Below the pieces are notes generated by a model. The model was not told where the DNA came from. It saw nothing but the letters and a program-made list of their open reading frames with translations, and made no database searches. Positions 1-37,966 of a stretch of DNA of 37,966 bases are shown here, piece by piece. How positions within the stretch are numbered: the first letter of the stretch is position 1; every line of letters begins with the position of its first letter. The DNA comes from Nitrososphaerota archaeon (GTDB lineage: Archaea; Thermoproteota; Nitrososphaeria; Nitrososphaerales; CADDZS01): assembly GCA_027886795.1 (NCBI GenBank), contig JAPCJU010000001.1:1-37966 (forward strand), written 5' to 3'. A program made the translations under genes and the position numbers.

Positions 1-21
1 AATGTTCCTCTTGCATTTGAA

Positions 22-330
22 TTGCTTGACTTTGATTTGACCTCCTCCTTTGTCATCCGTTTCATGAGAGAAGTTCTTGAGACTCTCGGATGGTTCAAGG
101 TGGAAATGGTGACATCAGAAACCCATCTCGATTTCAAACTTTTCCACAAATTCAACAAGAAATGGTCGTTATTTCTCAAATGTTTGCTTTCGACTATGTT
201 CGAAATGGTACATGAAAGACCAGAAATCGTCATCTCTGACCGGCTCGTAAAATTAAGGTTTTCAAGAGAGATCACAGCTCATCCCAACGAAAATACGAGC
301 TCGTATATAATGGCTGATCAGAGCTCCTGA
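22..330 (+). CDS. hypothetical protein
   Basis: Only long ORF in this stretch (TTG start in the track). No motif recognised. The window edge hides upstream context. Confidence 0.25.
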   Translation: MLDFDLTSSFVIRFMREVLETLGWFKVEMVTSETHLDFKLFHKFNKKWSLFLKCLLSTMFEMVHERPEIVISDRLVKLRFSREITAHPNENTSSYIMADQSS

Positions 331-525
331 CATTTATTTTCGTGAATCTTTTTTTCGGCTCTTTTCGTCTTCGTCAGTGAAATGGTTGATCGTCTGACGA
401 CAACGAAACAGTACCGATAATGGATTCTAAAAGAGAACTGTTATCTTACAAAATGGAAAATATCCCGTTGAAATATTTCTCGATTCTAGCGATTTGTCAA
501 TAGTGTTTTCGTTTATGAAAACAGA

Positions 526-855
526 TTAGCTGAGATTTAAGACTCTCCTAGCACTCATCTCGTCGGATTTGTCTATCTCTTTCTTGGACTGTCTCTTTGC
601 AAGCTTCCACGTTACGACGAAAACTCCTGCGGTCGATAGGGCAAGAATCAAGGTGAAAACTTCGCTAAAGTTCACGCTAATCGCTGATCCAGCCTGGACA
701 AGCGCAGAAATTCGGTTGACCAAGTAATACGCTGCAACCAGCGATATTAGCCATACAGAAGCTATGACTCCAGAAGTGAATATACGTTTCTTCAAGAGCT
801 CGAAAGATTTCTTGCTTATGAACTGCCCCTGATTACCCCAAGTTAACTTACACAA
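526..855 (-). CDS. small membrane protein (two predicted TM helices)
   Basis: Hydrophobic runs IFTSGVIASVWLISLVAAYYLV and VFTLILALSTAGVFVVTW with a basic C-terminal tail. Hairpin gttttc-n6-gaaaac (505-522) lies just 3' of the stop. Confidence 0.4.
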   Translation of the reverse strand: MCKLTWGNQGQFISKKSFELLKKRIFTSGVIASVWLISLVAAYYLVNRISALVQAGSAISVNFSEVFTLILALSTAGVFVVTWKLAKRQSKKEIDKSDEMSARRVLNLS

Positions 856-929
856 TCAATAACTACGCAAGTGTAGCTAGAACTTTTAAAGTTGGATGGG
901 ACGGCTGGGCCCAATAAGGAGGGATTACA

Positions 930-1454
930 ATGAGGAAGTTTGCATACCTGATGCTTGCGATCATTATTTCGAGCGCGTTTCTAGGAACCTATCTTGTTTA
1001 TGGTGAAGCATCGAGTGCTATCCAGACTACGACCATACAAACTACTAGTGTAAACGAAGACTTTTTCAATCAGACATCGCCGCCAGGCCTAATTACAAAT
1101 GCGCCTTACCCTGGATATGATTACTACTTGTTCTACAACTTGTCAAATGGCGTAATTAATGCGATTATCACCGACAGACAAGCTTCTGTAATTCAATCCC
1201 TTTCACATTGTGGAATAAGCGCTTCTGGTTTTGACAATATGACTCTTGCGTCCGGGTGCTTATTCGCTGACACTTCCGCGCGAGGAGAAGGCGTGATCAA
1301 TGCGACCTCGTATTCTAACTTAAGTACCATAATTCAACACTCGAATGCTTTCTTGGTGAATGTTTCGAGCAGTGTTCCTGTGATTGACATGAAATCCGGA
1401 TGGTCTAATTGCTCAAACCCCTATTATGGGAATGGAACTACTCCTTGTAATTAA
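930..1454 (+). CDS. secreted protein, probably N-glycosylated
   Basis: Signal-like N-terminus MRKFAYLMLAIIISSAFLGTYLVYGEA. Multiple N-x-S/T sequons (NQT, NLS, NMT, NAT, NVS, NCS, NGT). SD-like ggaggg at 918-923, 6 nt before the ATG. Confidence 0.6.
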   Translation: MRKFAYLMLAIIISSAFLGTYLVYGEASSAIQTTTIQTTSVNEDFFNQTSPPGLITNAPYPGYDYYLFYNLSNGVINAIITDRQASVIQSLSHCGISASGFDNMTLASGCLFADTSARGEGVINATSYSNLSTIIQHSNAFLVNVSSSVPVIDMKSGWSNCSNPYYGNGTTPCN

Positions 1455-1768
1455 TCTTTTTCAAACTGTTTCCAGTTCATTTGCAAAGATCTTCTTAACG
1501 GCAAATGTTGTGGATCACTAGAGCCACAGTGAATCCGAACTTTTTGGTTTAGTTCGCTTGAAGAACTGCAATGAATTCGTCAATTGCAAGCGCTACGATG
1601 AAAAAAACAGAGCTTGATTGATGCGCCAAACAGATTCTCATTTTACGAGAGTACTTGAAACATAGTATGAACAATTAAGGCATTATCAAAATTAAGCGCC
1701 TGAATGCCACTACGATTCTCATACTTAGGCTAACATCAAGGTTCGTCAAAATACAGAAGAGAGACATG

Positions 1769-2056
1769 TCAATTTAACTGAACTACTCCGTATATTTCTT
1801 TACCACTTGGAAATGCAAATGAATACTGCAGATTGTCTCCTCTCGTGATATTGATCGTTTTCGGTACTTGAAGATGGATTGTGAAATTACCAATCCCTGA
1901 GCTTGAGATTGAGAAGTGTTGATCAGTTACCTCGACAATTTTGGTCATTGGACTACCGAATGTACTGATGTTAAGGTTTGAAATTGTAACTGTTTGCTGA
2001 AATGGGTTTGAGAAACTAAAAACACAAGCTGCGGTATCGTTATTTCGCGTAAACAT
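1769..2056 (-). pseudogene. probable 5'-truncated paralogue of the 29523-30077 secreted-protein family
   Basis: ACVFSFSNPFQQTVTIS and the C-terminal INITRGDNLQYSFAFPSGKEIYGVVQLN resemble PCTFSVCSAAVKNVTIS and LNITTGQMWSFVIDLANGQSESGWVFVQ of the 29523 ORF. The about 20-aa hydrophobic N-terminus is missing. An in-frame stop lies 3 codons upstream, and the 5' end abuts the IS remnant. Confidence 0.4.
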
Positions 2057-2552
2057 TTGGCTCCGCTAGCGCAGGTGATACAATGTGGGCCGACCAAACT
2101 TACTCAGGCTCAACTATCTATCTCTTTGTCTACGACAATACATGAAGAAGCACAAGACAAACGTTGAGTTTCTTGCTTTCCTGAAGTACCTGAGGACACT
2201 CTATCCACTCTCCATTACCATTTACATAATACTAGACAATTTTTCCCCTCACACAGTTCCGCGAGTCCTTGAATATGCAGAAACAAACAACGTTGAGTTA
2301 GTGTTCACACCGACCAATGCTTCATGGCTCAATCCTATAGAATCACACTTCGGACCTCTGAGGAAGTTTGCGATCTCAAACTGCAATCCAAAGAATCACA
2401 GTGAGATTGCAACAAACGTACGCAGATACATCGCGTGGAGAAACAGACATCATCAATTATCCGTTAACAAAGACCCTAAGAGAAAAAGGGTCAAGGAAGA
2501 AAAGCTACTTTCGTGCAGGAAATGTGGGTTAGTCATCTTGGAGGGGCACTAG
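2053..2552 (+). mobile_element. IS630/Tc1-mariner-family DDE transposase remnant (N-terminally truncated, one frameshift)
   Basis: The C-terminal half of a DDE_3-type domain is present: IYIILDNFSPH ... FTPTNASWLNPIESHF. The preceding segment MWADQTYSGSTIYLFVYDNT is in another frame (ATG 2083, stop 2143-2145). No HTH/N-terminal half is present. Confidence 0.65.
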
Positions 2553-2633
2553 CTATGAAAAACTCGAATCAAATACTCTGCTTTAAAGAAATGACCGTAG
2601 CGCGATCATTTTTGACATCCGAGCAGATTTCAA

Positions 2634-3188
2634 TCAATTTCTTGGGTTGCGTCTAGGAAAATTCAATTTTCCCGCCAATCTCGGAATCAAAGGAAGCTGA
2701 TTGAAGGATTGGTCCAATTGTTCTTTCGTAGGAATGAATGTTCTTTTCCTCCTATCTGTTTGGATCTCCATCTGTCGAGCGCGTAACATTTTTGTGATTT
2801 TCAGTTTGACAATGCTATCATAACTAATGAAGTAGTTATTTGAGTCAATGTCCAACAACTTTTCCAAAGGACACGAACTTATCTTTTCATCTTCCTCTCT
2901 TAATGATCGTTCTATGAAATGCTTCCTTTGATCCGCTGAAGTTGCCTCTGTAAGACCTGCTCTTATTGTATCAACGAATGTCGATCTTATCGCAACTACC
3001 CTCCAATCGGAAAAATAAAGATAGAATGGAAAATAAGAAAACCGAGATTCGATCGATATTATGTTTTTTAATACAAGAATCCGTTGCTCAGACCCATCAC
3101 TGGGTCTATCTATTTTCTTGTAGTTAATTTGATTTTCATATTCCGAGTTCTTGTTAAGGTCTGGAGGAGGTTCGGAGTTCCACACCAA
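2634..3188 (-). CDS. hypothetical protein
   Basis: 184-codon ORF with plausible composition. No motif recognised. Confidence 0.4.
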   Translation of the reverse strand: MVWNSEPPPDLNKNSEYENQINYKKIDRPSDGSEQRILVLKNIISIESRFSYFPFYLYFSDWRVVAIRSTFVDTIRAGLTEATSADQRKHFIERSLREEDEKISSCPLEKLLDIDSNNYFISYDSIVKLKITKMLRARQMEIQTDRRKRTFIPTKEQLDQSFNQLPLIPRLAGKLNFPRRNPRN

Positions 3189-3382
3189 AATGAATCCCGC
3201 AATTCATTGACGCTCCACATTCCTTTCATAGTTAACTGTTCAGTCGAGTTACCTTTACTTTCAAATTCATCTTGCTCGTCTGCCTGAGTCGGAGCACTGA
3301 AATCCTAAGTGTAGGATTTATTTGTTAGTGATAAAGACCTACACATAAGAGACTAAACTATGAGATCGAAAGAGATTCGAGA

Positions 3383-4447
3383 ATGATTCGCGCCAATGAA
3401 TTGACCAAGAAGTTTCGTCTAAAAGGCGAAATCGATATCGTTGCCTTAAACTCGGTTTCGATTCAGGTTCGAGATGGTGAAGTGTTCGGCCTTCTAGGTC
3501 CAAATGGCGCGGGAAAGACCACATTCATGAGGCTAATTTCCTGCTTATTATCCCCCACTTCAGGAACTTTGGAAGTTGCAGGATTTGATTGTACGCGGAA
3601 TCCGGTGGAAATCCGAAACAAAATCGGCCTGCTCTGCGAGGAACCAGGTCTGTATGAGAGACAAACTGTGTTCAACAATCTTTCACTATATGGAGAACTC
3701 TACGGGATGGAGAGAGACGAAATTGAAGACCGAATCGATGAGCTTTCAGCATTACTTGATTTCAAGAACCTGCTAGAAATGAAATCGGGAAGATTATCTA
3801 AGGGTCAGAGGCAAAGGGTGTCCCTTGCGCGAGCACTTCTTCATGAGCCTGAGATTCTTTTATTGGATGAGCCCACTGCCAACCTCGATCCCGTCTCGGC
3901 AAATGCCGTGAGGGAAGCAATAAGGCAGATTCAGCGGCAATCAGACAATAATAGAATAGTGATCGTTTGCAGTCATAATTTGGATGAAGTTGAAAAATTA
4001 TGCAAGAGGGTTGCCATCATAGACAATGGTCACATAGTCGAGACAGGTTCCATTGATAACTTGGAACATGAGCTCTGGAAATCCGAGAGCTTTGAGATCG
4101 TTCTAAAAGGTGGAACGCCTTCCTCCGATTTTCTTGAATATCTTGCAAAGCTTGATGTTGTGGGCGACGTTCAGATAATTCATAACGCACGAGAAGAACC
4201 GATTGGATCGACTGACTCTCATTTAGTTCTTAAGATTGGATTGCGTAGCTCCCCCAGATCAATAGATCGCAACAGTGAGGACATTATTGCCGATGTGGTA
4301 AAATTAGTCGCTGCACAAAGCAATTTGAAAATCGTTTCGGTATCATCAGAAAAACACTCATTAGAAGACGTATACTTGAAACTCATGAGGGACAAGATGG
4401 ACGATGTGAAAGAATTTCAAGAAATGAGTGCACCTGGTCAAGACTAG
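3383..4447 (+). CDS. ABC transporter ATP-binding protein (ABC-2/DrrA-McbF type, with C-terminal extension)
   Basis: Walker A GPNGAGKTT, ABC signature LSKGQRQR, Walker B LLLDEPT, H-loop region VCSHN. Confidence 0.9.
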   Translation: MIRANELTKKFRLKGEIDIVALNSVSIQVRDGEVFGLLGPNGAGKTTFMRLISCLLSPTSGTLEVAGFDCTRNPVEIRNKIGLLCEEPGLYERQTVFNNLSLYGELYGMERDEIEDRIDELSALLDFKNLLEMKSGRLSKGQRQRVSLARALLHEPEILLLDEPTANLDPVSANAVREAIRQIQRQSDNNRIVIVCSHNLDEVEKLCKRVAIIDNGHIVETGSIDNLEHELWKSESFEIVLKGGTPSSDFLEYLAKLDVVGDVQIIHNAREEPIGSTDSHLVLKIGLRSSPRSIDRNSEDIIADVVKLVAAQSNLKIVSVSSEKHSLEDVYLKLMRDKMDDVKEFQEMSAPGQD

Positions 4448-4465
4448 GACTTGATTTGATTAGCT

Positions 4466-5200
4466 TTGTTGCCACGTTTTCCTAATCCGAGAAAAGCCCA
4501 TTCGGCAATTATCATAATTCTGAAGAATGAGTTTCGAGAAATAAGAAGTTCCAAACAGCTTATGCTTCCTATCTTGATTGGGCCATTTCTTATTCTAGCT
4601 TTAGGATTTTTTTATGTAACTTTTGGCTCAGCATTGCAATTTGAAGAAACGTCGACACTAATTTTGCCCTTTCTCGCAGTTCTTTTTCCAATAGGAATAG
4701 CATCGGGAATCGCTATGGATAGTTTCGTGGGGGAGAGGACTAGGCGAACAATTGAACCAATTCTCGCGACTCCAATAACTGAAAGAGCTTTGTTCGTTGC
4801 TAAAGTCCTTGCATCGTTTTTGCCAGCTATGATTGTCTCTTACTGCACGCTGATTGCGTATTCACTTTTGATTGCTACTGCTAAAGCATCAAATTTAACT
4901 GTCGTATTTTCCCCGGCAAGTCTGAGCATAATCTTTTGGCAAGCACCTGCAATAGCTCTTGTTGGCACATGTATCATGATAATTGCCTCGGCGAAAATAA
5001 GAGACCCCCGTGCTGCAATGCAAATCGGAAATGTAATAATGCTGGGAGTATTGTTTGGATTCTTTTATATATTCTCAAGTTACATGAGTGAATTCGAAAT
5101 CACAATTCTTGTTAATTCATTGTTGACCGTTTCGGCTTTGGTACTTTTGTTAATGGGAAACAAATCATTCACCCGCGAAGAAATTCTAAGTAGAATCTAA
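4466..5200 (+). CDS. ABC-2 family permease
   Basis: Starts 18 nt after the ATPase stop on the same strand. About 6 hydrophobic helices. No ATPase motifs. TTG start in the track. Confidence 0.7.
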   Translation: MLPRFPNPRKAHSAIIIILKNEFREIRSSKQLMLPILIGPFLILALGFFYVTFGSALQFEETSTLILPFLAVLFPIGIASGIAMDSFVGERTRRTIEPILATPITERALFVAKVLASFLPAMIVSYCTLIAYSLLIATAKASNLTVVFSPASLSIIFWQAPAIALVGTCIMIIASAKIRDPRAAMQIGNVIMLGVLFGFFYIFSSYMSEFEITILVNSLLTVSALVLLLMGNKSFTREEILSRI

Positions 5201-5480
5201 AAAAATTACAAGCCTCTATTAGCACGGCCTGTTTGATTTTTCGACTCGGATTTTTCAAAGACGGTACTAACGAGTTTTCCCCTCAGTTTCCCTAAGAGAG
5301 AATCTCTTTGGCACACTAATTTGCTCATTCCGCACGCCCGATGCTCTTCGTTGACTTGTCCATTTGCGCGTTCGTATAAAGATCTTGAAATTCCAATGAA
5401 ATTTTTTGAGATTTAACTTCAAAATGTTTCGGAATTGACAGTATCTAGATCAAGTCATTAGTTAAATAGGTTAACGCTAT

Positions 5481-6395
5481 TTGCACCTTGTAGGAATTGC
5501 GGGCGATTTTATGCCCCGGGGAGAAATTAGGGGGTATCTTGAACACGTCGATATACGGAAAATTAGGGCAACTCCTAGGTCGCTTAGAAATGATCTCGGG
5601 CTACTGGATGGTTTGATGCAGTCGATATTTGACAACGGTGTCTTGCAACCAATCATTGTTCGTCCAATTGATGGGGACTTCGAAATAGTAGCTGGGAGCA
5701 GAAGACTCGAAGCTTGCCGACATCTAAAATGGAATACTATCCCGTGTCATATCATGGAGTTGACTGACAAAGAGGCATACGAATTATCTCTCGCAGAGAA
5801 TGTTCAAAGAAGAACACTGGATGTGGCCGAAGAATCTTCAGCTTTTGCAAGATACGTCGATGAGTTCGGGTACGGAGGTGTTTCAGAACTTGCAAGAAGA
5901 ATCGGCAAGAGTGAACAATTCGTATCGCAACGTATTCGCCTTTTAGATTTGCCGAGGGAACTAATAGAGAAACTTACCACACGCGAGGTAACTTTGTCTC
6001 AACTTAGAGAAATGGTCGGGCTCCCCGAGGAGGACAGACAGAACATTCTAAACGTAGTGATCAGTGAAAGAATGTCTTCACGACAAGTCCATTCAATTGT
6101 CAAACATATCAAGAAAAATCAAGGTGAAAATGAAACGATGCCGGGCAAAGCTTCTGGGCTTGCCGTACTGCAAAATCTCCAAATTCAAAAGAGCGAACGA
6201 GCTCTGGGAAAAAGCGCTCTAGCGCTTCAAATTTGCCTGATGAGAATTGACGAAGTAATTGATCATTTTATGGATGACGATTTGTTAATAAGAGAAACAC
6301 TGATGCTGCAAAGAACAGTAATTCATCAACAAATTGACTCTACCCTCAGGCTCAAGAAGAAAATTTCGCGGCTTTCCTACAATTTCTTAATGTAA
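5481..6395 (+). CDS. ParB/Srx-fold N-terminal domain protein with HTH (ParB-like nuclease/regulator)
   Basis: LQPIIVRPIDGDFEIVAGSRRLEACRHL (ParB-box GxRR) followed by the HTH-like GGVSELARRIGKSEQFVSQRIRLL. ATG at 5511 is a likelier start than the track's TTG 5481. Confidence 0.75.
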   Translation: MHLVGIAGDFMPRGEIRGYLEHVDIRKIRATPRSLRNDLGLLDGLMQSIFDNGVLQPIIVRPIDGDFEIVAGSRRLEACRHLKWNTIPCHIMELTDKEAYELSLAENVQRRTLDVAEESSAFARYVDEFGYGGVSELARRIGKSEQFVSQRIRLLDLPRELIEKLTTREVTLSQLREMVGLPEEDRQNILNVVISERMSSRQVHSIVKHIKKNQGENETMPGKASGLAVLQNLQIQKSERALGKSALALQICLMRIDEVIDHFMDDDLLIRETLMLQRTVIHQQIDSTLRLKKKISRLSYNFLM

Positions 6396-6458
6396 GAGAA
6401 TACATTAGGACCTCTCGATGTTTTGATGATCATTAACGTCTAATCTGGCGTAACTTTC

Positions 6459-7811
6459 TTGGATTTGTTAGATTTCCTCGGGCGAATTACTAGTGAAAAG
6501 GATACGAAAATGGACTTTGTTGAATCAAAGCTCTTCGAAGCATCCACAAGCAATGTATCGATTTCACAAGATTCGACAAATGTGGAAAGTACTGTTAGCA
6601 AAGGGATTTTCATTAGAGTACTGCACAATAGTTTCGAAGGATTTGCCTCAACCGAGAACCTTTCGGAAATGGGAGTTCTACGTGCTCTTGAATTTGCCAC
6701 GAAAATGGTAGAAGCAGGCTATGTTTTCTCCCCACAGAAACTTGAATCAAGCGTTGCGAAGGGAGCTCACGCTTGCAATGCTGTAAACAATGAAATGCCT
6801 AGCGACATAGATCATGTTGCTAAAGTTCGCGAATTGCGGAGAGAATACAATAACGTATGTGGTCATTTCTCAGAGGGGGAAAATATCAAAATGTATTTCA
6901 GCCAGGTCAATCAAAACCAGTATTACTCCAATAGCCTTGGAAAGCAGTATCATATTTCTCAGACATTGATAGGAACATATTATGACGTAACTCGCAATTC
7001 TTTGAGATTATTTGAAGGAAGGAATAGAGTTGTTAGTGGTGAGATGTCCAGTGAATCTTTTTCTGAAAACGTAGGGTCATTTCTAGCGAGAAGATTTCGC
7101 GAACTCTCTATTTCGACTTCCAGTCCGAGTGGGCAAATGTCTGTAATTACTTCACCCGAAGTGTCGGGAACCTTGGCACACGAGTTGGGTCATATTTTCG
7201 AAGCTGACTCGGGAAAAGTCGAGTACTTGCGTAACCATCTTGATCGCCAGATCTGTAGTCCTGAAATAAGCTTGATAGATGAAGGGAACAATTCGAATTT
7301 CGGGGGATACTGCCCAGTGGATGACGAGGGAGTGGATTGCAAGAAAGCCCTATTAATTGATAGCGGTTATTTGAGCGATTTTCTGACAAACCGATGTACA
7401 GCGGAGCAATTCGGATTGCCTTGCACAGGAAACGCTCGGACAGATTGCCATTTGCGAAAACCAGTGGTTCGAATGAGGCAGACTTACTTCGAAGGGGGAT
7501 CGGACTGTTTGGAGGACATGATCTCAGAGTGTCAAAGCGGTATCTTAGTCGAAAAGGCCGCTGGAGGGCAAAACGGTCCAGATGGTAGATTAGTCCTTCG
7601 ATGCATGTTGGGTAGAACCATCGAAAGTGGTAAGCTCGGCAAGCCTGTTCAGAACTTTAATCTGAGTGGAAATCCTCTAGAATTGCTTTCAGCGATCCAA
7701 GGATTAACAAAGAATAAAGTTCTATTTAATGATAAGTGTGGAAAGGATCAAATCATAACAATAGCTCACGGCGGCCCGTTTGTCAAATTAAGAGCAGAAG
7801 TCCAAGGTTGA
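6459..7811 (+). CDS. tldD: TldD-like metalloprotease (TldD/PmbA family), pair 1
   Basis: Zincin-type H-E-L-G-H at 7179-7193 (GTLAHELGHIFEAD). The C-terminal GGQNGPDG ... CGKDQIITIAHGGPFVKL is typical of the family. Alternative ATG start at 6510. Confidence 0.85.
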   Translation: MDLLDFLGRITSEKDTKMDFVESKLFEASTSNVSISQDSTNVESTVSKGIFIRVLHNSFEGFASTENLSEMGVLRALEFATKMVEAGYVFSPQKLESSVAKGAHACNAVNNEMPSDIDHVAKVRELRREYNNVCGHFSEGENIKMYFSQVNQNQYYSNSLGKQYHISQTLIGTYYDVTRNSLRLFEGRNRVVSGEMSSESFSENVGSFLARRFRELSISTSSPSGQMSVITSPEVSGTLAHELGHIFEADSGKVEYLRNHLDRQICSPEISLIDEGNNSNFGGYCPVDDEGVDCKKALLIDSGYLSDFLTNRCTAEQFGLPCTGNARTDCHLRKPVVRMRQTYFEGGSDCLEDMISECQSGILVEKAAGGQNGPDGRLVLRCMLGRTIESGKLGKPVQNFNLSGNPLELLSAIQGLTKNKVLFNDKCGKDQIITIAHGGPFVKLRAEVQG

Positions 7812-9115
7812 CAAGCCAAAGCGAAAGCCTTGCAAACTGGTCTTCTGAGTTTAGCGTAAATGAAATTGAAATCTTCAAACAGGACTCGAAAACGATTTTC
7901 CTCGAAACGGACGAAAAGAATCACCTGGACTCTCAATACTGTGAAAGAAGCGGACAGATGATTAGATGCGTCGTTTCAAAAAGGCTTGGATCTTTTTCGT
8001 ACAACAAAGGTTCTGATATCAATTCCGACGAAAAAGCAATAAGATGTGCTCGATCCCTTGCAAGCTTTTCACCTGTATTGCCCCACTGGAAAGGCTTCCC
8101 AGGAAGCTCAAAAACCAGAAAAATTGAAGGAATCTGTGACGATGAATTCGCACGTGTGGATTTAGATTACGTACGTAGACTTTTAGATGAAGTCCGCCTC
8201 ATGCTCTCATCATTCGCGAGGAAGTACGCCATAAAACTCGGGGTCGGAACCAATCAAATTCACCTAACGAATTCGTCAGGACTGAGTTGGGAGGAGGTCT
8301 TTACGCATGCAAGAGTTAATTATACAGTTTTCGATCCCGATACAAACGAAACGATTATTGCTGATATGATCTGTGCAACGAACAAGAGAGACTTTGAGTT
8401 TCAGCTTAAACTCAGAGAGGAAAATAATCTTATTCATGCATCTCAGAAAAGATTCCATCCCGATAATTTCACGGGAGAACTGATTATTCCGCCTTCAATT
8501 GGCACGGCCTTCATCTTGTCGCCTTTAATTCAATCTCTAACTATGAATGAACGTGATCGTCCTTATCTAAAGATTCCAGAATTTATGACTGCCGTAGATG
8601 ATGGAAGTATCGATTGCCTGTCAGGTTCTTCCACGCTAGATATGGAAGGGGTACCTCACAAGAGAAATGAAATTATCAGTCATGGTGATATAGGACCGAG
8701 TTTGAAAAACTTGGAAACATGTTCCGTTGAGAACACGGATCCAACAGGAAACGCAAACAGGTCGTACTCGTTCCGACCTATAGCTTGTCCCACTAATCTC
8801 TTCATACAAGGATCACACAAGAAAAGTTCGAATCTTATTGCCGAAACGCGTCGAGGAGTGTATTTAGATCAGATTGATCTTGTGTCACAACCTATGAGTG
8901 ATATGGTAACCAGCAGAAATGCGTTCTTGATAGAACACGGGAATATTAGGGGAAAAGTGCCGAAGGTTACAGTTCAAATTGACAGGTTTGATCTTTCCAA
9001 ATTGTGCGAATTGGGTGGTGAAACTAGACCGATAAATCTCTCCGGTGACATTTTGCCTTCTCAGACATTGATAGCGCCAACTGTGAAATTCGATGATCTG
9101 TATATTCGAATGTGA
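7808..9115 (+). CDS. pmbA: PmbA/TldE-like protein, pair 1
   Basis: Family-like C-terminal half (GNANRSYSFRP ... RRGVYLDQIDLV ... FLIEHGNIRGKV). No HExxH. I place the start at TTG 7808, overlapping the TldD stop (ttga 7808-7811), rather than the track's 7736. Confidence 0.75.
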   Translation: MTSQSESLANWSSEFSVNEIEIFKQDSKTIFLETDEKNHLDSQYCERSGQMIRCVVSKRLGSFSYNKGSDINSDEKAIRCARSLASFSPVLPHWKGFPGSSKTRKIEGICDDEFARVDLDYVRRLLDEVRLMLSSFARKYAIKLGVGTNQIHLTNSSGLSWEEVFTHARVNYTVFDPDTNETIIADMICATNKRDFEFQLKLREENNLIHASQKRFHPDNFTGELIIPPSIGTAFILSPLIQSLTMNERDRPYLKIPEFMTAVDDGSIDCLSGSSTLDMEGVPHKRNEIISHGDIGPSLKNLETCSVENTDPTGNANRSYSFRPIACPTNLFIQGSHKKSSNLIAETRRGVYLDQIDLVSQPMSDMVTSRNAFLIEHGNIRGKVPKVTVQIDRFDLSKLCELGGETRPINLSGDILPSQTLIAPTVKFDDLYIRM

Positions 9116-9192
9116 TCAGGTCTTGCCCTAATAGTCCACGGCTTGTTGAGGTTACTCAAATGTTATCTAAGAGCACTTCTCTCTAACAAGTC

Positions 9193-9351
9193 ATGAGAAT
9201 CGCACAATCTCAGATGTGTAACATAAACTGTGTTGCTGCAAACTGTGGACCACCCTGTCTAATCGAATGCATAGTATTCCCGCCAGGCTGTATTGCCTGT
9301 CTCTTAATCGCATGTCCTTTTGCGGCTCTACTGTGCTGCCTCTTTGGTTAA
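9193..9351 (+). CDS. unannotated small Cys-rich hydrophobic peptide (52 aa)
   Basis: ATG 9193 to TAA 9349-9351 reads MRIAQSQMCNINCVAANCGPPCLIECIVFPPGCIACLLIACPFAALLCCLFG. It has 10 Cys, is on the same strand as its neighbours, and ends 6 nt before the next ATG. An in-frame stop at 9184-9186 fixes the maximal ORF. Confidence 0.45.
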   Translation: MRIAQSQMCNINCVAANCGPPCLIECIVFPPGCIACLLIACPFAALLCCLFG

Positions 9352-9357
9352 ACAAAA

Positions 9358-10644
9358 ATGCCAGAGACCGATAACCTTGCCGAAAAGACGATGGAAGTCT
9401 TCGAAGAAACTACAGGTAGCACACACGGATATACCAGCGTAACCGGCTACGCTGGTCTCCCAATTTTTTTTAGTTACATTCTAATACCAAATTCTGGTCA
9501 TTATTTGGCATCACATCCTGAAAGCGGACCAAACACTGGTTGCAAGATTGTTACGGCGTCAGACAAAGACGTTAGGATAAGATCGTTTCCTTTAGAGCTT
9601 ACAGAAAATCAAGATCATTTAGAAGAACAGGGGTTTCTGCAAAGTGAGCTAACAGATCTTCTGGAAATAATCACTTCGTTCAGTTTTCAGAAAGAGATTT
9701 CTCAAATAAAGGTCGATTCACGGTTTGATCTGGATGTTAGGTATTCCATTTCATCTAATTCCGACGGAAGACTCTCTCGAATCCCGCGATATTTCCTCAG
9801 GACAGAGATCTTCGCCGAAGACAAATTTAGCAAAAAGGGCGCAACAAGGAGTGTAAACATGGGTTGCTCCTTCGATTTCTCAATTCTCAAGTCTGGATTG
9901 CAAGCGCGCATGATCGATGCATCCGATGATGCTTCCGCTATGCTCAAAACAATCAAGCCTAATCTCGGATCCTGGCCAACGATATTCGATAATGAGCTAT
10001 CTGGTTTCTTCCTTCATTATGGTTTATCGCATTACGCCGAATCATATCCTTCAAGACCTCTAGGTACAACCACTGAACAGGAAAAGCCCGCTAGTGTCGA
10101 GGTCTGTGATGAGCCGCGCTTGCCTCTTTCATATGGATACTATGATTTCGATGATGAATCAAACGATTCGGAAAATCAGGTTCTGTACAATAATGAACAA
10201 TTCAAACAGGTTTTCACAGGCCAGCCCGAAATCTGGGGGACGGATATTCCATCGAACGGACATGCGAGATGTTCAAAATATTGGTTAGATACGCATTTGA
10301 GATCTTCCAATACGGTTGTGAAAGCCGGGGAAGCAACTATTGAAGAGATGCTGGTAGGTCCTGGTGTTTATGCGAAAGGATTGAGACAACTTACCATGGA
10401 TGAAAGGGGCGACTTCACTCTTTACCCTGAGGCTGCATTTATTGTACGCAATGGCGCCGTTCAGCAAGGCTTGGGAGCCTTCTCTTTGCAAGGAAACATA
10501 TTTGATTCACTAAGCGATGTCAAGCTCCTAAGTTGCGATTCGAAAATATTCTCTGCGTATTGTCCGTTTAACTGCAATGACATGGATTCCTGCCCCTCAA
10601 GTGTTTCATCACCAGCTTTATTGTTCCTGGAGCAGAAGGCATGA
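9358..10644 (+). CDS. TldD/PmbA-family protein, pair 2 (TldD-like position, metal site altered)
   Basis: ELSGFFLHYGLSHYAES lines up with EVSGTLAHELGHIFEAD of pair 1. H-Y-G-L-S-H at 10015-10032 lacks the Glu. Family-like C-terminus (FIVRNGAVQQGLGAFSLQGNIFD). Confidence 0.7.
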   Translation: MPETDNLAEKTMEVFEETTGSTHGYTSVTGYAGLPIFFSYILIPNSGHYLASHPESGPNTGCKIVTASDKDVRIRSFPLELTENQDHLEEQGFLQSELTDLLEIITSFSFQKEISQIKVDSRFDLDVRYSISSNSDGRLSRIPRYFLRTEIFAEDKFSKKGATRSVNMGCSFDFSILKSGLQARMIDASDDASAMLKTIKPNLGSWPTIFDNELSGFFLHYGLSHYAESYPSRPLGTTTEQEKPASVEVCDEPRLPLSYGYYDFDDESNDSENQVLYNNEQFKQVFTGQPEIWGTDIPSNGHARCSKYWLDTHLRSSNTVVKAGEATIEEMLVGPGVYAKGLRQLTMDERGDFTLYPEAAFIVRNGAVQQGLGAFSLQGNIFDSLSDVKLLSCDSKIFSAYCPFNCNDMDSCPSSVSSPALLFLEQKA

Positions 10645-12065
10645 GCGCAACGACAATCAACTCGGATGATCTGATTCGAGATATTGCAAACATAAGTTGT
10701 GGTCAATATGAGCTATTTTTTTCAGAGACACGAATAAGGGAGTTTTCCTTCGATAAGGAAAATCAGATCCCATATAGGTCGAAAGAAATTGTTGCATCTG
10801 GAACTTCTATTTCTGTTTTAGAGGATGGAGCAGGAGGGTACGCCTCGATCGGAGGTAGCCAGATTCGTTGCAACGTGTCGGGGCTTGTCAGAATGGCTCT
10901 TTCCAGCGCACACATCAGCAAGAACCATACGTCATCTCAAATTCAATACAACATGAGATCGACTGACTATGAGATGTTCCCTACAAGAACGGGAAAATTT
11001 ACAGATCATGAAAGCTTTTCAGAAGATCTGGAAAACACCGATCTGGAATCCGCCTCTAGCTTGATCAAAAACATTCTAAGTTTAAGAAAACAAGAGACTC
11101 CGAAAATATTCGGAAAGCTTCAAATCATAAGTGATGAGAGAAGGATTGTCAATTCGGGGGGCGGAGATTTTTCAAGATCTTCTAACCACTTCGTTATTCG
11201 GGTAAGCCAGAAGCTACCCAGTTCAGAATTTGAGAACGCTTACTCGATGGGCAGAGAACTCGACTTTGATAGAATTTCGAAAATTTTTGATACGTTTGAA
11301 AACTCCAAAAATTCAGAGGGATTTCGTAATGCGCCGAGCGGAGTTATGGACATAGTGTTGAGTCAGGCCGCTTTTTCGGCGATAATATTGGAGAGCTTTT
11401 TTAGGTATATGCGAATTATGCTAAGAGAAGCTGGAACAGTTACGGACCCTAGGGGTGAGCTAGTTTCAGATCCAGCTCTCAGTATAACCGTTGATCCGCT
11501 ATTGCTTGCGGGACTTTGCTCACGAAAATGGGATGATCATGGATGCGATTGTATCCCAAAGCAAGTAGTGTCGCGAGGAATTCTAAAGGATTTCATATCA
11601 GATCATGTTACTTCTTCATATAGAGGCATCGCCTGCAGCGGGAATGGGTTCCGATCGAATTGTCTTCCAAAGACAATGATGTCAAATATTGACCTCCCTT
11701 TTCTATCAGCTGCACTTGTCAGTCCGACTAATATTATCGTTTCATCGGAGAACGTGTCTGAAAACGTGGTACAGAATGTCCAGGAAGGAGTTTTCATATC
11801 ATCCGTTAGCGAGCCATTTGCGAGATTCGGGAAAACCGTGTTTCGGTGCTATGGTTCACGAAGAATAAAACAAGGCTCCCTTGAAGAAAGAGTGAATCAA
11901 ACATTCTTGATTTTTCCCGACATGCTCGCACCACTTCAGAGAATAACTATGGCTACGAAATCCACATCAGGTTTTCAGGTAATTTGCCCTGAAGTCCTAA
12001 TGGAAAAAGTCGAAATAAGATCGGACATCCAACCTGAACCCTGTTCAATGCCTTGCACAATTTAG
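10641..12065 (+). CDS. PmbA/TldE-like protein, pair 2
   Basis: ATGA start/stop overlap with the upstream gene (10641-10644). Contains GNGFRSNCLPK ... SPTNIIVSS ... EGVFISSV ... RRIKQGSLEERV, a PmbA-like C-terminal half. No HExxH. Confidence 0.7.
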   Translation: MSATTINSDDLIRDIANISCGQYELFFSETRIREFSFDKENQIPYRSKEIVASGTSISVLEDGAGGYASIGGSQIRCNVSGLVRMALSSAHISKNHTSSQIQYNMRSTDYEMFPTRTGKFTDHESFSEDLENTDLESASSLIKNILSLRKQETPKIFGKLQIISDERRIVNSGGGDFSRSSNHFVIRVSQKLPSSEFENAYSMGRELDFDRISKIFDTFENSKNSEGFRNAPSGVMDIVLSQAAFSAIILESFFRYMRIMLREAGTVTDPRGELVSDPALSITVDPLLLAGLCSRKWDDHGCDCIPKQVVSRGILKDFISDHVTSSYRGIACSGNGFRSNCLPKTMMSNIDLPFLSAALVSPTNIIVSSENVSENVVQNVQEGVFISSVSEPFARFGKTVFRCYGSRRIKQGSLEERVNQTFLIFPDMLAPLQRITMATKSTSGFQVICPEVLMEKVEIRSDIQPEPCSMPCTI

Positions 12066-12120
12066 CAAATGAGCTGAAGTTTGTCTAAAGCTGCATAACG
12101 AATCTATTTTCAGCCTAGTT

Positions 12121-13524
12121 TCATCCTGTTGAGAGGATTGCTTTTGTCAACCTCCGCTTCTTCTCGGTCGCAAGATGATGTATCAATTCGCAGTAGGTAG
12201 GATGCGGAAAAGGAAAATGCAAAAGGTCTCGAACCTTGATCTTCGACTTTATTGCAAAAGCCATGGCTGTCAAGACTTCTGATGCGTCAGGACAGACAAT
12301 GTGAACTCCCAAGATGGTATCTTCAACAGGATCTAAGACAAATCTCGCTAGTCCTAGAACATTCTCTCTTATCTGAGCCTTTGCGCAAGAAGAGATGGGT
12401 ATGTCAACTATTTCAAAAGGCCGTCCGCTTTGCTTAGCCGTATGAGTCGTGAGACCCACTGCAGCAAATTCTGGATAAGTTAGAATCTTTTTTGGAATCA
12501 ACTCGTAATCCATGGCGGTTTCTTCCCCCATACAATTTAGCGATGCCACTATTCCTTGTTCTGAAGCTATATTGGCCGACCAGCTTTTCCCTGTGACCTC
12601 ACCTGCGGCATAGATATTGTCCAAACTCGTCTGCATTTTTCGATTTGTCTGAATCAGTCCATCTTCAATTTTGACTCCAATTTTCGGCAAGTCCAAATTA
12701 GAGTAATTTGGCTTTCTGGAACTGGTGATTATCTTGTCGAAAGAGAACAACCTATGTTGATCAAACCGATCGAGTAATTCGACCTGTTTCGATTCTTTGT
12801 CCCTTGATATATCGAGAATTTGCGAATCGTTGATGAATTTGATACCTCTAGACTGCAGAAATAAAATCAGATAGTCAATTATATCTCCCTCCTCATTAGA
12901 TAGAATCGAATTCTCAAGCTTGATCACTGTGACATCGATTCCTAGTTCGTTAAGAGCGAACGCCAGTTCAACTTCTGAGAAGCCACATTCGATTAACAAA
13001 ACTGACCGAGGCAATTTCTCCCATTCCAACAAAACACCAAAGTTGTCCACCAAATTGTTGTTCGAAAATCGATCGTTGTTAGGAACTGACCCGGTGCATA
13101 TGATAGCATGACGGAATCGGATGGTTCTCCAACCGTCATTCCCTTCGACAGAAACTTCATTCCTGGAAAAAAATTGGGCTTCTCCATAAACAATATCGAT
13201 CTTTTCGTCCGCAAGACTCTTTCGAACCATTTCTGATAATGTCGGAACAAGTGTCGCACTAACAAAATGTGTGAGCTTTAGGAACTCCTCCTCTTTTTTT
13301 ATAGAAGGCGTTAAATTCGGAAATGATTTGCGCATTTCGACTAACTGCCTCGAAAAGAGGCATAATTTGGTCAGGGGGTAACAACCAGTGTTCAAGCATT
13401 GTCCTCCCAAGCGGCTCTTTTCGATGAGGACAATTCGAGCGCCGTATGCGGACGCCGTCGAAGCTGCAGACGTACCAGCAGGACCTCCTCCAAGAATAGC
13501 GAGATCGTAGATCAAGGTTTCCAC
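12121..13524 (-). CDS. pyridine nucleotide-disulfide oxidoreductase, dihydrolipoamide-dehydrogenase-like
   Basis: FAD fold LGGGPAGTSAA, redox-active C-x4-C (GGQCLNTGCYP), second dinucleotide fold, C-terminal dimerisation motif FPHPTYCE. Confidence 0.85.
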   Translation of the reverse strand: METLIYDLAILGGGPAGTSAASTASAYGARIVLIEKSRLGGQCLNTGCYPLTKLCLFSRQLVEMRKSFPNLTPSIKKEEEFLKLTHFVSATLVPTLSEMVRKSLADEKIDIVYGEAQFFSRNEVSVEGNDGWRTIRFRHAIICTGSVPNNDRFSNNNLVDNFGVLLEWEKLPRSVLLIECGFSEVELAFALNELGIDVTVIKLENSILSNEEGDIIDYLILFLQSRGIKFINDSQILDISRDKESKQVELLDRFDQHRLFSFDKIITSSRKPNYSNLDLPKIGVKIEDGLIQTNRKMQTSLDNIYAAGEVTGKSWSANIASEQGIVASLNCMGEETAMDYELIPKKILTYPEFAAVGLTTHTAKQSGRPFEIVDIPISSCAKAQIRENVLGLARFVLDPVEDTILGVHIVCPDASEVLTAMAFAIKSKIKVRDLLHFPFPHPTYCELIHHLATEKKRRLTKAILSTG

Positions 13525-13550
13525 AAATTAAGTTGAGCAAGAAAGGATTA

Positions 13551-14009
13551 TTAGCCGCAGCAGGTTGAATTCAGGGCGGCATTCTCTTCACTCAGTCTAT
13601 TAATCAATAACAATATCTTTTCTTCGCACTCTGAAGGACGCATCAAGTGATTGATTGATTCGTCATCAGGAATCTTAACCCTAGCGAACCAAGCGTTGCT
13701 ACTTTCAGGCATTATTGCTGCTACGGATTCCTTGTATCCGCTTAATTCGATGAGTTCTCCATTAATGGGAGAATACAAAAGGTCTACTTTTCTTGCTGAT
13801 TGCAACAATCCAAATGGCTTTTGTATTTCTATGCGAAATGGAGGAAAATTAATTAGGATTCGAGTGTCCTCTCCGACTAGAGAGCGCCAAAAGGCAGTAA
13901 GACCCAATACAATAGTATCATCGCTGTCAAGCCTTGCCCACGTCTGCAACCTGTCGTCGTAGAGATTTTTCTCGTTGAATGGAAATCCCCCGATCATCAC
14001 TTCTGACAT
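13551..14009 (-). CDS. glycine-cleavage H-like (lipoyl/biotinyl-fold) protein
   Basis: VLGLTAFWRSLVGE ... LLQSARKVDLLYSPINGELIE ... AWFARVKI follows the GcvH pattern (vGiT.fA...lG / ESvKa.sdiysPvsGe / gWl.k). Confidence 0.65.
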   Translation of the reverse strand: MSEVMIGGFPFNEKNLYDDRLQTWARLDSDDTIVLGLTAFWRSLVGEDTRILINFPPFRIEIQKPFGLLQSARKVDLLYSPINGELIELSGYKESVAAIMPESSNAWFARVKIPDDESINHLMRPSECEEKILLLINRLSEENAALNSTCCG

Positions 14010-14548
14010 GTGGGGTCCGTTTCTGCATTCCGTATTAAGGATTCAGCGGTTTGAAATTTTCCATTATCCACCTCAGAAAAAGTCTTCAATTATCAGAGAT
14101 GTTTTAGGCAACATATATTGCGAAGAGTTTTGTTGAGGTGTCAGGCCTCCTTTGTGCTGGCGTTGCCCTCCTCGAAATGGCTGACAATGAACTATTGGTC
14201 TGGCAGACCAATGTACGCTCACGGGCAAGAGGAATCTGTCAAGTATGTTAGGTTAGAGGAAGGAGCACGCGGGAAAAAGTCTGAAATTGAAAAAGCTCTT
14301 GAGAGGGCAAAGAGAAAAAGTAGTCCTAGACTCTCATAGAAGGGTAAGTGAATTCTTCGACGAAAAGACTCCCTCATCTTTCGGAGATACCAACGAGCAG
14401 GGCAAAACAAGAAATCGAAGACTTTGTTGTTGAATTAAGAAAAAAGGTCGCCTTCCCGGCTGCTCTAAGAGCCGCTGCTTCTTTGAATCGTTGAAATCGT
14501 TCAACTCGAAAAACTCTTCGCAGGGCTGCTCAAAAGCTTCAGGAGGCA

Positions 14549-14939
14549 TTGCTAACTTCCCATCTAGACAATGGGAAGAACTTCATTCCGAAGGATTCTG
14601 AATTTAGGCCTTTGGATTGGAATTGTTGGATAACTGACTTTGTTAAGTGCCCTGTTAGAACAAAATATTGGAAAACGATGGAAAAAATCCCGAAGGAAGA
14701 AATACTGAAAGAGAGTGGAAAGCTACTCTTTTTGGAGCTCAATGTCATAAGGCCTGGATTAATAGTGACTGTGGGCGGAAATGCGAGAAAGTACTTTAGG
14801 AAATATGTTTCGCGCTTGTTTCAAGAATGTCGTTTGTCACGTTCCGCACTACGCCCTTCGCAATTTTTCAGATGAAAGCAAGGAAAAATACATTCGGAAT
14901 TTTCGCGAGGTCTGCAAAATATCGCTCGAAACACCCTAG
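14549..14939 (+). pseudogene. uracil-DNA-glycosylase-superfamily remnant, frameshifted
   Basis: The first frame has WITDFVKCP ... ELNVIRPGLIVTVGGNARKYF, like UDG family 4/5 (yiTn.vKC / P.liv.lG..A). The expected C-terminal His motif appears only in another frame (NVVCHVPHYALRNF ..., stop 14937-14939). No GEAPG-type N-terminal motif was found upstream. Confidence 0.35.
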
Positions 14940-15183
14940 AGCGATTGTCGACGCAATTGCGATGATAAGTGCTGCCGCGAAAGCTTCTGTTTCAAAACTT
15001 GTGCTTTTCAACGTGATGATTGCTAGGAAGGCTAGGAGAACTGCGAGAATTGCGATTGCTAGATTTACGGAATCACCGAAGACGAATTTTCTCATGTCGA
15101 TTCTGCGCAGAGTGACGAATCGAATATCCTCGCCTGATAAGATCTTTGTCTATGTCAGAGCATTTCAGTCAACTATGCTGTGG

Positions 15184-15684
15184 CTAGCTGGCTGGAAAGT
15201 GATCCCGGCAGTAAAACTTCTTCATTATCAATCCCTTTGACATAACATGATCGGAACAAAGCGACTTCCGGCAAACTGAGCAGAGATTTCGGTGTCCCGC
15301 ACATAGGAGAGTACCGCAATCTTCGCATAGAAAGAGGACAGCGGCAGAAAGGATCTGGTCTTGACTGGAACAAGTGACTATTTCATCTGCAATGAAATTA
15401 TTGGTCGTCGATTGTAAAGTTCTGTGGTAGACTTTGCTTTTGTATCTGAACGCGGCAGAGTTATTGGAATATTCAGCAGCTTGATTGCAACTATCCGCAC
15501 ACCCTTCTCGAATGGTGCGAGGGTCTGTGTAGTGTATGATTTTCTTGTTCTGTGATCGAAAGTTTGATGGAGATGCTTGGCTATCTCGACCTTTGTGATC
15601 TTCTCCGCTTCGTAGCTGGATATTCACCGGGACAGCATCGAGTCTTGCAAGAGGCAGGCCCTTGCCTATCGTTGACCTCGGCAT
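15184..15684 (-). CDS. Cys/His-rich zinc-finger protein
   Basis: C-terminal CEDCGTLLCAGHRNLCSVCRKSLCSDH ... YCRDH gives the pattern C-x2-C-x4-C-x2-H-x3-C-x2-C-x4-C-x2-H. Same strand as the nuclease-like gene and 51 nt downstream of it. Confidence 0.45.
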   Translation of the reverse strand: MPRSTIGKGLPLARLDAVPVNIQLRSGEDHKGRDSQASPSNFRSQNKKIIHYTDPRTIREGCADSCNQAAEYSNNSAAFRYKSKVYHRTLQSTTNNFIADEIVTCSSQDQILSAAVLFLCEDCGTLLCAGHRNLCSVCRKSLCSDHVMSKGLIMKKFYCRDHFPAS

Positions 15685-15735
15685 TTCTTTTTGTTCAAGC
15701 GAAAAGCAATCAACAAAAATTCCAGATGGCCTTAT

Positions 15736-16412
15736 CTACGGCGCTACGCCCGATTTAACAGATATGTCGACCACTTCTCCTTTCTGTCCTTCCAACACCA
15801 CAACTCCGTGACTAGCTAGACTCACTGTATTGTACCAAAATTTTCCTTGGGTGAAGCAATCGTATTCTACAAAATAGTAGGGCGTATAGACTAGCTGCAA
15901 TTCAAGTAGTTCCAACTTCTCCGGGACTCTGATTCGGACCAATTTTCCAAGTCGCGCGAAAGAGGAACAGCGTAAACCGTTTTTTCGCCCACAGGTCCGG
16001 TAACAAGTTCTTTGCCGGTAACTCTCTTGAATTCGGCCCTGAATGCTCCGTCGAGTTCGTTTAGATTCCATGGGTACAATGAAATGAATTTGATTCCGTT
16101 GTCGTTATACTGCCGCTTTTTCCAAAGCATATTTTTCCTGTATTCGTTTCTCTTCTCAGCGTCCCCTACGTCGATTAATCCCCAGAATTCCACATAGACT
16201 CCATGATCGGGGAGGTAAAAGTCAGGATGGCTTATGCCCGACCTGAATGCAGACTTTGTGGTCTTGGCTTGATCTTCGTACGCGTATTTGATTCTATTTC
16301 CGTGAAAATAATCGGCAATCTGTTTCTCACCTTGACTTTTCACAATTTCACCTCGCATGGTTTTGCTCGGTACACCGTACTGTTTGTCAGAGGGAGTTGC
16401 CGCTTTATCCAC
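15736..16412 (-). pseudogene. PD-(D/E)xK (Vsr/RecB-like) nuclease-fold protein, split into two frames
   Basis: SQGEKQIADYFHGNRIKYAYE ... HPDFYLPDHGVYVEFWG resembles the nuclease module sGE..ia..L....i.y.yE...PDFyl....iyiE.wG. A second ORF (15736-16071) continues in another frame with LELQLVYTPYYFVEYD. The overlap contains a T6 run at 15980-15985. Confidence 0.5.
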
Positions 16413-16847
16413 AGCAAAAGCAAAAAAAGGCCGGTATATAGGCTCTCGATTTCGTTGTGATTATTAATCTCAATAGAGTAGTAATTAACGGTTCATTGCC
16501 TGCACCGCCTAAACAGTGTTCCTTATTCTGTATGAACTACCAGTGTAAGAGTTATTGAACTCGCGACAAGTCAAAAAATCTCTATTGGAATTGTCCTAAT
16601 TAGTCAAGTACTCATGCGCGTTTCCAAAATCTTAATCGCGTGGTTACCCATTTATCCCCTCGATGGAGGCCAACATCCACGAATCACCTGCCTAAGACTG
16701 TGTTGGACTGGCTTAGCTCATCCCATCACTGTAAGTCCTTGTCTTTTGCAGAAATACAACGTAGAAAATGATCTTCGTGATCAGACAAGGATCTATGACA
16801 TTCTCTTACTCACGCTCTTCCAAAAAAATGGTGGACCTTTACACACA

Positions 16848-17321
16848 TCACTTCTTGAGCCTTAACATTATGAGGCGGCTACTTCCATCTGAGTAATAAT
16901 CTCTGACAATCCTTTTTTTCCTGAAACCATGTCTGGTGTAAAAAGAAACAAGATACGGTTTGTCATCCTTCACATCAAGGATGTGTCCCTTCCTCGAATG
17001 AAGAGCAAGAACACGATTAAGAAGTCTCGTGCCAAGACCAGATCTTCGGAATTTTGAATCCACAAATAATGAACTGACATATATTCGTCCATCCCTTGTC
17101 GGCATAGCCATTGCGCCACCAATGATCTTTTTTTTGTAAAGAGCTTTGAAAGCAAAACAATAGTCAATTACGGGACGCCAATAGTATAGGCTGACCTTGG
17201 AGAATTGCATTTCGAAGCATTTCGCCTCGAGCTTCAAGAAGGGAACGGCATCTTCGATTTTTGCCTTTTCGATTCTTGTGTTTGAATTCTTGGACTTTTC
17301 TTTTCTATTTCGAGAGACCAA
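16848..17321 (-). CDS. GNAT-family N-acetyltransferase
   Basis: Acetyl-CoA-binding motif A-like LFVDSKFRRSGLGTRLLNRVL followed by FYTRHGF. Confidence 0.8.
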   Translation of the reverse strand: MVSRNRKEKSKNSNTRIEKAKIEDAVPFLKLEAKCFEMQFSKVSLYYWRPVIDYCFAFKALYKKKIIGGAMAMPTRDGRIYVSSLFVDSKFRRSGLGTRLLNRVLALHSRKGHILDVKDDKPYLVSFYTRHGFRKKRIVRDYYSDGSSRLIMLRLKK

Positions 17322-17476
17322 TTAGCACTCGGACAGAAAACCTTGGAGGACCAAAGAAAAACTGAAGGAGGAAGATATTGTTCCCGCCCAAGAAACACTA
17401 CCTTCACCCATCCTATTTCTCATCTAATTCTCTTGAAATCGTTAATATATGAAATAGTAAGACGTGCTCGCTTGCT

Positions 17477-20014
17477 GTGGGCTCATTGTCTAGGGCTAAG
17501 ATTGAAGTTCAGCAAATATTCGTCGACAGAGAAGAGCCTCTTTCCTCTCTTTCCGAGGTATTCGATTCCATTCGAAATTTAGGAAAGGATCGTATTGTCA
17601 CGGTTTATGGAGAGCCTGGAGTCGGAAAGACGACTCTGATTAACAATTTCCTAAAGGAACTTGAATCAAAACAAGAGCTCGTAATCCTGAGAACTGTTGG
17701 TAGAGTATTCGCAAGTAGCCCTTACTCAGCTCTGTCTGAAATGATCTCCTCTCTGAAGCGATCAAAACATACGATCGAACAGAGCAAACAAATCGCCACA
17801 ATAATTCTGAATCTTGCTAAGCTTGTTCCGGCATTTGAACCCGCTATTTCATTAGTCTCAGATGTGGCATCCCGTGTATTTAGTCTGACCCAAGCGGACA
17901 AGGAAATAATCGGCAATTCAATGTACGTCAATAATTTGTTTGTTTCCCTTTTCGAAAAATTATCGTCGAAGAATACTGTCGTAGCTTTCTTTGATGATAT
18001 CCAGTGGTTTGACGGCTCCTCTCTTGAATCGCTCTGTTTTCTTTTGGAGAAGGTTTCGCGTATACAGTGCATGATTGTTCTGAGCATCAGGAAGGGACAT
18101 CACTCATCCGAAAGAGAAGAGGCTAATACAGAACTTCTTAATGCTGTTCTTTCCAGAATCGATGAGAACAATCGACTTTCCGTTAATCTAGAGCCCTTTA
18201 CTCTATACTCATCTACAGAGCTCACCACTATTCTTGCAAGAGACAAATTGACTAAAGAAGAGATACGATCTTTGGCTTCGCGGACGGGCGGAAACCCTTA
18301 CTTCATAAATTGCGCAATCAAGGGACTTCAAACTATTCATGAATCCGACAATTCCTTTGCTAGTGATAGGAGAGCGCTGCTTGCTCCAAAAAGCGTCTCC
18401 GACCCGATTCAGACTTTGCTCCTGCACATTAAGCGCGAAGATTTGTCGATGCGTGTTCTTCTTGACTATGCGGCAATTCTGGGAGACAGGTTCAAGTCAA
18501 AAGATCTCTCCGAACTTATGAATGAGGATCAATTGAAACTGATACACCATCTTGAGGAACTTGAAACGGTCTATGGCATCATGAAGAACAATAAGCGGGA
18601 CGGAAGCTATGAATTCGATCATTCGATAACCAGAGAAGTGATTCTTGATTCTTTGAAAGACGCGGCACGAGGAATCCACGAGAAGGCCGCGAAAATGTAT
18701 GAAGAAAGAGGTTCGAATCCCGAACTTGTCGCCGTTCATTATGATTCTGCAGACAGACCGAAATTGGCTCTCAAGTTCTATGTCGAAGCTGCGAAGAATG
18801 CCACGACTAATTTTTCATTCGCAGATTCGACAAACTATTGGAAGAGGGGGCTTGAGTTAGCAAATTCCCAACCAGGATTTACCGTGGCGGATCGAACTTT
18901 ACTTTCTTTACAACTTGGATCAAGTCAGTTCTCCACCGGTCAGTTTGAAGAATCATACGCCATTTCTCATTCAATCGTACAAGAGATTGAGAGTGGAATT
19001 GAAATTTCCAAGCAATTAGAAGCAGACACCAGGTTGTTGCTTGGGAAGAGTTGTCGATACATCGGTACAAAGAGAGCAGCATCCGAAGGAATCCCAAATT
19101 TACTAATGGCTTGTCAAATACTTGAAGAATTGGACGAAAAAGAGCGACTGGGCGCTTCTTATTCTACTCTGTCCACAGCTCTGGATCATTTTGCGTTTCA
19201 CGAAGAAGCTCTTGAGTATTTTGGAAGAGCTCAGAAAGTCTTCAATGAGGTCAACGACAGAGTAGGACTGGCGACCCTTGGACGAAAGTCAGGAATGTTC
19301 TATGACTCAAGGAGAACCATAGGCTTCCTGGATTCGGCCATTCAGACATTCAAACAGTTAGGGGCGACCATTGAAGTGGCGAGATGTCTTAACAATCAAG
19401 GAGCAGAAAGATTCTACATCGGGGACTTTGGTTCGTCAAAGAAGAGTCTGCTTGAGTCAATAAAACTGTACCGAGAAATCGATTCGTATGAAATTGATAT
19501 CCCTCTCAACAACTTGGGCTTAGTTTACATCCAGCTTGACGATTTTCCAAGTGCAAGGTCATTCTTGACTGAAGCATTTGAAAGATCAAGCGAGGTTTTC
19601 AATCGAATCTGCAGCTCGATCAATATCTCTGTCCTGGATAAGAAAGAGAACAAACTCGAGGATTCAGTTCAGCGCATGCAGCAACTTGCGTCCCTCGTCG
19701 AGGAATCAGGAGAGCCATTGGTGCAAGACTATTTTGGTTTCAATATGGCATCCATCCTTCTTTCAAAAGAACTAGCAAAGACCGCACTTGAATGGCTTGA
19801 GAAGTATCAGTTGAATGTTTGGAAGGATGACAACGAGCTTGCGCTTGCAAAAAGATTGACGCTTAAGGCAAGGATCCTTAAGGAACTAGGAACGCAAAAG
19901 GCTGAAGTTGGAGAGATTGTTGAGCAAGCGCGGGAGATTTTCAAAACCATGAGACCTCAAAAATGGTTCTACCTAATCGACTATTACCCCTGCGACCTTC
20001 ACGTACTGGATTGA
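17477..20014 (+). CDS. STAND-type P-loop NTPase (AAA_16-like) with C-terminal TPR array
   Basis: Walker A YGEPGVGKTT near the N-terminus and Walker B-like VAFFDDIQWFD. The C-terminal ~400 aa are repetitive helical TPR-like (A..Y...A......). GTG start. Confidence 0.8.
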   Translation: MGSLSRAKIEVQQIFVDREEPLSSLSEVFDSIRNLGKDRIVTVYGEPGVGKTTLINNFLKELESKQELVILRTVGRVFASSPYSALSEMISSLKRSKHTIEQSKQIATIILNLAKLVPAFEPAISLVSDVASRVFSLTQADKEIIGNSMYVNNLFVSLFEKLSSKNTVVAFFDDIQWFDGSSLESLCFLLEKVSRIQCMIVLSIRKGHHSSEREEANTELLNAVLSRIDENNRLSVNLEPFTLYSSTELTTILARDKLTKEEIRSLASRTGGNPYFINCAIKGLQTIHESDNSFASDRRALLAPKSVSDPIQTLLLHIKREDLSMRVLLDYAAILGDRFKSKDLSELMNEDQLKLIHHLEELETVYGIMKNNKRDGSYEFDHSITREVILDSLKDAARGIHEKAAKMYEERGSNPELVAVHYDSADRPKLALKFYVEAAKNATTNFSFADSTNYWKRGLELANSQPGFTVADRTLLSLQLGSSQFSTGQFEESYAISHSIVQEIESGIEISKQLEADTRLLLGKSCRYIGTKRAASEGIPNLLMACQILEELDEKERLGASYSTLSTALDHFAFHEEALEYFGRAQKVFNEVNDRVGLATLGRKSGMFYDSRRTIGFLDSAIQTFKQLGATIEVARCLNNQGAERFYIGDFGSSKKSLLESIKLYREIDSYEIDIPLNNLGLVYIQLDDFPSARSFLTEAFERSSEVFNRICSSINISVLDKKENKLEDSVQRMQQLASLVEESGEPLVQDYFGFNMASILLSKELAKTALEWLEKYQLNVWKDDNELALAKRLTLKARILKELGTQKAEVGEIVEQAREIFKTMRPQKWFYLIDYYPCDLHVLD

Positions 20015-21069
20015 GCAGTGTTTGTCCTCTTTACTGACTGCCTGATCAGGGCACTGTCCAGGATCATCTCTATCATTTTCTTATATCCGATACCTGATTT
20101 TGTGGCAATTTCGTTGAAGCTACTGTGTTTTCCGAGAAAAGGATAGGGGTTTATTTCGAGAAAATATGTATTCCCTTCATGGTCTACTCGCTGGTCAACC
20201 CTGCCGAAGTCCTTGCATCCTAGCAGGTTATACAGTTTCAGAGCACTCTCTTCGGCCTTTGATACAAATTGGTCGCGCAAAGGGTATCTGAATCCATAGC
20301 CATCATGCCTTACTATGTCAGAGGTCAGAAAGCGGTTTTTAAGTACAAGATCTTCGTTTAGTGTTAATCCTACGACACCAAAAGCGTTTGGTGGATAAGT
20401 CCCGATTATGGGGATGTCGACTTCCCTGCCTAGAATGAAATTCTCAACTAGAACTGGCTGTTTGTATGCTCTCAAGAGGTACTCAATTGTTCTTTGCATG
20501 TGAGTTCTGTCATAAGCCACCGAATCATCGCGAATGCCCTTACTACTTCCTTCATAACAAAGTTTTGCAATTACAGGGTATTTTCGAGGCTTACAATTTT
20601 TAATTTCGTCAAAATTGTTCACCACCCTAAACTCAGGTGTCCTGATTCCATATTGCTTGGCGAGTACTTTCGTATGCCATTTGTTTAGGGCTATGGCGAG
20701 TGTGTAGCTATCTGAACCTACGTATGGTATTCTTGCAAGCTCAAGGATTGATGGTATCTGTGCTTCTCTCCCACGTCCATAATATCCTTCAGCGATGTTG
20801 AATATTATGTCAACCGAATCTTCCACGACTCGAATATCATCTAGCAACTTCCTCCCGCTTCCAATGAGCATTATAGTATGTCCTAAATCTTCCAATGCAT
20901 GCGCAATGTCATCAATGGCAGTGGAGACTTCGAATTCCACGTCCCAATCCTCTGGCTCAGGGCTCGAAAATTTGAAGTCATTCCTTGTGTCATATGTCAA
21001 ACCGACCGTAAGGGAAGCCGGTACTTGTGCAAACATCTTCTCTTGAATGTGACTTACGGTGGTATGCAA
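19999..21069 (-). CDS. D-alanine--D-alanine ligase-like ATP-grasp enzyme
   Basis: DIIFNIAEGYYGRGREAQIPSILELARIPYVGS ... KWHTKVLAKQYGIRTPEF ... YPVIAKLCYEGSSKGI ... YFLEINPYP follows the Ddl-family order of motifs. Confidence 0.75.
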   Translation of the reverse strand: MHTTVSHIQEKMFAQVPASLTVGLTYDTRNDFKFSSPEPEDWDVEFEVSTAIDDIAHALEDLGHTIMLIGSGRKLLDDIRVVEDSVDIIFNIAEGYYGRGREAQIPSILELARIPYVGSDSYTLAIALNKWHTKVLAKQYGIRTPEFRVVNNFDEIKNCKPRKYPVIAKLCYEGSSKGIRDDSVAYDRTHMQRTIEYLLRAYKQPVLVENFILGREVDIPIIGTYPPNAFGVVGLTLNEDLVLKNRFLTSDIVRHDGYGFRYPLRDQFVSKAEESALKLYNLLGCKDFGRVDQRVDHEGNTYFLEINPYPFLGKHSSFNEIATKSGIGYKKMIEMILDSALIRQSVKRTNTAQSST

Positions 21070-21286
21070 AGTTAAGCTCAGATTTGAGGCCTCCTCATAC
21101 TAAATTTTTTTGCTCTTGAGTAAGTCACCCTGATCTGTCCGCAAGGAGATTGAGCAATCTGTTGGAAAAGGAGATAGAATTCTCATTCATACGAGTCTGC
21201 AAGACGAAAAGTCAGCTGAATAGGAGAAAGCATAATGTTTGAATTCACGAATCTTGGTTCCTCCTACATCCAGGTAAATAATTGGT

Positions 21287-22360
21287 ATGAGTTCTAATAG
21301 AATCGTGAATACAGAGTCGTCTGCCCTAGAATTCTTGAAATCAAGAATAGGTGACTTTGCAGTACAATGGTCAATATATGTTGCCACCAAGTTGAAAATT
21401 GCAGATCTTTTGCACGACGGTCCAAGGGGCGCGGACTTCTTAGCCGAGAATGCCAACGCTAATCCTAGAATCTTGTTTGATGTTTTGAGAACACTTGTAG
21501 CGCATGAGATACTTGAAGAGACTGAAGATGGCCTATTCTCTTTGAATGAAATCTCGTCAGCATTACAAACTGAAAAATTTGGACGAATCATTCTGTCTTG
21601 GTTCGAAGTCGACTTACCTTGTTGGAGCAAAATACTGTACACCGTCACAACGGGCGGGCCGGCATTCAACTTAATCTATGATGAAGACTACTATGATTAC
21701 TGCTCGAGACACCCGACCTATGACGAAGCCAATGATTACTTCTTGTCAGAGTGGGCAGAGAAAACAGCAAACAATGTGTTGAATGCTTATGATTTCACTA
21801 GTATTTCTGGAACCATTGTGGACATTGGAGGCAATCGCGGAACTCTGCTATCCAAGATCGTTGAAAGCAATCCGAAACTCAACGGCATTTTGTTCGACAG
21901 GGCCGAAGTGATCCAAAGGGCAAAAAGCAATCAGACACTTACCAGCCTCCCGATGTCACAATATCAACTGGTTTCCGGAGATTTTTTCGTTTCAGTACCG
22001 GCAAGCGGTGACATCTACATCGCCAAATGGTTGACGCCTGACTGGGACGATGAAGAGCTCGTCAAGATATTTGGTAATTGTAGGGTTGCCATGCGCAATG
22101 ATGCCAAGCTTCTTGTCATTGACATTCTGATGAATACACTGAGGAAAGATCCTACGCCAATGATTATGGACTTGACAGCGAGGATTTTTGGAAGAGGCCA
22201 AGAGCGAACTGAAGAAGAGGTTAGACAGATATTGACTGTCGCTGGCTTTGAAGTTACAAGAGTGATTCCAACTGAAGGCCCCTTCAGTATAATTGAAGCA
22301 ACCCCACGAGAAAGAGTCGGCCTTAAAATCATGAAAGAGACGCCGCATCTCAGACCATGA
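21287..22360 (+). CDS. class I SAM-dependent O-methyltransferase (family 2, with N-terminal dimerisation/wHTH domain)
   Basis: SAM motif I VDIGGNRGTLL, post-I FDRAEV and motif II GDFF ... GDIYIAKW. The N-terminal about 100 aa resemble the dimerisation domain of COMT-type enzymes. Confidence 0.8.
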   Translation: MSSNRIVNTESSALEFLKSRIGDFAVQWSIYVATKLKIADLLHDGPRGADFLAENANANPRILFDVLRTLVAHEILEETEDGLFSLNEISSALQTEKFGRIILSWFEVDLPCWSKILYTVTTGGPAFNLIYDEDYYDYCSRHPTYDEANDYFLSEWAEKTANNVLNAYDFTSISGTIVDIGGNRGTLLSKIVESNPKLNGILFDRAEVIQRAKSNQTLTSLPMSQYQLVSGDFFVSVPASGDIYIAKWLTPDWDDEELVKIFGNCRVAMRNDAKLLVIDILMNTLRKDPTPMIMDLTARIFGRGQERTEEEVRQILTVAGFEVTRVIPTEGPFSIIEATPRERVGLKIMKETPHLRP

Positions 22361-22769
22361 CTATCTGCATCGTTAAGATTTAGAAAAGGAAAATACCCGA
22401 CATTTTAAAATTTGGGATATTTGATAATTTCGTAGAATCCGTTAAGAATTTTCTGGACTGCGAACCCTCTCGGAAGAGAAACTAGAGTGCTAGGACTTTT
22501 TCTATTGAACACTTCAACTACTCCAAGCTTCTTTTCTTCCGACTTATCCGTCGTGTTGTACCGAAATCCAAGCAAGCGGAATCTAAGCCTTAGGATTCAA
22601 ATTACGCAAGATCATTGGTTTCATAAAGGCTTTTCAGAATTCATGGTTCAGATTATTGATTGCGTAAATATTTGATTCTCCAGATTAAAGATTCGCTTTT
22701 TCTACATCCTGTAACCACCTTCAATGAGTAAAGCTGTCATATTACTTCGTCACAAATATTGTTGTATCT

Positions 22770-25031
22770 ATGAAAAAACTGTTGGTTATCGCTGGTCCCG
22801 AAGACGATGCAATAGCACGTAAGATTCATCGAAACATTTCTCTTTCAACTCTTGGACTCACGATTGATCGAATTCAACTAGGGCATGATGAAAGTCTTTC
22901 CAGCACACTTTTGCTTGATAAAGATTCGTCGGTACTTCTTCCAATTATTTCGCTTGATACTCTTGCATATAGATGGGCCACTGTGGATTTGCTGACATTT
23001 GTCTCAAACATTGACTATGAGGTATTTCCGCTAATTTACACCGACAAAGATTGGGAGACACTTCAAGAGAAAATTCCTGAAGAATTCAGATTGGCAATAA
23101 ACTCCTGTCAATATATTTTGTTTCGTAATGATCGTTTTGAAGATTCGATAACCGAGCTTCTTCGGATTCTTTCTCCGCAGATGGATTCCGAAGCCGTTTA
23201 TTCGGAAGCTCAATCCAGCGATAACCCGTTTAGACGTGTCAGAATGGAGCATTATGAAAGTCTCCAGCTGCTAGCTCAGAACTTTGCAGAACCAGAAAGG
23301 GCCCGTTACGACAAGATAATGGAGGTTAAACCCACTATCCTTCAGGGAGGACGCGGTTGCGGCAAATCAATGATCCTCAAGTCTATGCAAGCAAGCGTCG
23401 CGGTATATCGTCGTGCTACCGCGAAATCTTTCAAAGATTTGAAGATCGGTTATTTCGGCATCTATTGTAGAATGACTCAGGGCTCTTTTTCAACTCAAGA
23501 GGGGAATATCGAAAAGCATATTGACCAAGATGCGGCGACTCGTTTATTTTCGACAGAATTGATCTTACAATTAGCTCAATCACTAATCGAAGAAGTTCGG
23601 GTATGCTCCACGCGAAACATTCTTGAGATAACCCGAACACAAGAGACTAAGATTGCAGTTTCAGTCGCGAATATTCTGTCACCAGGGGACAGCGCGGCCG
23701 ATTTTCAAACTCTAGAACAGTTAATTCAGACGTTCCTCAGAGCAATAAACGACTATCTCGGAAGCAAGATATTGGGCGATGCCCCAGTTTACGAAGGAAT
23801 ACATCTTTCCAAAGAACAATTAAGACAAATCTGTAAGGCGATCCTTGAAAATATTCCTGAGATTTCTGATTGTACTGTGTATTTTCTTTTGGACGAGTAC
23901 GAGAATTTACTACCGTTTCAAAAAATCGTTCTCAACACTCTAATCAAATGGTCCGCGAGCAGAATTTTCACCATAAAGATTGCAGCAAAGCACACGGGCT
24001 TCAGAGTAACTAAGACAACCGAAGGCCAAGAAGTGGAAGAGCCTGCGGATTACACCTTGATTGACCTTGATTATGATGTAGGAAGAAAAGATCAACGGGC
24101 AGCGTATATGCGCTTGCTCAAGCAAGTCTGCGAGAAAGTCCTGAAGCATGAAGGCATAAGCGTGCCCATCGACAAGCTCTTAGTAAGGGGATCAATAGCG
24201 CCTGGTATTGCAGTCAAGGAAATTGAACAGGAGGTATCTGTTATGGCTCAAGAAATTCAGGGGAAAAAATGGATCGATATCCCGGAAAAACAGCGCGATG
24301 AATATCTTACCAAATTCAGAATGGCCGCAGCGTATCGAATTCTGGGTCGGCGACAAAGACAATTTTCGGGGTTTTATGAATTTGCACTTCTATCTTCAGG
24401 AATAATAAGAACTTTCTTAGAATTATGCGGAATGTCCTATTATTTTGCGAGAGCCCGTCGTGAGAGCACTCAAGATGCAAAGGATTCACCTATCTCCCAA
24501 GTTCATCAGTCTCAAGCGGTATTTGCGCTGTCATCCTATTACTTAGCAACACTCCGAAAAAATATTTCTGATTATGGATTTGACATCCAGCAACTCGTTA
24601 TCGATTTTGGTGATATATTCCGCCACAGGCTGTTGTATCACCCCAGTCAGCCGGAAGCATCGCGGATATCAATAACCGATCCCCAAAATTTTACTTTGGC
24701 TAACATGAAAATAGCTGATAATGTAATCAATTGTGCGCTTATGCACAGCGTAATGTTTTCTCCAAGCAGGGGGCTACCGGGAAATCGTCCTTCAAACTCC
24801 AAAGATATACAGCCTACTGATTTTATCCTGAATAGAATATTTGCTCCCGTTCTCAGATATTCTCCTAGGGCTCGATGGAGGATTAACGTGAAAGTTTCTG
24901 ATATTGAGGGGCTTCTTGATAAGAAACAAAGGGGGAAAATCAAATCTGATCTTATACAAAATCTTTCAGGAGAACGTTATAGGGAGAGATTTCAGAGATC
25001 CTTTGATGACTTGCAGACAAAGCTCCAATAG
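22770..25031 (+). CDS. TIR-like domain fused to an ORC/Cdc6- or STAND-like P-loop NTPase
   Basis: Residues 1-135 follow the TIR pattern: KLLVIAGPEDD, then SSVLLPIISLDTLAYRWATVDLL, then VFPLIY. Walker A GGRGCGKS lies at 23346-23369, Walker B-like VYFLLDEYEN follows, and the C-terminal half is helical. Confidence 0.65.
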   Translation: MKKLLVIAGPEDDAIARKIHRNISLSTLGLTIDRIQLGHDESLSSTLLLDKDSSVLLPIISLDTLAYRWATVDLLTFVSNIDYEVFPLIYTDKDWETLQEKIPEEFRLAINSCQYILFRNDRFEDSITELLRILSPQMDSEAVYSEAQSSDNPFRRVRMEHYESLQLLAQNFAEPERARYDKIMEVKPTILQGGRGCGKSMILKSMQASVAVYRRATAKSFKDLKIGYFGIYCRMTQGSFSTQEGNIEKHIDQDAATRLFSTELILQLAQSLIEEVRVCSTRNILEITRTQETKIAVSVANILSPGDSAADFQTLEQLIQTFLRAINDYLGSKILGDAPVYEGIHLSKEQLRQICKAILENIPEISDCTVYFLLDEYENLLPFQKIVLNTLIKWSASRIFTIKIAAKHTGFRVTKTTEGQEVEEPADYTLIDLDYDVGRKDQRAAYMRLLKQVCEKVLKHEGISVPIDKLLVRGSIAPGIAVKEIEQEVSVMAQEIQGKKWIDIPEKQRDEYLTKFRMAAAYRILGRRQRQFSGFYEFALLSSGIIRTFLELCGMSYYFARARRESTQDAKDSPISQVHQSQAVFALSSYYLATLRKNISDYGFDIQQLVIDFGDIFRHRLLYHPSQPEASRISITDPQNFTLANMKIADNVINCALMHSVMFSPSRGLPGNRPSNSKDIQPTDFILNRIFAPVLRYSPRARWRINVKVSDIEGLLDKKQRGKIKSDLIQNLSGERYRERFQRSFDDLQTKLQ

Positions 25032-25048
25032 ACATTTCTGGTGATAGG

Positions 25049-26023
25049 TTGGTTCTAACGGAACTTAGATCGGTCGAGCCATTCAGAAAGGGGCAGCCTG
25101 ATAATGTATTCGTGTGTTGTGCTAATTCTGAAGAGAGGTGCCTCGGGGCTGTAAACCGCTTTTCCAACTATAATTTTTCGAATGCATTTGTCTTTTATTA
25201 TGATGAAATAGAATTAGAAGCAATTTCTAACCTCAAACTTCTAGAATCTAGGTTGTCCTTGTTAGGGCCAACTAGAACGATACGTACAGCGGAAGATGAT
25301 CCAAGAGATGGTATTGCAGAGCTCTACATGGCTTTGAAAAGTCTCTTGCCAGATCCTACGGGTAATATCATCACGATCGATGTTTCGGCTTTTTCTAAAA
25401 GACATATTCTTTTGTTGTTGAAGAATTTGGATAAACTAGGTTTTTGGGGGAGTCTCAGAATAGTTTACTCTGAGCCTGAGCGATACAGTTCCAATCTGTA
25501 TTTGCCAATGTCAGTAGGGATTAAGAGGATCGACGTTGTGCCAGGATTTGTCAATCTTCAATCACTGGGGAAACCTCTCTTGCTCATAATTATGCTAGGC
25601 TATGAAGGAGATAGAGCAACTGCGCTTGTGCATAATATTGATCCCAATGAAACCCTTTTGGCGATACCCAGGCCTGCCTATAGGAAAGAATGGGAGGGAC
25701 GAACAGAAGAAATGAACAAGAATTTGATTAAACTCATTGGCCGGGAAAACGTAATTGGACTTCATTCTTTGGACTCCGATGAAGTCGCAATATCTCTCCG
25801 AGAACTACTCGTTTCAGGCAAGATAAATATGCTGTCAGAGAAAAATTGTTGTATTGTTCCGTTAGGCACGAAACCTCAAACTGTTGGTCTGTATTATTTT
25901 TGGAGAGAGCATCAAGGACAGTTCGAGATTCAGTATGCCTCCCCCTTTCATGTGAATGAAGAATTCTTTTCAAGCGGCGTCGGGAAAACATGGCTGCTTC
26001 ATCAGCCTTCAAATCCTGAATGA
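25049..26023 (+). CDS. uncharacterised partner protein, two Rossmann-like halves (CARF-like?)
   Basis: TTG start 17 nt after the upstream stop, preceded by SD-like GGTGAT (25040-25045). Strand-loop motifs IITIDVSAFSKRHILLLL and CCIVPLGTKPQTVGLYYF recall the D.T.G.K / GGTK loops of CARF-type sensor domains. No effector motif recognised. Confidence 0.45.
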   Translation: MVLTELRSVEPFRKGQPDNVFVCCANSEERCLGAVNRFSNYNFSNAFVFYYDEIELEAISNLKLLESRLSLLGPTRTIRTAEDDPRDGIAELYMALKSLLPDPTGNIITIDVSAFSKRHILLLLKNLDKLGFWGSLRIVYSEPERYSSNLYLPMSVGIKRIDVVPGFVNLQSLGKPLLLIIMLGYEGDRATALVHNIDPNETLLAIPRPAYRKEWEGRTEEMNKNLIKLIGRENVIGLHSLDSDEVAISLRELLVSGKINMLSEKNCCIVPLGTKPQTVGLYYFWREHQGQFEIQYASPFHVNEEFFSSGVGKTWLLHQPSNPE

Positions 26024-26164
26024 GCTTACAGAGCTAATGAAAAATTCAAAACAATGCTCCTGTCCTCCCTGGTCGTCATCTGACATTATTGTATTGATTG
26101 TGGATCGACAAGAGAATTGTAAGTGGCTCATGTCTTCTTTCGTGCTACGCAGAGTATCTTCGTG

Positions 26165-26258
26165 TTATAGAGTTTGGATACTATAATTAGGTATTTAAAT
26201 TACGCACGTTATTATACTATAATAAGTCTTATAAAGATAACAAGTTGTTATAGTATAT
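26165..26258. promoter_or_regulatory. repeat cluster upstream of the AbiEi-like gene (candidate operator/promoter)
   Basis: ATACTATAAT occurs at 26178-26187 and 26214-26223. Its inverted core TTATAGTAT is at 26248-26256 and TTATAG at 26165-26170. All lie in the AT-rich gap before the 26268 start. Confidence 0.3.
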
Positions 26259-26267
26259 TTATCGACC

Positions 26268-26960
26268 TTGTCATTATCGTATGGTAACACAGAGATTGAA
26301 ACTCCGCTTCATCCTTGGTTACCACGTGGGATTAAGACAGACAGAATCCTTCGAATCTTGCTAAACAACCCAGACGGAGCGCTTACTAGATACAGAATAT
26401 CGATATTAGCCGAAGTTCAACATATTCAAGTGAGCTTACTCCTCAAACAGTTCGAATCAAAGGGCCTGGTCAAAGGCACAAGAGTAATTGATTACCGAGG
26501 ACTAATGACCGAGTGGGCAAAACGCAAAGTCAAATTTCAATCTCAACGCTACATGCACAAAGGAATTCTGGATTTTCTAAGAAGAACTAATCTGAGGTAT
26601 GCATTAACCACGTATCAAGCTGAGACACTGGTAAATCATTATCTCTTTCCAACGAAGATAGAGATGTATATTGACCGCCTCGATTTCGAAAAGTGGCATG
26701 ACGCACTGGTCGCATCACAAGCGATGGTAGGCGGTGGAAATGTCGTACTCAGACTGTATGATGGGGGAGTCTTTTACAAATCCTTTGACGTGAACGGCTA
26801 TCATGTCGTTTCAATTCCACAGATAATTGTGGATCTTATCAGAGAGGGCGGCGTAGCCTACCAAGCAGCTGATATGTTATTGGGAAAGCAACAGACCGCC
26901 CAAGCATCCAAAAACATAGGAGGAAAACGTCCGCATGTCTCAGATGTACAGCGATCATGA
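26268..26960 (+). CDS. AbiEi-like antitoxin/transcriptional regulator (wHTH + C-terminal domain)
   Basis: wHTH-like ILRILLNNPDGALTRYRISILAEVQHIQVSLLLKQFESKGLV. C-terminal GYHVVSIPQIIVDLIREGG matches the AbiEi pattern (G..vvs.eqtl.DL). Overlaps the downstream NTase gene by 26 nt. Confidence 0.55.
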   Translation: MSLSYGNTEIETPLHPWLPRGIKTDRILRILLNNPDGALTRYRISILAEVQHIQVSLLLKQFESKGLVKGTRVIDYRGLMTEWAKRKVKFQSQRYMHKGILDFLRRTNLRYALTTYQAETLVNHYLFPTKIEMYIDRLDFEKWHDALVASQAMVGGGNVVLRLYDGGVFYKSFDVNGYHVVSIPQIIVDLIREGGVAYQAADMLLGKQQTAQASKNIGGKRPHVSDVQRS

Positions 26961-27732
26961 GACTGCATACTCCAGACGATATCTTAGCACTCTTCTTAGA
27001 GCGGTATCTCAACCCCCTTGTCTTATGGGAGGCTGGGCCGTCCAACTTCAATTGAATGATCAATTCAACAGTTCGAAGGGACGGGAATATCTGGGCTCAA
27101 GAGACATAGATCTTGGGTTTCATCTCGACCCAAACTGGACCGCAAAAGAGTTCCAAACTTCCGATTTCTACAGAACAATCAAAGCAATCAAGAAACTGGG
27201 ATTTGAAGAGCAATCCTTCAGATTCGTAAAGCACTATCACTGGGATTCGAATCAGGAGCTTAGCATTGAAGAGGCAAGAGAACTTGATTCATACCAAATG
27301 TTTGATCTCTTTGTTGACCTCGCTGTAGACACTGCCGATCCAAGAAGAATCGATTTAGTTGGGTCAAGTGTCATTGACGAGCCCTTGCTCAAGACGGTCT
27401 TCCTTGGAAAAGAGCGAATATCAGCGAAGTTCTATGGGACTGATATAATCATGCCAACTCCCAGATTGTTGATCGAAATGAAATTGAAGTCATTTCCGGA
27501 TCGAACTCAAGATGATAAGAAAACAAAAGATCTCGCTGATATTTGCGCGCTGATGTTGTATACGCAGCCAGAACCCTTGACATTAACAGCTAATCAAGAC
27601 ACTAGATTGCTAAAGGAGAATTTCGAAAGAGGAATGGAAACTCTTGCTGAGGAGGAATGGGACAGAGTCGGAATGATGCTAGATGAGAGTAGAGCGGATC
27701 TAATTAGACTTCTCAGATTAAACATAGTTTGA
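26935..27732 (+). CDS. AbiEii/AbiGii-like nucleotidyltransferase toxin
   Basis: GGWAVQLQLN ... GSRDIDLGF matches the NTase motif (GG.al...R.t.DiDl). Size is about 265 aa. Paired with an upstream wHTH gene. Confidence 0.6.
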   Translation: MSQMYSDHETAYSRRYLSTLLRAVSQPPCLMGGWAVQLQLNDQFNSSKGREYLGSRDIDLGFHLDPNWTAKEFQTSDFYRTIKAIKKLGFEEQSFRFVKHYHWDSNQELSIEEARELDSYQMFDLFVDLAVDTADPRRIDLVGSSVIDEPLLKTVFLGKERISAKFYGTDIIMPTPRLLIEMKLKSFPDRTQDDKKTKDLADICALMLYTQPEPLTLTANQDTRLLKENFERGMETLAEEEWDRVGMMLDESRADLIRLLRLNIV

Positions 27733-27992
27733 AACACATTTTTAGATGCATTCAGCTAGTTACTGGGGGCACATAAGACAAAGTCATTGAATCGAAAGAT
27801 GGCAAGAATCAGATTTTATCCAATCTGTACAAAATCGAAGCATTGAGGGGCTACTTTTCATTTTCACACTCCGAAAAAAGACTTAGTTTGCAGCCTGGCG
27901 ACGGTCGCGATTCTTGAGACAACGGAGACAGTCACGATTATCGCAACTCTCGGAGAAGGGCATCACTAGTGTTTCGAGATTCGTAATATTAA

Positions 27993-28481
27993 CTAAGTCA
28001 ATGGCTGTCTCCTGGCGGCGGTCTTCCCGCGAGGGATTATTGACCTAATGAGACACTGAGTCATTTCCTTTCCAATGACACAACTTGCATCATCCTGACC
28101 CTCATTCATTCTGTGAGCGACTGTAATTGCATCCGTATTGGAAAATTTGGCAACGCCAGACGTGGGATGAGTATGCATTGAGATTTGTCTATGTTTTATT
28201 GGACACACTCTCCCTAGAGGAAGAGTTGTTTCAGTCGCCGACCCAACCTTGCCTAAAATCAATTTGTTCACAGAGCCTGTTCCCGGATCTACACAAGCGT
28301 AGGCACTGATTTCCCTACCTATATTCTCGCTCGCATCATAAAGCTCCTCAAATGATTCCATGAACCCCTTCGCGCAAGGCCCGGTAATCTCCAAGCCTTT
28401 CACAGTGAATTCTACGCGGCAACTATTTTTTTCGTAACCATTCAACATGACCATTGCATAGAGAATATCTCTAATAAGCAT
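27993..28481 (-). CDS. JAB/MPN-domain metalloprotease
   Basis: ISMHTHPTSGVAKFSNTD reads as a JAMM-type H-x-H ... S-x-x-D motif, with 8 rather than 7 residues in between. Confidence 0.55.
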   Translation of the reverse strand: MLIRDILYAMVMLNGYEKNSCRVEFTVKGLEITGPCAKGFMESFEELYDASENIGREISAYACVDPGTGSVNKLILGKVGSATETTLPLGRVCPIKHRQISMHTHPTSGVAKFSNTDAITVAHRMNEGQDDASCVIGKEMTQCLIRSIIPRGKTAARRQPLT

Positions 28482-29522
28482 TCGATTTTCTAAAAGCGTG
28501 ATTCTTTCAACGAATTCAAAACTGAGGCGAGCCCATCTACTTCGCGTGCTGCACTATTCGTATGATGAGCGTATGAGCTACTAAAGAGAAATCTCTCCAG
28601 AGCGAAGGCACTATCCAAATCGTCCCGGACACATGTTCTCCTTTTCACCTTTTTACATTACGACGAGAGGCTACACTACTTACATGAATAAGCCTGCGAA
28701 GGTGTAAATGACGGTATCCTGATTATCATAGGTGGCATAATCGCAATTTCTCTGTCGGTTGCGATTAGATTCCGTTTTTGGTATCTCGGTTGGATAGTTT
28801 GCTAGCAGGGCAAAACTACTATGATGCCACCATCATTGGAAAATTCAATCTCGGTGTTTTTGAGTGCGATCTGAAACAATTCTTCTGATCGTGCATTTCT
28901 GAGACTCGGTATTGGAATAATAAAATTCGAGCTTCCTCGATTATTCGACCTCAATGCTGGTTATGGAAACTCAGTTAGTCCTCTAGTTTTTGTCGAGCTT
29001 CTCCTTCTCCCGATTTATCTCCCCGTGTTTATGACGGGTTTGATTTTGGAGCAGGTTGCGGAACTCGCGTTTAGGAACCCAGATGAAGGCGGTCAGGGTT
29101 TGTCGGATATTCTATCGGCAGTAATCTAGACAGCAGGGTTGCCTAATTTATTCAAGAAGCAGAAATAGATTATACTGAGCTCGGACAAGCGGATTCTCAG
29201 CTCGCTTGTCAAGGAAAAGCTTTCTGTAGTACCAGTTGAAATCTTGAAGGAAGATTTCGAGTACGCCTTTGGGAAACCGATGAGCGAAGCGCTCTCAAAG
29301 TTTTCAAAGTATGTCGAAGCAATTCACTGTTAGGCGCTTTACTATTTGCAGTTTGTGAGGTGCTAGCCATGAGCTTCGTAAGGACAGTTACAAAAGGCTA
29401 AAACTGTATCACTGCCATCAGATTCTTCATACAAGAATCAATCTGTGTGTGCGTGCTATTAATCTGAATTTGGTCTCCATAAGACCAAAAACATTGGCGG
29501 AAGCAGAAAAACCCTACTCGAA

Positions 29523-30077
29523 TTGAACTCGAAAACCAAAGGCCTACTGATACTCAGTTTGGCGATTATTGTTATTGCCAGTGCTACAGTATTCGCGATT
29601 AACGCGGAAAATCCTTGTACGTTTAGTGTTTGTAGCGCTGCCGTTAAGAACGTTACAATCTCATCAGCTTTCCTCTATGGAGGTTTCGCGGGATTCTCCT
29701 CTAATCCAATGAAATTAGCAAGTCTCTGGATATCTTTGGATGATCCCGGTGCAGCAACGTACATTACTTCGATAACCTTGTCAGGGTGGACTAAAGCGGA
29801 AGGAGCAAATGGCAATACCAGCCAGGTTATGATTACAACTTCGACTTCAAATACGAGCATCGTAATCACGAACTGGCAGACCAATTCAAAGTCGACGAAT
29901 ACAATTGATTTCTCAGTTCAATCTCCTGCAAATGCTATTGCCACTTCCACCGTGAGTCATTTCATTTATTTTCCCAGAATGGATCCTCCGTTGAATATTA
30001 CGACAGGTCAGATGTGGAGTTTTGTTATTGACTTAGCTAACGGCCAATCAGAATCGGGCTGGGTCTTTGTTCAGTAA
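29523..30077 (+). CDS. secreted or pilin-like small protein
   Basis: N-terminus NSKTKGLLILSLAIIVIASATVFA (basic residues, then Gly, then a hydrophobic helix, as in a class III/type IV-pilin-like or ordinary signal). Ser/Thr-rich with N-x-S/T sequons. TTG start. Paralogue at 1769-2056. Confidence 0.5.
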   Translation: MNSKTKGLLILSLAIIVIASATVFAINAENPCTFSVCSAAVKNVTISSAFLYGGFAGFSSNPMKLASLWISLDDPGAATYITSITLSGWTKAEGANGNTSQVMITTSTSNTSIVITNWQTNSKSTNTIDFSVQSPANAIATSTVSHFIYFPRMDPPLNITTGQMWSFVIDLANGQSESGWVFVQ

Positions 30078-30136
30078 GCTAAACAATATCGAAAACGACA
30101 AAGACTTATTACCAACTGTATTGACCCTAACGCGCC

Positions 30137-31063
30137 ATGGGTCGAGTTCGGGTTATTATTTTACCTCTTATGCTCATTCTACTTATGTCGTCTGCGTTTG
30201 CAGCGACCAGTTTCGCGGTTACACAAAATTGGAATGTCTATAATGGGAATGGCGCAGTGCAATATGGTGAATGGGCTAGATTTTCTGAGGATTCCAAAGG
30301 AGTCACCACTTCTGATAATGGCTATGACGCTCAATTCAATATGATTGTCAACGGGCAGTCAATTGGTTCAGCTGGAGTGTGGTGGTTCCAGATAGAGCTG
30401 AGATTCAAGACTATAAGTCGTATATGCTCGCCCAATGTAATGTGCTGGGTTGATGGTGTTTTGGAACAGTGGTCAGGAAATCAGTTTCACCTGAACAGTG
30501 TGGTGCGTAATCAATGGCTCAGCCAGTACATTAACACCGACCATACAGAAGGAGCGAATCAGCTCTCGGTCTTTGTTTTCATACAGGTGACCCTCGTAAG
30601 TGCTACCAATCTTCAAGTGCAGGTGGTGATAAAGAACCAAGATACCGGTGATACGTATCTATCCAAAAGCTGGAATCTGGCAGCATCTGGTGAGCCAATA
30701 TCTTCGATTCAACAAGCAGAGGGAATTGCTGTTTGCAATCCGTATCTTGGAGGTTCTGCATGCAATGTTAATTTTAATGGAGCAACAGGTGCTACTGAAT
30801 TCGGAGATCATTACACTCCGTATCTCGATATCTGGACAACGACAAACATCGCCATGAAATGTGGCTCTGCTGGTAGCATTTCCGCAGAGACTTCTAATCT
30901 TGTCGAGACGCCAGCACAACCTACTAATTGTATCACAGAGCCCTATTCAGGTGGGTATCTAGCGAACGCCCAATTTACGCAGACCATCGGCACTGGGTGC
31001 CCTTGTGAAAATCCAACACCACCGAGTGGACCTGAAAGCAACAGCACAGACGTGCCTACATAG
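30137..31063 (+). CDS. secreted protein
   Basis: Signal peptide MGRVRVIILPLMLILLMSSAFAATSFA. Cys-containing, with a Pro/Ser/Thr-rich tail. Confidence 0.55.
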   Translation: MGRVRVIILPLMLILLMSSAFAATSFAVTQNWNVYNGNGAVQYGEWARFSEDSKGVTTSDNGYDAQFNMIVNGQSIGSAGVWWFQIELRFKTISRICSPNVMCWVDGVLEQWSGNQFHLNSVVRNQWLSQYINTDHTEGANQLSVFVFIQVTLVSATNLQVQVVIKNQDTGDTYLSKSWNLAASGEPISSIQQAEGIAVCNPYLGGSACNVNFNGATGATEFGDHYTPYLDIWTTTNIAMKCGSAGSISAETSNLVETPAQPTNCITEPYSGGYLANAQFTQTIGTGCPCENPTPPSGPESNSTDVPT

Positions 31064-31408
31064 CAACATTTGGCTTGCTATGTGGGTAATAGACTTCTTA
31101 GCTAGTAAGAACTAGAATTGAAAATATCGTTTCAAAAATTACCGAAAAGGGAAATAGGGCACTGAAGGAACAACAAAACAATGTGAAGTAGAGCTACCAT
31201 CGATTCTTCGATGACTCGCACCAATTAGCATTATCTCATTAGAAAATAGTCTCCTCAACTTGAAAGAGTTGGTACAACGACACGAATACATGGATGTCGT
31301 AGAGTCCGCATAGTTAGCTAACCGAATCCTCTCCAAAGTTAGAAAGCTCGAAAGTGGCAGATCAGCGGTGATTCTTTTTCTGGTGGTACTGAGTTACACG
31401 TCAATAGT

Positions 31409-32464
31409 TCAAGCGTTGGGCAGAGCTAGTACTCCGCCGACGACTCCGAATATCGCACCAATGTAAAAGCCCCCGTCCTGACTAGACTCACGATCGAAAT
31501 GCCAGTACGATGATTCCGAATGTTTTCCTTGCGGCAAGTCTTGATTTCATAAGAATTGCGAAAATGAGAACCAATAATCCTGACACCAGTCCGATCGATT
31601 CCAAGCCTGCCATCTTCCATAGAATCCAGTTGAATAGTAGTTCTTTCCGTAATAGTTACCGAGTGGGATGGCCCATACGTGAATGTATTTGCATTCCAAA
31701 ATTTATGACCGCTAGTGTAATGCATCCCAATCGTCGCTGTTGTCCCCTCGTCCATCGCGTTCGTTGCAATTTTATCAAGTCGTGTCAATGACGGGGGACC
31801 GCTAGCCGCATACGCGAAACCGGGAGCGATGGCCATAGTTCCAATTGGGTAAGTGGAATTTTTAACTTGAGCAAATACACCCGCGTTTGCCAAATCCTCA
31901 CCACCCAATCCCGCTGCTACACTTGCTTCCAGAAGTGCACCAGGTGAGCTGACAAGTCTACCGCTCTGAGAAGTTCCACAAGCTATCCATCCGATGGCTT
32001 CAGAAAGTCGTTTGGTCGTCGAAGGAGAATGACATGTCTGAATTTTTCGAAAAGTCACTTAGCTGGTACCATATCTCGTCTGTATTTTTCCAGCCCGATG
32101 GAATGGCGAAAAAGGTGCCGCAATACGCTGAGCAACTCGTAGAAGTGATCATGTACTCATAGAAGAGACATGTCGTCTGCTTACGGCATGTGTAAGTTTT
32201 GTTTCCCGTCTTGACGCCTACAGATTCGCCGTTAATGAAAATTCCATTCTGCACAAAGGAATTTGAAGCTCCAGAGGATTCCCAAAAAAATAGACCGTGG
32301 GAAGGACCAGTGCCATTCGTGAATAATCCCGTCTCGTGCATTTCGATACCATCATAGCCAGATGGACAATACCCATTTGGACAGTCTATGTTGAATCCGT
32401 AAAACCACAGCACTGAGATGCTTAAGCAGAATGAAGGCGGCTCTAGCGGAGTTGAAGGCGCCAA
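31409..32464 (-). pseudogene. secreted/anchored protein gene fragmented over three frames
   Basis: ORFs 32000-32464 and 31426-32058 overlap in different frames. A third frame at the 3' end encodes SSQDGGFYIGAIFGVVGGVLALPNA (stop 31409-31411), a typical C-terminal TM anchor. Confidence 0.4.
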
Positions 32465-32641
32465 ACCCAGCGTCAGTTGTTGCGTTGGCGCTGCTGAAGT
32501 ACAAGTTGTTTTTAGTAAATTTACTTTTGAAACCGACTTAGAGTTCCCAAAAGCTAGGTAGGTAGCTCTCCGAGAATTAGTGACGAAATGCGGGCCCTTA
32601 ATCTACGAGTTCTTAGCCAGATCATTTCAATAGCTGAAGCT

Positions 32642-34048
32642 TCAAGCAAACTTCCCTTCCTCAATTCTTTTCAGCTTCTCCAGGAAGGCGGGATCTTTCA
32701 GCCAGGTGAGCTCTTTCAGGAACGCATAATCTTTCTGCTGCTCTCTCATTTCCGCCAGATCCTTATCGACTTGAGTCTGGTTCTTGAGCTTCGACTCAAG
32801 CTCTTGTATTTTCTTCTCCATCGAGTGCGAGACCCTTTCCTCATTGCAAATCAGGGCCTCGACCTTCAAGTACTGATCGCGAAAGTGTTCCGGTGAGGTC
32901 CAGGGTGTCTTGTCGTAACCCTCATCGTCGATGTTGTGCCCTATGAAGAAATCCGCGACGGGCCCATCGACCCCAGCTACCCTCGCGCTCGTCTTGAATG
33001 TGTCCCTGAACTCGTGCGCGTGTATACGGTAAATCCTCGTCCCAGGCACATGTTCCTGGACGCCCGAGCGAAAAGAAGATTCCCTGACGGTCTTGTTGAC
33101 GTTCTTTTCCGTAACCGGAGTCCTAATGTTCGTGATGAAAATCGGATCAGAAATCAGCCTTCCATTTACGGTCCTCACCTTAATGTCGGAGAGCATGATC
33201 TGTTTTCTGACCGGTATCCAGTGTTGCAGGCATTTGAGGGCCTTAGCCGGAAGGAAGTTGAAGTAGTCGTACTGCGTCTTGGAGCGGGTCATGTCTATCC
33301 TTATGGGAGCTCTGGAAAGATCCCAGAACTCCGGGTCCGAGCCGCCGAGCTGCTTTAGGATCTGCGGCCAAGCGTAGTAGTTGAAGCACTCTACAAAAGT
33401 ACTCTCGTCCAGGCCGAGCGTCGCGCATATCGCCATGATCGCCTTGTCTCTTATCGGGGTCCTCCCGTCCTCGATGATCGTCCAGTACTCCGCCGGTCTT
33501 ACGAAGCTCGAAGCCCTTGCGGTGCCCGAGTTGTCTATCATCTCGCGGCTGAAGACGACCTTCTCTGAGGGGAGCTCGCAGCGGTTCTTCGCGTATAGAG
33601 CTCTAACGGCGACGACTATCGCGTCCTTGTAGCCCCTGGACCCCTTGAACGAATTCACGTAGCTCGTCAGGAGGTCGAGATGGCGGAAGCGTCTCTCCTC
33701 CTGGTCGCCGCCCTTTCTCTTCACATCCTCGATGAGCGCAGTCGCGTCGGAAAAGTAGCCGTTCTCTCGGAGCCAGCAGATGTAATTCCAGTTCCTTCTC
33801 AGGCGGTGGCCCCGCGTTTTCTTGGAGGCGGTCTTTGAGATCATTACCTGGACGTATTGGTTTTTCTCGAATTCGTCCAACCCTTCCGTCCGGTGAAAAG
33901 TCTCCCTTCTGTAATCGAGGGCTCCGGTGAATTTTCTGATCTCGAATAGGTAGCTACCGATGTAAGAGGGCTTGCGCCCTAAAGCTTCTGCCACCTCGTT
34001 TGTAGTGAGCTCCTTCCTTCCGCTGTACCCGCTTTTCAGTACGTCCAT
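32642..34048 (-). CDS. tyrosine recombinase/integrase
   Basis: Catalytic region RIHAHEFRDTFKTSARVAGVDGPVADFFIGHNIDDEGYDK follows H-x-x-R ... H ... Y. Lies 158 nt from the 3' end of a co-oriented tRNA gene. Visibly higher G+C than its surroundings. Confidence 0.85.
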   Translation of the reverse strand: MDVLKSGYSGRKELTTNEVAEALGRKPSYIGSYLFEIRKFTGALDYRRETFHRTEGLDEFEKNQYVQVMISKTASKKTRGHRLRRNWNYICWLRENGYFSDATALIEDVKRKGGDQEERRFRHLDLLTSYVNSFKGSRGYKDAIVVAVRALYAKNRCELPSEKVVFSREMIDNSGTARASSFVRPAEYWTIIEDGRTPIRDKAIMAICATLGLDESTFVECFNYYAWPQILKQLGGSDPEFWDLSRAPIRIDMTRSKTQYDYFNFLPAKALKCLQHWIPVRKQIMLSDIKVRTVNGRLISDPIFITNIRTPVTEKNVNKTVRESSFRSGVQEHVPGTRIYRIHAHEFRDTFKTSARVAGVDGPVADFFIGHNIDDEGYDKTPWTSPEHFRDQYLKVEALICNEERVSHSMEKKIQELESKLKNQTQVDKDLAEMREQQKDYAFLKELTWLKDPAFLEKLKRIEEGKFA

Positions 34049-34206
34049 TATCTTTTCGTAGATCGTCGCGTTCTGCCAAAAACGGCCAACCTTTCCTTCG
34101 GGTCTTTCGAGCTCCTTTACAAAGTACCAGCGGTTTCGTTGCAGCGTGTTAAGTCGACCAGGAACGAGTCGTAGCTGCGGGCCTTTTTATGTGTAAGAGT
34201 CGTAGG

Positions 34207-34347
34207 CGGGCCCGGTGGGATTTGAACCCACGACCTACAGCTATCTCTGCATAGCGGATAGGAGGATCGACGCTTCCTTTTACACTGCCGCGCTATCCAT
34301 GCTTCGCCCTATAGGTTGTTCCCCGAATAAGACTGCGCTACGAGCCC
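34207..34347 (-). tRNA. tRNA gene with intervening sequences (anticodon unresolved; one parse gives CCU/Arg)
   Basis: On the minus strand: acceptor GGGCTCG/CGGGCCC, D stem GCGC/GCGC, anticodon stem GCAGT/GCTGT (two G-U pairs), variable loop AGGTC, and T arm GTGGG-TTCAAAT-CCCAC. The gene is 141 nt, so about 65 nt must be removed. This includes about 31 nt in the D loop and 35 nt within the 42 nt between the anticodon-stem strands. Confidence 0.7.
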
Positions 34348-34482
34348 ATTCGAAACTCGCTATCTCGAATCGCGATTTATTGTCATCGCTTGAAGCTTCT
34401 CATTATGTTTTCAGAAATGTACCAATCAACTTAAAGTCAAATTTTGGAAATTAGGCCCAATATTCCTGTGTAGTGTATCTTC

Positions 34483-35115
34483 TTGTCTATTTCGTCTCAG
34501 ATTTTCAATTTCGCACTGAGCCTAATAGTAAATTCCGGATACTCAGGGGTATTCGTTCTCATGGTGTTGGAGAGCGCAACACTTCCAGTTCCCAGTGAAG
34601 TCGTTTTACCCATTGCAGGATGGCTGGTGTCCAAGAACATACTGAACTTTTGGGTTGTCGTAATTGTCGCCTCGATAGGAAGTCTAATTGGTACTCTGAT
34701 CGATTACTCAATTGGTTATTATCTGGGTCGGGCAGCAATTTTGAGGTATGGTCGGATAGTCCGACTGAACGAGAATCACCTGAAAACCACTGAAAAGTGG
34801 TTTGCAAAGCATGGAGAGCTAATTGTGCTCTTAGCGAGATTTGTACCGTTGATCAGGACTCTTATTGCGTTCCCGGCTGGTATCGCGGAGATGAAGTTGT
34901 GGAAGTTTGTCTCCTTCTCGATTATTGGAATCGTTATCTGGGACGCGATCCTGATTTATCTCGGTGTACTGTTTGGACAGAATTACAATAGCATAGTCTC
35001 GACACTTTCTAACGCATTTACACTCGTTGAGATTCTTTCGGTAGTCGTAGCAATAATAGTTCTATATCTTTGGCTTAGGCGGAAGGCGCCTCAGAAAGAA
35101 AAGGCGCAGCCCTAA
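34483..35115 (+). CDS. dedA: DedA-family membrane protein
   Basis: GVFVLMVLESATLPVPSEVVLPIAGWLV ... FVPLIRTLIAFPAGIAEM is the characteristic DedA/SNARE-associated pattern. Confidence 0.85.
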   Translation: MSISSQIFNFALSLIVNSGYSGVFVLMVLESATLPVPSEVVLPIAGWLVSKNILNFWVVVIVASIGSLIGTLIDYSIGYYLGRAAILRYGRIVRLNENHLKTTEKWFAKHGELIVLLARFVPLIRTLIAFPAGIAEMKLWKFVSFSIIGIVIWDAILIYLGVLFGQNYNSIVSTLSNAFTLVEILSVVVAIIVLYLWLRRKAPQKEKAQP

Positions 35116-35836
35116 AGGGAGTTTCCGAACTATTCTCGATCTGCCTCACGATGTAAAATACGTAAATTGTCACAGCGAGAACTGTCGTACTGAGTTTGGT
35201 TGCAAATACGAGGTTCCACGGTGTTTTCGGGTTTGGAAATTGATTGAGTAGAACGTCAGGGTTCAGAACGCCTAAAAGCGAATTCGTCGCAATCTCTGCA
35301 GTCCAGATGGCAAAATTGTAGAAGACCTCGTACGCTGCGAGCGCGATTCCAACAAATGCGATAAGCTTGATGAAAGACATTTGAGATTTTGTAAATTTCG
35401 CCATGTACGGCTTTGCGAGCTCAAATCCCGAGAAGGTGAGCGCGAGCGCTGCTATCATCAAATACGATACTGGTTTCGCGTAAATTGGAGAAAGCGAAGG
35501 CGGGGGAAATTCAAAGTCCACGAGGACTGCGCCCACTACGTTGATGTGTCCTGTCAGTTCAGCTACTATTCCATAGGATGAAATCACTAGAATCAGAGAC
35601 GAACATATGAGGACGACGATCTTGTGGATCGTGGCAAATCGGACGACGTCGAGCTCTTCCTCTTCGGTTTTGCCCCGTTCCCACTCGACGCTCGGTTGTT
35701 GCACTCCTAAGACACAGAAATCGAATCCCTTGGTGGTTAAAAAAATGTTCTGTAAAATCGAGTAGCGATCACTGTGAATTGACAAAAGCATCGAGAGAAT
35801 TTTTCCTCTCGGAATATTCTTTGTGCATTTTCTCAA
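35075..35836 (-). CDS. polytopic membrane protein, function unknown
   Basis: Several long hydrophobic segments (IVVLICSSLILVISSYGIV, YLMIAALALTFSGF, LIAFVGIALAAYEVF, TTVLAVTIYVFYIV). The true start is probably internal, because the track ORF overlaps the upstream gene. Confidence 0.5.
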   Translation of the reverse strand: MRKCTKNIPRGKILSMLLSIHSDRYSILQNIFLTTKGFDFCVLGVQQPSVEWERGKTEEEELDVVRFATIHKIVVLICSSLILVISSYGIVAELTGHINVVGAVLVDFEFPPPSLSPIYAKPVSYLMIAALALTFSGFELAKPYMAKFTKSQMSFIKLIAFVGIALAAYEVFYNFAIWTAEIATNSLLGVLNPDVLLNQFPNPKTPWNLVFATKLSTTVLAVTIYVFYIVRQIENSSETPFRAAPFLSEAPSA

Positions 35837-36173
35837 CCGACTTTCGATTTATTTTTCCTTTGTGTGGCACGAATCCGCCGCTGAATTTTGAAGGAATATG
35901 CATCAGCTCGTGGATGACAACCCTCTCTTTTTCAATTTGATCGAGTCGGTCGAACTCTTCTGAAATCACCTCGATGATATAGTGCGGCTTCAATCCCAGC
36001 GCGTCAAACCAAATTCTCCCCATCCCGTGGATTCTAGCCTGGACTCGCCTCGACCTGCTCCCGGTGCTCCTGTAAAAATGCAGTCTGTTTATGTCAATGT
36101 AATCCAAAGTAAGCGCCCTTACGACGAGGGCCGCCAGCTGTTCGACGTCAGGGGCTTTTTCGTAGGAAATCAA
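35769..36173 (-). CDS. small predicted zinc metallopeptidase (HExxH)
   Basis: VVIHELMHIP with a downstream H (FVPH). About 134 aa, resembling the small archaeal SprT/WLM-like predicted metallopeptidases. Confidence 0.55.
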   Translation of the reverse strand: MISYEKAPDVEQLAALVVRALTLDYIDINRLHFYRSTGSRSRRVQARIHGMGRIWFDALGLKPHYIIEVISEEFDRLDQIEKERVVIHELMHIPSKFSGGFVPHKGKINRKSVEKMHKEYSERKNSLDAFVNSQ

Positions 36174-36217
36174 TTATTCTCGCGGACAGATTTCCAGAGG
36201 ACCTTCGAAGATGAGAT

Positions 36218-37318
36218 CTAGTAGGTTGCGATGATATCTTTAAAGTCGGCTAACCTGACTTCGAGACCAAACCGATCTTCCATCTTCTTCATTTCCCGGT
36301 AGGTCTTCAGCATCAGAGGCAGGTGTCTCACCATGTTGAACTTTCCAGCGAATTTCAATTTGATAATATCGTAAACATAATTGAAATACTCGAACTTTTC
36401 CAGAACTGCTTTTCGGTACGACGGAAGATCGGTCAAATTCTTGCAAAGCAGGTCCGCGCATTGGAGACTAGGAATAATTCCTTCGCCCAAGAGCGGAAAC
36501 ACTGTCCCGATTGATTCTCCGCAACCTACCACGTTTCCGATATAGAACGGTTCACAGTACTTTGGTGGCGAGATTCTGATCGGTCTGCCTATTTTCTTGA
36601 TGAGTTTTCCCGGATTCTCCGAATTGAATTTGTCCAAGAATTCATTGTGGTGTTTGTTAAAATCTCCTGCGCCGACGTATGCTAGTCCGTCTTCAAGCGG
36701 GAAATACCAAAAGTACCCGCTAAGTCCTTCGAACGGTTTGATAAAGAAATCCTGGTACGGAGCATTCCCCTTTCCATAGTCAATTCTGTATTCAACGCAC
36801 GGCACCCACAGATCTTCCTTGACCTTGGGCAAGAATGCACGGTGGATGCTGGTACAGTCGATTATCATATCGTAATTCTCGTCCTTGAGCAGGGTGGGCG
36901 TAGCCTTCACGCCGAATTTGGCGTTCTTTCCCTTTGTTAGATCCACTTCGAGCTGGTGCTTGTCGTAAGTAACCAAACCGATAAGCGGAATCCGTCTGAA
37001 CTCCGGCTTTCCTGTATCGACGGCCATTTCCTTACCGTTAAACAGAACGTATTTTTCAAAATCGATTCCAAGGGGCTTCATCATTTTGTTCAATTCGTTC
37101 TTGGAGGTTCCCCATGCGCAGACCGCCTGGAATTCCCCTTCCTTCTGCATTTCATATCCGGTCACATCGTGCTCCTTGCTGAGACGATTGAGAAGGTAAC
37201 TTCCTGCAACTCCGAGACCGACGACCGCTATGCGCAAATTTGATTTCACTCTTGGGTAGAAAAGAAAACTAACGGAGTGTGTCTCTCGGTTGACGTATTT
37301 CTGCTTTTTAGATGGCAC
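36218..37318 (-). CDS. FAD-dependent oxidoreductase, geranylgeranyl-reductase family
   Basis: N-terminal dinucleotide fold IAVVGLGVAGSYLLNRL ... GYE. The size and internal GAGD/GCGESIG-type motifs fit the GGR family. Confidence 0.65.
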   Translation of the reverse strand: MPSKKQKYVNRETHSVSFLFYPRVKSNLRIAVVGLGVAGSYLLNRLSKEHDVTGYEMQKEGEFQAVCAWGTSKNELNKMMKPLGIDFEKYVLFNGKEMAVDTGKPEFRRIPLIGLVTYDKHQLEVDLTKGKNAKFGVKATPTLLKDENYDMIIDCTSIHRAFLPKVKEDLWVPCVEYRIDYGKGNAPYQDFFIKPFEGLSGYFWYFPLEDGLAYVGAGDFNKHHNEFLDKFNSENPGKLIKKIGRPIRISPPKYCEPFYIGNVVGCGESIGTVFPLLGEGIIPSLQCADLLCKNLTDLPSYRKAVLEKFEYFNYVYDIIKLKFAGKFNMVRHLPLMLKTYREMKKMEDRFGLEVRLADFKDIIATY

Positions 37319-37334
37319 CGCCCAAAGTTAAAAT

Positions 37335-37595
37335 ATGCTCCCGGCATGCGTTTCGATTTCGAGGAGTCACTTGTCTGAAACAGAATTCGGTCTTGCTGCC
37401 GTGTACCGAATAATCAAGAAATCAGGGGCCGAACGCGTCAGCGATGAAGCGGCAGAGGAACTGCGCCGTGTTGTTCAGAACCTTGCAAATCAGATCGCTA
37501 AAAGTGCAATTGAATTGTCACTTCATGCTGGCAGGCATACGGTGAAAGCTTCAGATATAAGGCTCGCCGCGAAGAATATTCTTGGCGGGCAATAA
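37335..37595 (+). CDS. archaeal histone (HMf-type histone fold)
   Basis: FGLAAVYRIIKKSGAERVSDEAAEELRRVVQNLANQIAKSAIELSLHAGRHTVKASDIRLAAKNI is a canonical archaeal histone fold. TTG 37371 is probably the real start (about 74 aa). Confidence 0.85.
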   Translation: MLPACVSISRSHLSETEFGLAAVYRIIKKSGAERVSDEAAEELRRVVQNLANQIAKSAIELSLHAGRHTVKASDIRLAAKNILGGQ

Positions 37596-37616
37596 TTTCA
37601 GATAGTGAAGATGAGC

Positions 37617-37771
37617 GCTCCGGTGGTGTAGCCCGGCCTTGATTTCGCTGAAAAGTCGGAATCTAACGGAAAAGCATAGTGGCCTCTCGTCCTAGAAATA
37701 TGGGAGATATTTCCCTTCGAAAAAGGTAAACTCCAGAGTCACTGACCCGGGTTCAAATCCCGGCCGGAGCA
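37617..37771 (+). tRNA. tRNA-Glu(CUC) with two intervening sequences
   Basis: Acceptor GCTCCGG/CCGGAGC with discriminator A. Anticodon stem GTGGC/GTCAC and loop CT-CTC-G...A, with the anticodon at 37686-37688. A 47-nt intron lies at the canonical 37/38 site (37690-37736) and an insertion of about 33 nt in the D loop (about 37639-37671). T arm CCGGG-TTCAAAT-CCCGG. Confidence 0.75.
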
Positions 37772-37772
37772 C

Positions 37773-37778
37773 TTTTTT
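37773..37778 (+). terminator. oligo-T termination signal after tRNA-Glu
   Basis: T6 run starting 2 nt after the discriminator base. Archaeal RNA polymerase terminates at oligo-T tracts. Confidence 0.35.
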
Positions 37779-37896
37779 CATCGTTCAAAGATTACAATTT
37801 TCAATAAAGCCAAAGAGTGCAACCAAGTTGTTGTCAGGACGAATTTAATTTATTGTGCCTTGTGCCTTTATTCTTGATGGAGGCGATTAAGCGAAG

Positions 37897-37966
37897 TTGT
37901 TCTGTCCTTACTGTGGCAGAGCAACTGAGGAGGGAGCCAACTTTTGTGGGAATTGTGGCAGATCGC
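37897..37966 (+). CDS. zinc-ribbon protein, 5' part only (runs off the window)
   Basis: TTG 37897 follows an in-frame TAA and reads LFCPYCGRATEEGANFCGNCGRS, a classic C-x2-C ... C-x2-C zinc ribbon. Confidence 0.4.
   Translation, partial: MFCPYCGRATEEGANFCGNCGRS

Follow-up and report, generated by a model that had tools for sequence, protein, structure and literature searches.

The window analysed here is a whole contig of 37,966 bp, in which all the genes between positions 3383 and 12065 (8.7 kb) are encoded on the + strand. This co-directional array includes the genes of an ABC transporter, a ParB/Noc-like gene and two TldD/PmbA gene pairs, with a small ORF of 52 codons lying between the pairs. 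The features are the following:

3383–4447, + strand: ABC ATPase (Pfam)
4466–5200, + strand: ABC-2 permease (Pfam)
5481–6395, + strand: ParB/Noc-like gene, between the ABC genes and the TldD cluster
6459–7811, + strand: TldD-like metalloprotease with intact HExxxH (HELGH) and CGK motifs (Pfam; alignment to E. coli TldD)
7808–9115, + strand: PmbA/TldE-like partner lacking a metal-site motif; TTG start overlapping the TldD stop (TTGA)
9116–9192, + strand: spacer of 77 nt upstream of the small ORF, with no Shine-Dalgarno-like motif and no oligo-T terminator
9193–9351, + strand: small ORF of 52 codons (ATG 9193, TAA 9349–9351)
9352–9357, + strand: spacer of 6 nt (ACAAAA) from the TAA of the small ORF to the next ATG
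9358–10644, + strand: divergent TldD-like protein with H-Y-G-L-S-H (Pfam, NCBIfam, alignment)
10641–12065, + strand: divergent PmbA/TldE-like protein with no HExxxH, its start overlapping the preceding stop (ATGA)

The first-pass annotation had described four TldD/PmbA-family proteins around the small ORF. The assignment to the family held for all of them, which matched the TldD/PmbA C-terminal domain in Pfam (PF19289, PmbA_TldD_3rd), but the HExxxH motif is kept in only one of the four, the product of 6459–7811. In an alignment with E. coli TldD (5nj5_A), the HELGH and CGK motifs of this protein match HEAVGH and CGK, and against NCBIfam it was best matched by the archaeal TldD model, with 205 bits, far under the 635-bit cut-off. 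The gene of its partner starts at TTG 7808 and not at 7736, and the product read from 7808 equals the deposited protein. The 9358–10644 protein keeps both histidines of the motif, with Tyr at the position of the catalytic Glu. In alignments its N-terminus coincides with that of its homologues, its shortness (428 aa) is due to internal gaps, and the deposited protein also starts at 9358. Compared with the MEROPS M103 definition of TldD/TldE (a TldD with HExxxH and a Cys ligand, and a partner without them), the first pair shows this arrangement and the second pair lacks it. The cluster therefore consists of an active TldD/TldE pair and, after it, a TldD'/TldE' pair that lacks the Glu, and not of four proteases.

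Regarding the rest of the neighbourhood, the ABC ATPase and ABC-2 permease detected by Pfam at 3383–5200 correspond to the ABC-2 exporter that had been noticed earlier about 4 kb upstream, although the link of this transporter to the small ORF is only positional. Pfam scans of ~40 ORFs covering the window detected no modifying enzyme of the YcaO, SagB, radical-SAM, LanB/C/M or PEARL type, which also confirmed the previous claim that no YcaO, radical-SAM or lanthipeptide enzyme was present. Another long spacer, of 280 nt (5200–5481), exists in the cluster. The neighbourhood also includes a flavoprotein that forms a pair with a GcvH-like protein, on the opposite strand. A mercury-transport (MerF/MerE-like) reading was rejected in view of this pairing and because the flavoprotein was better described as a dihydrolipoyl dehydrogenase (309 bits) than as MerA (263 bits), both values being under the cut-off.

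Translation of the + strand from ATG 9193 gave MRIAQSQMCNINCVAANCGPPCLIECIVFPPGCIACLLIACPFAALLCCLFG, an exact match on re-reading to the ORF sequence and 52-residue translation proposed in the first-pass annotation. The other values given there were reproduced too, namely the 10 Cys residues (encoded by seven TGT and three TGC codons), the two charged residues (R2 and E25 only), and the 242-nt gap that separates the PmbA-like stop (9115) from the TldD-like ATG (9358), with the stop of the ORF 6 nt before that ATG. The small ORF occupies 159 nt of this gap. It was not called in the depositor's annotation, in which the flanking genes were called. Furthermore, it shares its reading frame with the downstream 9358 gene (TAA ACA AAA ATG). 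Regarding the remaining frames of the gap, one antisense frame is free of stops, with an ORF of 54 codons open at 9191–9355, and a second forward frame holds one stop. Short direct repeats found in the gap (for example, one with a 13/15 match to the 3' end of the upstream gene) were taken as chance because their copies fall in different frames, and recoding of the small-ORF stop as Sec or Pyl was rejected because this stop is TAA.

The predicted peptide can be divided into two parts. Its N-terminal 32 residues contain five Cys, located within residues 9–26 with the spacing C-x3-C-x4-C-x3-C-x3-C and interspersed with Asn, Ala, Gly-Pro-Pro and a single Glu; eight residues lie ahead of the first Cys (residue 9). 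Residues 33–51 (CIACLLIACPFAALLCCLF) contain the other five Cys and show a mean hydropathy of 2.7. Single-sequence AlphaFold2 modelling predicted two helices (residues 5–28 and 30–51) separated by a turn at FPPG, with a mean pLDDT of 73, which is weak evidence because hydrophobic single sequences often come out helical. Gly-Pro-Pro and several Asn/Gln residues occur in the first of these helices, a composition that is poor for a membrane helix and counts against a membrane protein.

The composition of the small ORF was then compared with that of other ORFs of the window and with chance expectations. With 19% Cys, it was the Cys-richest of the 238 ORFs of at least 40 aa (12% for the second one), the Cys content of the long ORFs of the window being 1.4%. 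Among the 194 small ORFs of the window, it ranked first for low charge and joint first for hydropathy (GRAVY of 1.39, with a second value also of 1.39). When random 242-nt gaps were generated with a Markov model trained on the window, 5.9% of them contained a + strand ORF with an ATG start and 50 codons or more, and 1.5% contained one that stopped at most 15 nt from the end of the gap; none of the 1185 ORFs from these random gaps contained 8 Cys or more. Dinucleotide-preserving shuffles of the gap, which retain its TG-richness, yielded an ATG ORF of at least 50 codons in 6.7% of the cases, and one with at least 10 Cys in 2 out of 20,000. Among the shuffled ORFs, the probabilities of reaching a GRAVY of at least 1.39, at most two charged residues or at least 10 Cys were 0.001, 0.013 and 0.006, respectively, and the joint combination of hydropathy, charge and Cys was found in none of 2039.

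The TGY triplets of the gap, 17 in total, are distributed as 10, 2 and 5 among the three forward frames, with a bias towards one frame of P ~0.03–0.08. As all three frames are enriched, part of the Cys excess has to be a property of the TG-rich nucleotide sequence, which includes motifs such as CTGTGTTGCTGC. In conclusion, a bare ORF of such length in such a gap is unremarkable; its composition is remarkable, and it is confirmed as frame-specific and non-random.

Intrinsic coding tests on the small ORF gave mutually conflicting results. With a 3-periodic second-order Markov model trained on the 21 long ORFs of the window, the small ORF scored -3.0, under 99% of the real 52-codon windows (5.1 ± 3.2) and typical of spurious overlapping ORFs (-0.7 ± 3.6); membrane segments of the ABC-2 permease scored 2.5–8.4. 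The low value stems from the Cys codons, which spurious frames use more often than real genes do. The 41 non-Cys codons, on the other hand, scored +0.113 bits per codon, above 72% of the real 52-codon windows, a value that only 1.7% of the spurious ORFs reach. A measure based on synonymous codons only was uninformative.

Concerning expression signals, neither GGAGG nor GGTGA is present upstream of 9193, and the 9358 gene and many other genes of the contig are likewise devoid of a Shine-Dalgarno motif. A TATA-like sequence, TTATCTAA, was recognised by eye at 9163–9170, ~27 nt upstream of the small-ORF start codon; it is a poor match, which could at most weakly suggest a leaderless archaeal start. 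The promoter and terminator scan revealed no convincing terminator on either side of the small ORF, in agreement with the lack of an oligo-T tract noted in the first pass, and no antisense promoter.

Searches for homologues of the peptide gave no match among 5.8 billion clusters (word-index protein search), 1.84 billion representative proteins (full phmmer, 0 matches), metagenome and viral contigs (tblastn-confirmed scans), plasmids (tblastn), Pfam-A (hmmscan with E up to 10, CYSTM included), NCBIfam or the PDB, and no paralogue was found within the window. A search of metagenome contigs with the fixed-spacing DNA pattern of the codons for Cys 1–8 was swamped by (TGY)n repeats, and it is thus uninformative on absence; the matches listed all read as poly-Cys in translation, without any likeness to the peptide.

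The surrounding genes are also isolated. The TldD-like proteins of the contig are singletons at 90% identity in a collection of 15 billion proteins. The sole other member of the cluster of the 9358 protein, which is represented by a 174-aa fragment, is a fragment encoded on a 930-bp Logan contig (SRR28023413), whose DNA is 100% identical to the window and spans ~10061–10978, stopping short of the small ORF. Even the nearest TldD relatives do not exceed 31% identity in full-length alignment, and the word-index search with the 9358 protein gave no match at E ≤ 1e-10. A scan of genome contigs with this protein recovered only an ordinary TldD/PmbA pair of Clostridiaceae (24% identity), and tblastn against plasmids only distant TldD/PmbA sequences, while neither protein of the second pair matched viral contigs. 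No orthologous locus of the two-pair cluster was found in the collections searched. Finally, eight loci around the nearest TldD homologues were inspected, each of them with a single TldD/PmbA pair except for one with a lone gene, and none of the eight contained either a second pair or a hydrophobic small ORF rich in Cys.

Taking these data together, we tentatively favour, as a possibility that comes close to probable, that the small ORF is a real gene, restricted to its lineage, for a membrane micro-protein rich in Cys, whose translation would directly precede that of the TldD'/TldE' pair and may be coupled to it. The product would be a nearly uncharged, Cys-rich protein of 52 residues residing in the membrane, made up of a short N-terminal part studded with Cys and a C-terminal helix that is strongly hydrophobic and lined with Cys; these two parts may pack as a helical hairpin. 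Its gene would be transcribed together with the co-directional TldD/PmbA cluster and translated immediately before the second pair. As the stop of the small ORF lies 6 nt before ATG 9358 and no ribosome-binding motif is present there, translation of the second pair could be coupled to that of the small ORF by termination-reinitiation. Regarding its role, our guess would be that it partners the Glu-less TldD'/TldE' pair at the membrane, handling thiols or metals, a modified natural product being less likely.

Several observations support a gene at this position: the location on the same strand as its neighbours, the ATG start and the tight packing, in a cluster where neighbouring genes overlap by 4 nt (TTGA at 7808 and ATGA at 10641); a composition of the frame that local nucleotide content does not explain; the coding-like score of the 41 non-Cys codons; and the hydropathy of the last 19 residues, together with the helices of the AlphaFold2 model, which add little weight. 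Against a gene count the lack of homologues, of a depositor's call and of a Shine-Dalgarno motif, the periodic Markov score, the TGY enrichment in every forward frame and the open antisense frame.

The same observations leave a considerable, although smaller, chance to a non-coding spacer, that is, an A-poor, TG-rich intergenic region with a frame open by chance, in which the second pair may have its promoter or 5' leader. About 6% of the random or shuffled gaps contain, on the right strand, an ORF with an ATG start and 50 codons or more, the gap also has a stop-free antisense frame and a second forward frame with one stop, and the 17 TGY triplets are spread over three frames with a bias to one of them that is only of P ~0.03–0.08. 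A Markov score like that of spurious ORFs, the lack of a ribosome-binding motif, homologue or deposited gene call, and the existence of a 280-nt gap at 5200–5481, which shows that long spacers occur in the cluster, fit with this possibility as well. However, a spacer would not account for the coincidence of Cys content, hydropathy and low charge, absent from all 2039 shuffled ORFs, for non-Cys codons that look coding, or for a stop located only 6 nt from the next start.

The first-pass annotation had proposed the peptide as a candidate precursor or substrate of the surrounding TldD/PmbA proteins in a new peptide-maturation locus, which we consider unlikely. In such a locus, the peptide would be a precursor or a dedicated substrate, with the active pair as the candidate to trim it, the Glu-less pair to bind or hold it, and the ABC-2 transporter to export it. 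The position of the small ORF, adjoining two TldD/PmbA pairs on the same strand and with an ABC-2 transporter in the array, is in favour of this proposal, as is the fact that TldD/E process microcin B17, a peptide rich in Cys, Ser and Gly, and that the ammosamide (pearlin) cluster has a TldD/E-like gene (PMC10885120). In addition, the second TldD-like protein keeps the metal-binding His without the catalytic Glu, which could suit a binding role.

However, TldD/E is a ubiquitous housekeeping protease; for microcin B17, klebsazolicin and the Yersinia McC analogue, the processing TldD/E genes lie apart from the biosynthetic cluster, and only the pearlin (ammosamide) cluster carries a TldD/E-like gene, of unconfirmed activity (PMC10885120). 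Known substrates are thus encoded apart from the protease genes and, the ammosamide case apart, co-location with TldD/E is no known hallmark of a substrate. TldD/E also threads its substrate by the free N-terminus and requires ~15 residues (PMC10885120), whereas the peptide has only eight before its first Cys and no leader-like region. The peptide is, moreover, far more hydrophobic than known TldD/E substrates, which makes a location in the membrane likely. No cyclodehydratase, radical-SAM, lanthipeptide or PEARL enzyme was found in the ~40 ORFs scanned, no such small ORF occurs in the eight related TldD/PmbA loci, no homologues were detected, HExxxH is intact in just one of the four TldD/PmbA proteins, and the transporter lies 4 kb away, beyond the ParB-like gene. 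With regard to linear azole-containing RiPPs of the microcin B17 type, the locus has no adjacent enzyme of the YcaO/McbBCD type and the peptide has no N-terminal leader.

A more elaborate version, to which we assign quite a low probability, is a two-module TldD/TldE system with the peptide as its dedicated client, in which the HExxxH pair would process the peptide and the Glu-less pair would bind it, hold it or chemically alter it without cutting. This would amount to a maturation or thiol/metal-peptide pathway without YcaO, radical-SAM or lanthipeptide chemistry, in a lineage devoid of sequenced relatives. The small ORF is at present not evidence for a new peptide-maturation system, and the two alternatives that had been mentioned in the first pass, a membrane micro-protein and a metal-binding peptide, agree with the data no less well than a RiPP precursor does.

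It is very improbable that the gap acts as a structured RNA, i.e., a leader or intergenic fold controlling the second pair in which the ORF would be incidental. The + strand of the gap folds to -64 kcal/mol (z = -2.8), a value matched by none of 200 shuffles, and two fold domains enclose the start and the 3' half of the ORF. However, the reverse strand folds nearly as well (z = -2.5), as composition would predict, no Rfam match was found in the window at the gathering score or in 9050–9420 with E up to 1, and a fold would leave the amino-acid composition of the frame unexplained. Finally, an N-terminal extension of the 9358 TldD-like protein, either severed or still joined to it through stop read-through or an assembly error, is hardly credible: the in-frame TAA ACA AAA ATG would give a fusion of ~483 aa, typical of TldD in comparison with the short 428 aa, but a shared frame has a chance of 1 in 3, the N-terminus of the 9358 protein already aligns with those of its homologues and therefore the small ORF is not a severed N-terminus, the peptide resembles no TldD N-terminal domain, the deposited protein begins at 9358, and we know of no recoding of TAA in prokaryotes.

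The small ORF is, in any case, truly exceptional in composition, on a contig that is itself an orphan. Should the peptide be made, prokaryotes would have in it an unusual micro-protein whose membrane helix is lined with Cys, and its gene would be the first cistron ahead of a TldD-like/TldE-like pair in which the TldD no longer has the catalytic glutamate. It would then offer a handle on the roles of non-housekeeping TldD/PmbA paralogues, and on the existence of dedicated peptide clients for some of them. If it is not made, the case calls for caution, as an odd composition on a metagenomic contig that is a singleton does not establish a gene, much less a biosynthetic locus, unless relatives or expression data back it.

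Among known systems, McbA, the precursor of microcin B17, is likewise ribosomal and has a high content of Cys and Gly, and TldD/TldE-family proteins and an ABC-2-type exporter occur in both settings; however, McbA is hydrophilic, has a 26-residue leader and is modified by the McbBCD heterocyclase, whereas the peptide is leaderless and very hydrophobic and has no modifying enzyme (PMC5810440, PMC10885120). Furthermore, tldD and tldE are chromosomal housekeeping genes located outside the mcb operon (PMC5810440, PMC10885120). A resemblance in design is found with CYSTM, the cysteine-rich transmembrane module (PMC12853963) of small tail-anchored stress proteins of eukaryotes, as both are short proteins with a hydrophobic C-terminal segment packed with Cys after a short variable head. 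The peptide shows this trait in a protein under ~100 aa. Nevertheless, CYSTM is eukaryotic by description, its Cys spacing is unlike that of the peptide and its profile gave no match, so the analogy is one of design only.

Metallothioneins and other small Cys-rich metal binders share with the peptide a high Cys fraction in about 50 residues, but metallothioneins are hydrophilic and carry C-x-C and C-x-x-C clusters, whereas the peptide has a GRAVY of 1.39, mostly C-x3-C and C-x4-C spacings and no match to any family. Type I toxins (Hok, Fst, TisB) are alike in their hydrophobicity, their size of ~50 aa, a strongly folding RNA context and an open antisense frame. Their loci are, however, stand-alone units with their own promoter and antisense RNA, whereas the small ORF sits in an operon-like array, and these toxins usually consist of one helix with a charged tail and are not rich in Cys or Pro.

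Finally, small hydrophobic membrane proteins from unannotated ORFs of operons are known as accessory subunits of the CydX and AcrZ types. These proteins are not Cys-rich, the 19% Cys and five Pro of the peptide being unusual for them, and their translation and partners have been shown experimentally, whereas the peptide is known from its sequence alone. The likeness lies in the size of ~50 aa, the hydrophobic helix, the location on the same strand between larger genes, the tight fit to the next gene, the missed annotation and the narrow phylogenetic range.

The Cys-rich small ORF of 52 codons (9193–9351, + strand) shares its reading frame with the TldD-like gene that starts at 9358, and at positions 9349–9360 of the window the triplets TAA ACA AAA alone divide the one from the other. 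Such frame sharing is expected by chance in one case out of three and, because the N-terminus of the 9358 protein lines up with those of its homologues in the alignment, a fusion of both genes does not need to be invoked. The reading frames around the small ORF are the following:

9191–9355, − strand: 54-codon antisense ORF that opens with TTG, spanning the same gap as the small ORF
9358–10644, + strand: gene for a TldD-like protein with an altered HExxxH site (sequence alignment)

The antisense ORF would encode a hydrophilic product of ordinary composition, which was absent from the protein collection. The gap itself (9116–9357) folds more stably than its shuffled versions whichever strand is considered (z = −2.8 for +, −2.5 for −), and no match for it was found in Rfam.

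Analysis of the rest of the contig revealed these additional features:

2085–2552: DDE_3 transposase fragment
5481–6395, + strand: ParB/Noc-like gene (ParB_N and HTH_ParB domain matches)
12121–14009, − strand: dihydrolipoyl-dehydrogenase/MerA-like flavoprotein disulfide reductase and GcvH-like protein (family scores, every one of them below the family cut-off)
17477–20014, + strand: STAND-type AAA_16 NTPase with TPR repeats
22770–25031, + strand: ORC-CDC6-like ATPase of 753 aa (PF24389, E = 2e-71)
32642–34048, − strand: integrase-like gene (weak Phage_integrase and HTH matches)
35769–36173: putative phage metallopeptidase

The ParB/Noc-like gene is located between the ABC-2 transporter genes and the TldD cluster, all on a common strand, and no ParA was noticed near it. 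At the other end of the cluster, the genes at 12121–14009 are convergent with it; these thiol-redox enzymes lie near the Cys-rich small ORF, yet on the opposite strand, and the relation observed is one of proximity.

The integrase-like gene coincides with a jump in composition (54.5% GC in the bin 33,001–34,000 vs. around 42% elsewhere), which, together with the putative phage metallopeptidase and the DDE_3 fragment, suggests mobile-element content in the contig. The STAND-type NTPase and the ORC-CDC6-like ATPase are followed by several ORFs without a family match, and this region may constitute a defence or mobile island.

All four TldD/PmbA-like proteins of the window were singletons at 90% identity, the best match outside it being 31% identical, and the lineage of the contig appears to have no close relative in the collections. 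L004, the Logan contig from SRR28023413 that is identical to the window, opens at positions 1–21 with sequence resembling a Nextera adapter (…AGATGTGTATAAGAGACAG); this stretch has no counterpart in the window and represents adapter left untrimmed in the publicly available assembly.

Judging from its sequence, the TldD-like protein encoded 3' of the small ORF may be a pseudo-protease or have an altered chemistry. In the alignment, H-Y-G-L-S-H replaces the HExxxH of TldD, with a Tyr at the position of the catalytic Glu, the two metal-binding His retained, and the Cys residues of a CPFNC motif close to the position of the third ligand.

Follow-up and report, generated by a model that had tools for sequence, protein, structure and literature searches.

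The window, by which we mean the whole analysed stretch of 37,966 nucleotides, contains two neighbouring genes of interest (Table 1). Gene 1 encodes a diverged TIR-like N-terminal domain fused to an ORC-CDC6-like AAA+ ATPase, and gene 2 encodes a stand-alone tandem CARF-like protein of the 'CARF6' family. Both are real genes, with best homologue matches at E-values of 8e-242 and 2e-124, respectively, and both ORFs are full length, without frameshift or internal stop. An earlier note on this DNA had described the pair from the letters alone. On re-reading of the sequence its ORFs, coordinates, TTG start, 17-nt spacer and GGTGAT were all exact, and its Walker A motif, with its position, and its Walker B-like motif agree with the translation. 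The operon arrangement that it proposed also holds.

Table 1. Positions of the genes, domains and motifs of the locus within the window.
Feature	Position	Strand	Description	Basis
STAND-TPR protein	17477-20014		neighbour gene	profile search
Gene 1	22770..25031	+	753 aa, ATG start	
TIR-derived N-terminal domain	22770..23174	+	residues 1-135; probably catalytically impaired	Foldseek on AF2 model, family profile
Asp73 codon	22986..22988	+	at the TIR catalytic Glu position (W-x-x-x-E; here YRWATVDL)	alignment A2
ORC-CDC6-like AAA+ ATPase module	23223..24881	+	from NPFRRV through the helical and winged-helix-like C-terminal half	PF24389
Walker A	23346..23369	+	GGRGCGKS	translation
Walker B	23883..23906	+	FLLDEYEN, residues 372-379	translation, alignment
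Gene 1 stop	25029-25031	+	TAG	sequence
Putative SD-like motif	25040..25045	+	GGTGAT, 3 nt 5' of the gene 2 TTG	sequence
Gene 2	25049..26023	+	324 aa, TTG start	
N-terminal CARF-like Rossmann domain	25094..25543	+	about residues 16-165; motifs sFEERCLG and ITIDVSAFSKRH	Pfam matches of relatives, AF2 secondary structure
C-terminal CARF-like Rossmann domain	25571..26008	+	about residues 175-320; motifs LGYEGDRA and PLGTKPQ	Pfam matches of relatives

The P-loop NTPase recognised in gene 1 proved to be of the ORC-like kind. PF24389 matches residues 152-704 with an E-value of 2.4e-71 and 241.6 bits (cut-off 27), covering profile positions 1-568 of 571. The NPFRRV motif, which had been taken as part of a linker, is instead the invariant start of this domain. 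In the family alignment N152, P153, F154 and R158 are invariant, as are L373, L374, D375, E376, E378 and N379, and the Walker A (GxxGxGK[ST]) and Walker B (hhhhDE) motifs are intact in gene 1 and kept across 50+ loci. The AF2 model of the whole protein has a pLDDT of 84.5, and its best full-length structural match is the ring-forming RdrA (Foldseek E 2.3e-4). STAND, NACHT and NB-ARC models do not match gene 1, and the profile search found no repeats in it. We therefore rejected an Avs or STAND NLR-like receptor as an identity for gene 1, given the lack of a STAND model match and of a TPR, WD40 or LRR sensor, and the membership of the C-terminal half in PF24389. The only other window ORF of at least 600 aa is the neighbouring STAND-TPR gene. 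The idea that gene 1 is a housekeeping initiator of archaeal replication (Orc1/Cdc6) working with an accessory protein would agree with the match of the gene 1 model to ORC/Cdc6 structures (Foldseek prob 1.0), but gene 1 has no NCBIfam orc1/cdc6 match, belongs to the separate family PF24389 and carries a TIR fusion, and its relatives are scattered patchily over bacteria and archaea, in islands that also hold integrases and defence genes. Its profile matches and phyletic spread effectively refute this identity for gene 1, and we consider the explanation barely credible.

The N-terminal part of gene 1, about 135 aa, had been said to follow the TIR pattern, and this holds for the fold. The AF2 model of the domain adopts a flavodoxin-like TIR fold, matching PdTIR and TcpB with a Foldseek prob of 1.0, TM(target) of 0.63-0.70 and rmsd of 3.4-4.0 A, with a bias towards that fold from an input alignment made mostly of canonical TIR homologues. 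At the level of sequence the claim fares worse, as the Pfam TIR models (PF01582 / PF13676) match neither residues 1-147 nor the whole protein, even at E<=1, and the catalytic Glu of W-x-x-x-E is replaced by Asp73. The TIR homology of the window domain rests on orthologues that carry PF01582/PF13676 and PF24389 in the same protein, and on matches of the family TIR profile to TLR, Cat1 and AbTIR sequences in the PDB (E 1e-11 to 4e-13). The column of Asp73 holds Glu in 26 of the 28 other aligned homologues and in every MTase-linked locus with an alignable TIR domain, and the F-I-T-Y-S-H and PGDS motifs seen in the alignment with relatives are gone from the window. The domain has also diverged about twice as much as its ATPase: within the MTase-less subclade identity is 22-32% for the TIR domain vs 55-60% for the ATPase, compared with 54-68% and 44-72%, respectively, among canonical pairs. 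The window TIR domain is thus probably catalytically impaired. The Asp73 copy may have residual activity, which is conceivable because the change from Glu to Asp leaves a carboxylate in place.

The proposal that gene 2 encodes a CARF-type double Rossmann protein is well supported. Eleven PADLOC CARF6 models match it (best PDLC01911, E 6.3e-33, residues 16-317), and its AF2 model shows two tandem alpha/beta Rossmann-like domains with a pLDDT of 93.6 and a pTM of 0.93. Foldseek aligns about 140-150 residues of the model with the CARF domains of TtCsm6, Cam1, Cad1 and Can2 at a prob of 0.97-1.0, with E-values of only 2e-4 to 1e-2. Pfam gives no match to the window gene 2 itself. Among its relatives, CARF_Card1, Csa3_N and HFX_2341_N match the N-terminal half and CARF_Card1 and HFX_2341_N the C-terminal half, with CARF_Card1 above its cut-off in P0037 and P0067, and Csa3_N and HFX_2341_N below theirs. 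The two halves compared with each other by hhalign give a non-significant E-value of 0.053. The family alignment has 36 invariant residues, among them E28, R30, G33 and D111 in the N-terminal half, where K117 and H119 are conserved to at least 90%, and G184-R189, P271 and G273-Q277 in the C-terminal half. The E/R and T-K loop motifs are invariant in both halves, which is suggestive of nucleotide ligand binding. No effector domain was found in gene 2, either in the AF2 model or among the Pfam matches of its relatives.

Conserved adjacency of the two families in archaea and bacteria had been set beforehand as a test, and the outcome was strongly positive. Among 58 loci, one per species-level genome, 53 have the ORC-like gene immediately 5' of the CARF-like gene in the same orientation, and the window has the same order. 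The two genes abut or overlap in the cassette. The pair occurs in Acidobacteriota, Chloroflexota, Planctomycetota, Verrucomicrobiota, Spirochaetia, Nitrospirota and Latescibacterota, and further in Methanoregula, Bathyarchaeia, Nitrosopumilaceae and Thermococci, and is kept even for CARF homologues of only 23-24% identity (L058, L059). The view of a two-gene unit is correct in that the pair is conserved, but the pair is only part of a unit that normally has three genes. Of the 55 loci that could be assessed, 49 carry a DNA methyltransferase gene 3' of the CARF gene. This MTase is full length and type II-like (PADLOC E 1e-36 to 1e-49), with intact DPFCGSG and SPPY motifs. Among members of the cassette the methylase is of either the N6_N4 or the N6_Mtase family, and P0235 is an apparent fusion of a CARF-like protein with N6_N4_Mtase.

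The TIR position varies among relatives. In TIR-less relatives PRTase-CE is a separate gene, found with an ATPase of PF24389, a CARF-like protein and a methylase. Three such loci (L074-L076), in Burkholderia cenocepacia and another genome, have the order PRTase-CE, ORC-CDC6-like, distant CARF6 homologue (E 4e-19 and 9e-16) and N6_Mtase. Other relatives have CAP12/Pycsar-TIR-like extensions at the C-terminus (L051, L053, L054) or unknown N-terminal domains (L041, L046, L052). Because the TIR-less relatives pair the ATPase and the tandem CARF-like protein with PRTase-CE and a methylase instead, these two form the predicted core of the system, to which a methylase and an exchangeable effector that targets nucleotides are added. 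The roles given here to the ATPase, the CARF-like protein and the methylase are predicted solely from which domains they have and how their genes are ordered. The neighbourhoods of relatives contain BglII REase, GmrSD, HEPN, patatin, a CAP12-TIR protein and a caspase-like protein with WD40 repeats, as well as integrases and thyA fragment duplications. The defence-type context that had been suggested is therefore confirmed for the relatives, whose loci frequently neighbour integrases and further defence genes.

Several neighbours of the window pair named in the earlier note could not be upheld. The 'AbiE-like TA module' (26268-27732) has no Pfam, PADLOC, NCBIfam or PHROGs match, and its one recognisable feature is GSRDIDLG, a motif like that of nucleotidyltransferases. 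The 'JAB protease' (27993-28481) has just a weak Prok-JAB match (E 0.17), the 'integrase' (32642-34048) a sub-threshold Phage_integrase match (E 7.6e-5, 23 bits vs a cut-off of 27.1), and neither ARAGORN nor Rfam finds a tRNA. The window contains no CRISPR array, and no linkage of the pair to Cas10, a CD-NTase or such an array was found. Likewise, cas and CD-NTase Pfam families are absent from the annotated neighbourhoods of eight relatives, and a signal synthase (Cas10, CD-NTase) from every examined neighbourhood.

Our preferred interpretation, held with moderate confidence, is that a widespread mobile defence-type cassette is represented at this locus by a derived form that has no methylase. 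The 38-kb window has no MTase homologue, the genes that follow gene 2 (26268-27732) being unrelated, and a linked methylase could be encoded outside it. Two-gene loci without MTase are the window, L001, L010, L030 and L050. L001, the closest relative with long flanks, keeps the Glu and likewise has no methylase, so that the association of MTase loss with TIR decay amounts to a tendency among a few loci and not a rule. Lacking both the methylase and the TIR catalytic residue, the window copy is an atypical and probably weakened member. The same absence and degeneration, together with the ATPase gene of the MTase-less L030, which is broken into two ORFs, could point to a decaying remnant that has lost its methylase, is heading to pseudogenisation and has no current function. 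This is hard to reconcile with full-length window ORFs free of frameshifts and stops, and with the retention of every residue invariant in both family alignments, including Walker A/B and the 36 CARF positions. Moreover, same-subclade loci (L001/L002 and L065-L067 types) keep an intact gene pair at 51-60% identity, which suggests that the ATPase/CARF core is under purifying selection, and we regard a remnant as quite unlikely.

In the canonical form of the cassette, the methylase would mark self DNA, and the ATPase and the CARF-like protein would form a sensor complex triggered by unmodified invader DNA or by a nucleotide ligand in the tandem CARF pocket. ATP-dependent oligomerisation would then gather the TIR domains, as in other TIR NADases, and destruction of NAD+ would abort the infection. 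In the window copy the self-marking methylase was most likely lost together with attenuation of the NADase, and the copy would act, if at all, via the ATPase/CARF core or with partners encoded elsewhere.

Two other schemes give the pair a present function. In the first, it would be a fully functional two-gene abortive-infection system of CARF sensor and TIR effector, a split Cat1 or TIR-SAVED, in which the tandem CARF protein binds an alarm nucleotide made elsewhere and causes the ATPase-TIR protein to assemble, with Asp73 still able to support NAD+ cleavage. It is consistent with the functional coupling of CARF and TIR in solved systems, the match of the family TIR profile to Cat1 (E 9e-13), the intact ORFs with all core motifs, and the occurrence of MTase-less pairs in several lineages (the five loci listed above). 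In addition, the AAA part of the PADLOC CARF6 model CARF_STK_AAA matches gene 1 (E 6.6e-8), and the name of the model suggests that CARF and such an ATPase can share one polypeptide. This scheme nevertheless lacks a Cas10, CD-NTase, other signal synthase or CRISPR array in the window and annotated neighbourhoods, meets a fast-diverging N-domain with its catalytic Glu replaced and TIR motifs lost, and leaves the methylase of about 90% of relatives without a role, so that we judge it unlikely. The second was the leading idea of the earlier note, a Thoeris-like pair in which activation of the ATPase leads the TIR domain to make an NAD-derived messenger that the CARF-like partner senses. Thoeris TIR domains generate cADPR-type signals, and the TIR domain of a canonical relative weakly resembles ThsB (PADLOC E 1e-4 to 6e-3) and ThcB4 (NCBIfam E 5e-4). 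Yet the CARF-like partner has no effector domain with which to respond, a ThsA-like SIR2 or Macro protein is missing, and the exchange of TIR for PRTase-CE or other domains in relatives fits an interchangeable effector rather than a dedicated signal generator. A TIR-made signal is improbable at this locus in particular because the window domain is degenerate, with Asp for Glu, canonical motifs lost and fast divergence. We consider this scheme very improbable.

The earlier note had not recognised the pair as any named defence system. This remains true insofar as we came across neither a name for the cassette nor a structure or experiment on it, but both families are already catalogued computationally, PF24389 in Pfam and the CARF6 models in PADLOC-DB. 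Because these models cover gene 1 and gene 2, the pair is not unrecognisable. As in Thoeris, a small defence operon encodes a protein with a TIR domain; the differences are the fusion of that domain to an ATPase, the CARF-like nature of the partner and the absence of a ThsA (SIR2/SLOG or Macro) effector. An assignment to Thoeris was rejected, as PADLOC ThsA/ThsB do not match the window genes and the weak ThsB/ThcB4 matches are confined to the canonical relative. RADAR RdrA is likewise a ring-forming ORC/STAND-like defence ATPase whose partner acts on nucleotides, but that partner is the adenosine deaminase RdrB, TIR, CARF and methylase are absent, and TM-scores of 0.15-0.2 with gene 1 indicate that general architecture alone is in common. 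ORC/Cdc6-clade ATPases also occur in methylation-based systems, as BrxC of BREX and SspC of Ssp (PMC12839542, PMC10853773). In contrast, the present cassette lacks PglZ, BrxA/B/L and Dnd/Ssp components and has a nucleotide-targeting TIR effector. PADLOC BREX and Ssp models do not match gene 1, and a canonical relative matches mad8 weakly (E 0.0011).

For the sensor side, Can1 has two CARF domains in one polypeptide (PMC9704534). Gene 2 also has two CARF-like Rossmann domains per chain, with both halves of its family matching CARF Pfam models, and by analogy they may pair within the chain to make a pseudo-dimeric ligand site. Can1, however, carries nuclease domains and has a type III CRISPR link, whereas gene 2 has neither an effector domain nor a CRISPR link. 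TIR-SAVED combines a CARF/SAVED-type nucleotide sensor with a TIR NADase and undergoes ligand-induced oligomerisation (PMC9704534), and Cat1 (CRISPR-associated TIR 1 in the PDB) couples sensor and NADase in the same way. In both, sensor and TIR share one polypeptide and cOA from Cas10 or a CD-NTase is the activator; in the present cassette they belong to different proteins and an AAA+ ATPase comes between them, the neighbourhood has no cOA source, a methylase usually accompanies them, and the catalytic Glu is missing from the window TIR.

The PRTase-CE / ORC-CDC6-like / CARF-like / N6_Mtase cassettes likewise have a PF24389 ATPase with a homologous tandem CARF-like partner directly 3' and, like the canonical cassette, combine a DNA methylase with a nucleotide-targeting effector. 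The name 'PRTase-CE' reportedly comes from Nicastro, Burroughs, Iyer and Aravind in 2023. The effector of these cassettes is a separate PRTase-CE gene and not a fused TIR, and their methylase belongs to PF02384; compared with them, the window lacks a methylase and its effector is degenerate. These cassettes are the context of PF24389, PF24390 and PF24409, and the neighbouring accession numbers suggest that the families were defined together.

Gene 1 (a TIR-like domain followed by an ORC-CDC6-like ATPase) and gene 2 (a tandem CARF-like protein) are encoded as the earlier note had described them, down to the Walker A and Walker B motifs, the GGTGAT element and the TTG start of gene 2. Both are real genes, given their strong database relatives (E 8e-242 and 2e-124, respectively); the nearest named relative of gene 1 is from Hodarchaeales, at 47% identity. 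When one genome from each GTDB species was scanned, 58 loci were recovered, distributed among bacteria (Acidobacteriota, Chloroflexota, Planctomycetota, Verrucomicrobiota, Spirochaetia, Nitrospirota, Latescibacterota and Brocadiia) and archaea (Methanoregula, Methanomassiliicoccales, Bathyarchaeia, Nitrosopumilaceae and Thermococci). In 53 of these loci the CARF-like gene is directly preceded by an ORC-CDC6-like gene on the same strand, and the two usually overlap. Around 40 of the 53 paired ATPases carry a TIR N-domain, and the pairing holds at a CARF-like identity of just 23-24% (loci L058 and L059). The neighbourhoods include integrases, BglII, GmrSD, a CAP12-type TIR protein, a RecD2-like helicase, a caspase-like protein with WD40 repeats, and HEPN and patatin genes. 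Conserved adjacency and a defence-island setting, which had been set beforehand as the check on the pair, were thus both found.

In several genomes partial thyA duplications lie on either side of the island, consistent with an integrated element, and the element that carries the cassette appears to have used thyA repeatedly for integration. A complete thyA on one side and a fragment on the other were observed in L003/L064, L004, L018, L046 and L068, with integrases near the island in L064. Thymidylate synthase and dCTP deaminase genes adjoin several cassettes. A hypermodification role of thyA was considered and rejected: its copies are of the canonical type and the island has partial duplicates on its flanks, so thyA was read as an integration site and not as a component of the system.

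The immediate surroundings of the window pair agree less well with the earlier description. The claimed tRNA was found by neither ARAGORN nor Rfam in the window, the sole match of the claimed JAB ORF is Prok-JAB at E 0.17, and the claimed AbiE-like pair has no match in Pfam, PADLOC, NCBIfam or PHROGs; the second of these overlapping ORFs has a GSRDIDLG nucleotidyltransferase-like motif, and they may be an uncatalogued MNT/AbiEii-like toxin-antitoxin pair. The claimed integrase, an ORF with a weak Phage_integrase and HTH match, stays below threshold (23 bits against a cut-off of 27.1). It lies in the sole GC-rich kilobase of the window (54.5% against ~42%), which suggests a foreign origin; an attachment repeat or tRNA for it was looked for and none was found. 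Directly upstream of the pair is a STAND-type ATPase with matches to AAA_16, NB-ARC and TPR and, at E 6e-30, to the TOMM kinase/cyclase model in its ATPase region. Together with its ATP-grasp, O-methyltransferase and GNAT neighbours, it could make up another conflict system or a cluster for peptide modification. Four PmbA/TldD-family metallopeptidase paralogues in a row, which appear to form two TldD/PmbA-like pairs, have an ABC-transporter ATPase and a ParB-like gene upstream of them, an arrangement reminiscent of peptide (RiPP/microcin) maturation loci. The window also encodes a geranylgeranyl-reductase-like gene and a dihydrolipoyl-dehydrogenase-like housekeeping gene; the latter has no database relative above 33% identity, which indicates a very poorly sampled lineage, possibly archaeal. 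The geranylgeranyl-reductase-like gene and the Hodarchaeales relative of gene 1 are hints in the same direction.

Features of the window and of loci carrying homologues, with their positions
Locus	Position	Strand	Feature
Window	6459-12065, with 3383-4447	+ (6459-12065)	PmbA/TldD-family paralogues, ABC-transporter ATPase and ParB-like gene
Window	12121-13524	-	Dihydrolipoyl-dehydrogenase-like gene
Window	16848-17321	-	GNAT
Window	17477-20014	+	STAND-type ATPase, 845 aa
Window	19999-21069	-	D-Ala-D-Ala-ligase-like ATP-grasp enzyme
Window	21287-22360	+	Small-molecule O-methyltransferase (PF00891)
Window	22770-25031	+	Gene 1, 753 aa, ATG start
Window	23346-23369		Walker A GGRGCGKS
Window	gene 1 residues 372-379		Walker B FLLDEYEN
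Window	25029-25031		Gene 1 stop, TAG
Window	25040-25045		GGTGAT
Window	25049-26023	+	Gene 2, 324 aa, TTG start
Window	26268-27732	+	Two overlapping ORFs, 230 and 265 aa
Window	32642-34048	-	Integrase-like ORF, 468 aa
Window	33001-34000		GC-rich kilobase
L003/L064	5561-5998, 12256-13065		thyA on the two sides of the island, one copy complete, one a fragment
L004	1284-1775, 6577-7398		thyA on the two sides of the island, one copy complete, one a fragment
L051	5119-7980		ATPase variant, C-terminal CAP12/Pycsar-TIR-like, no N-terminal TIR
L053	5114-7951		As L051
L054	3-2792		As L051
L041	5398-7974		ATPase variant, unassigned N-terminal domain in place of TIR
L046	5506-7977		As L041
L052	5576-8017		As L041
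L001	4477-5664		Two extra upstream genes
L065	1649-2868		Two extra upstream genes

The proposal that gene 2 is a double Rossmann-like protein of the CARF type is borne out by PADLOC, AF2 and Foldseek alike. The window copy has no match in Pfam or NCBIfam; 11 PADLOC models named CARF6--CARF_CARF_CARF match it (best E 6.3e-33, residues 16-317), and its AF2 model consists of two tandem alpha/beta domains (pLDDT 93.6, pTM 0.93). In Foldseek, approximately 140-150 residues superpose on CARF domains, those of Csm6 (T. thermophilus), Cam1, Cad1 and Can2 (prob 0.97-1.0, E 2e-4 to 1e-2). Over its full length the protein resembles generic double-Rossmann proteins only. CARF_Card1 is matched by each half, in different relatives of gene 2 and above cut-off in two, and halves of relatives match Csa3_N or HFX_2341_N below cut-off. 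A PDB search with the profile of the CARF-like protein gave no sequence homologue. An internal duplication was rejected, as the N- and C-terminal halves of the family show no significant match (hhalign E 0.053). Among 30 bacterial and archaeal sequences 36 positions are invariant, and the standout motifs are sFEERCLG and DISTFTKRH in the first half and LGYEGDRA and PLGTKPQ in the second. No effector domain was seen, in agreement with what had been claimed from the sequence. The family comprises 3059 representatives of 50% clusters at E<=1e-3; no homologue was found in PLSDB plasmids, GenBank phages or IMG/VR, and comparison with viral models (Foldseek) gave generic Rossmann matches only.

Residues 152-704 of gene 1 match Pfam PF24389 (ORC-CDC6-like) from end to end (E 2.4e-71), and the NPFRRV segment, which the earlier note placed in a linker, opens this domain as an invariant motif in the family alignment. 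The AF2 model (pLDDT 84.5) resembles ORC/Cdc6 structures (Foldseek, prob 1.0) and RADAR RdrA rings (E 2e-4). A role as a replication initiator would fit the first of these matches; beside the defence-gene neighbourhoods it is hardly credible. The first ~135 residues match the bacterial TIR domains PdTIR and TcpB (prob 1.0, TM(target) 0.70, rmsd about 3.5 A). Pfam TIR and TIR_2 are present in most full-length homologues at 36-45% identity, and the family profile matches PDB TIR sequences (TLR2/15, Cat1 and AbTIR; E 1e-11 to 4e-13), so the N-domain is TIR-derived, as had been suggested.

In the window copy, however, this domain is degenerate. It has no Pfam TIR match even at E<=1, its beta-A motif reads L-V-I-A-G-P where F-I-T-Y-S-H is expected, its PGDS loop is GHDES, and Asp73 occupies the position of the catalytic glutamate in the W-x-x-x-E motif. 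That column is Glu in 26 of 28 other aligned homologues and in every methylase-linked locus with an alignable TIR domain. Between the window copy and its two closest relatives the N-domain is 22-32% identical against 55-60% for the ATPase part, whereas in canonical members the TIR (54-68%) is conserved equally or more than the ATPase (44-72%). An active split system like Cat1 would agree with the TIR match to Cat1 and with the CARF-like partner; given Asp73, and with no Cas10, CD-NTase or CRISPR array near any examined locus, we regard it as unlikely. A decaying remnant would explain the N-domain, and is quite unlikely for a copy whose ATPase and CARF-like genes retain all residues invariant in the two family alignments.

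In annotated contigs an N6_N4_Mtase gene (PF01555) of ~420 aa overlaps the end of the CARF gene. Using an HMM built from three such proteins, we found a methylase next to the CARF gene at 49 of 55 loci whose flanking DNA is long enough; it is directly downstream in all of these except L051, which has it upstream of the ATPase gene. The two-gene unit of the earlier note therefore holds as a pair and not as a complete unit. Over its entire length the methylase matches models of type II methyltransferases (E 1e-36 to 1e-49), and its DPFCGSG and SPPY motifs are intact; the SPPY motif favours N4-cytosine methylation. Cultured strains that carry the canonical three-gene cassette include Planctomicrobium sp. 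SH661 (NZ_CP195791, L029) and Prosthecobacter fluviatilis KACC 12649 (L036). In one homologue, P0235 (643 aa), the C-terminal part of the CARF-like protein is apparently fused to an N6_N4 methyltransferase. This may be a genuine Rosetta-stone fusion, but the overlap of the two genes means that a frameshifted call could have produced it as well.

A parallel cassette surrounds TIR-less PF24389 members, one of them from Burkholderia cenocepacia, in the order PRTase-CE (PF24390), ORC-CDC6-like ATPase, ~300-aa CARF-like protein and N6_Mtase (PF02384). The ~300-aa protein is distantly homologous to gene 2 (E 4e-19 and 9e-16) and has the motifs YxEPxxY, LGxE and PxGTKP in common with it. Three ATPases (L051, L053 and L054) are extended at the C-terminus by ~330 aa, which include a Cys-rich segment and two weak CAP12/Pycsar-TIR-like motifs (EITE..N.IFE.G.A.G), a predicted alternative placement of the TIR-like effector. 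Three others (L041, L046 and L052) begin with ~240 aa comprising a hydrophobic N-terminus and then long helices, with no Pfam match, possibly a membrane or coiled-coil effector. From these variants, the conserved core is the ATPase plus the tandem CARF-like protein, and both the nucleotide-targeting effector and the methylase family are interchangeable.

We infer that the canonical cassette is restriction-modification-like with an abortive output. The methylase would mark self DNA, the ATPase/CARF-like complex would sense either unmarked DNA or a nucleotide ligand, and ATP-driven assembly would bring the TIR domains together to destroy NAD+. The exchange of TIR for PRTase-CE argues that the TIR is an effector rather than a signal generator. 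The idea that a TIR-derived signal is sensed by the Rossmann-like partner, which would make the adjacent genes a Thoeris-like signalling pair, is very unlikely in view of this exchange and of the degenerate window TIR.

The window copy is probably a derived, methylase-less member of this defence-type mobile cassette. No methylase homologue was found across the whole 38 kb, and there is none in the 5.9 kb downstream of L001 and L002 (60% and 51% identical); contigs of the close relatives L065-L067 end too early to judge. The other methylase-less loci are L010, L030, whose ATPase gene is split in two ORFs, and L050, with a barely detectable TIR (E 0.09). As L001 keeps the catalytic Glu, methylase loss and TIR decay go together as a trend and not as a rule. 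L001 and L065 also have in common two upstream genes without Pfam match (174/182 aa at 53% identity and 201/204 aa at 45%), absent from the window, which may be extra components of the subclade or mere shared synteny. The simplest reading of the window copy is an attenuated NADase after methylase loss: the loss would have been tolerated since the NADase was attenuated, or would itself have selected for attenuation, and the pair may now act via the ATPase/CARF core or with unlinked partners. Its value is comparative: a natural variant without methylase and with a Glu-to-Asp TIR may help to show which parts of the cassette are essential. The same copy is a poor first choice for functional tests.

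The components are already catalogued, as PF24389 and as the CARF6 models, which reportedly go back to the CARF census that Makarova and colleagues published in 2020. PF24389, PF24390 and PF24409 are neighbouring Pfam accessions, which suggests a joint definition of the ATPase family and PRTase-CE, a name that reportedly comes from Nicastro et al. in 2023. For the window genes, PADLOC-DB 2.0 holds no named system (only the CARF6 models and a weak PtuA match), nor does NCBIfam release 20 (only a sub-threshold Sll1717 match), and PHROGs gave no match. A full-text literature search found no paper naming or experimentally testing the cassette; an earlier computational description of the full cassette is likely. 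To our knowledge, the role known for CARF domains is almost solely that of receiving cyclic oligoadenylates, in type III CRISPR and systems related to it. The large CARF-like family seen here occurs in a different and constant setting, the examined subfamily being tied to an ORC-like ATPase, a DNA methylase and interchangeable nucleotide-destroying effectors. Identifying the ligand of the tandem CARF would show either CARF sensing recruited to restriction-modification-like logic or a new messenger.

A further reading, rather unlikely in our judgement, is that the ATPase/tandem-CARF core is a new methylation-linked danger sensor and the methylase-less Asp73 subclade a neo-functionalised offshoot. 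The cassette methylase would give host DNA a private mark, which the tandem CARF pocket would recognise on (oligo)nucleotides freed when a phage degrades the chromosome; this would turn on the ATPase-borne TIR or the PRTase effector. The Asp73 subclade, including the window copy, would then have a different ligand or output rather than being a remnant. Such a sensor would resemble PUA-Cal-HAD, for which m6-dAMP is the reported trigger (PMC12871103), in that a modified nucleotide would serve as the trigger.
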